Translations under genes and position numbers: made by a program
Part shown: piece after piece, positions 1 to 64,000 of the stretch
How positions within the stretch are numbered: position 1 is the stretch's first letter
How the letters are laid out: every line of letters begins with the position of its first letter
The notes under the pieces: model-generated
What the model was told of the DNA's origin: nothing
What the model saw: only the letters and a program-made list of their open reading frames with translations
Database searches by the model: none
From: an uncultured virus (IMG/VR IMGVR_UViG_3300037427_003924)
Taxonomy: Duplodnaviria > Heunggongvirae > Uroviricota > Caudoviricetes
Strand: one strand, 5' to 3'
DNA length: 64,000 bases
Virus record (IMG/VR): IMGVR_UViG_3300037427_003924

Positions 1-3000
1 CCCTGAAATCTACGTCGCCGCTGGCGTCATTAATAACGACGGCGCTCCCATTATCCTGTATAGAAGAATTCCCAATCGTATCACCATCAGTCCACTTAGT
101 GATATAGTTAGCGCTACCAGAGCCATCTACCGCTCCAGAACCGATTGATGTCTCTATAACATTACCACTAGAATCAACGGAAAGTTTGTAAGCAGCGGTT
201 CCTGTATGAGTTCCCGAGCCGTAACTACCCAATGTTAACTTTCTACTAGTGGTATTTATTGAGAGGGCAGTAGAAGGACTGCTTCCAACTGCTATAGAAA
301 AAGTTGCATCTCCTCCGCGAATACGCCCTTGCATGGTGCCCCCACCATAAAACATAATAGCTGGTAGCTTGCTTCCTCCAGTAGAATCTTCATCGTTGAT
401 CGCTAATGCACAAGCGTTATCGCCATCATCTGAATTGCCACTAATAGTAAGCAGACTCCCCGGGCTATCTGTTCCTATGCCTACATAACCAGTAGTCTTC
501 TTAATAACAAGACAATTAGCTACGCCGCTCTGTCTAATATTGAAATCTCCAGCGGCAGGATAACCACTGTATAAAATCCAGCCTACGTCCCCAGCTGCTC
601 CAGCATTTAACTGAAGCCCAACACGACCCGTAGTACTCTGGAAATTAGGCTCCAACACTCCGGCTTTCCAGACATGAAGCAGTTGTCCCGGAGAAGCTGT
701 CCCTATTCCAACGTTCCCATTTCCCTTTATGTCAAAAAGGTTATTATTGCTTGATCTAAAGGTGGCCACATAATCTGAGGCAGAAGTACTTCCTATATTA
801 ACATATAAACCATCCCCGTTTGAAGTGTTGCTTTGGGTTATCTCTGCCGCGTATACAGTTGAACTAGCAGGGGTAACTACATCAAGCATAGCAGATGGCG
901 CAGTTGTCCCGATGCCGACATGACTATTTGAAAAATAAACGGAGTCTACATCAGCCCCACCCTCTATTCTAAATCTTTCTACCGAGGAGTTACTAGCGTT
1001 ATCTGTATACCAAATCTGGTCTTGAGCATCGTCTGATACGTAGGTGATATTTCCACCCGCACCTTGGTTGGTGATATTAAAGAAAAAAGCATTACTTTGA
1101 AGTTTGAGTTGGGTGTCATCAGAATTATTCGCGCTTTTTACTTGTAAAGTTGTCGCTCCGGAACCCCTTACGTCCAATTGATAAGCTGGCGCAGTAGTCC
1201 CGATGCCGACCTTGCCGTCACCCCTAATAATCATTTTTAGTGTTGGGCTAGAAGTCCCAACAGCATTATTTGTATCAAAGCGTAAATCAGTATTGGCTGC
1301 ACTCGTGGGTTGTGCGTAAACTTGAGCTCCCCTTGCCGATACAGTATTACCAGATGTGGTAGAAGTCCAAATTATACCAGAATATTTGCTTGTTTGCTGA
1401 TTACCAAAATACAAAGATGCATAACTAGCGTTTTGTGTAGTTATTTCTAAACCTCTATGCCAGCCGCCATCTCTTACTACATCACCTTCAAAATACCCGC
1501 CACCATCGACATGCAAAAGTTCAGAAGGGGCCGTTATTCCTATACCGACATTGCCGCCTGAAGCTATACGCATTCTTTCGGCCGGAACTCCCGCCTCGGG
1601 CTTTGTCCAAAACTGAAGATCACCACCACTGTCATCACCAGCGTTTGAATCAGATGTAACTACCGTTGAAATAATTTGAGCTATCCTGCTTCCAATCGTT
1701 GAGTTGGGGTTTACGTGGTTTGCATTGGCCGTATTGATAAAAGCAAGCTGACCCACTCTATGGGCATTCGTGTCTGAAGAAGCGCTAAGATTCGTTATGC
1801 CACCATCAAAGTCCCCTGTTCCCGCTGTGCCCCTTACCTCTAAAACTTGTCTATTAGACGCATAACTAGTTAGATTCGTAGCATTAATTACAACTCCGTA
1901 AGCGTGATTGTATACAATCGAGTTCCCAATCGTATCACTATCAGTCCATTTCGAAATGTAATTGGCAGTACCACTGCCATCTACCCCAGAAATCTCACTT
2001 AAAGTTTTCCAATCCAAACCGGAGCCGGTAGTGGTTAAAACTTGTCCATTAGTCCCAGCGCTATTATTAGTGTCTAAAATTGTTGTAGCTTTTAAACTAC
2101 TGTTGATAGTTGTTGGATAACCAATAGCTACATCCCCATCGCCCTGTATTTGGATTACGCTCTGGACGCTTTGACTGCCTAAGTAGCCGTTGTCAGTAAC
2201 CCTAATATTAGATGAACGTATATAGTTGTTATAAATGTAGGAGTTACCAACAGCTACCGCAGTGCTGAATGTGGCTGTCCCTCCATCCAACTGAAACTCT
2301 TCTGTAGAACCGTTCGTGCCATAAATAGCAAACCGACTTGTCCCGTCCACCAACCCAAACCAACGGCTTTTGGCTCCACCACCAGCATCAGCATCGGTGA
2401 CTTGAAACAACGGCGAAGCAGAAGAACGGCTTACTTGAATTGTTGAATTGGCCGTCAGCGCACCGCTGAATGTGGCTGCCCCTGTTGGGGCTATCGTCAG
2501 CAAGTGGTTTGACCCCCAATGACCAAGCGTTAACAAGTTGGCGTCAGACCCATCTCCATTCCACTTATACCCAATGTACCCACAGTTCTTATTATTCCCC
2601 TCCTTGCCAACTACTAATATATTAGTCTGCCCGCTGGTAATGTTTGCCGTGTACGCCTCCAGAGAATGAACGTATGTACCTGATGAACTATTATCTATTG
2701 CAAGTGTTGGGGCATTGGCTAACCCTGTTCCTGCTAATGTAGCCGTAGTACCCGTCAGCGCACCACCGAACGTGGCTGCCCCTGTTGGTGAAAGCGTTAA
2801 CGGGTAATTCCAAGAAATTGTATCATCCGCACTCCCCCCTGTTACGGCTGTCCTTAAATAAATTGTGCCATCATCTTGCCAGACATTTGATGCACCGCCA
2901 GCACCTACCTTTTTCCATAACCCACTTGCGTTCAGGTAAGAGTTTTCCTGTACCCCTATGTAAGAGCTATTACCCACTACGGCTGATTGGTTAGCCCCTA

Positions 3001-6000
3001 TTGCGAGTTGGGTTATGCCACTATACCAAGTGTTCAACCCACCCGTAAACCCAATCTGTGCATCACCACTAAACTTAGCAGTAGTCCCCGTCAGCGGACC
3101 ATTGACGGTCACGGCGCCCGCGAATGTGGCTACGCCAGCCGCCGATATAGTCAGCCTAGTCGCCGCTGATGTACCAAATATTATATCTCCCGCTTCATAA
3201 TTATATATATATCCAGTTGAACCAGACAGTTGCATCTGAAACCCGTCGCCAGTCGCTGCACCTGTTGTTGAATTACAAAGCTGTAAACAAGCTAATGAAT
3301 TATTGTATATAGATAGGGGTCTACTAGGCGCAGTTGTCCCGATGCCGACATTTCCTGCAGAAGTAATCCGCATTCTTTCTGTCGGAGCCACATTAGTCGT
3401 GCCATCTTTGGTAGCAAAATATAAATCTCCTGTCTCAAAAGAAGTCCTTGAGGTAACAATCTGGCCGATAACCGAATGCGAATAAGTGGAACCGTAAAAT
3501 TGGTCAAAACCAATCTCCATTCTTCTTCCAACCGCGTTAGAACTAACCGCTGCTAATTTAAGAGTATTAGAGCCTCCTATTTGAGTTCCCGGTGGAATCG
3601 CTTCTGAAACCATTAACTGAGCTACGGGCGCAGTAGTCCCGATACCGACTTTGCCTGATGCATCAATACGCATACGTTCAGTCGGGGTATAAACCGTATT
3701 CACAGTTTCCCCTGTGTCTCCATAGAAAACGTGCGCCCCGTTCAACTGACGGTAGACGGCAGGAGTTGTAGAATTGAGTGTCTTATAAGCACTTGTAGTG
3801 TTGGTGTTGTTAACAACCCTAGCTCCCGACGTAATGATAATGTTGCTACCGCTATTTGCCACACCTATACAAGCCGATGCGTAGTCTGCGTTGTTTACAT
3901 CTGCGTTATTGAGGTAGAATGCTAATCCCTGTGTCCAAGCAGTATCTTCCTCTATATTAACAGTTGCCCCCGCATCAGTTAACGAGGCTGAAGTTGTTCG
4001 TATATCCAGTTTACAAAGCGGCGCAGTAGTGCCGATGCCGACATTTTGTAAAAAATAATTACTATTAACTGCCGAAATTCTAGCTTGAGCTACCCCGCTA
4101 TTAGCCCGCACATAAATACTACCGTGACTTGACTCTTGGCCGAGGGAGACAAGTTTAACCGTGTTACCAGAGTGAACCAAAGAGATTTCATCGACGTTAC
4201 TGCCAGTAGATTTGACGGATAGTTTAGTAGTGGGCGCATCAGTCCCGATTCCGACATTGCCGTCGCTTTTAAAATAAGCCGCAAGAGTAGAGCTGTTAAC
4301 GTATATCGAAAGATGAGAAGTTGCTTTTAATACGGCATACGACGAATCATTGCCATAAATATCCAACCATGTAGTTCCTGCTTTTTGAAACCTTAGTTCT
4401 CCACCAGAAACTCCGTCAATATCTACAACTCCCCAACCAACCGATGCATAGACATCAAGGTGAACACTTGGCGCAGTAGTCCCAATGCCGACTCCAGTAC
4501 CATTTTTAATATATAGATCATTACCTGCTGAGCTATCAGTGCCTGTTGTAAATCCTATATCTCCCGTGGACTTACTATAAATTTGCCCTCTTAGCGCGCT
4601 ACCCGCATTATTAAAAAATTGAATAAAGGAATAATCATCAGCAGACCTTGCCCTAAGAGCAAAAGCATTTGCGCCAGAATCTGCTGTAACAGTTAGAGGG
4701 GCGGCTGGATTAGTATTTCCGATACCAACTTTGCCGTCAGCGGCTATACGCATATATTCCGTACCGCCACCCGTCAGAAATGTTATAAATCCTGTAGTAT
4801 TTGCAGCTTTAAGTCTTAATTCGTTCCCTGTTTCTCTTGTTACTTGATGGCTACTACCCCCGAATCTAATTCCTTTACCCTCATCTACAAATATATAGTC
4901 GCCTCTTACGTCAAGTTTATAAGCGGGATTTTCAGAGCCAATACCCACTTTATCATTACTAATAGTTAAAACAGAGCTGTTGTTATCCCAGAATTGAGTT
5001 CTTAGATTTGTGGTATCGGAAACGATACGACCCACTATAGTTTTATCGAGCCGTCTCCAAATTAGCGCGGATGAATTTCCCGTGTTAGTTGGAGCATCAA
5101 TATAAGTAGTATTGGCTACATGAAGTATTCCATCTGGCGCAGTAGTCCCGATGCCGACACTTCCTGTAGTCGGAGCAATTACCAGTCTTTCACTTGCGGC
5201 AACATCACTTCCTTCACTTATGGCGAAATAATTATTGGGAGCCGTAGAATGTCCTATCACCCACCTAGCCGCAGCAGTTTCAAAAAATTCTAATTGCGGT
5301 TTATCATCAGTGCTGGAAATGCGTATGTTACCACCGTATACGTGAAGTTTAGCTCCCGGCGCGGTTGTCCCGATGCCGAGTTTAGAACCCTTCAGCACCA
5401 TATTGTTCACACCGCCATTATCACTTCTGAAATAAACATCATCTGCATCAAAATAAACATCAGATGTTCCAGCATACCCAAACCTGTAGGAACTACCGTT
5501 AGCGTTTGCTATTTGCAATAGTGAATCTGGCGCATTAGTCCCTATGCCGACTTTACCGGCAGGGTCAATACGCATTCTTTCGACTGGTGCGGTAGCTGTA
5601 GCCCCACCTAGTGCTTTAGTGGCAAAAGCAAGTTCCCCGCCTACATTAGTGGGCGCCGTAACACTAGCCAGCCCTTGGATACTGGCGAGAAGATTAGGTA
5701 CATTTACATTACCCCAATCATTGTAAGCAAATTCTAGGTGTGCATCGCCATCGTAAGCACCTTGTGTTCTAGCTGTAATCCTTAACTTTGTAACACCTGC
5801 TGTGGTACCAAAGTTTTCACTTACTTCGAGCTTGCTTATTGGCGCATCAGTCCCTATACCAACTTTGCCGTCACCTAAAACTTCTAAAAGCGTCGTGTTA
5901 GATACATCCGCTACTCTGAAACTTGTAACAGCAGAATCATCACCAGCCTGTACTTTTAACCCATGACCATTAGTGGCGTGAGTGTTCTTGATTAACCCAG

Positions 6001-9000
6001 CCCAGTTTCCGTTAACTGATTGTTCCGCACGAAAGCCGATACCATCAGGGTCTACGCCAATTCCAACATAACCAGTGGTATAATCTATAACAAACTGGGG
6101 AGCACCATTGTCATTATTTTTAATAACAAAAGCCTCCAATGGAGCAATATTCTCCATTCCTAACTTCCACATTAGACTACCTGCTTCAGAGAAGTTTAAA
6201 GACTTTTCTGACGAGTCCGTTCCGTCAATAAGAACCCTAACGTGATCAGCGCCTTGAATCTTTAAAACATCGTTAGCGGTGGAATAAACATGAAGCGGAG
6301 TTGCTGGCGCAGTAGTCCCAATGCCAAAATTGCCGCCATTGTTTATATAATTTGCCCCACCAGATTCGGCATAAAGTTTTACCTTTGTTCCCCCTGAATG
6401 GTCAAATAATATAAAGTTCCCATCACCAGAAGAATCCGCTCCAAGTTGTACCGCTATACTTCCATCCGAAGCGTAAGATGCAAAATATTTATTATCTCCC
6501 TTTAGGGTTAATAAATGCGGAGCATTTACAGTACCAATACCAACATTACCATTAGTGTTAAACGCCATTCTTGTCGCAGAATCTGTGGCGTCATAAATTT
6601 CTAAATAACCATTGGCCGTTTGCCCATCTACAATCTTCCAATGTTGAGTAGTAGAACCAGTTTTCTTAATTTCGTAACCTACAGTGGAGTTTGCAGCTAC
6701 TTGAGTTAGTACGGTTGTAGCGCCGACAGCTTTACTAACATGAAGGTGAGCGGCGGGAGCAACTGTTCCTACGCCAACATTACCTGCAGAATTAATCCGC
6801 ATTTGTTCAGTAGTATTAGCTCCATTAGCTCGCGTATGGAAAGTAAGAGCACTTGCATAGTTGTCTGCAGTACCGTTTTCTTTAATTCCTTGTATTACGC
6901 CAAAGTCATTTATCGCCCCACCTGTTCCATTTGTATAACCACCTAAAGCTATACCTGCTCCCGTACCTGCTGCTGCGCTAGTTGTATCTAAGAAAGCAAC
7001 TATTCTTTTTGCAGACCCATTTGTTTGATTAGCGCCATAAACCTGCAGCGGGAAAGCGGGAGCGTTTGTACCTATACCTACAAAACCAATATCTGAGATA
7101 CCGCTCCTAGCGGAAATAGTCATCGACTCTGTATCAGTCCCCGCGGCCATGACGCTAAATCTTAATGCGCCATCTTCAGTACCGTCTGTATTATCAACAA
7201 TAAATGATTCGATTGTAGCGTAACGAGTGTCCTGACTAGCGTCATTTAAAGCGTCAAAAATTATAAACCCAGTAGAATTACCATCAGAGTTACGGTCAGC
7301 CCGAAGTTTTAATCCAGATCTGCCCGAGCCGTCATTATCAAGCAGTATCGTTTGATCACTAGCTGAATTTGTATATATATGAAGAGGAGTATTTGATCCC
7401 GGAGCAGCAGTCCCGATGCCAACATTGTCGTTATCATCAGAGAAAATGGCAGAGTTTTGTAAAGCTGTCGTACCGTTCCAACGAGGAATATAATTATCTG
7501 TACCCGAACCTGAAACTCCACCACCTCCGGTAACCGTAGACCAAGTTACTGTTCCACTTCCGTTTGTTTGTAATACTTGTCCTGCTGAACCATCTGCAGT
7601 TGGGAAAGTAAATGCGCTGTTAAAAGTAACTGCTCCCGCCGGAGCAATAGAAAAGCGAACTGTCGGGGCTACCGAAGATCCGTCGTTAGTATAAAATTCT
7701 AAGTTTCCTTTGATAGAATCTGCCGCAGGCGAAGAATCATCCACTGATGACCTTATCTCTGCGGGAGTAACGCGCATATCTACACCATCGGCAGCAGTGA
7801 ATATAATACGCCCGAGTACATCGTTATCTGTAACAATAGTATTGCTTCCTGCGGTTGTTCCTCCTGTACGCCCTAATACCAAACAGGCTGCCTCGTAATC
7901 ACCAGTAGCATTACTAACAATAGTCAACCCCGAATCCCATTGACTATTAACCCCTTCTATATTTAGTAGCTGAGGGTTTAAACCACCTATACTACGAAAA
8001 GAATTAGTCCCGATGCCAACCCTTGGATAGGTTTGGTTATTAATATATAACCCTTGATTGGTCCCGTTGGTAGAAAAGGATATTGCTGTACCGGCTTTTA
8101 TAGCTAAAGATCCAGAAGTTGCGGCACCTCCATTAACTTGCTGTAAAGTAACGCCGGAGTTACCAGATCTTGTTACTAGTAATTCTCCTCCAGATGCTGT
8201 TGATACTTCAAGGTCTGCACTTGGCGCAATAGTCCCGATACCGACGTTACCGTCAGCAGCTATACGCATTCTTTCAGTAGGTGTATAAGCCGTATCTGCA
8301 GTTAAGCTAGTATTTGTATACCATATATGAGCGGCGTTAAGTTGCCTATAAAAAGCTGCTGTTGTTGAATTTGAAGTCTTGCCCCAATTTGCCGAGGCGG
8401 GATCACCAACCACTCGAGCTCCCGCAGAAAGAAATACGTTGGCCGAGGAGTTAGCCACTCCAAGAAAAGCGGTAGGTTTGCTATTATTATATGTTGCACT
8501 ATTATTTATATAGAGCGCAATTCCTTGAGACCATGCTGCTGATTCTTCTACGTTCAACCTAGCTCCATAAGTGGAGGCTGAAGCCGTAGGTGAAGCTATA
8601 GAAACTTTACCATCATCATATATGGTAGAATTGCCTATCGTATCTGTATCTGTCCACTTCGAAAGGTAGTTTGCAGTACCACTGCCATCTACTCCCGAAA
8701 TCTCACCCAAAGTCTTCCAGTCTAAAGCAGATCCGGTTGAGGTCAGGATTTGTCCACTAGTCCCGGCGCTATTACTTGCATCTAAAATTGTTGCGGCTTT
8801 TAAGCTAGTGCTGAATGTACCTGCACCAGTAACAGTTACGCCAGTTGAAGTTGTTTCTAGTTTTTTGCTATTAGCATAAAACAGTTCTACAGCTCCGTTT
8901 TGGATAGCCGAAATCATCTCCTCGTTACTAGCCGCATTATTAATGGACAGCCTGCTGGTCGCTAAAACTAGGCTTCCTGTGCCCGCGTCTTTTATGTAGC

Positions 9001-12000
9001 TATGATTTCCATCATGGTAAATCCTAAGGTCGTTTCCTGTTCCAAAGTAAGCCGTAGCATTATCTACAAAAGAAGCTCCACCAAGAATTGCGGTTCCTGT
9101 TACTGTAACGCCACCAGAGTTTGTGGCTAGTTTTATTGCGTTGTCATAGTAAAGAGTTACAGCACCGTTTCCAGTTAACGTAATACCATTCTCGCCACCT
9201 TGAGGCTGAATAAATATATCATCATCTGACCTTAAATATAAGTCACCAGAAGTTTCACTTGCTACATATAATGACCCAGTATTTTTTATATGGGAGTTGG
9301 AACCATCATGGTAAAGCTGAAGGTCTTTTCCGCCACCCAATGCTATTCTTGAGTTATCGGGCCATTTTGTATATGCCGTGGTAACTCCTCCTGCATAGGT
9401 TGTGTCGCCTCCATTAACGCTGAAATAGTCAAAGGTTCCTCCTCCGTCACCTCGGTCAGCCGTAAACACAATGTTTCCATCAGTTACGCTGCTTTTTATA
9501 TTTAACGCCCCTACTCCTACTTGCCAGATGTACGAATTATTACCGTCATGGTAAAAACGCAAATCGCTGCCTCCACCAAATCGCAACTGTGTTGAATCTG
9601 GAATAGCTAGGAAAGTTTCATAAAGTGAAAGTACTGCTGCACTATTTTGTTTGAACTGGATAAAATTACCTGACCCGTATGAATTTATGTAAGTGTCCTT
9701 ACCCGCATCAGCTTCAATCCGAAAACAATTATCTGATCCATTGTTTAAATTTAGCACGCCACTGAACGTAGCATTACCACCAACCGTCAGCGCACTGTTG
9801 AATGTGGCTGCCCCTGCTTCTGACATATCAAGAGTAAGAGCAGTAACAGTTGAGCCGCCATCGTTGCCTTGAAAGATTAGATCTTTATCTGAAACAGTAG
9901 ACTTTATATAAAAATCTGATGAAGTTAACTTGAAAAGTCCAACAGAGGTTCCTGCGTCTTTAAGATAAATATACGCACCATCAGCATCAAGATTAATGAT
10001 ACCTGCAGCGTCTAGCGTTAAATCTCCTGAACTTACGTCTATCTCTTGGCTACTAATGCTCATGTTGCCTGTTTTAATCAGGTCATTGAATATCGCATTA
10101 CCACCTGCTGACATATCAAGGGTAAGGGCTGTTATAGCTGAACCACCATCGTTACCTTTAAATACCATATCAGCATCTGAAATAGCGCTATAAAAAGATG
10201 GGCCACCACCACCGCCACCTCTACCGATTTCTAATACCGCAGTGCCATTATCTTTAAATCTCCAATTAGCAGTATTAGAATCAAGGATAATATCTCCTGC
10301 AACATCTAGTGTTAAATTTGAAGACGATAGAGATATAGTTGTTCCGTCTATATTGATGTTATCTATATTTATTCCAGCATTAGCGGTTACCGCTCCTGAG
10401 AACGTAGCGACGCCCGCTGTAGAGATGAGAAGTGGAGCGGTGCTACCCGTGTCATCCGAGACTGCAAATGACCCGTCTGTTTTAATACCGATGCCCCAAC
10501 GCCTAGCTGTTGTGCCAGTTCGCTCAACAAACACCCCGCCACCTCCAGCGCCAGCTATTAGTAGTGTCCTATCGCTTGCCAGCCAGCCCGGTGTGAAAGA
10601 CGGCGTGGTTGTCCCCATGCTAACATTACCGTCACCATCAAACACCATAACATGACGGTTATCGGTTACATCCTTAATACTAAACCTGCCGGGGCCAGCG
10701 AGATTGTTAGCTAATGACCATTCTGACCCAACCGACTTTATTTTTATCTGTGAGGGCATCCCGGCAAGGCCAGTCGTACGCTCTAATAATATTTCCGCGG
10801 TACCATCAACCGCAACATGTAAAGGAGCACTAGGGGTAGCTGTCCCTATACCTATTTTACTACTTGATTGCGATATTACAGAATCTCCTATTGTATTTGC
10901 ATCACTCCATAATGGAACTTTGTTCGCAGTTCCTCCGCCATCTATAACAGTCGCGGGAATCAATCCAGAGACAGTAGCTATCTCCGAAGTTAAAGTTTGG
11001 CCAGTAGTCACGAGATTATTGGCAACAGTATTAATGTTTGTCGTGAGTGTCTGGCCAGTAGTAACTAAATTACTACTTAAATTTGTAATGTCCGTATCGT
11101 TGGACGTAATCTGGGTTTGTAGTGTCTGCCCAGTCGTAATCAAGTTTCCGCTGATATCGTCTACAACTTTTCCTGTAGATATTAAGTTTGTGGAAACTGT
11201 ATTAATGTTGGTTGTTAAAGTCTGGCCTGTCGTAACAAGGTTACTAGTTAAAGTAGAAATATCAGAATCATTGCTAGTAATTTGAGTCTGTAGTGTTTGA
11301 CCGGTAGTACCTAAGTTAGTGGTCAGGGTTGATATGTCGCCATCGTTACTGGTAATCTGGGTTTGTAGAGTTTGCCCTGAAGTTCCTAAGTTTGTAGAAA
11401 CTGTATTGATATTAGTAGTAAGAGTTTGCCCTGTTGTGATTAAGTTTGATGCGCTTGCTACTACTTCGCCTTCTACAGCTAGAGGGAAGTTTAGTTCAAA
11501 TCTATCGTTAGCATCGTTGTATAAAATGTTTGCATTAGCTGCAGTTCCGCGATCAATTACGATACCTCCAGAAATTCTGCTGATCCCAGCGCCACTTTCG
11601 CCGCTGTTAATTTCAATTATATTATCTTTAACCGCCAGATTCTCTACATCAACAACAACTTCAGTTCCCGTAACTGTTAAGTTGTTTATTGTAACGTCGT
11701 TGGTAAATATTTTATTTCCAGCTATACTCTGATTAGTTGTCAGCTTAACCGTAGTGGAGTCTAGTGTGCTGATGTCAGAGTCGTTACTAGTAATTTGAGT
11801 TTGTAATGTCTGCCCAGTTGTTCCTAAGTTTGTTGTTAGGCTCGCAATGTCACTATCGTTTGAAGTGATTTGAGTTTGCAAGGTCTGGCCTGTAGTTCCC
11901 AAATTACTTGTAAGCGTCGAGATATCTGAATCGTTGCTGGTAATCTGAGTTTGTAAAGTTTGGCCGCTAGTACCCAAGTTAGTCGCAACTGTATTTATAT

Positions 12001-14368
12001 TAGTTGTTAATGTTTGACCTGTAGTGACTAAGTTGGATGTTAAAGTAGTAATGTCGCCGTCGTTACTAGTGATCTGAGCCTGAAGAGTCTGTCCAGTAGT
12101 TATTAGATTGCCACTAATGTCGTCAACAACTTTTCCTGTTGATATCAGGTTCGACGAAACAGTATTTATATTAGTAGTTAAAGTCTGACCAGTTGTAACA
12201 AGGTTCGAGGTAAGAGTTGATATATCAGAATCATTGCTGGTTATCTGCGTTTGCAGAGTCTGGCCTGTCGTAATAAGATTTCCACTGATGTCATCTACTG
12301 CGCTCCCTGTGGAAACTAAGTTGTTTGAATTAGTAACGGTTAACCCAGAAACTATTCCAATCTCACTGGTTAAAGTTTGTCCACTAGTTATAAGATTACC
12401 GCTTAGCTCTCTAAAGTCTTGCTCAGATCCTCCTGTAGCTAACCCCGAAACTATTGCAATCTCTGATGTTAGAGTTTGCCCTGTGGTGACTAAGTTCGAT
12501 GTTAACGCCGAAATATCCGAGTCGTTACTCGTGATTTGAGTTTGGAGAGTTTGACCCGTAGTAACCAGATTACTTGTAATATTAGATATATCGTTATCAT
12601 TTGATGTTATTTGTGTTTGCAGTGTTTGACCCGTAGTGATCAAGTTACCGCTTACATCGTCGATAACACTTCCGGTAGTTATTAAATTACTTGTAAGAGT
12701 CGCTATATCTGAATCATTAGATGTAATTTGAGTTTGTAGAGTTTGGCCAGTAGTAATTAAATTACCGCTAATGTCATCTACTACAGCCCCAGTTGAGACT
12801 AAGTTAGAACTAACCAAGTTTATGTTAGTTGTAAGAGTTTGACCAGTGGTGATAAGATTCCCACTCAGAGTATCTACTTTTCCACTTAAATCGGGGTCAG
12901 AGCTTGAACCAGTTGTTAATCCTGAAACTATGGCTATTTCGGACGTAAGTGTTTGACCTGTGGTAATTAAATTGGAAGTTAAATTCGTTATATCCCCATC
13001 GTTGGAGGTGATCTGAGTTTGTAACGTTTGCCCAGTAGTCACAAGATTACTAGTCAGATCAGAGACATCTAAGTCGTTGCTAGTAATTTGAGTCTGCAGT
13101 GTTTGACCGGTAGTGATAAGATTGGTTGAAAGAGAAGATATATTACTAACATTTGAGGCAATGTTAACTACGTTGGTCGAAATATCGCTACTTAAATTTT
13201 GCCCCGTCGTTATAAGATTTCCGCTTATGTCGTCAACTATAGACCCCGTTGATATTAAGTTGGAGCTAACCGTATTGATATCAGCTGCATTACTTGTTAT
13301 CTGACTTTGTAATGTCTGCCCCGTCGTGATTAAGTTGCCGCTCAAGGCAGCGAAGTCTTCAGCTGAACCACCTGTAGCTATTCCAGAAACTATAGCTATT
13401 TCAGAGGTGAGGGTTTGGCCGGTAGTTACCAAATTAGAAATATCAGTACTTAGGTTATTACTAATGGTAGAAATCTGAACATCATTACTGGTGATTTGCG
13501 CCTGAAGAGTCTGCCCAGTTGTTATAAGGTTTCCGCTGATGTCATCTACCTTACCGCTCAAAGCTGTCACGTCGGTATGGTTTTCCGCAATACCAGAGAC
13601 TATAGTTATCTCAGAAGTCAGAGTTTGACCAGTAGTGATTAAATTACTTGTTAAATCAGCAATATCCGAATCATTGCTTGTTATCTGTGCTTGAAGCGTT
13701 TGATTGACGTCAGCGACATGGTTTAAAAGTGTTTGTCCCGTTGTTATTAGATTGCCGCTTAGTGTATCCACTTTGCCGCTTAGAGCAGGGTCAGAACTTG
13801 AGCCTGTAGTCAATCCTGAAACGATAGCTATCTCAGAAGTTAACGTTTGACCTGTGGTTATCAGATTGTTTGTGATATTATAAACATCAGTTAATATATT
13901 CTGTATGTCACCATCATTTGAAGTAATTTGGACTTGAAGTGTTTGTCCCGTAGTTATTAGATTCCCGCTTAAAGTGTTTACTGTACCACTTAGGGATGTT
14001 AAATCCTGCCCACCAGCAATACCCGAGACTATCGCTATTTCATCCGTTAAATACTGCCCCGTGGTGATTAAGTTGCCGCTTAGGTCCGTTAAATCCTGCC
14101 CACCTGCAATACCTGAAACTATGGCTATTTCGTCTGTGAGGTATTGACCGGTAGAAACAAGTCCTCCGCTTAATTGATTAAACCCATCAGAAGTGAGGGT
14201 TATATTCTCTGTTATGTAATTAGTAACAACCCCTATATCCGGGATTTGTCCTGTTACATTAGTGATGGGAGCCGCACCAGCTACCGTCGTGACTCCATCA
14301 ACGCGGGTATCCACTACTGTTGAAGTAGTTCCGCTTATAGTGACATCAACTACAGTCTGGCTGCTCAT
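1..14368 (-). CDS. Giant modular tail fibre/adhesin, >=4789 aa, 3'-truncated by window edge
   Basis: ATG at 14368 (MSSQTVVDVTISG...). The same frame reads as protein at position 1 (...YITKWTDGDTIGNSSIQDNGSAVVINDASGDVDFR). N-terminal SGNLITTGQTL coiled-coil repeats, then many GNVGIGTT.P modules. Absent from the ORF track, consistent with no stop in the window; not checked codon by codon. Confidence 0.85.
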   Translation of the reverse strand, partial: MSSQTVVDVTISGTTSTVVDTRVDGVTTVAGAAPITNVTGQIPDIGVVTNYITENITLTSDGFNQLSGGLVSTGQYLTDEIAIVSGIAGGQDLTDLSGNLITTGQYLTDEIAIVSGIAGGQDLTSLSGTVNTLSGNLITTGQTLQVQITSNDGDIQNILTDVYNITNNLITTGQTLTSEIAIVSGLTTGSSSDPALSGKVDTLSGNLITTGQTLLNHVADVNQTLQAQITSNDSDIADLTSNLITTGQTLTSEITIVSGIAENHTDVTALSGKVDDISGNLITTGQTLQAQITSNDVQISTISNNLSTDISNLVTTGQTLTSEIAIVSGIATGGSAEDFAALSGNLITTGQTLQSQITSNAADINTVSSNLISTGSIVDDISGNLITTGQNLSSDISTNVVNIASNVSNISSLSTNLITTGQTLQTQITSNDLDVSDLTSNLVTTGQTLQTQITSNDGDITNLTSNLITTGQTLTSEIAIVSGLTTGSSSDPDLSGKVDTLSGNLITTGQTLTTNINLVSSNLVSTGAVVDDISGNLITTGQTLQTQITSNDSDIATLTSNLITTGSVIDDVSGNLITTGQTLQTQITSNDNDISNITSNLVTTGQTLQTQITSNDSDISALTSNLVTTGQTLTSEIAIVSGLATGGSEQDFRELSGNLITSGQTLTSEIGIVSGLTVTNSNNLVSTGSAVDDISGNLITTGQTLQTQITSNDSDISTLTSNLVTTGQTLTTNINTVSSNLISTGKVVDDISGNLITTGQTLQAQITSNDGDITTLTSNLVTTGQTLTTNINTVATNLGTSGQTLQTQITSNDSDISTLTSNLGTTGQTLQTQITSNDSDIASLTTNLGTTGQTLQTQITSNDSDISTLDSTTVKLTTNQSIAGNKIFTNDVTINNLTVTGTEVVVDVENLAVKDNIIEINSGESGAGISRISGGIVIDRGTAANANILYNDANDRFELNFPLAVEGEVVASASNLITTGQTLTTNINTVSTNLGTSGQTLQTQITSNDGDISTLTTNLGTTGQTLQTQITSNDSDISTLTSNLVTTGQTLTTNINTVSTNLISTGKVVDDISGNLITTGQTLQTQITSNDTDITNLSSNLVTTGQTLTTNINTVANNLVTTGQTLTSEIATVSGLIPATVIDGGGTANKVPLWSDANTIGDSVISQSSSKIGIGTATPSAPLHVAVDGTAEILLERTTGLAGMPSQIKIKSVGSEWSLANNLAGPGRFSIKDVTDNRHVMVFDGDGNVSMGTTTPSFTPGWLASDRTLLIAGAGGGGVFVERTGTTARRWGIGIKTDGSFAVSDDTGSTAPLLISTAGVATFSGAVTANAGINIDNINIDGTTISLSSSNLTLDVAGDIILDSNTANWRFKDNGTAVLEIGRGGGGGGPSFYSAISDADMVFKGNDGGSAITALTLDMSAGGNAIFNDLIKTGNMSISSQEIDVSSGDLTLDAAGIINLDADGAYIYLKDAGTSVGLFKLTSSDFYIKSTVSDKDLIFQGNDGGSTVTALTLDMSEAGAATFNSALTVGGNATFSGVLNLNNGSDNCFRIEADAGKDTYINSYGSGNFIQFKQNSAAVLSLYETFLAIPDSTQLRFGGGSDLRFYHDGNNSYIWQVGVGALNIKSSVTDGNIVFTADRGDGGGTFDYFSVNGGDTTYAGGVTTAYTKWPDNSRIALGGGKDLQLYHDGSNSHIKNTGSLYVASETSGDLYLRSDDDIFIQPQGGENGITLTGNGAVTLYYDNAIKLATNSGGVTVTGTAILGGASFVDNATAYFGTGNDLRIYHDGNHSYIKDAGTGSLVLATSRLSINNAASNEEMISAIQNGAVELFYANSKKLETTSTGVTVTGAGTFSTSLKAATILDASNSAGTSGQILTSTGSALDWKTLGEISGVDGSGTANYLSKWTDTDTIGNSTIYDDGKVSIASPTASASTYGARLNVEESAAWSQGIALYINNSATYNNSKPTAFLGVANSSANVFLSAGARVVGDPASANWGKTSNSTTAAFYRQLNAAHIWYTNTSLTADTAYTPTERMRIAADGNVGIGTIAPSADLEVSTASGGELLVTRSGNSGVTLQQVNGGAATSGSLAIKAGTAISFSTNGTNQGLYINNQTYPRVGIGTNSFRSIGGLNPQLLNIEGVNSQWDSGLTIVSNATGDYEAACLVLGRTGGTTAGSNTIVTDNDVLGRIIFTAADGVDMRVTPAEIRSSVDDSSPAADSIKGNLEFYTNDGSSVAPTVRFSIAPAGAVTFNSAFTFPTADGSAGQVLQTNGSGTVTWSTVTGGGGVSGSGTDNYIPRWNGTTALQNSAIFSDDNDNVGIGTAAPGSNTPLHIYTNSASDQTILLDNDGSGRSGLKLRADRNSDGNSTGFIIFDALNDASQDTRYATIESFIVDNTDGTEDGALRFSVMAAGTDTESMTISARSGISDIGFVGIGTNAPAFPLQVYGANQTNGSAKRIVAFLDTTSAAAGTGAGIALGGYTNGTGGAINDFGVIQGIKENGTADNYASALTFHTRANGANTTEQMRINSAGNVGVGTVAPAAHLHVSKAVGATTVLTQVAANSTVGYEIKKTGSTTQHWKIVDGQTANGYLEIYDATDSATRMAFNTNGNVGIGTVNAPHLLTLKGDNKYFASYASDGSIAVQLGADSSGDGNFILFDHSGGTKVKLYAESGGANYINNGGNFGIGTTAPATPLHVYSTANDVLKIQGADHVRVLIDGTDSSEKSLNFSEAGSLMWKLGMENIAPLEAFVIKNNDNGAPQFVIDYTTGYVGIGVDPDGIGFRAEQSVNGNWAGLIKNTHATNGHGLKVQAGDDSAVTSFRVADVSNTTLLEVLGDGKVGIGTDAPISKLEVSENFGTTAGVTKLRITARTQGAYDGDAHLEFAYNDWGNVNVPNLLASIQGLASVTAPTNVGGELAFATKALGGATATAPVERMRIDPAGKVGIGTNAPDSLLQIANANGSSYRFGYAGTSDVYFDADDVYFRSDNGGVNNMVLKGSKLGIGTTAPGAKLHVYGGNIRISSTDDKPQLEFFETAAARWVIGHSTAPNNYFAISEGSDVAASERLVIAPTTGSVGIGTTAPDGILHVANTTYIDAPTNTGNSSALIWRRLDKTIVGRIVSDTTNLRTQFWDNNSSVLTISNDKVGIGSENPAYKLDVRGDYIFVDEGKGIRFGGSSHQVTRETGNELRLKAANTTGFITFLTGGGTEYMRIAADGKVGIGNTNPAAPLTVTADSGANAFALRARSADDYSFIQFFNNAGSALRGQIYSKSTGDIGFTTGTDSSAGNDLYIKNGTGVGIGTTAPSVHLDVYASVGWGVVDIDGVSGGELRFQKAGTTWLDIYGNDSSYAVLKATSHLSIYVNSSTLAAYFKSDGNVGIGTDAPTTKLSVKSTGSNVDEISLVHSGNTVKLVSLGQESSHGSIYVRANSGVAQARISAVNSNYFLQNVGIGTTAPLCKLDIRTTSASLTDAGATVNIEEDTAWTQGLAFYLNNADVNNADYASACIGVANSGSNIIITSGARVVNNTNTTSAYKTLNSTTPAVYRQLNGAHVFYGDTGETVNTVYTPTERMRIDASGKVGIGTTAPVAQLMVSEAIPPGTQIGGSNTLKLAAVSSNAVGRRMEIGFDQFYGSTYSHSVIGQIVTSRTSFETGDLYFATKDGTTNVAPTERMRITSAGNVGIGTTAPSRPLSIYNNSLACLQLCNSTTGAATGDGFQMQLSGSTGYIYNYEAGDIIFGTSAATRLTISAAGVATFAGAVTVNGPLTGTTAKFSGDAQIGFTGGLNTWYSGITQLAIGANQSAVVGNSSYIGVQENSYLNASGLWKKVGAGGASNVWQDDGTIYLRTAVTGGSADDTISWNYPLTLSPTGAATFGGALTGTTATLAGTGLANAPTLAIDNSSSGTYVHSLEAYTANITSGQTNILVVGKEGNNKNCGYIGYKWNGDGSDANLLTLGHWGSNHLLTIAPTGAATFSGALTANSTIQVSRSSASPLFQVTDADAGGGAKSRWFGLVDGTSRFAIYGTNGSTEEFQLDGGTATFSTAVAVGNSYIYNNYIRSSNIRVTDNGYLGSQSVQSVIQIQGDGDVAIGYPTTINSSLKATTILDTNNSAGTNGQVLTTTGSGLDWKTLSEISGVDGSGTANYISKWTDSDTIGNSIVYNHAYGVVINATNLTSYASNRQVLEVRGTAGTGDFDGGITNLSASSDTNAHRVGQLAFINTANANHVNPNSTIGSRIAQIISTVVTSDSNAGDDSGGDLQFWTKPEAGVPAERMRIASGGNVGIGITAPSELLHVDGGGYFEGDVVRDGGWHRGLEITTQNASYASLYFGNQQTSKYSGIIWTSTTSGNTVSARGAQVYAQPTSAANTDLRFDTNNAVGTSSPTLKMIIRGDGKVGIGTTAPAYQLDVRGSGATTLQVKSANNSDDTQLKLQSNAFFFNITNQGAGGNITYVSDDAQDQIWYTDNASNSSVERFRIEGGADVDSVYFSNSHVGIGTTAPSAMLDVVTPASSTVYAAEITQSNTSNGDGLYVNIGSTSASDYVATFRSSNNNLFDIKGNGNVGIGTASPGQLLHVWKAGVLEPNFQSTTGRVGLQLNAGAAGDVGWILYSGYPAAGDFNIRQSGVANCLVIKKTTGYVGIGTDSPGSLLTISGNSDDGDNACALAINDEDSTGGSKLPAIMFYGGGTMQGRIRGGDATFSIAVGSSPSTALSINTTSRKLTLGSYGSGTHTGTAAYKLSVDSSGNVIETSIGSGAVDGSGSANYITKWTDGDTIGNSSIQDNGSAVVINDASGDVDFR

Positions 14369-14390
14369 CGTATTAAGTGGTTACCTGAGG

Positions 14391-14741
14391 TTATACAAAA
14401 AAACTTCCAGCTAGTAGCTTATCCACAGCCCCCTCAATATTAGCGCCCCCAGTCGGGTATTTCTCTATGTCATAAACGAAATCCCCCACCGGAAGACCGG
14501 AGGTTTGAGATCCGCTCAGATACACATCAATTAAACCACTCTGGTAGGCATCTCCTCCTGTGCCCGAAACAATAGTAGGATCTAAATCAATTAAGGTATT
14601 TGTGCTTGAATACCTGTATTTTACTATCCCTCGTGCCTCGTATCCACTAAGGTTGATGGCGTCTCCGCTGGCGTCCTTAATATTTAATCGGACACTTAAC
14701 TGAGATCCTTGAGTCGCACTAAAATCATAAACCGTTGCCAT
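14391..14741 (-). CDS. Virion beta-sandwich protein (BppU N-terminal-like)
   Basis: QGSQLSVRLNIKD..GDAINLSGY...G.FVYDIE pattern, directly upstream of the fibre gene. Confidence 0.55.
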   Translation of the reverse strand: MATVYDFSATQGSQLSVRLNIKDASGDAINLSGYEARGIVKYRYSSTNTLIDLDPTIVSGTGGDAYQSGLIDVYLSGSQTSGLPVGDFVYDIEKYPTGGANIEGAVDKLLAGSFFV

Positions 14742-14784
14742 ATAGCCTTATTACACTATATGAGGGTTTTTTTTGAAAAATATA

Positions 14785-15162
14785 TTACCTTCCTTCGGAA
14801 AGTATCTTCAAAGTTTCCGAGTCGACGTCTTGTGGAGGAGTTTGATGATGTATAGGTTTTCGGTAATTAGCGACGTGTTTACGAAATTCCCTTACAAGAC
14901 GATCCCTTAGAGTGGACCTATTGTCAATAGGAATGATTCCTACCTTTGAGGCATGTGCCTGCATGTCGGACAGGTTCATATCATCTATTTGTTTCCCATA
15001 CTCCATATCGTTTAGGGTGCCGTAAGTGCTCGTGCCATCATCACCCCATACTTGATCTAAGGAAGTGGGTTGAAATTTTTCTTCTTTTCCGTGTACTTGA
15101 GAAAGGTTTTTAAGCTTTTTCTTAGAAGATGCCTTTGCGGAAGTTTTTCTTTTTGCTGCCAT
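14785..15162 (-). CDS. Hypothetical protein
   Basis: 125-aa ORF with upstream GTGTA motif. Confidence 0.7.
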   Translation of the reverse strand: MAAKRKTSAKASSKKKLKNLSQVHGKEEKFQPTSLDQVWGDDGTSTYGTLNDMEYGKQIDDMNLSDMQAHASKVGIIPIDNRSTLRDRLVREFRKHVANYRKPIHHQTPPQDVDSETLKILSEGR

Positions 15163-15211
15163 AATCTACCTTTATAGTACTAGGAAGTACACTTTTTTTC
15201 CAAAAAATAGA

Positions 15212-15241
15212 AAAACCCCAGCCCTTTCGAGCTGGGGTTTT
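15212..15241. terminator. Intrinsic terminator after the major capsid gene
   Basis: AAAACCCCAGC-CCTTTCGA-GCTGGGGTTTT hairpin with A/T tails. Confidence 0.8.
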
Positions 15242-15263
15242 GTAAAAGATATATGTCAGAGTA

Positions 15264-16352
15264 TTACTGAATATCCTTGCGAAGACCCACAACAGCGCGA
15301 GCATCAAGAAGAACACGTCCTTCTTCAACTCCACCATAAAAGCCAACTTTATCTTGACGCATAGCGTACTGATCATCTGGCAAAGCAGTGAAAGTACCAC
15401 CAGTCTCAGAATTCCGAGCAACTGGGCGTACAAAGGCTTCAACAGAACGATCCACACCAACCATGATCTGCTGACCGGCGGTAAGAGAACCACCGCAAAC
15501 CGTAGATGTATAGAGAGTGTTGTACTTCTGGCCGCTACCAAACTCATACAAGTCAACAATGTTAACTCCGAATAGGTTGCCGAAACCAGCAGAACGATAC
15601 ATTTCGTCTTTTACGCCGTCACCAACCTGCTCAGCCGAAGAGCTGTATGGGTTGTAAGAAATAGCGCGAATATCTTCAACAACTTCAGCAGAAACAAAGA
15701 GATCAGTGATACCCTTTGAGTATGCAGCTGACGGAGTGCCATCAGCATAAGAAGCGTTAAGGCGCTTCATTTTAGTCATCAAAGCATTCAAGTCAGCAAG
15801 ACCAAAAGCGCCCGGAGTAGACTGGTTAACGACATTATCGCCAGCCGAACCTGTTCCCCACTTACCTTTAGCTTCTGCCAAGCCCTTAAGAGCTACGGCC
15901 CATGCGTTGCGATCCTGTTTAACCAAGATCTCGTTAGCCATACGCTCGATTCCCTTGCTGACTACGTCCAAGCGGCTCTTACGTGCATACTTCTTGAGGA
16001 AGCTGATAGCACTGTCCAACTTGTATGTAGAAACCTTGAGTTCCGCATTGCCAGCGATCTGAGAAGAAGGAAGACCTCCTGCCATTGTTTGCTGCCAAAT
16101 AGTCGTGTATGGTTCTTTGCCGTTTTGATCATAAAAAAGATCAAGCGGGTAGCTAGGATTGTCATCCTCGTCATATTCTACATCTGTATAGATGTATGCA
16201 GCGGTGTTAGCCTGCTGCAGAACCTGTTGAACAACTGGCCCAATAAACGCAGCAAAAGCTTCGGTTGCTGGACGAGAAACGTCTGGGTTCTTAGAACCCA
16301 TAGCCTTAATCAATTCAACTTGCTCTGGAGTATTTTTAAGTTTTAATTTCAT
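15264..16352 (-). CDS. Major capsid protein (putative)
   Basis: 362 aa, follows scaffold and decoration-like genes, ends before a strong terminator; HK97-like C-terminus (DKVGFYGGVEEGRVLLDARAVV). Confidence 0.75.
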   Translation of the reverse strand: MKLKLKNTPEQVELIKAMGSKNPDVSRPATEAFAAFIGPVVQQVLQQANTAAYIYTDVEYDEDDNPSYPLDLFYDQNGKEPYTTIWQQTMAGGLPSSQIAGNAELKVSTYKLDSAISFLKKYARKSRLDVVSKGIERMANEILVKQDRNAWAVALKGLAEAKGKWGTGSAGDNVVNQSTPGAFGLADLNALMTKMKRLNASYADGTPSAAYSKGITDLFVSAEVVEDIRAISYNPYSSSAEQVGDGVKDEMYRSAGFGNLFGVNIVDLYEFGSGQKYNTLYTSTVCGGSLTAGQQIMVGVDRSVEAFVRPVARNSETGGTFTALPDDQYAMRQDKVGFYGGVEEGRVLLDARAVVGLRKDIQ

Positions 16353-16371
16353 TTTCTATATTCTCCTTTTA

Positions 16372-16959
16372 TTAACCTTGTGTGAAGTCGAACTTAATTA
16401 GAACTGAACCGTCCGCATCGGGACCACCCAAAGTTCTACCAATTCTGTTGTTGGTATCCTTATTACCGACGGTGGTAAGTTTACCATCGCCAGTAGCGAA
16501 AACGTCCATATTGAGAGCGACGCTCATCGGCCCAGAAAATGCGCCTGTCGCCATGAGGAAAAGACCTCGAGTAGCAACAGGTACTGCTTGACCAGTTAAG
16601 CTACATTGTAATTCAGCCTGCTTACGCGGGTTAAACTTCAATGCTTCGCCGTTTTCATCATACTCTCTAACATCGTAGAGGGTAATCCCTAAAGAAGCTT
16701 CGTCGCCACCACCATCGGTGTATTCGACTTCAGCTGTGACACCATACCGCTCTGAAACGGTATTGTTAAAATCCGCACCAACGTCACCTAAAAATTCGGT
16801 TTCTTGGCCATTAGTCCAACCCGTCTTAACTTTAACAACTGATCCAGCGTAAACTACATCAGAAGCGTTAAGGGCTTGGGCATCATCGCCGAAAGCGAAT
16901 AAATTAATAACATCATGCTCACTATAATCCCTGAAGGGTCTTAGTCTTTCGTTTGCCAT
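16372..16959 (-). CDS. Head decoration/minor capsid protein (putative)
   Basis: 195 aa, Gly-rich beta protein between scaffold and capsid genes. Confidence 0.55.
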   Translation of the reverse strand: MANERLRPFRDYSEHDVINLFAFGDDAQALNASDVVYAGSVVKVKTGWTNGQETEFLGDVGADFNNTVSERYGVTAEVEYTDGGGDEASLGITLYDVREYDENGEALKFNPRKQAELQCSLTGQAVPVATRGLFLMATGAFSGPMSVALNMDVFATGDGKLTTVGNKDTNNRIGRTLGGPDADGSVLIKFDFTQG

Positions 16960-16987
16960 AATAATTTATTTCCTATTTTTTTTTTGT

Positions 16988-18517
16988 TTAGAACTTACAA
17001 TTTATATCAAATTGATCCATGGCAAAAGCTTTGCCATATCTCTCCATGACAGAAGGTTCTTCAGCAGGAGCAGACGTCGGGATGTTAACTATCTCATCCT
17101 TCGCATTATCTACTGCTTGCTCAACAACCTCTTGAACTACAGAAGCGCTAGCTTCCGCCGGTGTAGGCTCTTCTGCAGGTGTTTCAGCGGGAGCTTCTGC
17201 CGGGGCCTCGGCCGGGGCCGGTTCCTCTGCGGGAGTTTCCTCATCTTCATCTGTACGAGCCTTTGATGAAAGAAGAACTGAAACGCTGTTATCAAAATCA
17301 GCAAATTGCTCCTCATCAAGATCTTTAATCTGCGAAGCAAGAACCTTGCGGTCCTCATCGTTCAAATTAAATCGCTCGTCAAAAGAGGCCATACGCTGAT
17401 TAAACGCTTCTAGCTTTTCCTTGTCGGCTTTTTCAGCCTCAAGTTTTTCCAATTGAGCCACTACATCCTCTAACTGCGTCTTCAAGGAGTCGTGTTCCTT
17501 GGAGAGTGTCTCGTGCTTTTCACGAGCATCGTTCAAGGACTCCTCTTGTTCAGTCTGCTTAGAAGAATAATCTTCCGAGGCTTTCTTGAGGCTTTCCTGA
17601 ATAAACTCATGAATAGCAGAAGCAGTCAGAGTCTGCAAGGACTCGTCCGTGATTTCTGTTAGATTTTCTATTTTCATAATAGCTTCTACTTTCTTTGTTT
17701 TTACAGTTTTATTTGTATTTTGGGAAATGGTTTCTTTTTTAAGAGACTCTTCCGCCAAAGCTTTTTGTTCGGTAACGCCATTTTCTGTTAACACTCCTTG
17801 AACGTCCGCAGCTGGATTTTCAGTGAGACCTATCCCTAATGGTATTACATCATTAACAACTTTTCTATAAATATTAGAGTTGTTATCAAATTTACCTTCC
17901 CCGCCAAAACCTTTAAGCTTATCTGCATGCTTATCGACTTCGTCCGGATCGCTAATTTCTAAACCGTTCTCTATGTTCTTTTCTTCTCCTTCGAGAACGA
18001 TCAAGTTATAATCGCTAAATCCTAATTCCCAACTTGCGCTTATACCCATATAGTCTTCACTTGTAGGGTCACTAGAGCTTTCGATTTTATTAGCTAAACC
18101 TTCATCTACGATTTTCCACACAACTCCCCCAAGAGTTACATTGAAAGGTTCTTTTAAATCTTTTACTTCGTCCTTCTTTAAAGGTTCGTCAGTACCGAAT
18201 CTGGAGAAACCTGCTGTTAAGATGGTCCCTACAATAGATTTCCGATTATGTTCGATATTGATAGGTTTATTAACGAAGTTCTCATACATCGCCACTGCCG
18301 TATCTGTATCTACAACATCGCCGTTTTTGTTAACTCTATTAGCTACAAAAGCGTTAAAGGCCACAGGTAAGAGGTCTACATTTTTCTCGATATCTACATC
18401 TGGCAGAAACTTCTCTAACTCTACCATAGAAGCTAGTGCCAAATATTTATCTTTGTCCTCTGAAACCACCGGCTTAACAACGGAACTAAATGTGGTTGTA
18501 TATTTGTGATTTTTCAT
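16988..18517 (-). CDS. Prohead protease/scaffold fusion (putative)
   Basis: N-terminal NKNGD...KPINIEH...ASWE...GIGLTENPA protease-like motifs; acidic coiled-coil C-terminus with PAEAPAE linker. Confidence 0.65.
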   Translation of the reverse strand: MKNHKYTTTFSSVVKPVVSEDKDKYLALASMVELEKFLPDVDIEKNVDLLPVAFNAFVANRVNKNGDVVDTDTAVAMYENFVNKPINIEHNRKSIVGTILTAGFSRFGTDEPLKKDEVKDLKEPFNVTLGGVVWKIVDEGLANKIESSSDPTSEDYMGISASWELGFSDYNLIVLEGEEKNIENGLEISDPDEVDKHADKLKGFGGEGKFDNNSNIYRKVVNDVIPLGIGLTENPAADVQGVLTENGVTEQKALAEESLKKETISQNTNKTVKTKKVEAIMKIENLTEITDESLQTLTASAIHEFIQESLKKASEDYSSKQTEQEESLNDAREKHETLSKEHDSLKTQLEDVVAQLEKLEAEKADKEKLEAFNQRMASFDERFNLNDEDRKVLASQIKDLDEEQFADFDNSVSVLLSSKARTDEDEETPAEEPAPAEAPAEAPAETPAEEPTPAEASASVVQEVVEQAVDNAKDEIVNIPTSAPAEEPSVMERYGKAFAMDQFDINCKF

Positions 18518-18518
18518 A

Positions 18519-19007
18519 TTAAAATTCTCTTTGAAGCCTTGAGTCTATAGTATTCTTAACAGACTCTTTACGGGTTTCGATATAGAGATCATCTACTCTT
18601 TCAAAACTTAAATCCAAATTAAGATCCTTGAGCTCTTCTGTGGCTTCGATAATATAAGGGTCCATATCGGATACATTAAAATTTTTCCCTTCTGCTACGC
18701 TTAAAAATCTATTAACGTTGGCCATGCACCATACCGAAAGATTGCATTTTGCTCCTTCGTTATAAGTTTCTTCAGCTCCTTTATAGGTCTCTATGAGAGA
18801 GTCTACCCTTAATTTAGCAGCGCTTTCCTTTATCTTAGACCTAAAGCATTTGACCAGAGCCGCAGAAAAAGCCACTACTTCATCGTCTTGTTTTTGAGGC
18901 GAATGGGTATTTTCTTTTTCCTCATAAATGTCTATCAAGTTAACTCCCTGCTTTCCAAAACAGGAATCAATCGATACATCAATGTCGAGTCTTTCTAATT
19001 TACCCAT
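18519..19007 (-). CDS. Hypothetical protein
   Basis: 162-aa ORF heading the capsid operon, GTGTA upstream. Confidence 0.65.
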   Translation of the reverse strand: MGKLERLDIDVSIDSCFGKQGVNLIDIYEEKENTHSPQKQDDEVVAFSAALVKCFRSKIKESAAKLRVDSLIETYKGAEETYNEGAKCNLSVWCMANVNRFLSVAEGKNFNVSDMDPYIIEATEELKDLNLDLSFERVDDLYIETRKESVKNTIDSRLQREF

Positions 19008-19105
19008 TGTTACTCTATATTCTACACGTTCTTTTACTAAAATGGAAAAAAGAAAGCCCTAGACCGTTCAGTCTAGAGCTCCCTCACAAAGGAATTAAGT
19101 AAGAT

Positions 19106-19411
19106 TTACTTCTTCCCGATAGTAACTTTCTTATCTCCTCTACCTACAGAAACGCCGGGAAATTCCCAATCGAACTTAAAATAGGGGAGTTTAAAAGATA
19201 CGCCGTTCTTTGTGCACTTAAGGTCAAAAGATGCAGAAACATCCTTCCCAGCGCACACCGTTGGTAACGGGGCCTTAACCCCTAAGAATGGAATAGTGAT
19301 ATTTGGATCAGGTTTAACACCCACGCCAAACCACTTTTCCTTCTTCTCTGCTGCTGTAAGACTGGCCGTAGCTAGTCCCAGCAATGTCATCATTACAATA
19401 ATGTTCTTCAT
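19106..19411 (-). CDS. Secreted hypothetical protein
   Basis: N-terminal signal-peptide-like sequence. Confidence 0.6.
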   Translation of the reverse strand: MKNIIVMMTLLGLATASLTAAEKKEKWFGVGVKPDPNITIPFLGVKAPLPTVCAGKDVSASFDLKCTKNGVSFKLPYFKFDWEFPGVSVGRGDKKVTIGKK

Positions 19412-19413
19412 AA

Positions 19414-19641
19414 TCAGTTATTTATGTTTTCCAACTCAAGCTGTGCAGCTTGATCTGAAATTGTTTTTAGGGCATCACGAGTAAACTCGGGAACCTCTTC
19501 CCAAGCTTTATCAATTTGGGGATGAGTCATCATTCTTTGAACAATATCTTGAGGAACCCGGGGAATGGAAATTACTTTAGTTTTGGTCGTCTTGCAACCG
19601 CTGACGAGACTTAGCATCACTAAAGGCGCGATCAATCTCAT
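19414..19641 (-). CDS. o-spanin-like lipoprotein (putative)
   Basis: MRLIAPLVMLSLVSG-C lipobox; overlaps the 3' end of the i-spanin candidate in another frame. Confidence 0.6.
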   Translation of the reverse strand: MRLIAPLVMLSLVSGCKTTKTKVISIPRVPQDIVQRMMTHPQIDKAWEEVPEFTRDALKTISDQAAQLELENINN

Positions 19642-19786
19642 CTTGAGTATCTTTCCAGTCATTCTTTACTTGCTTTTTCTCCTCCCTTTTGGTTTTGGCT
19701 ACTTTTTCCTCTTCAGTCAAGGTTTTTTTATCTAAAAAACTAAAAAAAGATTTTAAAATAGCTAAAATAGAGGAGAGCCAACCCAT
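19577..19786 (-). CDS. i-spanin-like protein (putative)
   Basis: N-terminal hydrophobic anchor followed by a charged helix; lies between holin and lipoprotein. Confidence 0.55.
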   Translation of the reverse strand: MGWLSSILAILKSFFSFLDKKTLTEEEKVAKTKREEKKQVKNDWKDTQDEIDRAFSDAKSRQRLQDDQN

Positions 19787-19977
19787 TACTCAGCCGGTGT
19801 ATCTGTTTTTGCAGCTTCAGAAGTGACCCCTTTACGAAGGAATACTACCATAAGAGCCGCAAAACAGCTTTGGATTGTTATAGTTAGATCTACCTCTCCA
19901 GCGAAATATGCGCCGAGAGCCGTTAAAACCGCTGCACCAGCGGTGAAATATGTCTTTTTGCCTGAAAGTGCTTTCAT
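19786..19977 (-). CDS. Holin (putative)
   Basis: 63 aa, LSGKKTY then two hydrophobic segments and FLRKG. Confidence 0.65.
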   Translation of the reverse strand: MKALSGKKTYFTAGAAVLTALGAYFAGEVDLTITIQSCFAALMVVFLRKGVTSEAAKTDTPAE

Positions 19978-20002
19978 ATCAAATTATCTTACACCTTCAA
20001 AA

Positions 20003-20509
20003 TTAACTCATCCATTTTTTTTTGATTTTCTCAATATACTCATAACTATCAGAAATAGCTATTACATAGTCTCTCCCTTTGAACTCAACAAAAGAATCCA
20101 TAGTGTATTTTAAGACTTTTTGGAGCTGCGGGGCTGACATTTGAGCCGCTATCTCTTCTGAGTAAAAGCTCGCTAATGTGAAAAAATACTGAGCACTTTC
20201 TTCGTTAAGCTTCCTAGGAATCTTAGTTTTAATGCGTGAAGCCATCATTATCTGAGGATAAAACACTCCCAAAAAATCAGAAATATAATTTTTATATTTT
20301 TGATCGAGCGTCTTAGCTTCTTTATTAATCAATAATTTGACAAAAAGAGGAAATGATAATTCTAGCACTTCTTTTCGTGTCAGTCTTTTTCTTCCTAATT
20401 GCTGAAGAACTAAATCCCCATCCTCTTTTTCCTCAAAAAGAAGATGGGTCTTTTCTTTACTTAGTTTCGTTTTCCTTGCGAGAAAATTTATGTCGCTGAT
20501 CGTCAGCAT
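20003..20509 (-). CDS. Hypothetical protein
   Basis: Likely ATG at 20509 (MLTISD...). Confidence 0.6.
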   Translation of the reverse strand: MLTISDINFLARKTKLSKEKTHLLFEEKEDGDLVLQQLGRKRLTRKEVLELSFPLFVKLLINKEAKTLDQKYKNYISDFLGVFYPQIMMASRIKTKIPRKLNEESAQYFFTLASFYSEEIAAQMSAPQLQKVLKYTMDSFVEFKGRDYVIAISDSYEYIEKIKKKWMS

Positions 20510-20664
20510 AATAAAATGGCTCACCCTTTGTTTTTTTTTGCCACTATCGCCGCCGACTGGGTGAGTCTCTACTCGCTCGCGATGAGCCAAGTAGTTATAT
20601 ATGTCGTCAACTTTGATTTACAGTAGCTCAAGTTGCAACTACTTATATTAAATTACACTATTGT

Positions 20665-20693
20665 TTGACGGAATTCTAATTTACTATTAAAAT
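20665..20693 (+). promoter_or_regulatory. sigma70-type promoter
   Basis: TTGACG-17-TAAAAT, 8 nt before ATG 20702. Confidence 0.65.
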
Positions 20694-20701
20694 ATTTGCA
20701 G

Positions 20702-21355
20702 ATGAAGAATATTATTTTCGCCATTCCGGGTAGAGAATTTTCAGGTAACTTTTTACAGTGCTGGACAGACACTCTTTTGAAATGTGTTAATAACGGAATC
20801 AATCCTCTACTGTCTAATAAATTTTCTTCGATGGTTAGTTATGCTCGTTGCCTATGTTTAGGGGCAGACGTAAGAAGAGGCGTTCATCAAGAACCTTTCG
20901 GCGGGAAAATAGATTATGAATATATAATGTGGATTGACTCCGACATTATTTTTTCTTTCGATCAAATTGAAAAATTAATTTCGTATGATAAGGATATTGT
21001 TTCGGGAATTTATAAAATGGAAAACGGGCGTAACTACGCCTGTGTTAAAGATTGGAATCAGGATCATTACACAAAACACGGAGCGTTTTATTTTCTTCAA
21101 GAAGAAGATTGTAAACCTCATAAAGGTTTAATGGAAGTTGAATACAATGGAATGGGTTTCATGTTAATGAAAAAAGGGGTATTGGAAAAAGTAGAATACC
21201 CGTGGTTTCGTCAAATGAAAAAACAAATCGGGAACTTGGAAGATTATTGCTCAGAGGATGTTGGGTTTTGCCAGCTAGCCCGGGAAGCTGGGTTTAAAAT
21301 TTTTATTGACCCGCAGATGGTTGTGGGTCACGAAAAGATGAGGATATTAACTTAA
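20702..21355 (+). CDS. GT-A fold glycosyltransferase-like protein
   Basis: IMWIDSDI (DxD), GMGFMLMK, PWF, SEDVGFC, VGHEK motifs. Confidence 0.75.
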   Translation: MKNIIFAIPGREFSGNFLQCWTDTLLKCVNNGINPLLSNKFSSMVSYARCLCLGADVRRGVHQEPFGGKIDYEYIMWIDSDIIFSFDQIEKLISYDKDIVSGIYKMENGRNYACVKDWNQDHYTKHGAFYFLQEEDCKPHKGLMEVEYNGMGFMLMKKGVLEKVEYPWFRQMKKQIGNLEDYCSEDVGFCQLAREAGFKIFIDPQMVVGHEKMRILT

Positions 21356-21359
21356 CTCG

Positions 21360-21731
21360 TTAACAGTCTGTGGCCCCATTAAAGTCTGCTAAAGTTTTTA
21401 AATGATCGTACGCTTTGATGATCAAATTTTGGACTGGCTCCATATCAGCTAACGTTAAACTATAGACCCCAACTCCTTCAGGTACCCAAGTTGGACGTGT
21501 CTCCCTCTTTTTGGGGTTTAGGCGTCCGGTCTCGGATTCTTCATCTGAAAGCTTGTATTCATCAGTTACTCTTTTTCCAGTGTCGTAATCATACAGCTCC
21601 ACCATAAAACTTGCTGCTAAGTTCATAGGGTCATCTTTATCTTTTTCGTAGCCCGTATTAACTTCTCGCACACGGTAATAACCGTTGGATGTTCCACCGT
21701 CCTGATTTTCAAATGTTTTCTTTAATGCCAT
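21360..21731 (-). CDS. Small tail-fibre-associated protein (putative)
   Basis: MALKK..G...Y.RV ... AYDHLKTLADFNGATD; resembles the pair at 51491-52359. Confidence 0.5.
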   Translation of the reverse strand: MALKKTFENQDGGTSNGYYRVREVNTGYEKDKDDPMNLAASFMVELYDYDTGKRVTDEYKLSDEESETGRLNPKKRETRPTWVPEGVGVYSLTLADMEPVQNLIIKAYDHLKTLADFNGATDC

Positions 21732-21738
21732 ATAATTA

Positions 21739-22761
21739 TTACTCTTCTATAAATCGGAGATAAAGTGAATTAGAGGTCTGCAAACCATTGCTTGAGGATT
21801 GACCGTTTCCTCCTCCAAAATAACAAATCCTTATGCGGTCTCCATTATAAATATTCCCTGTAAATGCTAAAGCCAACCAAACCACATCATACTGACTAGT
21901 TTGGCTACATTCTGCAAAAAGGTAACCATCGGTGCTGTAAGAGGAATGAGATGCACTTGTTTGCGCAACATTTGCGGTTCCTACTGGAAGAATAGAAGTT
22001 GTAGAGGGGTTCCCTGTGTATGCTGGGCCGCCACCATATGACGTGCTGGGTATGCCTTTCGCTGCCCCTACTTGAGCTGAACCTGTTCCATCATCGGTAA
22101 ATGAAAATCGCCACTTAGTCTTTGAATCATCTATGCAGTTCGAAGGGCAGCCGTAATAACCCCCTGATGCATCCTCTGGGTTACTCTCTAGAGTGTCCTC
22201 GTACCTTGTTGTTGACCAATCCGCATAACCGGCCTGAGTGTTACCTAACGCAAAATTCCAAGTACAATCATGCCAATCTGTTACTCTAACAGTACTTCCA
22301 TCAGACTGTAAAATCTGAACGGCCGCTATAGGTAAGTCCCCATAATATGATGTTGAGGCAGTGTTACGGAATCCTATATATAAATCCCCATCCGCATATG
22401 AGGCAGAACTGGAAACTTCCATTTGAACTTCTACTACGCTATAAGGGTTAGTAGAGTCGTCACCCTGACCATAAAGTAGCGTCCCTAGGGTGATCATGTG
22501 GTTTGCGCTATGAATATCTATGTTACTGGTAGTAGGCCAATTAGATTTAGTTTCTTTATAAAGAACGTTGCTTCGTTCAACTGCTATTAAGTCACTACTA
22601 TTTGCATTGGGCCAATCTGAGTAAGCACATTTATATAGAGTTCCGCCCCGGTCTACTAAAAGTAAATCAGAGGAATCAATGTTAGCTCTATTGCCATAAG
22701 TTTCCTTATAGAGAACGTTACTTCTTTCAACTAAAATTAAATCTGAACTCTGTAATCCCAT
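21739..22761 (-). CDS. Putative tail/receptor-binding protein
   Basis: ATG in TAATG overlap; three N-terminal SSDL.LV.R...LYK repeats. Confidence 0.55.
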   Translation of the reverse strand: MGLQSSDLILVERSNVLYKETYGNRANIDSSDLLLVDRGGTLYKCAYSDWPNANSSDLIAVERSNVLYKETKSNWPTTSNIDIHSANHMITLGTLLYGQGDDSTNPYSVVEVQMEVSSSASYADGDLYIGFRNTASTSYYGDLPIAAVQILQSDGSTVRVTDWHDCTWNFALGNTQAGYADWSTTRYEDTLESNPEDASGGYYGCPSNCIDDSKTKWRFSFTDDGTGSAQVGAAKGIPSTSYGGGPAYTGNPSTTSILPVGTANVAQTSASHSSYSTDGYLFAECSQTSQYDVVWLALAFTGNIYNGDRIRICYFGGGNGQSSSNGLQTSNSLYLRFIEE

Positions 22762-25700
22762 TATGGTAAAGCTGTTAAATTTGAAAAACTTAAATGTTTT
22801 AACTTGCCCGCGCTCTCGTCCCAAAATACTAGCTTGTCAGCACCTGCGTCAACTGCACCAATTGCACCATTAGAAACGGATAAAACATCAGAGCTGGTTG
22901 ATGCGGCATAGACGTTACCTAGCCTAGCGGCAGGAACTGTTCCTGAGTCTAATTCGCTTGCATTTAAAGTATTTAAACTCGCGCCGCTTCCACTAAATGT
23001 TCCGCCAGTAACCGTACCTGAAAAGTTTCCAGCTTCAGAGTATACATTATTCCAGCGGTTACCACTTTTACCCAGATTTTCCACGCCGTCTGCGTACGAG
23101 TACAATGCTGTAGCATCCATTGCGATGACATTAGCGTTATTTATCCTAAAAGATATAGTCTTAGCACTTGCTGCGTTAAGGTAGGTAGATCCTACGGAGT
23201 CTTGTATAAGGGCGTAACTTGTTGTGGTGCCTACGTCTCTATGAGCAAATCCTGCGTAATCGCCATGCCCAATGTATCCAACTTTAGCCCTACCAATAAT
23301 CCCGTAAGTGTCGGTATTGTCTCCAAGTAAAAAAGGATTCGCTACATTTAGAGTGACGCCCCCGCTAGTACCTCCTCCTGACAAAGCTGTTCCAGCAGTT
23401 ACTCCAGTTATATCGCCTGAATTACTTGTCCACCCAGAGTCATTATTAAATTTACTTAATTTCAATTCCCCGAAAGCTTTTCTCCTTTGAGAACCAGAGT
23501 CTAATAATATAACTTCATCAGTAGTAGTGATGTCAGCGGTCATGTCAGTGAACTCACCCAAATCACATGCCAAATTAATAGTTTGATTGGATGACTGATT
23601 AAGGGTAAAACTAGTAGACCCAGTAATACCCGTTCCGGTACCTATAGTAATGGTAGCATTATTAGGGGCAGCATTACTAGTCCATCCTTGGTCGTTATTG
23701 AACTGACCCAACTTAATCTCATTAATCTGTTTGCGGCGATCCGATCCGTTATCCAAAAGAATAAGCTCATCCTGACTACCTACGATATCGGCAGTCATGT
23801 CTGTTAGTTCATCAAGCTTGGTACTGAAGGTTGTTGATGAAAGAGTCAAACCTGTTCCCGCAGAATAGGTAGTGTTAGAGGGAGTTGCCCATGTATAGTC
23901 TCCCCGTAGGAAGGTGGAAGAACTCGCCGTTCCACTACTTGCAAGCCTCGAGGTACCAACTGTTCCGGAAGTTAGATTTAAAGCGTTGAGGTTTGTCACA
24001 GCAGCTCCGTTTCCACTAAATGTTGTAGCTACGACTGCGCCAAACTTATTGTTATAGGTTAACCCTACTAACTTGGCTCCTGTCCCTGTTGCTGCCGCGT
24101 CTGTCCATGTCCACCCCGTAAAATAAGCATCATTACCTCCATAAGCATCAGAGTAGGCGGACTCTACATACATCTTAGGCCAGTAGCCGGGCGCCGCCAA
24201 AACGATACACACCATGTCGGTGCCGCCATCATCCTCTGCCGAGAGTTGGGCGGTAGGAACCCACCCCCCAGCGGAACTTATAGAGGGGTTGTAGAAAGTT
24301 GAGTTGTAGTAATGCCAACTGATTTTCAAATCTACCGTTCTAGCTGAACCATACTGAAAACCTTTTATATTAACCGTGAAATCTGCGGAGCCAGAAGCAA
24401 ACGGTATCTTGGTTTTGATCTTGATGTAAGTTGGGGTTCCATTCGAACTCAACGGTAGACCGATCATGTGAAGTTTGTCGTTGATGCTGACTTCTCCGCC
24501 AAATCTACCATTACCCCATACATGAAGTTTCTGTGCTGGCGCATCAGTCCCGATACCAACATTGCCATCAGACTTTATTACAAGATGATTATCTCCAAAT
24601 GCTGCGGAACGACACAAATGCAAGGTGGCCGTGCTATGCTGATACCCTATCTTACATTGATCATTAAAGAGTATATATTTATCTTTAGCGGCCGCCCCTT
24701 TAACGCGCATTCCAGAATGGTCATCCGTTTCAGTTACAAAATTTACTTGATGACCAGTGGCATAAACAACCAAATTATTACTAGGGTTAGTTGTCCCAAT
24801 TCCGACTTTGCCGTCAGCTTTTATTACCATTTTTGCACCGAGGGTACCTGCATTATCTAGTATAAAATAAAAGTCGCCAGCATTCGCACCTGTTTTTTTA
24901 ACAGCGATTCGCCCATCTGCATCGTAAGCTCGAAAATCTAAATTAGCGTAAGAACCATTAGTTGCATTTCTATTGTGGATTAAAGCCCCTCCGCCAGTTC
25001 CTCCTCCTGCTAACGCGTTACCCGCTACCACATCAGTATTATCATTGTTCATGTCCAGCTGAAGGTCTTTTCGGTAAGACGTGGTAGCTAGAGTGGTGTT
25101 ATCAACAGTAATTAAAAGTTTACCGCTATTTTGCAGAAGCATTTTTGTTACGTTACTGTTGCCTTCCGTAATAAAATGCATGTCTATAGAGTTACTAGCT
25201 GTATATACGGCAGCTATTCGTGCATCAGCGTCAGATACTCGGAAATCCACATTACCATAACTATTAGCTGTTGTACTTGTATTAAGTACTCTTAACCCAT
25301 ACCCCGCTTCCCCACTTAGGAAACCGGCGGTTAAGTCTGTGGAAGTGTTAGTGTAGTGGATGTGGCAATTTGCCATAGGGACATTAGTCCCAATGCCGAC
25401 GCTGCCCCCGCCCCCTTGAGTTAAAGTCATTACCTCTGTAGTAGGGCTTCCATCCCCATCCAAACCAAAACCAAAATAAATTCTAGCATTAGAGCCGCCA
25501 GCATTATTTAAACTTATAATACTAAGACGCCCAGAGCTAGTAGAGTTGTATCCAAAATATCCACCTAAAGAGGCGGTAGTTCCTCCTGTTTGTAACGCGC
25601 CTTCAAAATTATCTGAGTTAGGAGCGACGTAAATATGAGCATTACGGTAAGGAGCAGTAGTCCCGATGCCGACACTGGCGTCATTTTTCACAAAGAAACC

Positions 25701-26129
25701 AGTCCCTGCTGGAGTATAACAAGCAAAGTTATAAACAGCAGTTGATGCAGAGGAAGAAGTATCTATTGAGAGACCATAAGCAATGGCCTGTTGATTAATA
25801 ACATTTACAGCCCATTCACTATTAGTAGTTTGTTTAACTCTGAATTGAGCATTGGAAGCAGTGGTATCGCCAATAAAAACTTTACCAGCATCTGTGACCC
25901 GCATCCGTTCTGTTGGACTAGCTGTAGATAAACCTGTATAAAATTTAATATCACCACCCGCAGCATTACCGCCCCCCAAAATGATTTTTCCACCGGGCCA
26001 TGATTGTCCACCTTGGATCGTGAGTATCCCTGCTGAAGTTGTATTTTTTATCGCACGAGTACCCGTTAAAATGATATCGTCAGTCGTGGTTAACGTTCCT
26101 GTTACAGTTGTGGTTACTAGTGATGCCAT
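22761..26129 (-). CDS. Tail fibre protein, 1122 aa
   Basis: GNVGIGT..P modules, Gly/Thr-rich. Confidence 0.8.
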   Translation of the reverse strand: MASLVTTTVTGTLTTTDDIILTGTRAIKNTTSAGILTIQGGQSWPGGKIILGGGNAAGGDIKFYTGLSTASPTERMRVTDAGKVFIGDTTASNAQFRVKQTTNSEWAVNVINQQAIAYGLSIDTSSSASTAVYNFACYTPAGTGFFVKNDASVGIGTTAPYRNAHIYVAPNSDNFEGALQTGGTTASLGGYFGYNSTSSGRLSIISLNNAGGSNARIYFGFGLDGDGSPTTEVMTLTQGGGGSVGIGTNVPMANCHIHYTNTSTDLTAGFLSGEAGYGLRVLNTSTTANSYGNVDFRVSDADARIAAVYTASNSIDMHFITEGNSNVTKMLLQNSGKLLITVDNTTLATTSYRKDLQLDMNNDNTDVVAGNALAGGGTGGGALIHNRNATNGSYANLDFRAYDADGRIAVKKTGANAGDFYFILDNAGTLGAKMVIKADGKVGIGTTNPSNNLVVYATGHQVNFVTETDDHSGMRVKGAAAKDKYILFNDQCKIGYQHSTATLHLCRSAAFGDNHLVIKSDGNVGIGTDAPAQKLHVWGNGRFGGEVSINDKLHMIGLPLSSNGTPTYIKIKTKIPFASGSADFTVNIKGFQYGSARTVDLKISWHYYNSTFYNPSISSAGGWVPTAQLSAEDDGGTDMVCIVLAAPGYWPKMYVESAYSDAYGGNDAYFTGWTWTDAAATGTGAKLVGLTYNNKFGAVVATTFSGNGAAVTNLNALNLTSGTVGTSRLASSGTASSSTFLRGDYTWATPSNTTYSAGTGLTLSSTTFSTKLDELTDMTADIVGSQDELILLDNGSDRRKQINEIKLGQFNNDQGWTSNAAPNNATITIGTGTGITGSTSFTLNQSSNQTINLACDLGEFTDMTADITTTDEVILLDSGSQRRKAFGELKLSKFNNDSGWTSNSGDITGVTAGTALSGGGTSGGVTLNVANPFLLGDNTDTYGIIGRAKVGYIGHGDYAGFAHRDVGTTTSYALIQDSVGSTYLNAASAKTISFRINNANVIAMDATALYSYADGVENLGKSGNRWNNVYSEAGNFSGTVTGGTFSGSGASLNTLNASELDSGTVPAARLGNVYAASTSSDVLSVSNGAIGAVDAGADKLVFWDESAGKLKHLSFSNLTALP

Positions 26130-29100
26130 TTAAATTCTTTTCTTTAGTTCTTCTATTTCCTTATACAGCTCTTTAAAGCCGCCCAATAATACAGTCACTG
26201 CTCGACTATAATTTACACTGGAAGGATTACCTTTTTCGTCCTTCTCGACCAATTCTGGGAAGAGTTCCGCAAGTTCTTCCGCGATTAAACCTATTTCTTT
26301 TTTATCTTTATTTGTCTTTCTATTATATTTTACCGGGCGGATTTTATTTATTATATCTAAACTTGGGGTATAAGTTTCAACATTTTCTTTCAATGTTATA
26401 CTTGAAGTTTCAGTTAAGGTTCCTGTTACTGTAACGCCAGCTGATGTTGTAGCGATTTTAGTACTACCTTGATACAGTAAACTAGTAACTCCTGCTTGAG
26501 TCATGATTACATGGTAATAACTCGCTGTACCTAACTTGAAAGTCTCATCAGCCAAAACCAATGCGCTACCCATAATTGTGGTAGTGCCCGGTTTATCTAT
26601 AACAATACCAGACCTCGTACTCGCTGAGGTAAACCTTGCGTTATAATCGGACCCTCCATTAACATGCAACAGTCGTGAAGGATTAGTTGTCCCTATTCCA
26701 ACGTTGCCGTCAGTCTTAACATACATCCGCACCGTGTCGTCTGTGTAGAACTTTAGAAAGTCTCCTGAATTGCTTCCACCGATTCTTGCCTTGGTTCCAC
26801 CCCACTCAATTACATAGGCATCAGTTAACCGGATATTGCCAGACTTAACTTCAAGTTTTGTAGCTGGCGTAGTAGTCCCTATACCAACATTACCCGCCTT
26901 ATCCAACGTCATTTTTGAGCCAAACGAACTGGCTCCGTTTCTGGTCGCAAAATGTAACTTGGAATAAAATGAAGAATGGTTTTCCATCTCCATATACATT
27001 CCCCCCATATATGCAGCACTGACGGCCCCCTCAAATAAAACTCCCGCCAAGTTACCATCAGTATCTGAAGTATTTTTTAAATTTATATGTACGCTATTAG
27101 TTCCGTATGGCGCGTTTTCATCTACAGCAGTATGAGATCCGTTGATTTGCAGTTCTGATGATGGCTCATCAGTTCCAATACCAACGCCCCCATCTTTATC
27201 TATGATCATCCCACAGCCATCACTAAAATCTGCTCTAAATAAATTACTACCACTAGCATGACCCTTTGCGCCGCGGTTACCTGCGTTATATGCTCTTATA
27301 AGAGCGTTATCTCCACCCCAAGTTGAGTCGTTTCCTAGGTAAGATATAAAAGGAGAACTTGCGCTATTAGTACCAACACCTAACCTTCCATAATTTGAAA
27401 GCGTTATTGTGGCGCTACTAGTACTAAAATTAGTAAGTGTAGCGGTATTAGTTAAAGTTGTACCACTTTCACTTAAAAAGGAAGAGTCCGTTACGGTATC
27501 GGTGTCAGACCATTTGGTCATTTTTCCAGCAGTACCGGTTCCGTCTACGCTTCCAGCGCCGGGAGAAGCCGCCCACGTAACATCCCCAGATCCGTCAGTC
27601 GTCAGTACATATCCGTTAGTACCAAAGGAACCGTCCTTGTCTTTTAGGCCCGCATCTAATTCTATATAACCATTAAATAAGGCACCTACATCAAACGTGG
27701 CTAAACTACCAGCTACTTTTAAAATGTTGCTATTGTTGACTCGTAAATGAACGGTTTTTCCTGATGCTGCGTTAAGGTAAGTATTTCCATCAGAATACTG
27801 GAGTAGACAATAGTTTGAAGTACCCCCCATACTGCGATGGCTGAACCCTGCATAATCACCATGCCCCATTCCCCCTCCAATTTTAGTAGGACCAATTAAA
27901 GCGTAATCACTATTCCCATCGTTCCCTACCTCTAGTAATTGACCCGGATCAGTTGTCCCTATACCAACTTTGCCGTCATCAGTAATTCTCATTCTCTCCT
28001 CAGCTACAGCACCATTAGGTCTTGTAATAAAAACTAAATGCGCAGAGTAGTCACCTCCCGCATCAATCGCCGCAATGCCAGTTCCACCATTAGAATGGTA
28101 ACCACTAGTTTGTAAAAATATTCCAACAGCACTACCTGCGGTTGAATTTGGATTTGCAATTATTGTATCATGCCATGTTGCCCCATTAGACGCCGAAAAA
28201 GCAGTTGACCTGTTTGTTCCTTGAACCTCAAATTTTGCATTTGGCGTAAGAGCCCCAACACCAACATTGCCATCATTCAGAACTACGAATCTATAATCAC
28301 TACCCGCAACACATCCTAATACATATCCACCTGTTGCAGTTGTAGAACTATAGTCCGTTTTAACTATAAGGCCACTCGGGGTGCTGGTAGTAGCTGTGTT
28401 GTGTATTCTGGAAATCCAATCTCCAGTTTGAGAACCTGTAACTTCTAACTTGTAACCCGGCGCATTAATCCCAATGCCGACATTGCCGTTGGATATAATC
28501 CGCATACGATCAGTATTGTCCGTGGAGAAAAACACATAGTCACCCGTATTGCTGCCACCTATCTTCGCTTTTGTGCCACCCCACTCAACGTACTGATCGT
28601 TGGCTAGGCGTATATTACCCCCGGCGACCTCTAGTTTAGCCCCCGGCGCAACAGCCCCGATGCCGACATTGCCGTCACCAATAATACGTACTTTTTCTGA
28701 AGATGTGCCAGCGTTGTCTGTGAAGAATGAAATGTAACCGGTATTGTTGGCCCCCGTAGTCCCACTTTGAATCATCGCTACTCCACCGGCGTTATTTCCA
28801 AATAGTATTGTAGAAACAATATCCGTGCTATTGTTGTTAGCATGTTTTAAAAATATCTCTGCCCCTTCGTCATGCGATCCATCACTTTCAATGTGTAATT
28901 TTGCAGAAGGAACAGTAGTGCCGATACCGACATTGCCGTCACTCTTGAGGAACATAGTAGTAACCATTGCTGAAACACCGTTGTAGTTTTGCAATGATAA
29001 ACTATAGTTAGAAACTAAACCCTCTACAATTCTCGCATCACCATTCGCCCAATCTAGGGCTCCTCCGCTTGGTAAATCAAATTCTGAACCATACACAGGC

Positions 29101-32100
29101 CCATTAACATAAAGTTGAGCGTTGTTGTTATTGGTTGTTGCAGTATCATTAATGAGGACTTTGCCATCAGTTTTAAATCTAACTTTTTCGCTATCTTCAT
29201 GGACAAAAATAAAATCTGATGTGTTACCCGAAATAAATTTATTACCAATAAACCATTCAGCAGTGCTTGTCCTAAATTGTATTAAAGACATAGCCCCCGC
29301 CGTGGTACTGTTGTTCTGTAACCTTAATCCATTACCGCCCCAATTGCCACTGCTGCCACCGCTAAAACTAGTATCGTTATTAGTAAATCTAACGTCCAGA
29401 TCATAGTAAGGGACATCTGCTCCGATGCCCACTTTGCCTCCTTTCAAAAAAGAAGCCCCGTTAGGGTTAAGTTGAACATTGGTTGCGCCGCCACCTGACG
29501 TTCCTTCGCTTATCAATAATTGCTTGTCCGCCCCCGCTTTGTAAATGTGAACAGTATTAGCTACTGTAACTATAGATCCGTTATCCTGTATCGTAGAATC
29601 TCCTTGAGCACTTGTTCCAGTCCATTTGGAAATATAGTTTGTCGAACCCGTTCCAGTAACAGTTCCTCCGCCGGGAGCCGTGCCGTTAGATGCCGCAGTT
29701 AACCTGCCTTGAGCATTGACAGTTATTGCAGCGTAAGTGTAAGACCCGGGAGTAACTTCAGTATCCTTAAGAGCCGGAGCAGCATCACTACGCATGAAAG
29801 TCGTGGCTGTACCGTTAGTAGCCGCTCCAGAAATTACCGCGGTAGGGTTCGCGCCTACAGGAAGTGCGTTAGTTAGAAATTGACCCGTTGCTATTAGGTT
29901 CGTTACGTTGGTAGCGACACCAGCCGTGTTCGTATCGACAAACGCACCGGTTGCGATCAGGTTCGTCGTGTTACTGGCGATGTCCGTAGCGTTGGTAACG
30001 ATACCCGCCGCGTTCGTAGTTCCCGTTGACGCTATTAGATTCGTTAACGTTTGACCCGTTGTAATCAAGTCACCGCTTAACAAATCGATGACGTGACCGG
30101 TAGGATTTAAATCCGTATGAGCCTCGGCAATACCGGAAACGATAGCTATTTCGGAAGTCAAATACGTACCCGTTGCGACTAGGTTCGATGCGTTGGTCGC
30201 AATATTTGTTACATTAGTTGCGACACCAGCCGTGTTTGTATCGATAAACACGCCAGTGGCAATTAGGTTCGTCGTGTTACTGGCGATGTTAGTTGCGTTG
30301 GTAGCGACACCAGCCGTGTTCGTATCGACGAACACGCCAGTTGCGACTAGGTTCGCTGCGTTAGTAGCGACACCAGCCGTGTTCGTATCGACGAACACGC
30401 CAGTTGCGACTAGGTTCGCTGCGTTAGTAGCGACACCAGCCGTGTTCGTATCGACGAACACGCCAGTTGCGACTAGGTTCGCTGCGTTAGTAGCGACACC
30501 AGCCGTGTTCGTATCGACGAACACGCCAGTGGCAATTAGGTTCGTCGTGTTACTGGCGATGTTAGTTGCGTTGGTAGCGACACCAGCCGTGTTCGTATCG
30601 ACGAACACGCCAGTTGCGACTAGGTTCGCTGCGTTAGTAGCGACACCAGCCGTGTTCGTATCGACGAACACGCCAGTTGCGACTAGGTTCGCTGCGGTTG
30701 CGTAATAAGCTGCGTGCTGACCATCTAACAAATCAGCGTTAAGGTTGGTTACTACTGTATTACTAGTTACCTCTAATGGAGCAGTGCCCTGAGCCACGGT
30801 AGACTTGAGTACAGTAGCTGACGCTGTACCACCCACGGTAATAGCAGATGCAGTTTCCGTTATTATAGAGTCAGTTATAGCGCTTGTACCCGACCACTTC
30901 GTGATCTTCCCCGCGGTACCGGTTCCAGTTACAGTTCCACTTCCATTAGTTTCCCATGCAATTCCTCCTGCTCCGTCAGTCGTCAGAACCTGACCGTCAG
31001 TTCCGCTGCCTCCGTTGATTTTTAACTTCGCGCTCTTTATATCTACAACGCCATCAGACTGAATCCGCATCCATTCAGTAACAGCCGTTCCGTTATTAGT
31101 TGTTAAAAACGCTAGATACCCATTGACCGCAGTATCGCTATTAGACTGAACTCCACCCCGAACTTCAGAGTGAACTATATTAGCAGTACCATCGTTGTCT
31201 TTCCCCATGAATTGAAGGTATCCCAATGCTGCATCATCAGCGGGAGAAGCGTTGTTATTATATAGCTGTAATGCTAATGCATTGTCGGTTCGTTCAAATT
31301 TAATAGCGTCTCCAACGACATGGAGTTTCTGTGCTGGCGCAGTAGTACCGATGCCGACTTTACCGTCCGGGAGAAAAGTCACTCTATTCGCGTTATTTGC
31401 GTAATTGTAGATAGACAACTTGTCGGTTCCCGCGTAATCGTGAACAACAGCCCACTTGGCACTTCCATTTTGAGCAAAAGTAAGATAAGAATCCTTAGCT
31501 GCCCCTGCGTCAATTTTGACACTTGCGTCTGTTGCGTCTGAAGACTTGATGAGAACCTGTGGATTGCTCCCTTCAACGTGTAAAAGTTTTGATGGAACAG
31601 TAGTCCCAATGCCGACTTTGCCGTCTGCTTTAACCACGACTCTTGTTGTAGAATCTTCTATCAATTCAAGAATATTCCCAGAGCCGTCTTGGTCTACAAT
31701 TAATGCTGTCTGGTCATCGTCTGGGTGAGTTTGCCTCACTATCATTACCGGCAGCGAGGTAGAACTCGCTGGAAGATTTCTATAAAATTGAAAAGTGGCA
31801 TAACTATCGTAACCTAACCTCGCCCATGCTCCATCATGGGTAACATCCAACTTTGCAGCAGGCGCTGTAGTCCCGATGCCGACCTTATCTCCCGTAATAG
31901 TTATTCGAGATGCAAGAGAGCCATTATTTTGAGTATAAAGTTTTAAAGCGCCGCCTTCCGAACCACTTACTACTGAAGTAATTTCAGCTTCTATATCAGC
32001 ATAGATTACCTTATTTTCTTCAAACCCTGTATCGGTCCCATTATTTTTTCCTCTGAAACGTATAATACCTAAGTCGTCTGAATTTGCAGGACTAGGAGAG

Positions 32101-34664
32101 TTACGGTAGAGAACCAAATCCGGGGCGTCAGCGGCATTCGTAGCGGTAGACTCTACTAATAAAGAATCCCCTGCAGTGGTACCAGCGTAAACATGTAACT
32201 CCGCTTGAGGGGAAGCCGTAGAGATTCCTACTTTTAGCGCGTTATCATAGATAATCCCCGAAGTTAAAGTATCTTTATCAGACCAACGAGCTACATAATT
32301 AGCGACTCCTGAACCATCAATTGCGCCTGTAGTTACTAAACCAGAAACAATAGCTATTTCGTCAGTAAGGTATTGACCAGTTTGTATAAGGTTTCCACTA
32401 ATATCATCAACTATCGCTCCAGTAGCGATAAGATTAGTACTAACAGTATTAATGCTAGTTGTTAAAGTTTGCCCCGTCGTAATTAAATTGCCGCTTATAT
32501 CATCTACGATAGCGCCCGTAGCAACTAAATTAGTAGAAACGGTATTGATATTAGTCGTTAACGTTTGCCCCGTCGTGATTAAGTTGCCGCTAATGTCGTC
32601 AATTATCGCCCCAGTTAAGATTAGATTATTGGTTAATGTTTGGCCCGTGGTTATGAGATTACCGCTAATGTCATCTACAATCGCTCCAGTAGCTATAAGA
32701 TTAGATGTGTTGCTTGTAATTTGAGTCTGTAAAGTTTGACCGGTTGTGATCAAGTTTCCACTTACGTCGTCTACGATAGCACCCGTAGCAATCAAATTCG
32801 TGGCGACTGTATTAATATTAGTCGTTAACGTCTGGCCCGTTGTAATTAAATTACCGCTTACGTCATCAAGAATCGCTCCTGTAGCAATTAAGGCACCGCT
32901 TAGAGCTGCAAAATCTTCAGCAGAGCCTCCTGTCGCCAATCCAGAAACTATAGCTATCTCATCGGTAAGGTATTGACCAGTTTGGATAAGGTTCGATGCA
33001 TTAGTAGCGATGTTTGTCACGTTGGCGGCTATACCAACCGTGTTTGTATCCACGAAGACACCAGTTGCAATTAAGCTAGTTGTTAATGTCTGCCCTGTCG
33101 TAATTAAGTTTCCACTTACATCATCAACTATCGCACCCGTAGCAATTAGGTTACCGCTAATAGCGTCAACTATCGCTCCTGTTGCGACTAGATTTCCACT
33201 TAACCCATCGAAATCTCCTGAAGCTGCCCAAACGGGACCATTATCATTACTAGTAAGAACGTAGCCCTTGTCGCCAGTAGAGTTGGTTTGATCATAAAGC
33301 TTTCCACTAATTATTGCGCTTCCATTTACGTGAAGATCGTGGTAAGCAGTAGCAGTCCCAAGCCCTACATTGCCATCAGCATTAAAATACGCATCGGTTC
33401 CTATTTTTGTTGTTTTGTAACCGGGAGCGTCCCTGTCGTAGGAGTAAAGATACCCTATTTCTGTCCCGGTGTTATAAAGCATTTCAATCCCCACCCCCGC
33501 ACTAACGGAAGTGGCGTGTGTGGAACGTATTACTCCGCTAGCTTCAAGTAGAGATGTAGGATTAGTTGTACCTACTCCGACATTACCGCCTTGCGCGACA
33601 ACCATTCTAACATCAGAATTAGTTTTAAACTGTAGATTATCAGTAGAGTTTTCGTTATAGACAACCCATTTTCTGATAGCGCCTTCTGCCCATTCATAAC
33701 CGGCATTAGAATCAGCCCCAGCAGTAACTCTAATTCTGGGTTCTGACGCAGCGTAAACTTCTAAATTTTTTGCTGGCGTAGTAGTCCCGATACCGACATA
33801 ACCATTGTTAAATAGAAAATGATTGTAAGGAAATACCCCTGCGTTAACCCTTTTAAATTCTACTCCCGAAGCCCCATCATTCTGAGCTGCGAAAAAAGTG
33901 CCTACCGCATTTGGCCCTACAACCTGCAATTTTGCCCCCGGATTATTAGTCCCGATGCCGACAGCGCCCGCTTGATTAATTGAAACATTAGCGGCTCCTG
34001 CACTGGTGAAAGTTAATGTGTCAGCCGTACCACCTCCAACTTGAGTATCGTTTTTAATTCGCCATTTCGTCGCACCTGCCGCTTCCAATCTCAATGTAGC
34101 GTCAGTAGTGGCGCTGGAAGAATTTAATGTAGCGTCGCCATAAACCTCCAAAAGATATTGAGGGTTATCCGTCCCTATTCCTACATCACCATTATCAAAA
34201 ATAGTTCCCGAAGTTAAAGTATCTTCGTCAGACCAACGAGCTACATAGTTTGCAACGCCGGAACCTCCTACACCCGAGAGAACTGATTCAATACTTTTCC
34301 AATTAACACCAGTTTGCCCTTCGTTAGTTAGAACCATTCCTCCTTCGCCGAGGGTATTATTCGAATCGTAAATATTTCCGGAGATACCTAACTTGTTAAC
34401 ATTGAGACGGTTACCGTCTGTGAAAGTTAAATTAGCACTGCCCCCAAACGAACTAGAACTATTAAACTGAACAGAATTTAAAGGAGTAGCTGGATTTGTG
34501 CCTCCACCCCCTCCTCCTGCCAACTCCTCCCATGATCCATTCCTTAAAACTTTTTGGGCGAGGTCGCCCGTGTTGATAAGATACGCGCCGTCGAGTACTC
34601 CCGTAGGCTCAGCATCGCTACCACCTATTACAAATCTATCTCCTGCGTATCTTGTTACTGCCAT
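26130..34664 (-). CDS. Giant tail fibre, 2844 aa, with C-terminal peptidase S74-type intramolecular chaperone
   Basis: C-terminal SSITLKENV...IRPVKY...IGLIAEE...FPELV...VNY...KEL; VGIGT modules; coiled-coil repeats. Confidence 0.88.
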   Translation of the reverse strand: MAVTRYAGDRFVIGGSDAEPTGVLDGAYLINTGDLAQKVLRNGSWEELAGGGGGGTNPATPLNSVQFNSSSSFGGSANLTFTDGNRLNVNKLGISGNIYDSNNTLGEGGMVLTNEGQTGVNWKSIESVLSGVGGSGVANYVARWSDEDTLTSGTIFDNGDVGIGTDNPQYLLEVYGDATLNSSSATTDATLRLEAAGATKWRIKNDTQVGGGTADTLTFTSAGAANVSINQAGAVGIGTNNPGAKLQVVGPNAVGTFFAAQNDGASGVEFKRVNAGVFPYNHFLFNNGYVGIGTTTPAKNLEVYAASEPRIRVTAGADSNAGYEWAEGAIRKWVVYNENSTDNLQFKTNSDVRMVVAQGGNVGVGTTNPTSLLEASGVIRSTHATSVSAGVGIEMLYNTGTEIGYLYSYDRDAPGYKTTKIGTDAYFNADGNVGLGTATAYHDLHVNGSAIISGKLYDQTNSTGDKGYVLTSNDNGPVWAASGDFDGLSGNLVATGAIVDAISGNLIATGAIVDDVSGNLITTGQTLTTSLIATGVFVDTNTVGIAANVTNIATNASNLIQTGQYLTDEIAIVSGLATGGSAEDFAALSGALIATGAILDDVSGNLITTGQTLTTNINTVATNLIATGAIVDDVSGNLITTGQTLQTQITSNTSNLIATGAIVDDISGNLITTGQTLTNNLILTGAIIDDISGNLITTGQTLTTNINTVSTNLVATGAIVDDISGNLITTGQTLTTSINTVSTNLIATGAIVDDISGNLIQTGQYLTDEIAIVSGLVTTGAIDGSGVANYVARWSDKDTLTSGIIYDNALKVGISTASPQAELHVYAGTTAGDSLLVESTATNAADAPDLVLYRNSPSPANSDDLGIIRFRGKNNGTDTGFEENKVIYADIEAEITSVVSGSEGGALKLYTQNNGSLASRITITGDKVGIGTTAPAAKLDVTHDGAWARLGYDSYATFQFYRNLPASSTSLPVMIVRQTHPDDDQTALIVDQDGSGNILELIEDSTTRVVVKADGKVGIGTTVPSKLLHVEGSNPQVLIKSSDATDASVKIDAGAAKDSYLTFAQNGSAKWAVVHDYAGTDKLSIYNYANNANRVTFLPDGKVGIGTTAPAQKLHVVGDAIKFERTDNALALQLYNNNASPADDAALGYLQFMGKDNDGTANIVHSEVRGGVQSNSDTAVNGYLAFLTTNNGTAVTEWMRIQSDGVVDIKSAKLKINGGSGTDGQVLTTDGAGGIAWETNGSGTVTGTGTAGKITKWSGTSAITDSIITETASAITVGGTASATVLKSTVAQGTAPLEVTSNTVVTNLNADLLDGQHAAYYATAANLVATGVFVDTNTAGVATNAANLVATGVFVDTNTAGVATNATNIASNTTNLIATGVFVDTNTAGVATNAANLVATGVFVDTNTAGVATNAANLVATGVFVDTNTAGVATNAANLVATGVFVDTNTAGVATNATNIASNTTNLIATGVFIDTNTAGVATNVTNIATNASNLVATGTYLTSEIAIVSGIAEAHTDLNPTGHVIDLLSGDLITTGQTLTNLIASTGTTNAAGIVTNATDIASNTTNLIATGAFVDTNTAGVATNVTNLIATGQFLTNALPVGANPTAVISGAATNGTATTFMRSDAAPALKDTEVTPGSYTYAAITVNAQGRLTAASNGTAPGGGTVTGTGSTNYISKWTGTSAQGDSTIQDNGSIVTVANTVHIYKAGADKQLLISEGTSGGGATNVQLNPNGASFLKGGKVGIGADVPYYDLDVRFTNNDTSFSGGSSGNWGGNGLRLQNNSTTAGAMSLIQFRTSTAEWFIGNKFISGNTSDFIFVHEDSEKVRFKTDGKVLINDTATTNNNNAQLYVNGPVYGSEFDLPSGGALDWANGDARIVEGLVSNYSLSLQNYNGVSAMVTTMFLKSDGNVGIGTTVPSAKLHIESDGSHDEGAEIFLKHANNNSTDIVSTILFGNNAGGVAMIQSGTTGANNTGYISFFTDNAGTSSEKVRIIGDGNVGIGAVAPGAKLEVAGGNIRLANDQYVEWGGTKAKIGGSNTGDYVFFSTDNTDRMRIISNGNVGIGINAPGYKLEVTGSQTGDWISRIHNTATTSTPSGLIVKTDYSSTTATGGYVLGCVAGSDYRFVVLNDGNVGVGALTPNAKFEVQGTNRSTAFSASNGATWHDTIIANPNSTAGSAVGIFLQTSGYHSNGGTGIAAIDAGGDYSAHLVFITRPNGAVAEERMRITDDGKVGIGTTDPGQLLEVGNDGNSDYALIGPTKIGGGMGHGDYAGFSHRSMGGTSNYCLLQYSDGNTYLNAASGKTVHLRVNNSNILKVAGSLATFDVGALFNGYIELDAGLKDKDGSFGTNGYVLTTDGSGDVTWAASPGAGSVDGTGTAGKMTKWSDTDTVTDSSFLSESGTTLTNTATLTNFSTSSATITLSNYGRLGVGTNSASSPFISYLGNDSTWGGDNALIRAYNAGNRGAKGHASGSNLFRADFSDGCGMIIDKDGGVGIGTDEPSSELQINGSHTAVDENAPYGTNSVHINLKNTSDTDGNLAGVLFEGAVSAAYMGGMYMEMENHSSFYSKLHFATRNGASSFGSKMTLDKAGNVGIGTTTPATKLEVKSGNIRLTDAYVIEWGGTKARIGGSNSGDFLKFYTDDTVRMYVKTDGNVGIGTTNPSRLLHVNGGSDYNARFTSASTRSGIVIDKPGTTTIMGSALVLADETFKLGTASYYHVIMTQAGVTSLLYQGSTKIATTSAGVTVTGTLTETSSITLKENVETYTPSLDIINKIRPVKYNRKTNKDKKEIGLIAEELAELFPELVEKDEKGNPSSVNYSRAVTVLLGGFKELYKEIEELKKRI
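30190..30697 (-). repeat. Near-identical 63/84-nt in-frame tandem repeats
   Basis: Units AANLVATGVFVDTNTAGVATN (21 aa), some extended by 7 aa; several are identical at DNA level. Confidence 0.92.
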
Positions 34665-34666
34665 AA

Positions 34667-35722
34667 TTATGAAAAACTAAACGTGAAACCATAAAAGGCT
34701 CCACTATTGTATTCCACATCATAAGTTGATGCTTTAATTCTTATCTCGTAGTCACCCGCTGCCAAATTGCTTTGGGTAAAGGTTCCTATTCCATTTGTTG
34801 TTACGTATCCTCCATAAATACGATTTCCTTGATCTATCCAATTGCTAGAATCTCCTCGAGGTTCTCCTTTTGGACTGACGGTAGTATTAGCTATGGTTGA
34901 GCTTCCCGCGCTATAAAGTTTTACTTGTTGCATGTCGATGTTGTACCCTAGGTCAAAACCCCCTAGGTCAGGTGGGTCTTTTAGGTCGTCATTACTTAGG
35001 AGCCTGTCGTCCATCGGGGCTCGGCCGGAACACACCACGGTATCAGTAGAAGAGTTATATAGAGATAGAACCATGGAATTAGAGAAAATTGATTTGTCCC
35101 CCGGTTCGTTTACATAAATTTGCTCAGGGATTTGAGCACTTGCCGCCGGGTTAAACGCATAAGAAGTATCGCTCCCCAAACCTGATACTTTTATTGTAAG
35201 AGTAGAAGTAGTGCCTAAAGTAAAACTTCCTGTAGCTTCTCCGCTCTGAATGAATTTATTAAAGGTTTTATTTGAGAAAGCTGTTCCGTAATTTTCCTCA
35301 TCATCGAGATATCCACTAGCGTAAGCTGTTGTAAAGTCACTTTCGTTTTCGATGGATAATTCCAGTCCATTTCCCCCTACTGTCCATGGCTCCAAATTAT
35401 GCCACGAAGATAGATCTACATTTTCTTCAGCTAAATTTTCCCCCCCTTGAAGAAACCATCCATAGTATGCGTAAGCCGAGTCCGCTTTCTTTCTCGAATA
35501 ATCTTGGTCATCGTACAAGCTATAATACTCATCGATAGCGTCTATAGATGGAATATAAACCCCAAAAGGAAAATTAGAACTTTGTTTTAATGCAAAACTT
35601 GTTTGGTAGGCGCTTCCGTTCCCATAACTCCACCACGTCCCCGTCTCCCAATTAATAGCAGTTCCTATTCCCACGGAAGTAGGGCGTTTGGTCTTCCAGA
35701 AAGCTGTAGGAAAAGTAGGCAT
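34667..35722 (-). CDS. Putative virion structural protein
   Basis: 351 aa in tail operon. Confidence 0.6.
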   Translation of the reverse strand: MPTFPTAFWKTKRPTSVGIGTAINWETGTWWSYGNGSAYQTSFALKQSSNFPFGVYIPSIDAIDEYYSLYDDQDYSRKKADSAYAYYGWFLQGGENLAEENVDLSSWHNLEPWTVGGNGLELSIENESDFTTAYASGYLDDEENYGTAFSNKTFNKFIQSGEATGSFTLGTTSTLTIKVSGLGSDTSYAFNPAASAQIPEQIYVNEPGDKSIFSNSMVLSLYNSSTDTVVCSGRAPMDDRLLSNDDLKDPPDLGGFDLGYNIDMQQVKLYSAGSSTIANTTVSPKGEPRGDSSNWIDQGNRIYGGYVTTNGIGTFTQSNLAAGDYEIRIKASTYDVEYNSGAFYGFTFSFS

Positions 35723-36771
35723 TAATATACATAACCGGTTATGGCGGATGCAAAAATTCGTTGGTTTATGTTTACAAACGTGTATACGTTAGTCTTGCCT
35801 CCTTTTATCACTGGATCGACACCATCGTCACCCCCCCACCGCACAAGATTATCTACTCCTAGCCCTGATCTAAAAGTAGGAGTTAGATCTCCTCCTGAAG
35901 AATTTGTTACGTATAAGGTTAGAGTCTGCCCACCTAGCGAATTGTAAAAATCTACATTTTCGATATTACTAGAGGATCGATATTGAACATTTGAATCGGC
36001 CCAATCTACTTGATAAAGACTCCCACCAGCTACGTCAAATTGATAAGGGACGCTCCGGAAAGCTCCTTTTATCGATACAGCTGCATTAGCGTCGACGATA
36101 CCTACCGATGGGTATCCTACACCTTCTATTTCACTAACCTTTAATTTGTAACTAGGGTCCACTTCTAAATTCCCCCCTGTCACCCTGACTTCTCCTTCTA
36201 AAGGAGTATTAATGCCCCCATCGTTAAGAGCGATGCCTTGACCCTTTAGGATTATATTATGGCCACCGGAAACGATTAAGTCATTTTCCGCTTTAACTGT
36301 CAGATTAGTGGTGCCTGCATTTTTAATAAAAGTGTCGCTAGTGCTAGTTCCATCAAAGTAAATAATATTAGCGTTAATAATATCATATTGACTCATGTCT
36401 AGATGCGTCGTTGCGACACAATCCCCCATATCATCGCCGATAGCGGGTACTGAAATTCCACTCCCGGTAACAAGTCTTCCGCCATTATTTAAATCTACCT
36501 GAAGATAAGGAAAATTTGAAGTGTTGGAGCCAGCCTTAGTCCAAGAAGAAAAACCTTGCGAGTCTACATTATTGAAGAAATAGTTTTTACCATATCCTGA
36601 AACTTGAGTAGCTGTAATGGGGTTGAGAACATACTCAGAAACCTGCTCTGGTTGAGATTTAACTGTCGTGTAGTTTCCCCCTCCTAAGCTTTCCGCGGTC
36701 ACAAAATAATCATCAGGGCCGATCCCTGCCGTGCCCATGCTAGTTAATTGAGATATCTTTTTATTCGCCAT
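35722..36771 (-). CDS. Putative tail protein
   Basis: MANKKISQL N-terminus typical of phage tail/fibre proteins. Confidence 0.6.
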   Translation of the reverse strand: MANKKISQLTSMGTAGIGPDDYFVTAESLGGGNYTTVKSQPEQVSEYVLNPITATQVSGYGKNYFFNNVDSQGFSSWTKAGSNTSNFPYLQVDLNNGGRLVTGSGISVPAIGDDMGDCVATTHLDMSQYDIINANIIYFDGTSTSDTFIKNAGTTNLTVKAENDLIVSGGHNIILKGQGIALNDGGINTPLEGEVRVTGGNLEVDPSYKLKVSEIEGVGYPSVGIVDANAAVSIKGAFRSVPYQFDVAGGSLYQVDWADSNVQYRSSSNIENVDFYNSLGGQTLTLYVTNSSGGDLTPTFRSGLGVDNLVRWGGDDGVDPVIKGGKTNVYTFVNINQRIFASAITGYVY

Positions 36772-36804
36772 TTTTCCTTAAACCTTATTATAATATACAC
36801 TCTT

Positions 36805-38223
36805 TTAGTAAGGGGGTACCAGATTTGTCACTAATAAGTCATTAGTTTCTTGCTGTAAATAAAAACCATCATCTGTTCCGTTTTCTAAAAGTATGAAATC
36901 TTCCACTTTTTCTGCCCCAAGAACGCCACTTATAAAAAGTCCGTTAGTTCTATCGTCGGGATTTAGCTCGACACTAAAAGAAGCATCAAAAACTTTATTT
37001 TCCCCAATACTTGACGTATAACCAAAATTCTCCAATTTAGCCCCAACGACGCTGTAACGTAAGGCCTCATCTCCTCTTTCTATAGGGATAGCTCCCGCGT
37101 TAATGGGGGCAGTAGTATCTCCACTGCAACGAGTGGGGTTGACTTTTATAGTAAAATCATAACCACTATTGATCTCTACTAAGTCTACCAAAGATCCGCT
37201 ATTTCCCGATTCAACAATTCCCTGTATGGAAAGATTAGCTAATATAGAATCGTCTGGTCGGTTGTCTACAGGAAACCTATATCCCATATTAGGCAACGGT
37301 TGCTTATTTAAATTGATATCAATATTGTAGCTCTGGATATGAAGCTTATCGAAATCCACCCCTAACCCCGAAAAGGAATCAGTAGTAATTGAAATATCCC
37401 CCGGTTTAAGAGCTGGATAGCCTTCGTTAGCTAAAACCCGAGGAATAACTACATCGTTAGTGTCAAAAGGAGTTCCGAATTTTGTATCGATGTCGGGGGC
37501 CTTGAAACCGCTTCCGCTCATATTAAAATCTACATTGTAAGCAGTGTAAGAAGCTGATGCTGAAGCTAGCTGACCTACTGAGCCTTGAGTGGAGTAAGAT
37601 TGTAGGTAGCAATTTCCAAAACCTATTACGTGATAATCAGGGGCGTTAGGATCTATCCCTTGATGAACATCTGCTTCGGCAAAATTTTCTTTAAAGTAAG
37701 GTTTATCTAAGTCGGTCCCTTCTTGATTGACCGCTACATAAAAGTTTCTGCAGTCGCGGTATTGATTAACTGCAAAAGTAGCACCGGGCCTTAATATCTT
37801 ACGATTCTTGTCTTCTTCATAAAATCCAGATAATAATGAAACATTTAAATTATCACTATAGTAAGGCGCTCCATTAAAATTAAACTCAAACTGCGGATAG
37901 TTGACATTAAAACCTAGGCGGGCTTCATTTTTGGTTCCGCACAACAAATAGTTGAAATTTAAACTAACTGTAGGGTAATTGACTATAGGTCTGTCGACTA
38001 TCCCTCTTTTGTTTATTTGGGTGATGTTAGTATGAGGTACGTTAATAGAATAGCTTACCGACTGTACTCTATCTATAGAATGAAGAAGGTTTAGTTGTTG
38101 GTAGAGATTAGAGTGATCGTTAGTTGGTGCCCCTCCGGTATAAGCTATAAAATTATAACCAGTCTCCGGTGCAGGTCCTACGAATAAGCCCTGACAGTTG
38201 TAAATTACATTTGGCCTCGCCAT
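36805..38223 (-). CDS. Putative tail tube-like structural protein
   Basis: 472 aa, beta-rich (RVQSVSYSINVP; HIQSYNIDINL), downstream of portal. Confidence 0.45.
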   Translation of the reverse strand: MARPNVIYNCQGLFVGPAPETGYNFIAYTGGAPTNDHSNLYQQLNLLHSIDRVQSVSYSINVPHTNITQINKRGIVDRPIVNYPTVSLNFNYLLCGTKNEARLGFNVNYPQFEFNFNGAPYYSDNLNVSLLSGFYEEDKNRKILRPGATFAVNQYRDCRNFYVAVNQEGTDLDKPYFKENFAEADVHQGIDPNAPDYHVIGFGNCYLQSYSTQGSVGQLASASASYTAYNVDFNMSGSGFKAPDIDTKFGTPFDTNDVVIPRVLANEGYPALKPGDISITTDSFSGLGVDFDKLHIQSYNIDINLNKQPLPNMGYRFPVDNRPDDSILANLSIQGIVESGNSGSLVDLVEINSGYDFTIKVNPTRCSGDTTAPINAGAIPIERGDEALRYSVVGAKLENFGYTSSIGENKVFDASFSVELNPDDRTNGLFISGVLGAEKVEDFILLENGTDDGFYLQQETNDLLVTNLVPPY

Positions 38224-40097
38224 TACTTTTCTCCTTCATAAACACTTGAATAAAGTATCCCCGCTAAAAAGTTATCTACCTGATGTTCGTAAGCTACGTC
38301 TTGAACCTTCTTGACTCTCTCATGATCCCTGTCTGTGGGTTCAGCAGCGTATCTGCCTGCTTTAGCCAACCAGTTTTCAGGATTTTCATTTGCTATGACA
38401 ATATTAGTAATTTCGCGAGCTACTTCCTTTTGCTGTTTACTAAGTCTTTTACGTTTATGAATTTTGCGCAAAGAAGCCTCCACCTCTATATTTACCTTAT
38501 CTGACAAATTAAGATTCTCCTGAATCTTGGATAAACTAAAGTTTAAAGTAGCCTTAGTCCCTATTGGTGTCTTTTTATCTTCTTCTTTAGGTTTTTTAGA
38601 TCCAGTTGGTCTACCTGTCATCTGAGGCATTTTAGCGCCCCCAATAACAGGCTCATATAGACCCTCCTTCTTATATTCTTGAAACTTCTTTTGAGATTCT
38701 AGAGACTCTTCCAATGTTGGGAAACGTCCAGACTCAATAGCCTGAATCCCTTCTTCAGGGGTCAAAACTCCTAATTCAATAAGGCGGCTATAAATTCGAG
38801 AATAAACAGAAGTATCCTTAAGGTCTACATCTTCGAAATGAGCAGTAGGGTAATTCTTGAAACCCATCTCTTTTGATATACGCCGAATTTCAGGCATTAA
38901 AAAGTTCTCAAGAAAGACACGTCGACTCTGTTTGAGTCTCTCCATAAACACTTGAACTTTAATGCTTGTATTGGCAAATTTTTCATCGCTTAATAGGATG
39001 TTATTGAGACCCATTTGGATATCCTGATTAACAACATCATACTTTTTGGGGTCAAGAATGTTCCCAATATCAGGAATGACGAACTTTGCATTAGTAGTAT
39101 AATCCGAAATTAATACGCGCCCCACAGATTCATTCTCAAAAAGCTTCTGCATGGCCATAAGATTCTTCTGATTTACTCCTCCATCTTGAGGCTTGGCCCC
39201 CATTGTTATAAGCAAGATAGCTTGGTTAGTGGTTCTAGCCACCGCCATGTCCATCTGCTTCATCTCTTCTTTCCAGTTTATGTCCTCCAGTACTGGATAG
39301 CCCATTGGAACCGCAAAAGGTTCGTAATCCTGCTTTTTGTAAAATACAGCTACCAAACGATTAGTATCCAAAGGTAGGGTAACAGCTGACATCCCTACGT
39401 CTTTTGTATCATTTATTAATTTTCTAGTTTCTTCAGGGAGACTATCAAAGACTTCCTGTTGCTCTTCGGTTTGTGGATGACGTAATATTTGAAGCTCGTA
39501 GTCCGTAATCACCTTGTAATAAACCCCAGTACTAAAAGAAATGCTTCCTTGCAACTGGATATCCGAAGGATTCAGTATAATGTATTTAGCAGGAATCTCC
39601 AATTCCTCGGAGGCCTCGGCTATGCCAAATGTTTGATTTATCTTTAAAGCGTCAGCTTTATCCATCTTGGCATTAAAACGGTAAATGAAAACATTTCCTG
39701 AGCGATAATACTCCCTAAAGAACCTACTCTGTAGATCGTCAATATTAATCCTCTTAAAAAGAGTCTCAAAGAAATCCCTAGATTTGCGACTTCCTCCGGT
39801 ATAGTACAAATCGCTAACAGAAAATTCTGTCATTAAATCAATAGTGTTTCTGAAAACTGAGAAGTTATAATAAGCTTTCTGGCACAGGATAATTGTATCT
39901 CGAACCTCAATATTGGAGTTATTAGACACTCCCCGAGAATACTTGAACGGTATCATACCGTTTTCTATATTCCGGAACCGATCTGTCCTGATAATATCTG
40001 CGGCCTTATTTCTGCGCGTACGCGTAGAGTTGGCTATGGACTCATGCTTAGCCATTAGAGGTTCCGAACCTTGTTCCGTTTTCTTCCTTACCGCCAT
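38223..40097 (-). CDS. Portal protein (putative)
   Basis: 624 aa directly after terminase; FRNTIDLMTEF...YYRSGNVFIY pattern. Confidence 0.75.
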   Translation of the reverse strand: MAVRKKTEQGSEPLMAKHESIANSTRTRRNKAADIIRTDRFRNIENGMIPFKYSRGVSNNSNIEVRDTIILCQKAYYNFSVFRNTIDLMTEFSVSDLYYTGGSRKSRDFFETLFKRINIDDLQSRFFREYYRSGNVFIYRFNAKMDKADALKINQTFGIAEASEELEIPAKYIILNPSDIQLQGSISFSTGVYYKVITDYELQILRHPQTEEQQEVFDSLPEETRKLINDTKDVGMSAVTLPLDTNRLVAVFYKKQDYEPFAVPMGYPVLEDINWKEEMKQMDMAVARTTNQAILLITMGAKPQDGGVNQKNLMAMQKLFENESVGRVLISDYTTNAKFVIPDIGNILDPKKYDVVNQDIQMGLNNILLSDEKFANTSIKVQVFMERLKQSRRVFLENFLMPEIRRISKEMGFKNYPTAHFEDVDLKDTSVYSRIYSRLIELGVLTPEEGIQAIESGRFPTLEESLESQKKFQEYKKEGLYEPVIGGAKMPQMTGRPTGSKKPKEEDKKTPIGTKATLNFSLSKIQENLNLSDKVNIEVEASLRKIHKRKRLSKQQKEVAREITNIVIANENPENWLAKAGRYAAEPTDRDHERVKKVQDVAYEHQVDNFLAGILYSSVYEGEK

Positions 40098-40117
40098 ATT
40101 TTACCTTAAATTTACAC

Positions 40118-41950
40118 CTAAGCTATCATCTTGGGAGTAAATGTGTGATTAATTTGCTCCAGCTTAGTATTTTTAAGATCATTATAGCCCTTAACCGCCC
40201 AGTTGCCTAACATTAAAGTAGTATAATTATCCTTACGAGCGCGGTTAGCTGAAGTGCTCCTTTTTAAATGCTGAGGAAGATCAAAAGTTTGAGTGCCTTT
40301 AGCAGTAGTTTTTACCTCTACTAACGCGCATTGCTTTCTGGTTTGATATATAATGTCATCCTGAAATTCGATTAAATCTCCCTTGTTTTCATAAGGCATT
40401 AATTTTATGGGTACAGCTTGTGCAGAGACCTTGTCAAAAAAACTTCCGCATGCCGCAGTACGAGACGCAAACCATATTCTCTTATGGTCAATGGAAGCTT
40501 GCAAATACTCATTAGCTTCACGGAGAAAAGTTGTAGAAAACAACTGTTTAAAGCAAATTACATGCTCTTTTTTGTTATACTGACTTTTAGCTTTTAGTAG
40601 CATCTGCTGGTAATCCACCCCTGTTTTATCACTGTTAAAATCAAAAAATTTCAAATTTATCCTAGAGTCTCGGAAAAGCTCGGACTCATTAGCGCTATCG
40701 ATAAACTGGTAGCCCGCATTATCAATGATGATTAAAGAAAAATTGAAATGAGTTACTAAATAATGAAGATATTTGATGTGATCTTTTAAATCTCCTCCTG
40801 CAACTGCATAAGCGTGAACTAAGGTAGACTCATTTCCCTTTTCCTCATCCAGCTCTAAGACGGACATAGCAAAGTAATCTGAACTCGGGCTATTACTAAA
40901 ACTAGGGTCAATTCCTAAAATATACTCTTTATCCTTTTCTCCCTTGGTTAAAGTGTGCTGTTTCTCCCCATCAGGGATGGTGCAGTCATGCATTTTCTTG
41001 GCGCTGAAATAACTATCACTCCCATCAGTAAACTGCGCACAGTATTCCCGTTGAAAAGAAGAATTAGAGGACCCTCCCGATCTGGCTTCTTCGATAACAG
41101 TGCTATCTATCATGTCAGAAGGAATAGAATCAAAAGCCATTTGAGAGATAAAGTAGTTAGACTGCTGCATCTCTTCGGAGTAGATATTGTTCATCCATTC
41201 TTTATAAGTCTTAAAAAGATTCTCAAAACTAAAACTCGCAGAAGACAGAGCGATCATTTTTGAATTGTTCTCAAACTTGATTCTATCCTTTTCCTGCATT
41301 TGTCCTTTTTTAATTAAGTCGTCCTCCATTTCCCTTATCTTAATTCTTTCTGCCATATCTTGGGGAGCTACCAAAAATGGCATTAGCACTGTCTTAATAG
41401 TATCCTCCGGTAATAATAAAAACTCGTCGAGTACCAAAATATTAGCGCGGAAACCACGAATCTTTTCTCCGCTTAAAGGTATAGCGGTAATAGTCCCTTC
41501 GTTTATTTTCCATTCAAATTGATCATTACGTTTAGATTTAGCGCCAAAAGCATGAGCTAACATCTGAGCTTCTTTCGATTCAACTATCTTTTCTAAATTG
41601 TTAAAGATAAACCGCGCAGTACGAAAAGTCGGCCCAGCTATAAGAATTTTTGTTCGAGGCTCGAATACGCATTGCAAAAAACAATAAACGGCAGCGATGA
41701 AACTTTTGCCACATCCACGACCCCAGACACACATGCTAAAGTTGCGGTTAAAAAAAGCCTTAAGAGTTATCTCTTGGTAGAGGGCCAGTTTAATCCCCGA
41801 AAGTAATTCAGTAGTAAAACCCAAGTTAGAACGCATAAACTTAGCTAAAGTAATCTTAGCCTGTCTATCTGGAAGCTCCCCTTTTAAATCAAGAAACTCT
41901 TCATTTAAGTTGGGGATGGTTTTTTTATATTTATCGGGGCAATACCACAT
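40118..41950 (-). CDS. Terminase large subunit
   Basis: Walker A GRGCGKS, RGFRAN-ILVLDE Walker B, FQREYCAQF, nuclease ILGIDP. Confidence 0.88.
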   Translation of the reverse strand: MWYCPDKYKKTIPNLNEEFLDLKGELPDRQAKITLAKFMRSNLGFTTELLSGIKLALYQEITLKAFFNRNFSMCVWGRGCGKSFIAAVYCFLQCVFEPRTKILIAGPTFRTARFIFNNLEKIVESKEAQMLAHAFGAKSKRNDQFEWKINEGTITAIPLSGEKIRGFRANILVLDEFLLLPEDTIKTVLMPFLVAPQDMAERIKIREMEDDLIKKGQMQEKDRIKFENNSKMIALSSASFSFENLFKTYKEWMNNIYSEEMQQSNYFISQMAFDSIPSDMIDSTVIEEARSGGSSNSSFQREYCAQFTDGSDSYFSAKKMHDCTIPDGEKQHTLTKGEKDKEYILGIDPSFSNSPSSDYFAMSVLELDEEKGNESTLVHAYAVAGGDLKDHIKYLHYLVTHFNFSLIIIDNAGYQFIDSANESELFRDSRINLKFFDFNSDKTGVDYQQMLLKAKSQYNKKEHVICFKQLFSTTFLREANEYLQASIDHKRIWFASRTAACGSFFDKVSAQAVPIKLMPYENKGDLIEFQDDIIYQTRKQCALVEVKTTAKGTQTFDLPQHLKRSTSANRARKDNYTTLMLGNWAVKGYNDLKNTKLEQINHTFTPKMIA

Positions 41951-41951
41951 G

Positions 41952-42890
41952 CTATAACAACTCCAAATCGTAGGCTAGTTGCAAATCAAATTTCTTTTGA
42001 GGAATACTGGTGAGTAATATCCTCTTTACTACACGCACACATTCCTCTCTTCCTTTTACAAATAGGAATTGTATATGGGGAAATTTTTGAATTAAGTACC
42101 TAACGTTGTGAAAAATAAAATCAGGAGTAACTCTAGTATTCTTTTTGTAGACATGTCGTAATTTATTAAACGCTAGACACTCATCCATTTTTCTTTCAAC
42201 TAAAATTACTAAATAAGCTTTTTCTTCTGCGGCTCTTTCTATCTCTCTTTCAAACCTTTCGAGACCCGAGCTTAACGTTCCTATCAAATCAGGGACTGAT
42301 TTCCTTTCTATGTAACAGTTGCCGGTTTTCTTTTTATCGTTTAAGCAATAGTCTCCAAATTTCAAACCTTTAACTTCTGTGGGGAAGTCTTTTATATCCA
42401 GAGGTTTTTGTTCACGTGAATCCACGTAGATAACATGCTCTTCCGAAAACCTTTCTTTGGCTCTAGACTTCTTAGGGAAGATTGAAAACTTATTTTTAAA
42501 TCCTATTTCTTCGCATAAAGCATAATAGTCACCAAACATTAACTGGTAATAGGGAATAGGGGGAACCATTAAAGTTCTTAGCTCTACTTCAGTAGGAGTG
42601 TACTCTAGTTCTTTTTCTTTCTTACGCTTAGTGAGTAGCTCTTTACAGTATTTTTTAGCAGTTTCTAGGGGCGTAGCTTTTAGCCATTTTTTTAAGTTTC
42701 CCTTATTGTTAAAGTCTGCCGATAAATATTGTTCTTTATTTTTAAATTTTATAATCTTCTCATCATACATGTCATGGCGAGGAAACTCGGACTGATAATA
42801 TTCTCCTATCGACAGTTTATGAGCTTTTATATGAAGATGAAGATTTTTATCTTCGGGGAATTCCTTATCGCAAATAGCGCAGTTAACCAT
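41952..42890 (-). CDS. Zn-finger plus ERCC4 (XPF/Mus81-like) nuclease
   Basis: N-terminal CxxC..H...H; VDSREQ...GDY...IERKS motif. Confidence 0.8.
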   Translation of the reverse strand: MVNCAICDKEFPEDKNLHLHIKAHKLSIGEYYQSEFPRHDMYDEKIIKFKNKEQYLSADFNNKGNLKKWLKATPLETAKKYCKELLTKRKKEKELEYTPTEVELRTLMVPPIPYYQLMFGDYYALCEEIGFKNKFSIFPKKSRAKERFSEEHVIYVDSREQKPLDIKDFPTEVKGLKFGDYCLNDKKKTGNCYIERKSVPDLIGTLSSGLERFEREIERAAEEKAYLVILVERKMDECLAFNKLRHVYKKNTRVTPDFIFHNVRYLIQKFPHIQFLFVKGREECVRVVKRILLTSIPQKKFDLQLAYDLELL

Positions 42891-43992
42891 TGAGAACTTC
42901 CTCCTCACTTATCCCCATTATTCTTGATTTGATCTCTTCCATAGAGGTGAGCCTTTCTATCTCGGTTGAGACGTTTTTCTTTCTAATCTCTGCGATCTTA
43001 ATCATTTTATTTCGAGACTCTTCATCTTTCCAAAGTTCCACTAAGTTTAATATAGAAGCAGATTCCTGCATGATCTTACTCATGCGTTGACTTCTTTTTT
43101 CTTTAAGCTCGTTAAGTAATTTAGTTTGGCGATTTACGCATTGGTTGTATTCAGTTTGTGCCGTGTTAATAGCTTCAACCAAACTCATGGCCATTCGTCT
43201 TCCTTCAGTATCTTCTGCATTTTGATCAAGAAGTTGTTGTAGCCTTTCTACGCGTCTTTGAATATTAGAAGCGATCACCACTTCCGCTGCTAAAACTATA
43301 TACTGATCTACCTCTTCTTGAGAAAGATCGGATTTATCCCATGTATAACGAACGAAACTACTTTCAAATAATTCTCGATCTGTCTCAATAGTATAAGTGC
43401 TAATCTGATGAAGAAAGCGAAAAGTATGCATGTAGCCAATAAGAGTAGAAAGGTTCCTTTTTATTTTGGTGGTGACTTTCTCTTTATTAATTCCATTGTA
43501 AACGTATTTATTTACCCGAACTAACGCTCGACTCTCAGACTTCGGAGGTTGATAACCACCTTCGACAGGGACATCTTCATTACTGTCGGAATACTTTACT
43601 TTATTAGGAACCGTATTAAGGAAATCTACCGTGACCTTATACCTTTGATCTAAAGCGGATATTTTAGGATCATCAAAAATCAATCGCGCCATTTCCATCG
43701 GTTTCATCGCGCTACAATTATTTGAGACAAATTCTTTTTGTTCGTCGTTTAGCTCGATCTTTTCTTTGGGGTAATATTTATGAGAGACTTTCGCTTCTAG
43801 ACTTTTTTCAGCTAAAAACTTTTTTACAGCTCTTCCGTATTTTGATCTTCCGTCTCTTTGTTTTTCTGGGATATCTGGAAATACTAACTCTATCAATTGG
43901 GATATATAAGGGGGGTCCTCAGGGCGGTTATTCCACTCGGTAAGAATTGCTAACTGTTGATCTTCGTTAAGTCCTATATTCTTGGAGCTCAT
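42883..43992 (-). CDS. Hypothetical protein with coiled-coil C-terminus
   Basis: 369 aa, overlapping both neighbours. Confidence 0.7.
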   Translation of the reverse strand: MSSKNIGLNEDQQLAILTEWNNRPEDPPYISQLIELVFPDIPEKQRDGRSKYGRAVKKFLAEKSLEAKVSHKYYPKEKIELNDEQKEFVSNNCSAMKPMEMARLIFDDPKISALDQRYKVTVDFLNTVPNKVKYSDSNEDVPVEGGYQPPKSESRALVRVNKYVYNGINKEKVTTKIKRNLSTLIGYMHTFRFLHQISTYTIETDRELFESSFVRYTWDKSDLSQEEVDQYIVLAAEVVIASNIQRRVERLQQLLDQNAEDTEGRRMAMSLVEAINTAQTEYNQCVNRQTKLLNELKEKRSQRMSKIMQESASILNLVELWKDEESRNKMIKIAEIRKKNVSTEIERLTSMEEIKSRIMGISEEEVLNG

Positions 43993-44675
43993 ATTATTTC
44001 TATCTCTCCTTCTTTTAGCATTTTTTTAACTTTTTGAATAATTGACTTTTTGACATTTTTAATCTGTTTATATCCCGGAACCCGATTCTTTTCATTTGTC
44101 TTATACCCCATTAAAGATGCAGCGTCTTCCTCTGACATGTTGTCGATATATAAAGCTTTATAGATTTTCCATTCAGAAGACTTGAGGGTCTCTTTCATTT
44201 TATCGTTAATCTTCTTCATTAGAGAAATAATGTCCAAACCCGTATACTCGGTACTATTTATCTCCGTAGCATGTTGATTGATAGAAACCGGCAATTTAGC
44301 ATCATAGGCTTGTTTTTTTGTCCTTGTCCAATTAGCATATAAAGGACACGTGTCACATTGCTTACCGTAAATGTAACATAAGTCACCAGCTTCGGCTGCG
44401 GCACACTTGAGGCAGGGGCGGCAATAATTTCCGTAATTGTTTCGGATTAAGTTTTTTATTTGATTGGATATAATCCGGTTTATCCAAGGGTTTAATGGTT
44501 TCTTAGTATCGTATAGATGCCACTTCTTAAAAATGTGAATTCTTAAAATTTGAGAAACATCATCAAAATCCATCCAAGATAACGCAGTAAGGTTCCATTT
44601 GGACCTTCTCTTTTTAATTTCTACATCTATCTGTTCTATGAAATCTTCAAATTTGGGTTTTTTAGGTCTGGGCAT
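43989..44675 (-). CDS. Phage sigma70/ECF-like sigma factor with Cys-rich insertion
   Basis: Region 2-like DFDDVSQ...YDTKKPLNPWINRIISNQIKNLIR; region 4 HTH-like MSEEDAASLMGY; CxxCxxC...CxxC between them. Confidence 0.65.
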   Translation of the reverse strand: MPRPKKPKFEDFIEQIDVEIKKRRSKWNLTALSWMDFDDVSQILRIHIFKKWHLYDTKKPLNPWINRIISNQIKNLIRNNYGNYCRPCLKCAAAEAGDLCYIYGKQCDTCPLYANWTRTKKQAYDAKLPVSINQHATEINSTEYTGLDIISLMKKINDKMKETLKSSEWKIYKALYIDNMSEEDAASLMGYKTNEKNRVPGYKQIKNVKKSIIQKVKKMLKEGEIEII

Positions 44676-45057
44676 CGGATCGTCGCGATGATCCGGCTTC
44701 TCTCTGTAGGTCGTTAACAATAGACTCTTTAGAGTAAGATGGATCCACTTCCCTCCTGTAGTTATCCTTCTCTCCGTTAGCGGTTCCCGCAAGTTGGTCA
44801 AGAGGCACACTACTAAAACTTTGAGACACTTGTATATCAACATCTAAACCCTCAATAGAGGGGATATACTCTTCCTCATATTCCTCTTCTTCCTCCATTA
44901 CCACAGGGGAGCTTACAACTGGAGCCTGAGCTTTAAATACTCTTCTTGGAGAATTAGCACTAATCTGCGCAAAAGGGTCCCCACAAGAGCAACAAAACTG
45001 AGGCTTCTTTAAAGAATACTCTGTTCCCGACCCACAATTCGTGCAATAAACCTTCAT
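44662..45057 (-). CDS. Zinc-ribbon protein
   Basis: YCTNCG...FCCSCG. Confidence 0.65.
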   Translation of the reverse strand: MKVYCTNCGSGTEYSLKKPQFCCSCGDPFAQISANSPRRVFKAQAPVVSSPVVMEEEEEYEEEYIPSIEGLDVDIQVSQSFSSVPLDQLAGTANGEKDNYRREVDPSYSKESIVNDLQREAGSSRRSDAQT

Positions 45058-45122
45058 AGATGACATTACACTATATATATTACTGAAAATCCCAGTTTTT
45101 TCAAAAAAAGTGTATAACCTAT

Positions 45123-45398
45123 ATGGACATGGAAAACGTCAAGTTTAAAACCTCGGATGGAATCGAATACGAATTGATGTGGAAAAAACCCCATCACACC
45201 TATAATGCGGATGGGTTGTGTTACTCTCCTGACTCTGATAATCCCAGAATCCTAGTGGATCCCACGCTTAAGAAAAGGCGAAAAATGAGCACTCTCATAG
45301 AAGAGGTCACTCATGCCTTTTTTTGGGACAAGTCAGAAAAACAGGTTAGGAAATTTTCTTCCGTTCTTGCCGGGTTAATAAATAAACAGATTAAATAG
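45123..45398 (+). CDS. Small zincin-like protein
   Basis: TLIEEVTHA, an HExxH-variant; GTGTA upstream. Confidence 0.45.
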   Translation: MDMENVKFKTSDGIEYELMWKKPHHTYNADGLCYSPDSDNPRILVDPTLKKRRKMSTLIEEVTHAFFWDKSEKQVRKFSSVLAGLINKQIK

Positions 45399-46152
45399 TA
45401 TCACATTCCGCTAATTTGGAGACGATAAACTTGGTCAGTTCTGACCTAACGATATCTTCTTGACTAAATTCGAAAGTGTGAATGCCCATATCCCTGCTTT
45501 CTTGATTATCAAAAACATCATAGAGTTTAAGGAAGCCTCCACGGTTTCCGTTTTTTAAATCAGTTTGCATAGGGTCAGCCATAATAATACATCTAGAATA
45601 TTTACCAATACGTGTTAAAACTGTAACAATTTCACGAAAAGAACTATTTTGAGCTTCGTCCATTAATATAGCTTTCCCGTTCCAACTCATCCCCCGAGCG
45701 AAGTTAACAGGGTGAATAGATACTCTTTTTTCTTTTTGAAGCTTTTTGACAGTCTCTTCGCTAAGAAGCTCATCTAGCTTGTCCATAAAGGGCAAATTAT
45801 AGTAGTGAAGTTTCTCATCTGCGTCGCCGGGAAGAAAACCCAATCTTGAGTCAGAGCTTTCTACGGCTGAGCGCATATATATAACGTCTGAGACTTTAGA
45901 ATTATTTAAAAGGTTTAAAGCTGAATAAACTGCAGTTAAAGTTTTAGAACTTCCTGCGGGGCCTTTACATAAAATAAGTCTTGTATTCTTATCTTTGGAA
46001 ATTTCTATAAAGCGTTTTTGCTTATCTGTCCAAGGAAGCTCTTCGATATAAAAAGTATCCTTGGGTTTTAGTGGATCTCGTTGGTGAATCTTGACCCTTC
46101 CGTCCGTAACTTCGAGAGACCCAAAGTCTCCCGTGCTCTTTACTTTTGGCAT
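45391..46152 (-). CDS. phoH: PhoH-family ATPase
   Basis: GPAGSSKT, LGFLPGD..EK, FARG, MDEAQN, LTRIG, DPMQTD, DIVRS. Confidence 0.92.
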   Translation of the reverse strand: MPKVKSTGDFGSLEVTDGRVKIHQRDPLKPKDTFYIEELPWTDKQKRFIEISKDKNTRLILCKGPAGSSKTLTAVYSALNLLNNSKVSDVIYMRSAVESSDSRLGFLPGDADEKLHYYNLPFMDKLDELLSEETVKKLQKEKRVSIHPVNFARGMSWNGKAILMDEAQNSSFREIVTVLTRIGKYSRCIIMADPMQTDLKNGNRGGFLKLYDVFDNQESRDMGIHTFEFSQEDIVRSELTKFIVSKLAECDTI

Positions 46153-46198
46153 CACTATCTTTTTACACCCAAAAAAGTGTAATATACAAAATAAAGTA

Positions 46199-46687
46199 AT
46201 GAACGAAATAACTAATATTGTGGGGAACCTAACTAATCTGACTTCTTTAACGGAAAAGGAAGAAGTCCAAGGTTTCTTAGAGGGGTTAATTGGGGAATAT
46301 GGTTGGATATTACTAATAGCCATAGCCACAATCTTGGCTAAAGACATGATTATGAACTTCGTTCAGGGGATACTCGTGTTCATGGGGAACGATTTTAATA
46401 ACGACGATATAATTTACATTTCTGGACGTCAAGCACGTATAGTTCGCGTAGGAATTCGTAATACAGTTTTTTACATGCTTGACAGAAAAACTAAGATGCT
46501 CGTACCAAATGAGCAGTTGAAACAACTAACTATCGAAAAAACTTTACCTAAGAACGGGGGAATTCCCTATTTGCCTAAAGGAAGCGATCCCGACTTTATT
46601 GGAACAAAGGAAGTTCCAATTAGCTCTCCCCCCATGCAGGTGGAGGTGGTAACCAAGCCCACTCCCCGGAAAAGTATAAAAAAATGA
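46199..46687 (+). CDS. Short MscS-family mechanosensitive channel-like protein
   Basis: TM segment, then AKDMIMNFVQGI..F..DDIIYISG...IVRVGIRNT...MLVPNEQL. Confidence 0.7.
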   Translation: MNEITNIVGNLTNLTSLTEKEEVQGFLEGLIGEYGWILLIAIATILAKDMIMNFVQGILVFMGNDFNNDDIIYISGRQARIVRVGIRNTVFYMLDRKTKMLVPNEQLKQLTIEKTLPKNGGIPYLPKGSDPDFIGTKEVPISSPPMQVEVVTKPTPRKSIKK

Positions 46688-46914
46688 AAAAACTCCTACT
46701 TACTGCCTTACTGCTTACTGGATGTAAAAACATTGACGAAAACGGAAGATTGGAAAAAGTTAGGTTCTCCGTTCCTGCTTTTTTTCATGTAGAGATGGAA
46801 TATTATGCTGACCAAGAAAATCTTACTGATAGATCACAACGTCAACAGGTCCCTTCCCATAAATTAGTAAATGGAAAATATTTTCCCCGATTAATGGAAA
46901 TGGGAGAAAAATAA
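46684..46914 (+). CDS. Lipoprotein
   Basis: MKKLLLTALLLTG-C lipobox. Confidence 0.7.
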   Translation: MKKLLLTALLLTGCKNIDENGRLEKVRFSVPAFFHVEMEYYADQENLTDRSQRQQVPSHKLVNGKYFPRLMEMGEK

Positions 46915-46934
46915 GTGTATAATACTTTAGAAAG

Positions 46935-47615
46935 ATGAAAGACTTAGATTTTGAAAATATCGACTTTAGTAAAGAGATCGCTGTCCTGATGGAAAAAGGC
47001 GTTTTCGCTAACAGCAAAGCTGGCTACCCACCCAACTGCAACGAGGGTTATATCCTCAGTAAAGATGGCACCCAATGCGTCTCTGAAGACTCTTCTGCAA
47101 AAACGAAAAAAGAATGGGAGAAGGTCGACACTAAAGAGTTAAAACGCGATTCAAAAAAAGAAAAGAAGGAGCATGAAAAAGACGCCATCAAGGATGATGA
47201 GAGCAAAATTAAAAAGCTCAAAAAAGGCAAACCTTCTGAAAAGAAAAGCGTAGAAATTCACGATATTAAAAAAGACGAGAAATACGATAAAGAAAGAAAA
47301 GCGGGTTGGAAAAAGAAAACTGAAGGAGCTAAGATGAGCAGTAAACAGAAAAACGATCTACCAGACTCCGATTTTGCTTATATACAACCCGGTGGTAAAA
47401 AAGATTCCGAAGGAAAAACGACCCCGCGGTCATTGCGTCATCTTCCAATTAACGACGCTGCACACGTGCGCAACGCTTTAGCAAGACTTGATCAAACGGA
47501 TATTAGCCCAGAGGCTAAAAAAGCAGCGCTTAAGAAAATTAAAGCTGCGGCCAAGAAATTCGACATTAAGGTTAGTGAAAGTTCAGCCACAATAGATTAT
47601 TCTGATCTATACTAA
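46935..47615 (+). CDS. Lys-rich protein with DUF6582-like C-terminal domain
   Basis: NDLPDSDFA...RHLPINDAAHVRNALARL. Confidence 0.6.
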   Translation: MKDLDFENIDFSKEIAVLMEKGVFANSKAGYPPNCNEGYILSKDGTQCVSEDSSAKTKKEWEKVDTKELKRDSKKEKKEHEKDAIKDDESKIKKLKKGKPSEKKSVEIHDIKKDEKYDKERKAGWKKKTEGAKMSSKQKNDLPDSDFAYIQPGGKKDSEGKTTPRSLRHLPINDAAHVRNALARLDQTDISPEAKKAALKKIKAAAKKFDIKVSESSATIDYSDLY

Positions 47616-47642
47616 TCCTTTATACTTGTTTTGTTAAAGAAA

Positions 47643-47667
47643 AAGCCCCGCAACCGCGGGGCTTTTA
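47643..47667. terminator. Bidirectional terminator
   Basis: AAGCCCCGC-AACC-GCGGGGCTTTT between convergent genes. Confidence 0.8.
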
Positions 47668-47726
47668 TTTCGTGCATAGGTCATCTGAAATATCGTTAAG
47701 ATATAGAGATTGTGAAATGCACTAGA

Positions 47727-47960
47727 TTATTTGATACGACGCCGTAAGAGGAGTGGATCAAAATTATCGTTGCTGTCGTAAGCAAATGGTTCCCATCCTT
47801 CGGGAATATTTTTAGTGTTGGAGGTTTTATACTCCCACTGTTGAGTTGGGTCCCAAGAAACGATTAACGGGCTGGATGTAGCACCTGTGCCGAGTACTAC
47901 GGTAGTGGTCAGTAATACACCAATTGCGAACGACTTCCAATCAAGTATTTTAAGTTTCAT
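47727..47960 (-). CDS. Small exported protein
   Basis: DWKSFAIGVLL hydrophobic N-terminus; WEYK...GWEP. Confidence 0.6.
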   Translation of the reverse strand: MKLKILDWKSFAIGVLLTTTVVLGTGATSSPLIVSWDPTQQWEYKTSNTKNIPEGWEPFAYDSNDNFDPLLLRRRIK

Positions 47961-47982
47961 ATTTGTTTATATTGTATATAGC

Positions 47983-48498
47983 TTATTCTCCCGGTTTGTT
48001 TCCATCGATGACCTTATCTCTTTTGTTAGCGAATTCTTTTTTTATCTCAGCGATACGTTGACGAATTTCTGCGCGATGTTTTTTTGCATTTTCAGCCCAT
48101 TCCTTATGGGTCGCTTTCATCTGATCCCTCAATGCAGCTTTTTGATCATCCGTAGCATCTTTAAACTTGGATTTATCAAAATTGCCTTTCATTTTTTTTG
48201 AAGCTTCTGAAAAACTCTTCCTAAGCTCTTTTATCTTTTCGTCATCACGGACAAGCTTCCCGAATGCTCGACCCTTATGGTTAACTTTTTGACCTTTCTT
48301 TTTTGCGTTCCCGCGGTGCTTTTTACGCTTATCAAAGGCAGCCTTGAGGCGCTCTTTAATCTTTTCTCGGTCAATCTTCTTTTCAGGGCGAGGTTTATCG
48401 GCCTTCCCCTTCTTCTTGTCGGGTCCAGCTTCTGCCGTGGATAACACTGATGCCATTATAGCCACCAATCCGTATTTGAAGATATTTTTAATCATCAT
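47983..48498 (-). CDS. Secreted Lys/Arg-rich helical protein
   Basis: Signal peptide ending AEA; sigma54-like site upstream. Confidence 0.65.
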   Translation of the reverse strand: MMIKNIFKYGLVAIMASVLSTAEAGPDKKKGKADKPRPEKKIDREKIKERLKAAFDKRKKHRGNAKKKGQKVNHKGRAFGKLVRDDEKIKELRKSFSEASKKMKGNFDKSKFKDATDDQKAALRDQMKATHKEWAENAKKHRAEIRQRIAEIKKEFANKRDKVIDGNKPGE

Positions 48499-48512
48499 GG
48501 TACTTTTTATTA

Positions 48513-48529
48513 TGCAGGATTTATGCCAA
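48513..48529 (-). promoter_or_regulatory. sigma54 (-24/-12)-like promoter
   Basis: TTGGCATAAATCCTGCA, GG-N10-GC spacing, 14 nt before ATG 48498. Confidence 0.55.
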
Positions 48530-48644
48530 AGTGAAAATGATTTTTTAAAGGGGTTTATTTATAGAGCTTTTAAGTCATTGGGTCTTATTGCTCATTTTCC
48601 CAAAAACAGTTGGGTATTATTCCCTATGAGTGTAACTAAAGTAT

Positions 48645-48869
48645 ATGAAACAAGCTTACAAGAAAAAATGGATATGTGGTGGAGTGATAGTAGTTATAGC
48701 TGCGGGCCTTGTCTTCCTACTCGGTCACAAGAAAGAAGAGATAACCTCTACAGTGCAGGATAAGATCACAGAAAAGGCCACTGAAGCCATTGTTGATAAA
48801 GCAGTAGACAAAGTTGCGGATAAAGCAAAAGAAAAGCTTACAGATGAGATTTCTAAGATATTACCGTGA
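48645..48869 (+). CDS. Small membrane-anchored protein
   Basis: One hydrophobic segment; GTGTA upstream. Confidence 0.6.
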   Translation: MKQAYKKKWICGGVIVVIAAGLVFLLGHKKEEITSTVQDKITEKATEAIVDKAVDKVADKAKEKLTDEISKILP

Positions 48870-49216
48870 ACAGATTTCATCTGTACGTTACAGAGTTAAG
48901 AAAAAGGAAATTCACTAATGTCACTAAACTAGCGTCTTACTTAAAAGTCTCTTGTCAAATGTGGCGCAAGGTAGAGCGAGGAATAAACCCTCCCCCGCGA
49001 AAATCTCTATTGAGGACCTTTTGCCTTGTGGTTTCTGCAAAAGAATATGAACAAAATCAACTTTATCAATTAGCTAGGCGGTGGGAGCCTCATCCTGACA
49101 CTAACTCCTTGAATCATAATCTTTACCACCATGGATTAAAAGAGGATTGGACCCAAGCCATCTTAGAAGAAAATACCCCAGACTATACCCATAGATACTG
49201 GAAACCTGTACTTTAA
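48866..49216 (+). CDS. XRE-like HTH protein
   Basis: ELRKRK...TKLASYLKVS...WRKVERG.NPPP. Confidence 0.55.
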   Translation: MNRFHLYVTELRKRKFTNVTKLASYLKVSCQMWRKVERGINPPPRKSLLRTFCLVVSAKEYEQNQLYQLARRWEPHPDTNSLNHNLYHHGLKEDWTQAILEENTPDYTHRYWKPVL

Positions 49217-49527
49217 TAGATTCGACTAAGAACGTCGTTAATGTTATCAAAAGATATTCGGTCTATCCGGACGGATGGAGCTCTTACCCTAGTATTAGCT
49301 ATTCTCAAACCAAAGACGTCATCAGCAGGACAAACCATGTCTTCCACAAAATCCCACAATCCCGTGTGCTTGGCCCATTTATAATAGAGATCAATATTCC
49401 TCTCCTCCGCTTCTAAGAGTATTTGACGTTCTTGTTTCAGAATCCTCAAATAAAGACACACTCCCCGAATGGCCAATGATTCACTTGGAGGTTCTACGAT
49501 TCCCTCGTAGAAAATTAAAGCATTCAC
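49213..49527 (-). CDS. Hypothetical protein
   Basis: 104 aa, GTG start, GTGTA upstream. Confidence 0.55.
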   Translation of the reverse strand: MNALIFYEGIVEPPSESLAIRGVCLYLRILKQERQILLEAEERNIDLYYKWAKHTGLWDFVEDMVCPADDVFGLRIANTRVRAPSVRIDRISFDNINDVLSRIY

Positions 49528-49595
49528 GCTTATAGCTTACACTTATTAGGGTTTAATTGGACCATTTCCCAAAAACCCCGTGTAATACATCTTAA

Positions 49596-49958
49596 ATGTC
49601 AAAAGAGACTAAAGAAAAAATAAGTTTTGCAGATTTGGATACTTTTCTTAAAATAGCTCCCGTGATAGGCTTAGCTCTCCTGACATATCTTCAGACTCTA
49701 TTCCCTAGTAAAGCTGAATTTGATAAACTGGAACAGCACTTAATTAAGATGGATAAGAAGATTACGGAGATGACCGTTCTCCAGCAAGCTATTAGCAGCA
49801 ACACTACAGACCTTCGGAGAGTCGCCGAAAGGATTCGGCTCCTAGAACTGGAGGTAGCAAAACACAACGCTCAAAGCTCTGCTAAAGTGGGAAAAAACAA
49901 TTCCCGCACTGTCGCGGCTAAAAAAAATACCAACGCCTCGGGGGGGAGTAGGAACTAA
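49596..49958 (+). CDS. Membrane-anchored coiled-coil protein
   Basis: Hydrophobic segment plus heptads; GTGTA upstream. Confidence 0.6.
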   Translation: MSKETKEKISFADLDTFLKIAPVIGLALLTYLQTLFPSKAEFDKLEQHLIKMDKKITEMTVLQQAISSNTTDLRRVAERIRLLELEVAKHNAQSSAKVGKNNSRTVAAKKNTNASGGSRN

Positions 49959-50269
49959 TGAAGTGGATTCTCCCTTTCTTATTTACTTTAGGTTTAAACG
50001 CCGAACCAAACTTTGATCCAGACGTAGAAGTCAAAATAAAAGGTCTAGTATGCGCCAGTTGCGCTATAGGGGTAAAAAAAGGTTTAGATAAAACTAAACT
50101 AGTTAAAAAAGTTAAATTTGATACCAGTAAACAATTATGTATAATAGAATACATAAGCATAGAGATCCATCCTAGCCAAATTAATCAAATTGTTAAAGAC
50201 GCAGGATATCAAGTAACCTCTATTAAATGGCTTAAAGATAAAAAGCCAAATAGATATAATAAACCATGA
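49958..50269 (+). CDS. Exported heavy-metal-associated (HMA, CopZ/MerP-like) protein
   Basis: Signal peptide; KIKGLVCASCA...KDAGY. Confidence 0.8.
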   Translation: MKWILPFLFTLGLNAEPNFDPDVEVKIKGLVCASCAIGVKKGLDKTKLVKKVKFDTSKQLCIIEYISIEIHPSQINQIVKDAGYQVTSIKWLKDKKPNRYNKP

Positions 50270-50778
50270 TGAAAAATATAATCCTATTAACAGCGACAAT
50301 TCTCTTATTCACAGGATGCACTTGGACTTTCGTTGGTAACGAAAGGTCTGACGATATAAAATTAAAAACCGACCCAGCCAAGTTTACACTGACAGTAATA
50401 AACCATACTGACTCTGCTATGAAATGGGAACAGACTTGGGCTATGACTGGTCCCGATTCTGGAATAGTAGCAGCGGGAGAAACTGTAGCCTTATCGTCCA
50501 ATGAAACGGGAGGGGATGTAATCACCATTACTCCGGTGCCACCCAAATCAGTTAAGAAACCAAACCCTCAAAATGGAAAGTTCCAAATGACTTATGGTTG
50601 GGATGGTCATATAGCCCGTGTCTATGCCGACAATGTTAAAAACGTGGGTAGTCCAACAAAAGATGTTCATTACCCCGGATGTAATTGGATCTACGCAACT
50701 AAATGGCTAAAACCTTCAGGCGTCCAAACAAACGCGAGTAATACCGTTACATTCACCACAAAACCTTTCTCTGAGTAA
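50266..50778 (+). CDS. Lipoprotein
   Basis: LLFTG-C lipobox. Confidence 0.65.
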   Translation: MMKNIILLTATILLFTGCTWTFVGNERSDDIKLKTDPAKFTLTVINHTDSAMKWEQTWAMTGPDSGIVAAGETVALSSNETGGDVITITPVPPKSVKKPNPQNGKFQMTYGWDGHIARVYADNVKNVGSPTKDVHYPGCNWIYATKWLKPSGVQTNASNTVTFTTKPFSE

Positions 50779-50798
50779 AAGAGCTAGATATTTAAAGG

Positions 50799-50835
50799 AA
50801 AACCCCCCGTCAATTAAGACGAGGGGTTCTTTTTT
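50799..50835. terminator. Bidirectional terminator
   Basis: AACCCCCCGTC...GACGAGGGGTT plus T-run between convergent genes. Confidence 0.7.
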
Positions 50836-50858
50836 TATAAACTACTAGAAATTAGCAA

Positions 50859-51155
50859 TTATTTAGTTTCAATAGTAAGTCCACCAGTATGGTGAAGTAC
50901 GAAGTTGGAAATCCACGCATAAACTGCGCCTCCTACCCAACCACCTATGCCAAATGCTGCAATGCTCCCCAAATCTGCGGATACTGCCCCACTAATCTTT
51001 TCGATACCACCATCAACATCACCTAATGCTCCTGCGCCAATTAAGGCTAATACAGGAAGCACTACGCCCTTGATAGCGCCAGTAGCTACGCCCAGCAAAC
51101 CTAAAAAGTTAGCTGCAGAACGTATATGTATTTTTGTAATCTTCATATTCTTCAT
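50859..51155 (-). CDS. Small two-TM membrane protein
   Basis: Two hydrophobic Gly-rich segments. Confidence 0.6.
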   Translation of the reverse strand: MKNMKITKIHIRSAANFLGLLGVATGAIKGVVLPVLALIGAGALGDVDGGIEKISGAVSADLGSIAAFGIGGWVGGAVYAWISNFVLHHTGGLTIETK

Positions 51156-51289
51156 AACAAAACACCGAGCGCAAAAAACTTAGCGAACGGTTAATAACTT
51201 TACACCTCCTAGTTCCTTTTGGGTATAAGGTAGATAAAAAAATCGCAGCCTCCCGGAAGAGACTGCGACTAAAGGAACTTTTAAGATAA

Positions 51290-51472
51290 TTACTCTGAAG
51301 TACCAGCTCCGACGTTTCCGCCGCTAGTGCCAGCACCTACGTTAGCTTTTGGGGCTGGAGTCGGTGCAGGGGTCGGTGCAGGAGCAGACGTTCCTGCTCC
51401 AACGTTTCCCGTACCGACGTTGCCAGTGTCATCGTAACCGCGAGATCCTGTTCTATTATTGTATTTGCTCAT
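51290..51472 (-). CDS. Low-complexity peptide with NVGAGTS repeats
   Basis: 60 aa; AGGAG upstream. Confidence 0.55.
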   Translation of the reverse strand: MSKYNNRTGSRGYDDTGNVGTGNVGAGTSAPAPTPAPTPAPKANVGAGTSGGNVGAGTSE

Positions 51473-51490
51473 TATTTTTTTTCTCCTAAA

Positions 51491-51925
51491 TTAGTCTGGA
51501 TAAACCTGACCAGTGACTACTGCGCCCGAAAAAGCGGGAACACAAACCAAAGCCCATGCCTCGGCGCCATTCCTTATGTCAGAGCTGTTGGCCATCCATC
51601 CGGATACGCTATTCTCTGTCCAACTCCAGTTAGCAGGCAAATCTGGACCAACTCTCTTGGTTCCTGTAACTACACCACTAACTCCAGTTAAATCCATGTA
51701 AGGGTAGTGATCTGTACCACTAACCATGCCGCAAGTGTAACTATTCCAGCGTTCAATAGGAGGTGCGCCATTATTGTAGTATTCTACATTATGATAGCCC
51801 CAAATATTAACATTAGCGTTTTGATCAGCTGCGGTTGAGGCAGAGGTGTTAACTTCAACTATACCATAGTCCCAATAACTAAGAGTTGAACCGGCGTCTG
51901 TAGTAATTTCTTTATAAAGTCCCAT
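51491..51925 (-). CDS. Hypothetical protein, paralogue of 51928-52359
   Basis: Shared SGTD.YPY.DLTGVSGVVTG...VSGWM..S.DIR...CVP.FSGA. Confidence 0.7.
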   Translation of the reverse strand: MGLYKEITTDAGSTLSYWDYGIVEVNTSASTAADQNANVNIWGYHNVEYYNNGAPPIERWNSYTCGMVSGTDHYPYMDLTGVSGVVTGTKRVGPDLPANWSWTENSVSGWMANSSDIRNGAEAWALVCVPAFSGAVVTGQVYPD

Positions 51926-51927
51926 GA

Positions 51928-52359
51928 TTATTCTCCTTCTGTCAATGCGTCGGTTGCTCCTGAGAAAAACGGCACACATACTTTAAGCCATGTATATGCC
52001 CCACTCCTAATATCATCACTTCTCTGCATCCATCCGGATACTCCGTTTTCTAGAGGGTCCCATCCGTCTGGAAGAGGTACCTCTCGTTCTGACCCAGTCA
52101 CTACGCCGGAAACTCCGGTTAAATCGTGATAAGGGTAAAAATCTGTTCCACTAGCATATGTACAGTTGTACATGTTACCATCCACGGAAGGAGCCCCGGC
52201 ATTTCGGTAAGCTTCGCTTGTAAACCCTAAAGTGTTTACGTTGGCCATGTATTGAGAGGATTCAGGGTCCGTGCCCTGAAACCAGTCTTCTACCCGACTT
52301 ATTTTCCAGTAGTTGGCTGCTTGTCCATCTGGCTTGGTATAATTTAAGTTAAGACCCAT
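51928..52359 (-). CDS. Hypothetical protein, paralogue of 51491-51925
   Basis: Same shared motifs; GTGTA upstream. Confidence 0.7.
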   Translation of the reverse strand: MGLNLNYTKPDGQAANYWKISRVEDWFQGTDPESSQYMANVNTLGFTSEAYRNAGAPSVDGNMYNCTYASGTDFYPYHDLTGVSGVVTGSEREVPLPDGWDPLENGVSGWMQRSDDIRSGAYTWLKVCVPFFSGATDALTEGE

Positions 52360-52404
52360 GTTAGTAAATATTACACATTAAAAATTAAAAATACTATTTT
52401 TTTT

Positions 52405-52674
52405 TCAAAAAGGACTCTTGTTATGAGAGCTTTCGGCGCTGGATGGTTTATTCTTGCCATAATAAGACTTTTTGTAGGTTTTGACTTTGTCTGGATTGCT
52501 TTTTTGCCATTCCGTCACCTTTTCAATGATTTTGTTTTTGTTTTTTTCGTAGTATTTCTTCGCGGTCTGGTTATCACATTCTTTACAATAATACTTCAAC
52601 CCATCCTTGGTACTACTTTGCTTTCTAAAAGCTCCAAGAGCTTTTGCCTCTTTGCATTTGGTACATATTTTCAT
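52405..52674 (-). CDS. Zn-binding protein resembling the N-terminus of HNH/endoVII homing nucleases, no nuclease domain
   Basis: MKICTKCKE.K....F......KDGL..YCKEC. Confidence 0.6.
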   Translation of the reverse strand: MKICTKCKEAKALGAFRKQSSTKDGLKYYCKECDNQTAKKYYEKNKNKIIEKVTEWQKSNPDKVKTYKKSYYGKNKPSSAESSHNKSPF

Positions 52675-52880
52675 TATGAAGCATTGTATAGTTCTAGCGC
52701 CGATTATTCTAAAAGTATTTTTGAAAAATATACTTGGATAGACGTTCACGGTATTTTTGAAAATATAGGAAAAAAAGGCTCGTGGAAAATGAAATTTAAC
52801 ACCCCCCGCTCGCTCTGACTCTGAAACAGGATTTCCCTTTTAGAAAAGGGGGGCTTTCCCTAGTTGAGGGAAGAGGCACA

Positions 52881-52944
52881 GGGAAGGACTCAGGAGGTTG
52901 GAGGTGGGTGGGGACTCAGAGGGTAGGGGACTCAGAGGGCTGGG
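52881..52944 (+). repeat. G-rich tract with three GGACTCAG copies; G-quadruplex pattern
   Basis: GGG-T-GGGG-ACTCAGA-GGG-TA-GGGG-ACTCAGA-GGG-CT-GGG. Confidence 0.7.
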
Positions 52945-53274
52945 CTAGCCAACCCTCCCATCCGCACAGGTCTCGCACACTGGCACGGCCTTGTGTTCCT
53001 CGTCGTGGTTCACTACGCAGCTCTCCAATGGGAACCAACCGCCGCAGCAAAAACACTTGGCGACATCCTCAGCGATAAACACTTGGTCGCTCAACCCTAC
53101 TGAAACATTGTCGCCGAGTATGATAAACTCCTTTGGCACGTCAGCCCATCCAATGTCACCATCCCAGCTCATAGGAATATCATCATCCTCTAGCTTGGGC
53201 GGTGCGCCATAGGGGAAATTGTTAGCTCCCTGCAGGTGGTTGGCTGTGTTATCTGTCATTGCGTGAAATCTCAT
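52945..53274 (-). CDS. Acidic Cys-containing early protein
   Basis: MRFHAM..., CFCC...CETC. Confidence 0.55.
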   Translation of the reverse strand: MRFHAMTDNTANHLQGANNFPYGAPPKLEDDDIPMSWDGDIGWADVPKEFIILGDNVSVGLSDQVFIAEDVAKCFCCGGWFPLESCVVNHDEEHKAVPVCETCADGRVG

Positions 53275-53275
53275 T

Positions 53276-53551
53276 TTAGTAGTTGTCTTTGTGGAATCTG
53301 CCCTTTGGTGTCCTGTCTTCAAAACACTTTTCAATCTCAACAACTCGGTGAATGTCGCCGTTGGTCGTTGTGCTGTTAACCGCTTCCGCGTGGTACTGGT
53401 CGATCATCTCCTGCTCGGTTGTGCCTAGCGGGTAGGTGTTACCAAGTACGCTGTTGACGCTTGCGAGGTAGTGGTTGCCCGTGTAGTTCGGGTTGCGCTC
53501 CACCTTGAATGTGACGTTTAAGAAGTTTATGTATTCTGTTGTATCTCTCAT
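53276..53551 (-). CDS. Early hypothetical protein
   Basis: TTGCAA-17-TATACT-10-ATGAGAGA. Confidence 0.7.
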   Translation of the reverse strand: MRDTTEYINFLNVTFKVERNPNYTGNHYLASVNSVLGNTYPLGTTEQEMIDQYHAEAVNSTTTNGDIHRVVEIEKCFEDRTPKGRFHKDNY

Positions 53552-53694
53552 AACTGGGAATAGTATAGCTAAAGACTCATAACTTTGCAAGCTTTTTCTT
53601 TAACTTTCTTACCTTTTTTTTCTGACGTTTAATCTCTTGCTGGAGTGATAGGATGACTGGACAATCTCCACTAAACCTACCCTTGTGATCGACA

Positions 53695-53922
53695 TCAAGC
53701 ATCGATCCCCGCCTTGTCCTCGAGCCACTCAAGTGACTCGCTGAATTCAATCTCGGTGAGTTTGTTCTGGATCTCGGTCAGCTTCTTCTCGGCAATAGCG
53801 ATCCGCTCTTGGATAGCTTCCTTGCTTACAAAGGTATCGGCTGCCAATACTTGCAACGCTCCGCGAATGCTCGCGATCTCGCCGCCCTGCTCTCTGATGT
53901 GTGCTTGTGTTGTTTCTCTCAT
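53695..53922 (-). CDS. Early coiled-coil protein
   Basis: TTGACA-17-TACTAT-10-ATGAGAGA. Confidence 0.7.
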   Translation of the reverse strand: MRETTQAHIREQGGEIASIRGALQVLAADTFVSKEAIQERIAIAEKKLTEIQNKLTEIEFSESLEWLEDKAGIDA

Positions 53923-53957
53923 AACTTGGTTAATAGTATCAGTTTAATCGGTTGGTG

Positions 53958-54110
53958 TCAACCCTTTTTATTGGCTTTTATTCTAGCGTTAGCCAGTGCA
54001 TTCAGTGGTGTGTAACCGTTCCATTCGTCCAGACTGATCTCCTTGACTGTCCGTACTCCATTGACCCAAGGCCCCATGACCTTAACCGTCTTGATGTTCT
54101 TATCTCTCAT
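53958..54110 (-). CDS. Early 50-aa protein (not in ORF track)
   Basis: TTGCAA-17-CATACT-10-ATGAGAGA; MRDKNIKTVKVMGPW... Confidence 0.65.
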   Translation of the reverse strand: MRDKNIKTVKVMGPWVNGVRTVKEISLDEWNGYTPLNALANARIKANKKG

Positions 54111-54167
54111 AACTGGAAATAGTATGCCTTAAATCTCAGTTGATTGCAAGCCCTAACTCAAACTTTT

Positions 54168-54332
54168 TTACCATGATCCATCCTTGCGTAAACCGCTCGG
54201 AATAGCTGGCCCTACGTAGCTGTTACCATGACGAAGCTTAGGCTTCCAGTGTTTAACCTTCCCGCGCACTGGGGGGATTGATCCCCCCTTCATTGCACGC
54301 TTGGCTGCCTTGCTTAGTTTTTGATACTTCAT
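54168..54332 (-). CDS. Basic 54-aa protein (not in ORF track)
   Basis: ATGA overlap with upstream stop; MKYQKLSKAAKR... Confidence 0.55.
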   Translation of the reverse strand: MKYQKLSKAAKRAMKGGSIPPVRGKVKHWKPKLRHGNSYVGPAIPSGLRKDGSW

Positions 54333-55384
54333 AACCTGCCTCCCTTCTTGGCTGCTCTGGTAGCCCTAGCCAATCGGCCAGCCCAGTTAATGCCGCCATC
54401 CTTCTTGACAGGCATCGCACCTATTAGGTCAGGTCGATCCTCCATCAAGTACGCAGTACGATCAGCGTCAGTAGACCAACCGTAAGCAACCTCCTCCAGA
54501 TACCTACTGTCCTCCTCACTCAACTTCGCAGCCCTCTTGACTACTCGGCTTATGCTGTTAGCTTCGGTCTTCTTGACGTAGTCCGTGCTAATGGCTGGCG
54601 TAATGTCAGCCAACTTTCCGTAAGTAGTGGCTAAAGTCTGAAAAGAAAAGCCAAAAGTCATCATAGGTGCGCCTGAACCATAATAGGTGTGCTGGCTAAC
54701 TAACTGGACGTTTTTTAGCCTAGCCTTGCGTAGTATTCGCCGGAAGTCCTTGATGGTCTGCTCGGTCTTGCTTACCGCATCACTCATCGCAGCTTTAGTG
54801 AAGTACTGCCTCATCTTCTGTCGCCAATTAGCGTCGAAGGTGAAGTAAATCAAGCCTGACCCGTTTAAGGTACGAGTGAACACTTGCACCGCTTCCCTAA
54901 CCTTGGCTGTTGGTGATCCACAGAAATCGAGCCATACGAAATCGGCATCGAATTCCCCGCCTCGCCCTGTTTCCTTGAGTTTGGGGCCAATGGGCATCTT
55001 GGCGTACTTGTTGCACATTAGCTCATTGACATCACCTAGGACGTAATCAGTCTGCACTGTTACGCCGTTAATGTCTCTGGAATCCGCAACGAACTCCCCT
55101 TGACGCTTCACTCCGCTTCTGTCGCCTACTGGCACGGGTGAATCATTGAACACTTTGCGGTCATGCTCGACCACAATGTTAAGCACTCGGTTGGTGCGAG
55201 CCGCCTTTGCTGAATGTACGGGCGTTTCCTCAAATGAGTTGGTGATACCAGCCAAGCTCACCGTGCGCACGGCAGTAGGTTTAACCTTGACCATGAACTG
55301 GGCCACTTGCTGGTTGATGCTGGCGCGAACTACGCGCTTGTTGGCTTCCCGTAGGAACTTCTTCGTTTGTGCTGATCTACTCAT
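54329..55384 (-). CDS. Putative SAM-dependent methyltransferase-like protein
   Basis: IVVEHD...GDV...DFVWLDFCG...GLIYFTF resembles Rossmann MTase strand order. Confidence 0.4.
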   Translation of the reverse strand: MSRSAQTKKFLREANKRVVRASINQQVAQFMVKVKPTAVRTVSLAGITNSFEETPVHSAKAARTNRVLNIVVEHDRKVFNDSPVPVGDRSGVKRQGEFVADSRDINGVTVQTDYVLGDVNELMCNKYAKMPIGPKLKETGRGGEFDADFVWLDFCGSPTAKVREAVQVFTRTLNGSGLIYFTFDANWRQKMRQYFTKAAMSDAVSKTEQTIKDFRRILRKARLKNVQLVSQHTYYGSGAPMMTFGFSFQTLATTYGKLADITPAISTDYVKKTEANSISRVVKRAAKLSEEDSRYLEEVAYGWSTDADRTAYLMEDRPDLIGAMPVKKDGGINWAGRLARATRAAKKGGRL

Positions 55385-55433
55385 AACAATGTTGCTTTCG
55401 CTTCCTTTAACTTACTTGAATTGGATTAAAACG

Positions 55434-55685
55434 TCAATCATAAAAATAATTTTTATGAATTTTTTCGACACAGCCTTGGTTGTCGGCATTAAGGGGATCA
55501 GCGGGATTGATCCCTAAACTCCTTGCTACACGCATTCTTGCGCTTGATGAAGGCATCTTTCTTTCCTCGATAGCGTGATTAATGAAGGTGCTGCGGAGGG
55601 CTCCCTTAATCTGCCTACTCTGCTCCCTTGCTCGTTGTGCAAGCGGTATGTTCCGTTTTTTTCCTTTCCTGCTTTTCTTTCTCAT
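55434..55685 (-). CDS. Basic early protein
   Basis: TTGCAA-18-TAGTAT-10-ATGAGAAA. Confidence 0.65.
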   Translation of the reverse strand: MRKKSRKGKKRNIPLAQRAREQSRQIKGALRSTFINHAIEERKMPSSSARMRVARSLGINPADPLNADNQGCVEKIHKNYFYD

Positions 55686-55895
55686 AACGAAGATGATACT
55701 ACCCTAAAAACTGATAAGATTGCAACCCCTAAATGCAAAAAAAATATTTTTTTTTATATTCTTAAAATTTACTCCATGGCATAAGCCTTGCTACTTAAAA
55801 TTCCAAGCCTTACTACCATTGTACCTCATCCAGCCGCCAAAGTCAAGCGTAAAAATGTTTTTTTCTTAAAAAAGTTTTTTTATTATTCTATGTCG

Positions 55896-55972
55896 TAAGT
55901 CATTGACTATCAGGCACTTAGGGCCGCGGGGGAGGGCGCCGAAGGCGTAAGTCGTTGATACTCAGTAGGTTA
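55896..55972. repeat. Double-palindrome element copy 1 (IHF-like sites)
   Basis: Two 25-bp TAAGT..TTGA...TCA..ACTTA-type units starting 55896 and 55948. Confidence 0.9.
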
Positions 55973-56098
55973 CGTTTCTGAAAGGCTGTTTTCTGTGCAG
56001 GTCTCGTGCCAACTCTCATAAAAAATAAAAATAAAAAAAATGAAAAAACTCACACTTTAGGCTTGTAATTTTCTGTGGTTTTGCTATAATTTTTTCAG

Positions 56099-56323
56099 AT
56101 GAGAGAGATGAAATACGAGTCAGACATCCTGACAAACCAGTGGAAAGAGTTCTTCAACGAGGTCGCAGCGAAATGCGAATACTGGGAACTAGGTTTCGGC
56201 GATATCAACGCCGACAAGGAAAGCGAAATAGTTCGCGAATGCTTTGTGGATAAATACACTGTACAGCACACGGTGGACGCATGGCACGAATACGTGGTAG
56301 AGGAAATGGTCGACAGCCTGTAA
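56099..56323 (+). CDS. Acidic early protein
   Basis: TTGTAA-16-TATAAT-8-ATGAGAGA. Confidence 0.7.
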   Translation: MREMKYESDILTNQWKEFFNEVAAKCEYWELGFGDINADKESEIVRECFVDKYTVQHTVDAWHEYVVEEMVDSL

Positions 56324-56369
56324 AAAGGTGTTGACTTCGTTAAATAAATAACCTATAATATTTTTTGTT

Positions 56370-56582
56370 ATGAGAAAGTTTGTAATTACTTATCGGCCAG
56401 ATGTCCACGAAGGGCATCGGAATCTAGAAGGGGATCTCCACGCTTATGTCGTCGAGGTCGAGGAACAGTTCGCTAACAGCGAAGAAAAGGACAACTGTGC
56501 TGGCATCACCGCCAAGTGCGTTGAGAGTGGAATGTGGAAACGATTCCGCTGGGATAGGATCACCAACATGGCCGCGGCCTAG
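56370..56582 (+). CDS. Early protein, WYL/SH3-like C-terminus
   Basis: TTGACT-17-TATAAT-10-ATG; WKRFRWDRI. Confidence 0.6.
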   Translation: MRKFVITYRPDVHEGHRNLEGDLHAYVVEVEEQFANSEEKDNCAGITAKCVESGMWKRFRWDRITNMAAA

Positions 56583-56630
56583 GTGATTGAGCTTGACCTT
56601 CAGTTAAAATCTGATATAATTATTCCTGTT

Positions 56631-56918
56631 ATGAGAGACCATTTAATAAAAACCGTAATCGTTCGCGAAGATAAAAATAATAATTGGCATATAATCGCCA
56701 AGCGCGGAGAAAGAGTTCTAGAAGAAACAAGGCCAGAGCCGAATTTCACTAAGGTAATGGAAAGAGCGCGGTTTGATCACTGCCTCTTTGATGACGAGCC
56801 AACGCAGCCAACAATTGAACGCTTCGACGATTCTAATACAGTCGAGAAAGGTTTGACTAGATTAGGCCAATGGCTCGAGAAGTGTTTCGATAAAATGGCA
56901 AATAAAGTGACTTTTTAA
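56631..56918 (+). CDS. Early hypothetical protein
   Basis: TTGACC-16-TATAAT-10-ATGAGAGA. Confidence 0.7.
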   Translation: MRDHLIKTVIVREDKNNNWHIIAKRGERVLEETRPEPNFTKVMERARFDHCLFDDEPTQPTIERFDDSNTVEKGLTRLGQWLEKCFDKMANKVTF

Positions 56919-56957
56919 GTTGACAAATCTAAAAATTCTGATATACTAATTTCCGTT

Positions 56958-57194
56958 ATGAGGGATAGAAGAAAGAAAGCAGCAGAGGTAATCGACTTAA
57001 CCCGTTTAGATATGGCCGGAGTCGAGGGTACATTGAAGTTCATTAGCGAAAGCAATGGGGATATCCAAGAGTTAAAAGAGATGGTTAACTCACAAAGGTT
57101 AATTCTTCAGAATCTACGCAAAGGCTTAAACAAGCCAATGTTTCAAGACGGATTCGCTTCACCCCTAGGATTTGACTTACAAGACGAAGCATGA
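56958..57194 (+). CDS. Early hypothetical protein
   Basis: TTGACA-16-TATACT-10-ATGAGGGA. Confidence 0.7.
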   Translation: MRDRRKKAAEVIDLTRLDMAGVEGTLKFISESNGDIQELKEMVNSQRLILQNLRKGLNKPMFQDGFASPLGFDLQDEA

Positions 57195-57703
57195 AAAAAA
57201 TAAAATGGTTAATCAACGATCTCGGTCTAAACGAACTCAACGCATGGTGGCGGTTGGTCTGGACGGCAGCCCTAATGGCTTTGGCTCTTGAGACAGTTAG
57301 CGCACACACTCACACAAATGCAAAACTTACCCGTGAAACAAAAATCATTGCTATCACTATACTTGCAGAGGCCAGAGGTGAAAAACAAAGCGGAATGTAC
57401 GCGGTGGGTGCTGTCATTGCTCAACGAGCATTTGAAAGAAAACAAACGCCCACAGAGGTATGCCTTAAAAAATGGCAGTTTAGTTGTTGGAACGGCAAAA
57501 GATTAAAAGACCTTGAGCATTTGTTAAAAGTCCCGCAAGCAAAGTATGCGCTGGCATTGGCTAAAAACATCAAACTTTTAAGTCGTGACTACGTTGGCTA
57601 TGCTAATCACTACCACGCGACTTGGATGAAAAAGCTACCTTACTGGGCTAAAGGTCAAAAGCCTGTCAAGGTTATAGGCCAACACGCATTTTACAAACTA
57701 TGA
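57191..57703 (+). CDS. Cell wall hydrolase (SleB/Hydrolase_2-like) with N-terminal hydrophobic segment
   Basis: ILAEARGE...AVGAVI..R...QFSCWN...ANHYHA...PYWA...IGQHAFY. Confidence 0.85.
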   Translation: MKKIKWLINDLGLNELNAWWRLVWTAALMALALETVSAHTHTNAKLTRETKIIAITILAEARGEKQSGMYAVGAVIAQRAFERKQTPTEVCLKKWQFSCWNGKRLKDLEHLLKVPQAKYALALAKNIKLLSRDYVGYANHYHATWMKKLPYWAKGQKPVKVIGQHAFYKL

Positions 57704-57936
57704 AAAACGAAAAACGGCACATAGGCGATATCGGACATATGCCATTAGGAGGACAAGAAGCCTACCAAGAAATGTTTTATTCTGGTGCTAGCTGCGGCCT
57801 CGTGCGACGGAGCGGACTAGATTCCAATGGCCGTAAAGACGGATCTCGCAGCAATGTCCATACAGTTTTTGAAAGACCAGCGGGATCGAACAAAACAAAA
57901 TCAACTAATAGACAAAAACCAAAACGAAGGAAATAA
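57700..57936 (+). CDS. Small basic protein, paralogue of 57940-58092
   Basis: Ends AGSNKTKSTNRQKPKRRK. Confidence 0.7.
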   Translation: MKNEKRHIGDIGHMPLGGQEAYQEMFYSGASCGLVRRSGLDSNGRKDGSRSNVHTVFERPAGSNKTKSTNRQKPKRRK

Positions 57937-57939
57937 ATC

Positions 57940-58092
57940 ATGTCGAACGAAAACAGAAAAACACACGACACAAACGGCGGCCAAAGAGGTATGCACTTAC
58001 GCGAAATGACCGCAGGCAAAGTGCTAATCAATAAAGCTGGTTCCAACAAGACGAACGCAACCAATCGCCAGAAACCGAAACGTAGAAAGTAA
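57940..58092 (+). CDS. Small basic 50-aa protein (not in ORF track)
   Basis: MSNENRKTHDTNGGQ...AGSNKTNATNRQKPKRRK. Confidence 0.7.
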   Translation: MSNENRKTHDTNGGQRGMHLREMTAGKVLINKAGSNKTNATNRQKPKRRK

Positions 58093-58113
58093 ATTTTTCT
58101 CATCATAACAACA

Positions 58114-58155
58114 GCCCCGTCGAGTTCTCTCTCTGCTCGGCGGGGCATTTTTTTT
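58114..58155 (+). terminator. Intrinsic terminator
   Basis: GCCCCGTCGAG...CTCGGCGGGGC plus T-run. Confidence 0.8.
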
Positions 58156-58194
58156 AATGTCAAGCAAAAAAATAAAAAAAGTTTTTTCATGTCG

Positions 58195-58271
58195 TAAGTG
58201 ACTGACTATCAAGGACTTAGGGCCGGGCAGCCCTGCGCGCAAGCGCTAAGTCACTAACTATCAATGACTTA
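58195..58271. repeat. Double-palindrome element copy 2
   Basis: Units at 58195 and 58247. Confidence 0.9.
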
Positions 58272-58390
58272 CGTTTTCAAAAGTGTCATTCTAGGAGGGA
58301 TTTCATGCCAAGTGGTGTAAAAAATAAAAATAAAAAAAGTGATGTTTTAGGGTTGACTTTTTCCTAAAATCTGATAAGATAATTCCTGTT

Positions 58391-58663
58391 ATGAGAGATA
58401 TGTTTGAAAATATGTACAAGGTTCAGATCGCCAACTCTGGTGATGTCGCTGGTTTCCCGCGTTCTCACGATGGTCTTGAAAAGGCTATTATCTTGGCCTC
58501 GCGTGAGGGTACTGAGGTCACCTTTGATGGTGACGTCGTTTGGCCGGAGGAGGAGGCTCCTGACATGGATGAGTCCATGGACGGGGATCATGACTCCGCG
58601 ATGGCCAGTGCCGGTTTCGGCACGGATGAGGACTACGGTTGTTTCGGTGGCGACGAGTGGTAA
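58391..58663 (+). CDS. Highly acidic early protein
   Basis: TTGACT-16-TAAGAT-10-ATGAGAGA; DESMDGDHDSAMASAGFGTDEDYG. Confidence 0.7.
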   Translation: MRDMFENMYKVQIANSGDVAGFPRSHDGLEKAIILASREGTEVTFDGDVVWPEEEAPDMDESMDGDHDSAMASAGFGTDEDYGCFGGDEW

Positions 58664-58729
58664 AAAAAGTAAAAAAAGTGAGATTTAACTGTTGACATTT
58701 TTTTAATCTGTGATATACTGTTTTCTGTT

Positions 58730-58963
58730 ATGAGAGATATGATAAGTTGTGAAGAGGTTTTCGAGGCGGACGCGAATGCGCGTGCGGAGTTTGAGGCTGT
58801 GTGCAGTGCATGGCAGGATGAGGCCATCGCCGCGCAGGAGGTCGAGCTTGCGGCGCAAGCGGAACGCGAGGAGCGCGAGCGCGATCTGGCCATGGCCGAG
58901 GTCGAGGAGACGTGCTGGTGCAAGTTTTTCGAGTCGTGCTCCGCATGCTTCGGCAAGGCATAA
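58730..58963 (+). CDS. Acidic helical early protein
   Basis: TTGACA-16-TATACT-10-ATGAGAGA. Confidence 0.7.
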   Translation: MRDMISCEEVFEADANARAEFEAVCSAWQDEAIAAQEVELAAQAEREERERDLAMAEVEETCWCKFFESCSACFGKA

Positions 58964-58982
58964 ACCGTGCCAACCCCTATCA

Positions 58983-59009
58983 CTCACGCTGAAAAGCGTG
59001 AGTTTTTTT
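58983..59009 (+). terminator. Intrinsic terminator
   Basis: CTCACGCT-GAAA-AGCGTGAG plus T-run. Confidence 0.8.
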
Positions 59010-59026
59010 ACGCCTCTTTAAAGTCG

Positions 59027-59103
59027 TAAGTCGTTGGGCTGCAAGGACTTAGGGCCGGGGCGGAGGGTCCCAGCGACGTAAGTCGTTGACTATCAGTGGT
59101 TTA
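59027..59103. repeat. Double-palindrome element copy 3
   Basis: Units at 59027 and 59079. Confidence 0.9.
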
Positions 59104-59275
59104 CGAGGATAAAATCTGAAATTGGAGTGACGTAAATTTTTTTCTTTTTGCATTTTTCGCATTGCCCTTTTTCCCAAGAGCCGCATCTCTCAGTTATTTG
59201 AGGGTCGCGGCTTTCCTTTTTAGCAACACGTATTTCGCGCCGTTGGGCTTTGGTTCCACATTCGTAACAGATCAT
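59093..59275 (-). CDS. Small zinc-finger protein
   Basis: CYEC...CEKC. Confidence 0.5.
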   Translation of the reverse strand: MICYECGTKAQRREIRVAKKESRDPQITERCGSWEKGQCEKCKKKKIYVTPISDFILVNH

Positions 59276-59322
59276 TATTTGACTGGTTCGTATTTCTTAT
59301 TTAATAAATTACAAATCCGAAT

Positions 59323-59496
59323 TTAATCGCCGCTCTTTTTGCCATAATTAAAACTCATTCGATTTTTCTTATTGTTATAGCCTTCTGGTTCCAGCCCGTT
59401 CTTCTTGAGCCATTTCTTGTAACCAGCATCAACTTCTTTGGCTAGGCCCGTTGTGTCGCCGTAACCCCAATCACCTTGTTTTATTATGTCTTGCAT
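59323..59496 (-). CDS. 57-aa protein (not in ORF track)
   Basis: MQDIIKQGDWG...; EVDAGYKKWLKKNG resembles EFDDAFAKWAKKKG in 63451-63645. Confidence 0.5.
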   Translation of the reverse strand: MQDIIKQGDWGYGDTTGLAKEVDAGYKKWLKKNGLEPEGYNNKKNRMSFNYGKKSGD

Positions 59497-59498
59497 TG

Positions 59499-59780
59499 TT
59501 ATTCCGAAATGGTTTGACGAATCTCTTTCATCTTCTTCTTTAGAAAAGAAACAGCCTCACAGTTTTTGGCATTAGTTTGGATGATATGCCCTAGACTGTA
59601 CTCTATCTTACGCGTGAAGTCTCTGCGTAACGCATCCAACTTATCTGCATCCGCTCGCTTTATTGCGCGAGTCTTCTTGACCGCTTTCTTCTTTTCGGCC
59701 TTTTGTTTTAAATGTTTTGTCTTCACTTTCTTTTCTTCAAATGCCTCTAGTAACTTTTCGTAATTACTTACTTTATTCAT
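59499..59780 (-). CDS. Basic hypothetical protein
   Basis: Likely ATG 59780 (MNKVSNYE...). Confidence 0.6.
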   Translation of the reverse strand: MNKVSNYEKLLEAFEEKKVKTKHLKQKAEKKKAVKKTRAIKRADADKLDALRRDFTRKIEYSLGHIIQTNAKNCEAVSFLKKKMKEIRQTISE

Positions 59781-59795
59781 ACTATTAAAATAAGA

Positions 59796-60431
59796 TGGTG
59801 GCGGGAGTATTTGTGTACCCGCACCTTTTCTGTACCCAAGAAACAAATGTTTCTGATCTACTTACTTCGGACTCACCCGCGATTTTCCTCAACCGATTGG
59901 TCTCTGTACTTCTCGCAGTCGCTGCATTATCCCCGTGGGAGGGATTATTCTGCCACACCGACCTCTCTCCGTCGAGAGAGGAAATTGATAGGTTGCCGCC
60001 GCACCACCAGCAGTAAAACGGGCGTGAGTTCGTGCCTCACAGGGGTATTTAACTCCGTCAACCTAAATGAATCGCTCTTGAGAAACTTCTCATTCTTAAC
60101 CGTTTCAAGTCGAGTTAACGACTGTCATGCTTTCAACGCGTTTATAGCTCAGAAAGACGTGATTAAGCGCATAGCCCAAGTTTTTTAGTGTTATGAGAGA
60201 GTCCTTTTGCAGGACAATCTTTAGACTGCTAAACTCAAGAGCAAATTTTCAAAGAACCTAAAAATTGTCTGGGGGTGATTAGCATTGTATTCCTACCCTA
60301 ATCTTTTAAGTCAGCCCAGCCTGACACACCATAAACATGAAACGATAATATTAAATACAACCTTCGCTGATTAACCTCCACCAGCAGGGATTATCAAATG
60401 ACAAACAATAATAAACATTCCCCGAAGGGAA
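59796..60431 (-). ncRNA. Candidate large structured non-coding RNA
   Basis: No convincing ORF; many hairpins; boxA-like GTTCTTTGAAAA; ends CCGCCACCA. Confidence 0.5.
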
Positions 60432-60442
60432 ACTAAAGTATA

Positions 60443-60688
60443 TCAGCAACGGTCTGGCAATGCAACCTTTTTCTTTTCCGTCTCCAGATTCTCAAACTTC
60501 TTGTCCATGCCTTCGTCATCCCAGTCGAAAGAAAAGTATTCATCAAATACCTTGGAGGCTATCCGTCCCTCTACGCTTTGAGTCGCTGCTTCTTTCAGCA
60601 TAAACTTCATAGCTTTGAGTCTTTTCCGCATTTCTTCAGTACCCGCTTTTGTTCGCGGCCTCAACCAATGATCATCCATTTGTTTCAT
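60443..60688 (-). CDS. Hypothetical protein
   Basis: ATGA overlap with upstream gene. Confidence 0.6.
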   Translation of the reverse strand: MKQMDDHWLRPRTKAGTEEMRKRLKAMKFMLKEAATQSVEGRIASKVFDEYFSFDWDDEGMDKKFENLETEKKKVALPDRC

Positions 60689-61326
60689 ACTTCTAATTTC
60701 GCTTCCCTTAACTGCTTATGAGTATACCGTAGTCCGGCATTCCATGCAAGCCTTTTCTTCTTCGGTTCGGGAATATAAAAAATATTAAAGTGAGGCCCGA
60801 TGGCAGTTTTATCCCGAAGGATTACCCTGCTAGACTTGTAGATAGGCTTCTTGCTTATATCCTCTACAAAAGTCTTATACTTATAAGGATTGTAATATGC
60901 ACCTTTAAATTCTTCTCCCGACTCTGGAATGCAATTCTCGCACCAAGAATACTCTCCTTCGTTACGGCAGTTGCAGCCCCAAACCTTTTTCAAGTTACCA
61001 TCTTCCCCTTTCTCAAAACGATAGGCTTGGTGGTCTCCTTCGTTTACCCATGTGCCAATAACATAAGCGTGAACGTTTTTGCGCTTCTCACGGACAACAC
61101 GTTGACGACCATTCTCGTTAACGTGAAACTTGGCATTCTTTAGCTCGACTCGGTGACTATGGCAATATAATCTCCCCGTGCTAGTATCAACTACAGAAAG
61201 GCAATCCTTCTGAAGATTGTAGTAAACTTTCACCCGATCAGGTGCAACAGGGCAACCCATGTAAGTCTTGCGGGTTTCTGCATCGGCCCAGCTAATGAAT
61301 CCTTTTGGTTCTTCTCTTTCCCTCAT
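60685..61326 (-). CDS. Phage hypothetical protein
   Basis: TTGACT-17-TATACT-10-ATGAGGGA; VYYNL...GRQRVVREKRKNVHAYV.G. Confidence 0.75.
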   Translation of the reverse strand: MREREEPKGFISWADAETRKTYMGCPVAPDRVKVYYNLQKDCLSVVDTSTGRLYCHSHRVELKNAKFHVNENGRQRVVREKRKNVHAYVIGTWVNEGDHQAYRFEKGEDGNLKKVWGCNCRNEGEYSWCENCIPESGEEFKGAYYNPYKYKTFVEDISKKPIYKSSRVILRDKTAIGPHFNIFYIPEPKKKRLAWNAGLRYTHKQLREAKLEV

Positions 61327-61388
61327 AACTTCAAATAGTATAAGTTAAATTGTTTCTAGAGTCAACTATAAAAATAACTTTTTTAAAT

Positions 61389-61462
61389 TGGACGCGAGGG
61401 AGGGAATCGAACCCTCAATTGTTCTTTTGCAGAGAACCGTCTTGCCGTTTGACCACCCCGCG
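61389..61462 (-). tRNA. tRNA-Cys(GCA), CCA encoded
   Basis: Acceptor CGCGGGG/CCTCGCG, D stem GTC/GAC, anticodon GTTCT-CTGCAAA-AGAAC, T arm GAGGG-TTCGATT-CCCTC, U discriminator, 74 nt. Confidence 0.95.
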
Positions 61463-61555
61463 ATTGTAAGACCCCTTTCCCTTCTTGGGACGATGCACCC
61501 GCTCACCAGTGTTCCAACTGACTACTGCTCGGGGCTTTTTAGGTTTCTCACTCAC
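61415..61555 (-). CDS. ArfA-like ribosome rescue peptide, 46 aa, overlapping the tRNA
   Basis: GTG 8 nt after TTGACA-16-TATTAT; MSEKPKKPRAVVSWNTGERVHRPKKGKGSYNRGVVKRQDGSLQKNN. Confidence 0.65.
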   Translation of the reverse strand: MSEKPKKPRAVVSWNTGERVHRPKKGKGSYNRGVVKRQDGSLQKNN

Positions 61556-61654
61556 AGGTGTTAATAATATCACACTTTACACATATGTCAACAGTAAAAA
61601 TGTTTTTTTTAGGGGTTGACAAGTAGACCCTTTTATCCTATACTCATCCCAGTT

Positions 61655-61909
61655 ATGAAACTTAAAGAAATCAAAAACGGATCAATCTACTACAATACCA
61701 AGAAGAACCGTGCAGAGCGGGTAATCTCTAATACTTTTAGCAGTTCGCGAGTTGTGACAGAATTCCACGGTAAGAATCAAAGCGCGGTTGCTACTCGAAA
61801 CATTCGACTCGCTAACAGCGTAGAAGTGGAAAAATACCTAGATAGAACAAGGAAAGGTAATCTAATGACTTTTTTCGGAAGACTCTTCTCTCCGAAGAAA
61901 CTCGCTTGA
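61655..61909 (+). CDS. Early hypothetical protein
   Basis: TTGACA-17-TATACT-10-ATG. Confidence 0.7.
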   Translation: MKLKEIKNGSIYYNTKKNRAERVISNTFSSSRVVTEFHGKNQSAVATRNIRLANSVEVEKYLDRTRKGNLMTFFGRLFSPKKLA

Positions 61910-62029
61910 AAGTCTTAGTCATGAGCTTTTAAGCGCCCTACCTTGGGGGTTTGCATTGGTTTTTTTAGCTTTTCCCAATGTTTTACTAAGGTAGGGGGGA
62001 ATCTCCTGAGTGCTAGTTTTATTCTAGCC

Positions 62030-62066
62030 CAACCCTCCAGCCAACGCTGGGGGGTTGTTTTCTTTT
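62030..62066 (+). terminator. Intrinsic terminator
   Basis: CAACCCTCCAGC-CAAC-GCTGGGGGGTTG plus T-run. Confidence 0.7.
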
Positions 62067-62073
62067 AAAGTCC

Positions 62074-62150
62074 TAAGTCTTTGGTAATCAGTGACTTAGG
62101 GGCCGCCGGGACCCCCCGCGCGACGTAAGTCGTTGGTAATCAGTGACTTA
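62074..62150. repeat. Double-palindrome element copy 4
   Basis: Units at 62074 and 62126. Confidence 0.9.
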
Positions 62151-62302
62151 CGTTTCTAAAAGGTCAGTCTTTAGGAAAGAATCGTGCCAACTTCGGGCTA
62201 AATAAAAAAATATTTTTTTTAAAATAATGATGATTTAGGGGTTGACTCTGGATCTTAAATATGAGAAGATATTCGTGTTCTGAGGGAGAACTAAAAAACG
62301 TT

Positions 62303-63205
62303 ATGGCTAGAAACACAAAACCTACAAGTTCCGAATTCGACTACACAGTCGTGCAGGAACCGCTGTTCAACCGTGATGGTAAAGCCGTCAAGGTTGGTAA
62401 TTCTCCAATTATGGGGAATTTTCGCACAGACAACAATGTCTGCTTAGGTACGTCCACTGAGGCGTATGAAATCGTCAATAACGAATCAGTTGTTGAAGTA
62501 GTTGAGGATGCCTTTGCCGGTGCTGGCTTAGGTGACTTCGAGAGAGAAATCGTGGTTGCTCGTGAGGGCGCACGTTTTTATGGAGTCTATGACTTCCCAA
62601 CGCAGGAACGTCACATCGCCAACGTCGGTGATGTCGTGTCTCTTCGTTTGACCTTAAACAACTCATTTGATAGGAGTTGTGGTCTCAACTGGGCCGTGGG
62701 CATGATGCGTAAGATCTGCTCGAATGGGATGTGTTCGCTGGTGGCTGACACCAACGTCACCAAAAAGCACAGCGCAAAGCTGGATCTGTCCTTCATTAAG
62801 GAAGGAATCGACGCATCGGTTGAAAAATTCGATGCATCTGTTGAGGCTTTCAAAAACCTCGGCAAGCGTGAGATCACCCAAAAAGAGGGCGGACTCATTC
62901 TGGACAACCTCGCCATCAAAAAGGTGCTTTCCGAGTCTCTTCGGGATTCAATCCAGATGGTCTGGGACTCGCCTACCTTCGCCAAGGAGGATGAAGGTCG
63001 CAACCTGTACAACCTGTACAACGCGGCCACGGAGCATCTCACGCGTGAGGTGCAGTCAACTCGGTTTGAGTATGCCAATCGAGTCAATCGGGGCGTGCTT
63101 ACTAATCTGTCACGCGCAGAGCAGAGCGCCGCTCATTTCGCCAAGCTGACGGCCAAGGTTCCTGAAAAGGAAAAGGTCATCACTGAGGTGACGCTGACGG
63201 CCTAA
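62303..63205 (+). CDS. DUF932-family protein
   Basis: RTD...LG...Y.IV.N...GAR...NSFD.S...R.IC.NG...KH...LYNAATE. Confidence 0.75.
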   Translation: MARNTKPTSSEFDYTVVQEPLFNRDGKAVKVGNSPIMGNFRTDNNVCLGTSTEAYEIVNNESVVEVVEDAFAGAGLGDFEREIVVAREGARFYGVYDFPTQERHIANVGDVVSLRLTLNNSFDRSCGLNWAVGMMRKICSNGMCSLVADTNVTKKHSAKLDLSFIKEGIDASVEKFDASVEAFKNLGKREITQKEGGLILDNLAIKKVLSESLRDSIQMVWDSPTFAKEDEGRNLYNLYNAATEHLTREVQSTRFEYANRVNRGVLTNLSRAEQSAAHFAKLTAKVPEKEKVITEVTLTA

Positions 63206-63218
63206 GGGGAACACAAGC

Positions 63219-63251
63219 AACCCCCACCCTTCGGGGTGGGGGATTTTTTTT
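63219..63251 (+). terminator. Intrinsic terminator
   Basis: CCCCACCC-TTCG-GGGTGGGG plus T-run. Confidence 0.85.
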
Positions 63252-63280
63252 AACTAAAAAGCTTGACAAAAAAAGAGGCC

Positions 63281-63357
63281 TAAGTGACTGACTATCAATG
63301 ACTTAAGGGCGCCCGGCCTAGGCTGGCGTGCGTAAGTGCTTGGTACTCAATGACTTA
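63281..63357. repeat. Double-palindrome element copy 5
   Basis: Units at 63281 and 63333. Confidence 0.9.
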
Positions 63358-63388
63358 CGACTTAGGTTTTTAAAAAACTGAGATTTAA

Positions 63389-63427
63389 GAAAAAGACGCG
63401 AGGTCGGTTCGATTCCGACTCTCGCGT
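63389..63427 (-). terminator. Terminator hairpin with a tRNA T-arm-like sequence on the + strand
   Basis: ACGCGAG-GTCGG-TTCGATT-CCGAC-T-CTCGCGT; T-run follows on the minus strand. Confidence 0.6.
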
Positions 63428-63450
63428 ATTATTTATTATTTGTTATTTAA

Positions 63451-63645
63451 TTATTTCTTTTTTCTATTTGCCTCGGAGACAAATTGCTGGTTCATTTTCT
63501 TTTTAGGAAATCCTGTCTTAATGCCTTTTTTCTTTGCCCACTTGGCAAAAGCATCGTCGAATTCTTTTTTCATTCCATTAGCGACGGCATACATACTGTC
63601 GAAGGAATCCGCTTGGTGTGTGTGGTTATTATCTTGTTGAATCAT
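63451..63645 (-). CDS. Small basic protein
   Basis: 64 aa. Confidence 0.55.
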   Translation of the reverse strand: MIQQDNNHTHQADSFDSMYAVANGMKKEFDDAFAKWAKKKGIKTGFPKKKMNQQFVSEANRKKK

Positions 63646-64000
63646 AATCTGTTAAATTTTCTGCTGTTATCTTTCCTAAAGTATAAAAGTCATATTTATT
63701 ACCTGTTACTAAAAACGTCATTGGTTTGAATTCCTCCAGTCTTGATTCTGCATACTCTCTAGCAAAAGGCATGATGCCTCCTTTCTTCCCCTTAAACAAT
63801 GATAACTTACCTTCAGCCAGCATTATATTAACGGACATATTAACTAATGACCTTTTTAACTTGGTTTGGCTTGTCCAAAAATATCCCAAGTAAGGTTTAA
63901 CGTATTCATTAGACCAGATTAAGTCTTGGCCCGATGTTGCTGCATGGTTCCAAAAGCCCCAGTAGTGGCGAATAATCTCCTTTTTATTATCACCCCTTAT
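63629..64000 (-). CDS. Hypothetical protein, 5'-truncated by window edge
   Basis: Frame stays open to 64000 (IRGDNKKEIIRHYWGFW...). Confidence 0.65.
   Translation of the reverse strand: MRGDNKKEIIRHYWGFWNHAATSGQDLIWSNEYVKPYLGYFWTSQTKLKRSLVNMSVNIMLAEGKLSLFKGKKGGIMPFAREYAESRLEEFKPMTFLVTGNKYDFYTLGKITAENLTDYDSTR

Follow-up and report, generated by a model that had tools for sequence, protein, structure and literature searches.

In an uncultured virus of the class Caudoviricetes, a non-coding tract carries on its minus strand the exact antisense of a word that spans the start codon of many early genes. This raises the question of whether the tract encodes an RNA that acts in trans on the whole set of early starts, as the initial annotation proposed, or whether the likeness has another origin. 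This study investigated the tract within a stretch of 64,000 nucleotides of the viral genome (hereafter, the window) and compared it with related contigs and metagenome loci. The window carries a terminase gene (40118-41950), a portal-like gene, tail fibre genes, and two giant open reading frames (ORFs) of >4789 codons and 2844 codons. Megablast and blastn searches of the region against 50,697 phage records returned no match, and tblastn with the terminase against deposited phages returned only matches below 30% identity. Two records in IMG/VR, G001 (100% identity) and G002, represent the same phage, and the contigs of the clade relatives extend up to 170 kb.

The early start word and its copy in a non-coding tract

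The window contains seven exact copies of GTTATGAGAGA. Six of them lie at the early starts 53551, 53922, 54110, 56631, 58391, and 58730, where our motif search confirmed the exact complement of the anti-motif, and the seventh is the site at 60190. Allowing at most one mismatch, we found 13 matches against an expectation of 1.06 (standard deviation 0.93); the largest count in 100 shuffles of the window was 4, and none of the shuffles reached 13. Ten motif copies are situated 7 nt downstream of sigma-70-type promoters resembling TTGACA-N16/17-TATACT, and each of them opens an ORF of 50-213 codons. The promoter-linked copies occur on either strand between 52 and 62 kb, with A-rich tracts upstream of the promoters, and the start word downstream of the early promoter is GUUAUGAGAGA.

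On the basis of motif and promoter, the candidate targets on the plus strand are the start at 58727..58737, which reads GTTATGAGAGA, and those at 56628-56638, 58388-58398, 56955-56965, 56367-56377, and 52420-52430; the candidates on the minus strand are at 53544-53554, 53915-53925, 54103-54113, 61319-61329, and 55678-55688. At the starts 56958 and 61326 the sequence is GAGGGA, which would pair with the anti-motif when a G-U pair is allowed, and at 55685 and 56370 it is GAGAAA, which leaves one mismatch; both points had been made in the initial annotation and proved correct.

We then considered the word across the clade. In 14 contigs, including the window, 77 of the 84 copies of GTTATGAG[AG]GA were linked to a promoter with a score of at least 8 of 12, and the -10 element ended 7 nt before the G in nearly all of the promoter-linked copies. 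From this spacing we infer that early transcription should start at or next to the G of GTTATG, leaving a leader of approximately 3 nt. A promoter scan that did not use the motif revealed GTTATG also at most near-leaderless starts, and the word is nearly universal across the clade. The bases that follow GTTATG differ by lineage (GAGAGA, GAGCAA, GACACA, or GGGAAA), and the early cassettes are shuffled and inverted among relatives. If the predicted transcription start holds, the early genes of this clade would have strong sigma-70-type promoters and almost leaderless mRNAs with a fixed GUUAUG start. The word may then combine three roles in optimized leaderless cassettes, those of transcription start, start codon, and initially transcribed sequence, which would account for the Met-Arg beginnings of the encoded proteins. 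The suggestion that the antisense tract itself explains these Met-Arg starts had to be abandoned, because the start motif is conserved in phages that do not carry the tract, namely in seven of nine related contigs.

The copy at 60190 was examined on both strands. Read directly, the minus strand from 60215 to 60178 shows the hairpin, the anti-motif, and the A-rich stretch in the order previously described (GTCCTGCAAAAGGAC-TCTCTCATAAC-AC-TAAAAAAC). The plus-strand copy lacks a promoter, as had been noted: its promoter score of 5 of 12 equals the background (mode 5-6 of 12 at 5000 random window positions), and it opens only a 22-codon ORF (60193..60261, plus strand). This ORF is shifted out of frame by a 2-nt indel in the related contig L186, and it is anywhere between 4 and 31 codons long in relatives and in variants of the tract; for these reasons it is judged to be non-coding. 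The flanking genes at 60443-60688, 60685-61326, and 59499-59846 all lie on the minus strand, in agreement with the earlier reading. Between 60443, where coding on the minus strand ends, and the vicinity of 59780, where it begins again, the sequence is non-coding. A test for a decayed cassette at 60190 revealed neither a promoter remnant nor a homologous ORF in the window, and the promoter score is also 5 of 12 in L186.

Orphan copies of the motif were found in two further members of the clade. The copy in G004 was considered as a regulatory copy and rejected, because it overlaps the last codons and the stop of a 96-codon ORF and may be coding. The copy in the G003 species was rejected as an instance of the structured element described below; it lies between convergent genes, beside a 12-bp hairpin, without the element. 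This G003 copy occupies a position at which the window has a cassette.

A structured RNA module on the minus strand

The anti-motif is contained in an optional insert that forms a three-way junction and extends over 60070..60246 on the minus strand, as delimited by a covariance model (R1). The element is approximately 175 nt in length and is placed upstream of a manA-like RNA. L186 carries it with 93% identity over 193 nt. In the contigs L181, L179, L189, and L173, the element is absent and the flanking blocks are joined approximately 11 nt apart, and the approximately 175 nt around the site therefore represents an insert. AAAT is present on either side of the insert, and the ends of the insert are inverted repeats; these ends change by compensatory substitutions with strand-specific G-U pairs, in the manner of an RNA stem. 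L186 and the G003 species carry other small hairpin inserts at this position.

For the family search, we used a conserved 21-mer outside the element to collect 97 stretches, of which 80 became loci, from a collection of marine metagenomes. The first extraction yielded 28 distinct variants, and the covariance model was built from these. The model detected the element in half of the loci (40 of 80), among which 33 sequences were distinct, and the element was missing from the other 40. The divergent subfamily comprising L224, L243, L245, L266, and L268 was matched, although it lies outside the seed alignment. In the window, the model identified a sole copy with 174.1 bits (E = 5e-39). Among species genomes, the same 21-mer was present only once; the contig belongs to a metagenome-assembled genome labelled uncultured Enterobacterales and lacks the element, which is a weak hint at the host.

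Multiple dispersed copies, the mark looked for in a mobile-element test, were not found: across 334,247 bases from the clade, there was one copy each in the window, L186, and L292, always at the same site. Nine related contigs contain both the cassettes and this intergenic region. The element is present in the window lineage and L186 and absent from the other seven (G003, G004, L173, L178, L179, L182, and L189). Being optional to this degree, it cannot be a master switch for the whole clade, and these seven contigs show the very pattern, start motif kept and complement lacking, that the initial annotation had named as evidence against its proposal.

An Rfam 15 cmscan of positions 59700-60500, reported up to E = 10, matched no family to the element; apart from manA, it returned only three matches at chance level (E >1). 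A scan of the whole window at the Rfam gathering thresholds found only a tRNA. This is a genuine structured RNA module without an earlier description, and literature searches yielded nothing similar.

The fold was obtained with RNAalifold from the minus-strand alignment and consists of a three-way junction with 24 pairs in three helices. The closing stem P1 joins 60234..60243 (5' strand) to 60073..60082 (3' strand); 100% of its cells are paired, with CG/UA/UG exchanges at two pairs. P2 joins 60223..60230 to 60168..60177, encloses the hairpin, the anti-motif, and the A-rich run, and shows a GC-to-AU double change at one pair in a subfamily that was not used for model building. P3 joins 60162..60167 to 60095..60100, encloses variable hairpins, and has changes on both sides at four of its six pairs. 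All of these strands are given for the minus strand. Of 672 cells in the consensus pairs, 97.6% are paired, compared with 90.8% in shuffles, and none of 500 shuffles scored as high; double-sided changes occur at eight pairs, and sliding the partners by 1-3 columns lowers the pairing to 33-45%. In the alignment of all 40 matches (33 distinct), 96.4% of cells are paired and double changes occur at nine pairs; this alignment was fitted to the covariance model and thus favors it, and it includes the subfamily outside model building.

We further compared the two strands. On the minus strand, the stems comprise 552 Watson-Crick pairs, 104 G-U pairs, and 16 mismatches, whereas the same pairs on the plus strand comprise 552 Watson-Crick pairs, 1 G-U pair, and 119 mismatches, as G-U becomes A-C. 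Because the structure used for these counts was derived on the minus strand, each strand was also folded on its own. The consensus folding energies in two alignments were -46.5 and -53.6 kcal/mol for the minus strand, compared with -33.7 and -36.8 kcal/mol for the plus strand. Both the G-U asymmetry and the independent folding energies indicate that the functional molecule is the minus-strand RNA, which has the same orientation as the flanking genes and the manA-like RNA.

The manA-like RNA lies downstream of the element at 59791..59979 on the minus strand. Its match to RF01745 covers the full-length model with 46.3 bits (E 1.3e-10), and the corresponding matches in relatives score 51.9 and 40.3 bits; because the score in the window is below the gathering score of 55.2, the RNA is best called manA-like. 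The manA RNA motif (RF01745; Weinberg et al. 2010, PMC2864571) is marine and phage-borne, as is the element. Element and manA-like RNA share a non-coding leader and a strand, with the manA-like RNA directly downstream and conserved in relatives. The element is nevertheless a separate, optional 5' module outside the Rfam match, which covers 59791-59979 only.

Upstream of the element, a block at 60262..60326 (minus strand) contains a hairpin, GUCAGGCUGGGCUGAC, and a second hairpin, GAUUAG...CUAAUC; it is approximately 88-92% identical to L014 and L186, and its flanks diverge. The hairpin arms read GATTAG/CTAATC in the window, compared with GACTAG/CTAGTC in L181 and L179. This block had been considered as a promoter (TACAAT), and an RNA structure was preferred because the arms covary as a hairpin in those two contigs. 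Farther upstream, a terminator-like hairpin follows the 81-codon ORF at 60417..60433 (minus strand), where CCCCGAAGGGAAA is kept in L186, L189, and L173.

No sigma-70-like promoter of its own was found directly upstream of the element on the minus strand, and no intrinsic terminator (hairpin with T-run) was found at its 3' end, so the element would need to be cut out of a longer transcript. An early promoter is located upstream at 61365-61337, with the terminator-like hairpin (60433-60417) in between, and the element is probably transcribed together with the flanking genes in one longer early RNA. Two contigs from RNA-labelled libraries overlap the region: X2 covers 60177-60327 with no differences and X3 covers 60192-60325 with one difference; both come from one study, carry no strand information, and may reflect DNA carry-over. 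Six RNA-labelled runs contained small shares of the region, and the four that were examined consisted of low-depth contigs without strand or ends; stretches left uncovered in them are not informative.

The exposed loop and its match to early starts

The top of P2 presents, in order, a variable hairpin, UCUCUCAUAAC, AC, one variable base, AAAAAAC, UU, and the 3' strand of P2. All positions in this part refer to the minus strand. The apical hairpin GUCCU-GCAAA-AGGAC (60201..60215) beside the anti-motif is backed by covariation: variants read GTCCC/GGGAC, ATCCT/AGGAT, and CCCC/GGGG in place of GTCCT/AGGAC, and U-G wobbles arise on the minus strand only. The anti-motif UCUCUCAUAAC (60190..60200) is the exact reverse complement of GTTATGAGAGA and is unpaired in the consensus structure; it includes the conserved seed core UCAUAAC (60190-60196). 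The A-run AAAAAAC (60180..60186) lies 3' of the seed. Its columns (A61-A66, C67, and T68) are invariant in alignment A4, with unpaired probabilities of 0.7-0.96.

The variant table revealed that the full 11-mer UCUCUCAUAAC is present in 16 of the 33 distinct variants and the core UCAUAAC only in 11. Three variants, of the L222, L208, and L217 type, carry UCAUGAC, which still pairs with GUUAUGA through a G-U pair; two (L215 and L236) have lost the seed and kept the scaffold and the A-run; and one is truncated and not informative for the seed. UCAU[A/G]AC is therefore found in 30 of the 32 distinct variants that are informative, and the divergent L224/L268 subfamily is among them. Further seed types are AUCAUCAUAAC (L238 and L196) and UUAUUCAUAAC (L224 and L268), and conservation across the family is limited to the 7 nt UCAUAAC. 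Among the unpaired 7-mers of the element, the one conserved best is exactly complementary to the 7-mer that is most conserved among the early starts. In the element alignment, conservation is higher in the A-run than in the seed, and this points to a function that mRNA pairing does not explain.

In most variants, the seed core has an unpaired probability of 0.6-0.9, compared with an element mean of approximately 0.4. Burial of the seed in a stable helix had been named as grounds for discarding the antisense proposal. The consensus fold leaves the seed unpaired, whereas the variant in the window is partly sequestered: an internal look-alike of the seed-pairing target, AUGAGAAG (60086..60093), pairs with the seed in the minimum-free-energy fold and reduces its accessibility. 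Here the seed has a mean unpaired probability of 0.41; all 11 nt are open at once with a probability of 0.005, and opening them costs 3.2 kcal/mol. AUGAGAAG is limited to the lineage of the window and is not kept in other variants, and on this ground we rejected the idea that the seed and the P3-P1 linker form a conserved pseudoknot. The element thus has what is expected of a small RNA, a conserved and accessible seed complementary to target starts, with accessibility only partial in the variant of the window.

Predicted duplexes between the seed region and nine early starts had energies of -15.3 to -18.0 kcal/mol and ranked at the top of 164 ORF starts in the window; across all candidate targets, the energies were -12.4 to -18.0 kcal/mol, compared with a median of -4.8 kcal/mol for the 164 starts. 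The early starts rank first, and this ranking is not independent evidence, because it follows from the complementarity itself.

We also examined whether seed and start vary together. In the window and L186, an 11-mer seed stands alongside 11-mer starts, and the match spans 11 nt or more. In L222, the element and one promoter-linked start in its flank, the only start seen there, both read GTCATGAG. In the L238/L218 subfamily, the complement of the seed extension is GATGAT and the local starts are GACACA and GAGCAA, which do not match. L292/G005 (31 kb, approximately 20% of the genome) carries the GATGAT variant, and that part of the genome contains no GTTATG-type cassette. The GTCATGAGCG variant was not found in the viral-contig scan. 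On the plus strand, the tract reads GTTTTTT-NGT-GTTATGAGAGA and resembles the T-rich spacer and start of the early cassettes. Because of this resemblance, changes shared by element and starts may reflect descent or gene conversion rather than selection for pairing; either process could explain the likeness of seed and start and their common T-to-C change in L222.

On the basis of these findings, we tentatively propose that the loop base-pairs with the 5' ends of near-leaderless early mRNAs and controls them as an antisense RNA, the best supported of the mechanisms considered, to which we give somewhat less than an even chance. The data presented here show the element, its fold and strand, the conservation of its loop, and the complementarity; the transcription start at the G of GTTATG, transcription of the element with its neighbours, and pairing in vivo with its effect are inferences. 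The element is a module in a long non-coding leader, between the 81-codon gene and the manA-like RNA, and this leader would belong to an early transcription unit read from the promoter near 61365-61337. P1 joins the arms P2 and P3, with the top of P2 presenting UCUCUCAUAAC single-stranded and P3 carrying the variable hairpins. UCAUAAC, extended to 11 nt in this phage, would pair in vivo with GUUAUGA, the predicted 5' end and start codon of approximately a dozen near-leaderless early mRNAs. Such pairing would hide the 5'-terminal AUG from ribosomes, and early-gene translation would be damped as the early transcript builds up. The regulator would be accessory and lineage-specific rather than clade-wide. 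In a bolder form of this proposal, which we consider doubtful, the scaffolded loop would be a collective off-switch for leaderless mRNAs that masks the AUG for 70S ribosomes, with the A-run recruiting a host chaperone; as part of the early transcript, such a regulator would time early shut-off without a protein repressor.

Alternative readings and significance

Nearly as likely as antisense pairing is a reading in which the element is a real minus-strand RNA with a loop of other use, for example as a binding or cleavage site for a protein such as Hfq, S1, or RNase E or as one module of the long manA-type leader that acts in cis on the genes downstream, and in which the likeness to the start motif was inherited or kept by recombination rather than selected for pairing. 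The A-run is invariant, and of the 32 informative variants 2 have no seed and 11 keep just its 7 nt, a pattern consistent with such a use. The position of the element within a row of conserved hairpins that immediately precedes the manA-like RNA, the plus-strand resemblance to the spacer and start of early cassettes, and the optional occurrence within the clade point in the same direction. However, a loop whose 7-mer is complementary to the early starts would be unlikely without a functional or historical link, and this 7-mer has persisted even in subfamilies whose remaining sequence has diverged strongly. The loop conservation also bears on the improbable reading that the element is a selfish or neutral insertion of no benefit to the phage, moving or lost as a unit, with P1 derived from terminal inverted repeats. 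Clean presence or absence at one site, the 4-nt AAAT direct repeat on both sides, and the other small hairpin inserts at this place in L186 and the G003 species would fit an insertion. Nevertheless, about 334 kb of clade sequence yielded a single copy per genome at a constant site, the terminal repeats change by compensation with strand-specific G-U pairs, and the loop sequences are conserved.

The remaining two readings concern the plus strand, and both are more improbable still. The T-run followed by GTTATGA could be a DNA word bound by a protein that also binds the early promoters, such as a shut-off factor, causing a roadblock or titration at this locus; the same word is present at all early promoters, and orphan copies exist in the G003 species and G004. 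We consider this very unlikely, because GTTATG is offset from the T-run by 3 nt (AGT/GGT) relative to the promoters, which would break a fixed site, and because a DNA site leaves unexplained why the word falls exactly in the unpaired part of a minus-strand-specific RNA fold. The least probable origin is a decayed plus-strand early gene or the recombination scar of one. An exact motif with a short ORF and no promoter is what such decay might leave behind, early cassettes are shuffled and inverted between relatives, and the orphan of the G003 species sits at a cassette position of the window. Yet no promoter remnant accompanies the intact motif (score 5 of 12 in the window as in L186), the core persists across widely divergent sequences (30 of 32 informative variants), the ORF has a frameshift and no constant length, and the surroundings are constrained as a minus-strand RNA fold. 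Decay had been listed at the outset as a possible refutation of the antisense proposal, and it found no support here.

Antisense pairing, the reading that we prefer, has relatives among known systems. The c4 RNA of P1/P7, sar of P22, and OOP of lambda are phage antisense RNAs that block translation starts. Like them, the element is a phage RNA with an exposed segment complementary to start regions of phage mRNAs, and like c4 it would be embedded in a longer RNA from its regulatory region and lack a terminator of its own. Unlike the element, these RNAs act on one target or on two sites in one operon, with Shine-Dalgarno leaders; the element is complementary to the 5' ends of approximately a dozen separate near-leaderless mRNAs and is built on a three-way-junction scaffold. 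The cmscan of 59700-60500 revealed no sequence or Rfam relation of the element to RNAs of the c4, sar, or OOP type. The RegA protein of T4 represses many early mRNAs by recognizing a short word that includes the AUG. The logic of collective early shut-off would be similar; RegA is a protein, whereas the candidate here is an RNA loop, and no homology is implied. The element also resembles Hfq-dependent trans-acting small RNAs of Gram-negative bacteria in its conserved single-stranded seed of approximately 7 nt and in the adjoining A-rich stretch, which may bind Hfq. It differs from them in that no promoter and no hairpin with a U-tail were found, and its size and closed three-way junction are atypical. 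The literature on phage small RNAs and leaderless mRNAs, as far as it was searched here (including PMC8244752), contained no comparable case.

With 33 distinct variants, strong covariation, and clear strand asymmetry, the element represents a well-supported new structured RNA family among the non-coding RNAs of uncultured marine phages, few of which have been charted. Even if the pairing fails, the locus marks a hot spot for the gain and loss of small RNA modules beside the riboswitch candidate manA. We know of no phage precedent for RNA-based collective control of leaderless translation; if the pairing proves true, the element would be a concrete candidate for such control.

Early-gene cassettes and promoterless motif copies

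The window carries approximately 12 short early-gene cassettes on both strands between positions 52400 and 61700, each comprising an A-rich tract, the promoter TTGACA-N16/17-TATACT, a 7-nt interval and GTTATG(AGAGA), which opens an ORF of 40-213 codons. With this promoter-to-GTTATG layout, the cassettes probably yield mRNAs with almost no leader. At least 13 additional IMG/VR contigs share the design; between relatives, the order of the cassettes is reshuffled and their orientation inverted. One variant cassette (56063-56110, plus strand) carries GATGAGAGAGATG in place of GTTATGAGAGA after its promoter; this variant would still pair with most of the seed, the anti-motif of the optional structured RNA element (-11.4 kcal/mol).

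The related contigs G003 and G004 each contain one promoterless GTTATGAGAGA copy outside the element. The G003 copy (G003:C1:14176, plus strand, equivalent to 10354-10364 on the minus strand of locus L014) is flanked by convergent genes, with a 12-bp hairpin 6 nt away. The G004 copy (G004:C1:34066-34076, minus strand) overlaps the final codons and the stop codon (CTC TCA TAA) of a 96-codon ORF and is located immediately 5' of a conserved hairpin.

Other genome features

A tRNA-Cys (GCA) gene (61389-61462, minus strand) is situated a short distance upstream of the 213-codon gene's early promoter, and the corresponding region of the relatives contains one or two tRNAs. The structural region contains two giant minus-strand ORFs, one of more than 4789 codons (2-14368) and one of 2844 codons (26130-34664). 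A 284-codon protein (43989-44843) weakly matched the sigma-factor family phrog_1740 (E 1.9e-5).

manA-like RNA and possible host

The manA-like RNA (59791-59979, minus strand) matched RF01745 at 46.3 bits, which falls short of the gathering score (55.2). Relatives conserve this RNA; its 5' extension, likewise conserved, reaches approximately 60064 and includes the 21-mer GTTGACGGAGTTAAATACCCC, which was found in 97 metagenome stretches. Among 185,579 species genomes, the sole match of this 21-mer was contig L293, which belongs to a metagenome-assembled genome with the label uncultured Enterobacterales. L293 may be phage sequence that was binned with this genome; the match weakly hints at a marine gammaproteobacterium as the host.

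Hairpins and module turnover upstream of the element

Two more conserved hairpins, GUCAGGCUGGGCUGAC and GAUUAG...CUAAUC, were located upstream of the element (60262-60326, minus strand); the latter reads GACUAG/CUAGUC in relatives, and the inner of the two is absent from some of them. The hairpin GCUGG-UGGAGGUUAAU-CAGC (60366-60385, minus strand), with GGAGG within its loop, has the counterpart GUUAGU-GGAGGUCA-ACUAAC in many related loci, indicating a covarying stem around a conserved loop.

A distinct hairpin module of approximately 50 nt (GGTCGC...CTAGG-loop-CCTAG...GCGACC), the inner stem of which covaries, is inserted beside block 1, the conserved hairpin block upstream of the element, in two relatives (L186, approximately 14146-14200, and L188, of the G003 species, at the same intergenic position); the module is absent from the window. 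The intergenic spot by block 1 gains and loses small RNA modules.

Follow-up and report, generated by a model that had tools for sequence, protein, structure and literature searches.

RNase P cuts the 5′ ends of tRNAs generally, and in E. coli it separates the protein gene from the tRNA on the shared secG-leuU and tRNA-tufB transcripts, where the ORFs end with their own stops before the tRNA and do not overlap it. In mitochondria, ORFs abut tRNAs whose excision sets the mRNA 3′ end and may leave the stop incomplete (tRNA punctuation), and nonstop mitochondrial mRNAs are reportedly the topic of one study (PMC9674279); polyadenylation completes the stop there, and the tRNA body is not coding. 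Among ribosome rescue systems, BrfA of Bacillus subtilis, which is small and RF2-dependent, serves as a back-up and is translated from a message that has no stop codon, with no tRNA involved. One of the closest described systems is ArfA of E. coli and other beta- and gamma-proteobacteria (YhdL, PF03889), a small basic protein whose motif ...RV.+.KKGKGSY.R is located in the mRNA entry channel and whose mRNA contains a structured element, a hairpin processed by RNase III, that starts just past the Tyr codon. Expression of ArfA from a stop-less message, via RNase III or via a terminator within the ORF, is textbook knowledge. The review PMC8012679 reports that the active E. coli product lacks the last 17-18 of 72 residues, that ArfA cut to 40 residues is inactive, with no rescue activity (citing Chadani 2011a), that its N terminus becomes ordered upon RF2 opening, and that the A18T substitution in this segment blocks RF2 activation. 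Phage-borne ArfA is already known as well: gp30 of pelagiphage HTVC027P carries an ArfA domain (PF03889) and is reported to reach high expression both at early and at late stages of infection, and the passage of PMC12753301 that describes it mentions no tRNA overlap.

The locus described here lies in a window of 64,000 nt (the whole stretch of DNA that was analyzed) from an uncultured marine Caudoviricetes virus (IMG/VR IMGVR_UViG_3300037427_003924). The window carries a large terminase, tail-fibre proteins and PhoH; no close relative was found among 50,697 deposited phage genomes, and the nearest record, G001, is identical to it across the region. Two giant ORFs on the minus strand occupy the structural region, one at 2-14368 (>4789 aa, running off the edge of the window) and another at 26130-34664 (2844 aa). 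An earlier note, made from the sequence alone, had described a promoter TTGACA-16-TATTAT followed 8 nt on by the GTG of a 46-codon ArfA-like ORF, an Arg codon of which forms the first three nucleotides of an intact tRNA-Cys and whose stop lies inside the tRNA at the start of the T arm. All of these elements were found as claimed, with the stop at tRNA nucleotides 46-48, and are arranged as follows:

61564..61591, minus strand: sigma70-type promoter, with -35 TTGACA at 61591-61586, a 16-nt spacer and a TG-extended -10 TATTAT at 61569-61564
GTG 61555 to TGA 61417-61415, minus strand: reading frame of the mini-ArfA ORF, 46 codons
61463..61555, minus strand: mini-ArfA's own 31 codons (GTG ... KKGKGSY-N), which are also the 5′ leader of the tRNA precursor
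61415..61462, minus strand: dual-use stretch, codons 32-46 (R GVVKRQDGSLQKNN) plus TGA, which are also tRNA-Cys nucleotides 1-48
61462..61389, minus strand: tRNA-Cys (GCA) found by ARAGORN, 74 nt, C1:G72, U73, CCA encoded
between 61463 and 61462, minus strand: expected RNase P site, placed from the tRNA 5′ end
61366..61388, minus strand: A/T-rich spacer 3′ of the tRNA, which aligns to the end of the ORF, coding for its tail, in L005, a relative without the tRNA
61337..61365, minus strand: next promoter, TTGACT-17-TATACT, for the downstream gene, kept in most relatives and in L005
60685..61326, minus strand: downstream gene, Phage_L5_gp82-like, 213 aa, PF25735 / phrog_586
61616..61909, plus strand: divergent promoter (61616-61644) and 84-aa ORF (61655-61909), back-to-back with the minus-strand unit

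On the minus strand, the frame runs from the GTG (61555) through ...RVHRPKKGKGSYN, followed by CGC (Arg), GVVKRQDGSLQKNN and TGA, and its part upstream of the CGC ends ...WNTGERVHRPKKGKGSYN. The Arg codon coincides with tRNA nucleotides 1-3 (CGC; CGT in the relative L066), and the TGA comprises the last variable-loop base and the first two T-stem bases; the stop begins at tRNA position 46 in every compared locus but L077. Base 61463 is at once the third base of the Asn codon and U-1 of the precursor, 61462 being tRNA nucleotide 1, and base -1 is T in 20 of 20 distinct ORF sequences, in which codon 31 is AAT or GAT only. The tRNA-Cys is the sole tRNA that ARAGORN finds in the window. The nearest analogies are the bacterial co-transcripts and mitochondrial tRNA punctuation. 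Unlike the secG-leuU and tRNA-tufB ORFs, however, this ORF overlaps its tRNA, and unlike the mitochondrial case, 45 tRNA nucleotides serve as codons and the tRNA itself contains the stop. The locus also differs from BrfA in that a tRNA takes part.

The promoter matches the consensus at 11 of 12 positions, with TG ahead of the -10 box. Since the region holds three promoter-like sites, close to the 2.5 +/- 1.6 expected from shuffles, support for this promoter comes from its conservation, in 27 of 29 aligned relatives, and not from the site count. The divergent plus-strand promoter bounds the unit, so that minus-strand transcription should start from the promoter at 61564..61591, which is predicted to drive both the mini-ArfA ORF and the tRNA-Cys. 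Contigs from the RNA libraries X1-X3 cover 61337-61611 in pieces and bridge the junction between leader and tRNA, but they include the promoter and may be DNA. Just past the divergent 84-aa ORF, on the plus strand, lies a gene for a DUF932 (PF06067) protein (314 aa, 62261-63205), which is 91% identical in the related contig L003.

By profile comparison, the ORF is a homologue of ArfA in reduced form, which we call mini-ArfA. A search with the window ORF matched Pfam ArfA (PF03889) at E 1.4e-4, as the ArfA-like character claimed for it had implied, but with 21.6-21.7 bits the match is under the curated cut-off of 25.5 bits; searches with this single sequence against NCBIfam and against the PDB returned no match. 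The family as a whole gave a clearer answer: 30 of 33 aligned members match Pfam ArfA at E <= 0.01 (best 1.6e-6), and the top PDB matches of the family profile are E. coli ArfA chains (5h5u, E 3.2e-4), with one capsid chain at a weaker E-value. The segment ERVHRPKKGKGSYNR of the window ORF aligns to positions 25-39 of the 44 in the PF03889 HMM and, in the PDB search with the family profile, to QRVEKNKKGKGSYMR of E. coli ArfA. In this alignment, the family consensus eRvHkpKKGKGSYkRkkk faces QRVEKNKKGKGSYMRKGKH, which agrees with the E. coli motif quoted in the earlier note, and the channel-binding motif RV.+.KKGKGSY.R is present in the window ORF.

We then compared the mini-ArfA alignment by hhalign with an alignment of eight canonical ArfA sequences from Shewanella, Neisseria and Agarivorans loci. 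The two match with a probability of 96.8% and E 2.4e-10 over 27 columns, the aligned part being PRAVVSWNT-GERVHRPKKGKGSYNRGV against IKALVTSELFRQRVEKPKKGKGSYNRKA, and the strand-like segment that adjoins the KKGKGSY motif falls inside it. The match covers canonical columns 17-45 only. About 16 canonical N-terminal residues are absent from the mini-ArfA family, in line with a caveat already attached to the N terminus when the ORF was first noticed, and the seven residues that precede the aligned part in the mini form are unrelated to the canonical G.I.DNA segment. Because mini-ArfA is without the N-terminal segment tied to RF2 activation, its rescue activity appears uncertain. A complex prediction from the mini-ArfA alignment with E. 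coli RF2 gave a score of 0.00 and a partner pLDDT <50, and hence no answer either way.

The ORF belongs to a sizeable family. Protein searches returned 19 proteins with the ORF and 259 with the profile; many of these proteins carry a precomputed PF03889 match, and some relatives are named ArfA by JGI, or by NCBI in the case of 39-aa proteins of Verrucomicrobiota MAGs. At least 30 viral contigs encode the core KPR..I.WNTG.RVH.PKKGKGSY.R, and mini-ArfA-like loci of viruses number at least 30 in one scan and at least 80 in another. The Arg two residues past the Tyr is present in 33 of 33 mini-ArfA family members and in 8 of 8 canonical ArfAs, and at least four residues follow the Tyr in all 90 distinct viral loci (the window's clade being counted to its stop). 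When the region, the ORF and the protein P0016 were searched by blastn and tblastn against the 50,697 phage records, the outcome was no matches or trivial ones, a result that is uninformative on cultured phages, as the low-complexity filter may hide KKGKGSY.

A terminator (hairpin plus T run) lies before the stop in 17 of the 90 distinct viral loci and after it in 3, and 70 have no terminator-like site near the stop. In the 17 loci, the T run begins 20-52 nt past the Tyr codon, so that their stop-less products would retain the Arg and a basic tail; with transcripts ending past the hairpin, about 8-19 residues would remain after the Tyr. The hairpin itself begins 1-6 nt past the Tyr codon in several of these loci. 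They include L004, L006, L007, L093, L094, L096, L103, L131 and L138, and further L142, L144, L152 and L160; also counted are L130, L159 and L164, long ORFs that may fall outside the family. The classical stop-less design of ArfA thus exists in some phage ArfA-like genes, and the canonical ArfA genes of Neisseria and Shewanella have the same design. The 39-aa genes of Verrucomicrobiota (L032-L036) have an ordinary TGA, with a strong and conserved terminator about 10 nt beyond it, and this short form in bacteria is not built on the stop-less design; these genes too start with GTG, without an obvious Shine-Dalgarno sequence.

Association with a tRNA is rare in the family: among the listed viral ArfA-like loci, a tRNA was found at 2 of 30 and at 1 of 80, all from the window's clade, to which tRNA linkage within the KKGKGSY family appears to be confined. 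In 8 of 25 family loci, a sigma70-like -10 box has its end 6-10 nt upstream of the start codon, and mini-ArfA genes may typically be expressed from leaderless mRNAs. No Shine-Dalgarno-like sequence was seen in those eight loci (L002, L003, L005, L011, L017, L018, L020 and L021). The Phage_L5_gp82-like gene, which is Cys-rich, stands beside or near mini-ArfA in several otherwise different phage contigs, and tblastn with it matched L003, L005, L012 and L020-L022.

Comparison with one of these contigs suggests how the overlap arose. L005 has the same promoter, a mini-ArfA ORF, the next promoter and the Phage_L5_gp82-like gene, but no tRNA, and its ORF ends ...SYNRKKGKKSS with its own stop. When the three are aligned, the window and L003 show about 76 bases that are missing from L005; these start immediately past the Arg codon (CGA in L005 and CGC in the window) and end before an A-rich stretch that matches the tail-coding sequence of L005. 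Given that L005 is syntenic and without a tRNA, and that tRNAs are absent from 28 of 30 and 79 of 80 listed viral loci, the parsimonious reading of the alignment is that a tRNA-Cys was inserted into the 3′ end of the gene, at the invariant Arg codon. The spacer at 61366..61388 probably derives from the tail of the ancestral ORF. In L005 and in the likewise tRNA-less L020-L022, the ORF stop either overlaps the next promoter's -35 box or lies directly beside it; the TGA of L005 sits within GTTGACT, the gene tail and the next promoter sharing sequence.

To collect relatives of the fused form, we used a degenerate pattern drawn from the tRNA body and not from the ORF, which retrieved 36 metagenome contigs and, with the window, gave 37 loci. 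In all 37, the ArfA-like frame runs into the tRNA, with the junction SY[N/D] followed in frame by tRNA nucleotide 1 (L059 shows the last eight leader codons only). No homologue in the window's clade stops before the tRNA, and any RNase P cut must consequently leave a stop-less message. L059 and L070, with <170 nt upstream, were dropped; the remaining 35 loci represent 29 distinct sequences, in all of which the GTG is invariant (29/29), and the core motif is unchanged in 27 of the 28 that are free of gaps.

The codon analysis used 20 distinct ORF sequences, L066 being left out for a 1-nt gap. The sequences differ mostly at third positions: of 30 columns for each codon position, 11 vary at the first, 5 at the second and 23 at the third. 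Arg, Gly, Ser and Pro codons swap freely while the residues stay unchanged. Over the 31 leader codons, mean pS was 0.548 and mean pN 0.089, for a pN/pS of 0.16, with pS reaching 0.8-0.9, near saturation, in the most distant pairs. The ORF frame is the only one of six that is open in all 20 distinct sequences (0 stops); the other five have pN/pS of 0.28-2.2 and 11-72 stops across the set. These data are strong evolutionary evidence that the leader has been read as protein throughout the divergence since its fusion to the tRNA. The earlier note had made its reading depend on translation of the leader, which we accept on the basis of this purifying selection at the protein level.

The tRNA bears marks of constraint of its own. 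A compensatory change converts the T stem from GAGGG/CCCTC to GACGG/CCGTC, and in L066 changes in the acceptor stem have matching partners, its CGT variant still coding for Arg and still pairing, as U:G. L066 and L060 score 58-59 bits against Rfam RF00005, for a cut-off of 29. When the whole precursor was folded, the cloverleaf formed and the leader folded separately, no better than shuffles (z -1.3); alternative pairing between leader and tRNA was sought in this fold, which gave no sign of a structural switch. On this evidence the tRNA-Cys is a working tRNA, and both overlapping products, peptide and tRNA, are under selection. Damaged variants exist as well. L077, the translation of which matches the protein P0027, has KGMGSY for KGKGSY and no TGA in the tRNA, whose acceptor 3′ strand is mismatched and which fails the Rfam cut-off, and this module looks decayed. 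L066 has lost 1 nt within an A run, which shifts its GTG out of frame. Both variants lie in a different genomic context, without the usual promoter.

Based on these results, we propose that the locus is a mini-ArfA gene with an inserted tRNA-Cys, in which one transcript has two fates and the 46-aa read-through form is the active product, a model to which we give about even chances. Mini-ArfA keeps the segment with which E. coli ArfA occupies the vacant mRNA channel when a ribosome has stalled, and would itself act on stalled ribosomes. The single promoter would give a single transcript, probably leaderless, with its 5′ end at or just before the GTG; such a start is supported as a family habit by the spacing of the -10 box in the 8 of 25 loci mentioned above. 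In the first fate, the ribosome would read through the unfolded or melted tRNA to the UGA at nucleotides 46-48, and a ribosome trailing the polymerase on a leaderless message could plausibly reach the tRNA before it folds. The product would be a peptide of 46 aa that includes the invariant Arg and 14 further residues encoded by the tRNA, in a tail with Lys, Arg and Lys. In the second fate, the tRNA would fold and RNase P would cut at its 5′ end, releasing the tRNA-Cys and a stop-less message of 31 codons that ends ...UAC AAU; the resulting peptide ...KKGKGSYN, without the Arg, would probably be inactive and a target of tmRNA tagging. Maturation of the tRNA would thereby limit or end mini-ArfA synthesis, unlike in E. 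coli, where ArfA is made only when tmRNA is saturated.

We favor the 46-aa form because the cut loses the invariant Arg, yields a peptide that matches an inactive truncation and leaves one residue after the Tyr. Several points count against this explanation. In E. coli, leaderless initiation at a 5′-terminal GUG is poor; cleavage by RNase P is as a rule rapid and could leave little full-length message; and the tail that the tRNA encodes has a less basic character than those of relatives. In addition, the window ORF scores under the Pfam cut-off and has no match in NCBIfam or, as a single sequence, in the PDB, mini-ArfA is without the canonical N-terminal segment, and most phage relatives have plain stops, so that the function of the family needs no special control. 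A more far-reaching version, which we offer as tentative, holds that with 48 nt of one strand common to a protein gene and a tRNA gene, ribosome and RNase P would compete for each transcript, so that the phage would read the translation and RNA-processing state of its host, the outcome being either an active rescue factor or a tRNA-Cys and a stop-less message cleared by tmRNA.

The likeness to E. coli ArfA invites another model, in which the RNase P cut is the designed route to a stop-less, arfA-type message and the 31-aa peptide is active, accumulating only when tmRNA tagging is saturated. Both genes encode small basic proteins, both have a structured RNA element that starts just past the Tyr codon, and in both the processing of that element would remove the stop codon; in mini-ArfA, the element is a working tRNA and the expected nuclease RNase P, in place of a hairpin and RNase III. 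A stop-less message must result from every cut, base -1 is U without exception, terminators precede the stop in 17 of 90 phage loci against 3 in which they follow it, several of the hairpins start 1-6 nt past the Tyr codon, much as this tRNA does, and the canonical genes of Neisseria and Shewanella share the stop-less design. The position of the cut argues the other way. RNase P would cut one residue past the Tyr and remove the invariant Arg, whereas E. coli ArfA retains about 15 residues past Tyr39 and the terminator-type relatives about 8-19. In E. coli numbering (Y39, M40, R41), the peptide from the RNase P-cut message is the counterpart of the 40-residue truncation, for which the review PMC8012679 reports no activity. 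Moreover, the gene of L005, syntenic and ancestor-like, has an ordinary stop, as do most phage relatives. We thus consider this model unlikely. The suggestion that the phage reaches ArfA-like control via RNase P, made in the earlier note, stands insofar as any cut leaves a stop-less message, but control of the ArfA type is unsupported, with the Arg lost and the truncation inactive; the loss of this Arg, which that note had listed as a caveat, becomes the main objection.

It may also be asked if mini-ArfA is a rescue factor at all. The protein could instead plug empty mRNA channels and so keep out tmRNA-SmpB or host ArfA, or it could otherwise adjust ribosomes to the needs of the phage; the overlap with the tRNA would then be only a by-product of insertion that selection put up with. 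This would account for a family that keeps the channel-binding motif while its N-terminal G.I.DNA segment has no counterpart (hhalign columns 17-45), in view of the tie between RF2 activation and the ordering of the N terminus described in the review PMC8012679, and most family members are found in phages (at least 30 and at least 80 viral loci in the two scans). It accords less well with the occurrence of the same short form in Verrucomicrobiota genomes, where NCBI annotates it as ArfA, with the presence of the strand-like segment beside the motif in the hhalign-aligned part, and with the subset of the family that keeps the stop-less design typical of back-up rescue factors. The high expression of the pelagiphage ArfA-domain gene during infection, as given in the passage of PMC12753301, fits either reading. 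On balance, we regard a role outside rescue as doubtful.

It is highly improbable that only the tRNA matters and that the ORF is either a relic in decay or a frame that happens to be open in the leader of a tRNA: the state of L077 (KGMGSY, no TGA, a tRNA under the Rfam cut-off) and the 1-nt deletion of L066 that puts GTG out of frame would fit it, but it is disfavored by a pN/pS of 0.16 with pS of up to 0.9, all accumulated after the fusion, by the single open frame of six and by a core motif unchanged in 27 of 28 sequences.

In the literature searched, from which subscription journals were mostly absent, we found no paper on an ArfA gene that overlaps a tRNA or on a stop-less arfA message made by RNase P; the overlap of ArfA and tRNA is thus without a published precedent found there. 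To our knowledge, it is very unusual in bacteria and phages for a selected coding frame to overlap a working tRNA on the same strand. On the preferred reading of an inserted tRNA-Cys and an active read-through form, the locus offers a compact and directly testable example of competition between ribosome and RNase P over a single RNA, and it raises the question of whether tRNA maturation can make a stop-less message. Short ArfA-like genes are common in phages, and about one-fifth of them have the terminator inside the ORF that is the hallmark of back-up rescue factors, which suggests that phages often manipulate or supplement ribosome rescue.
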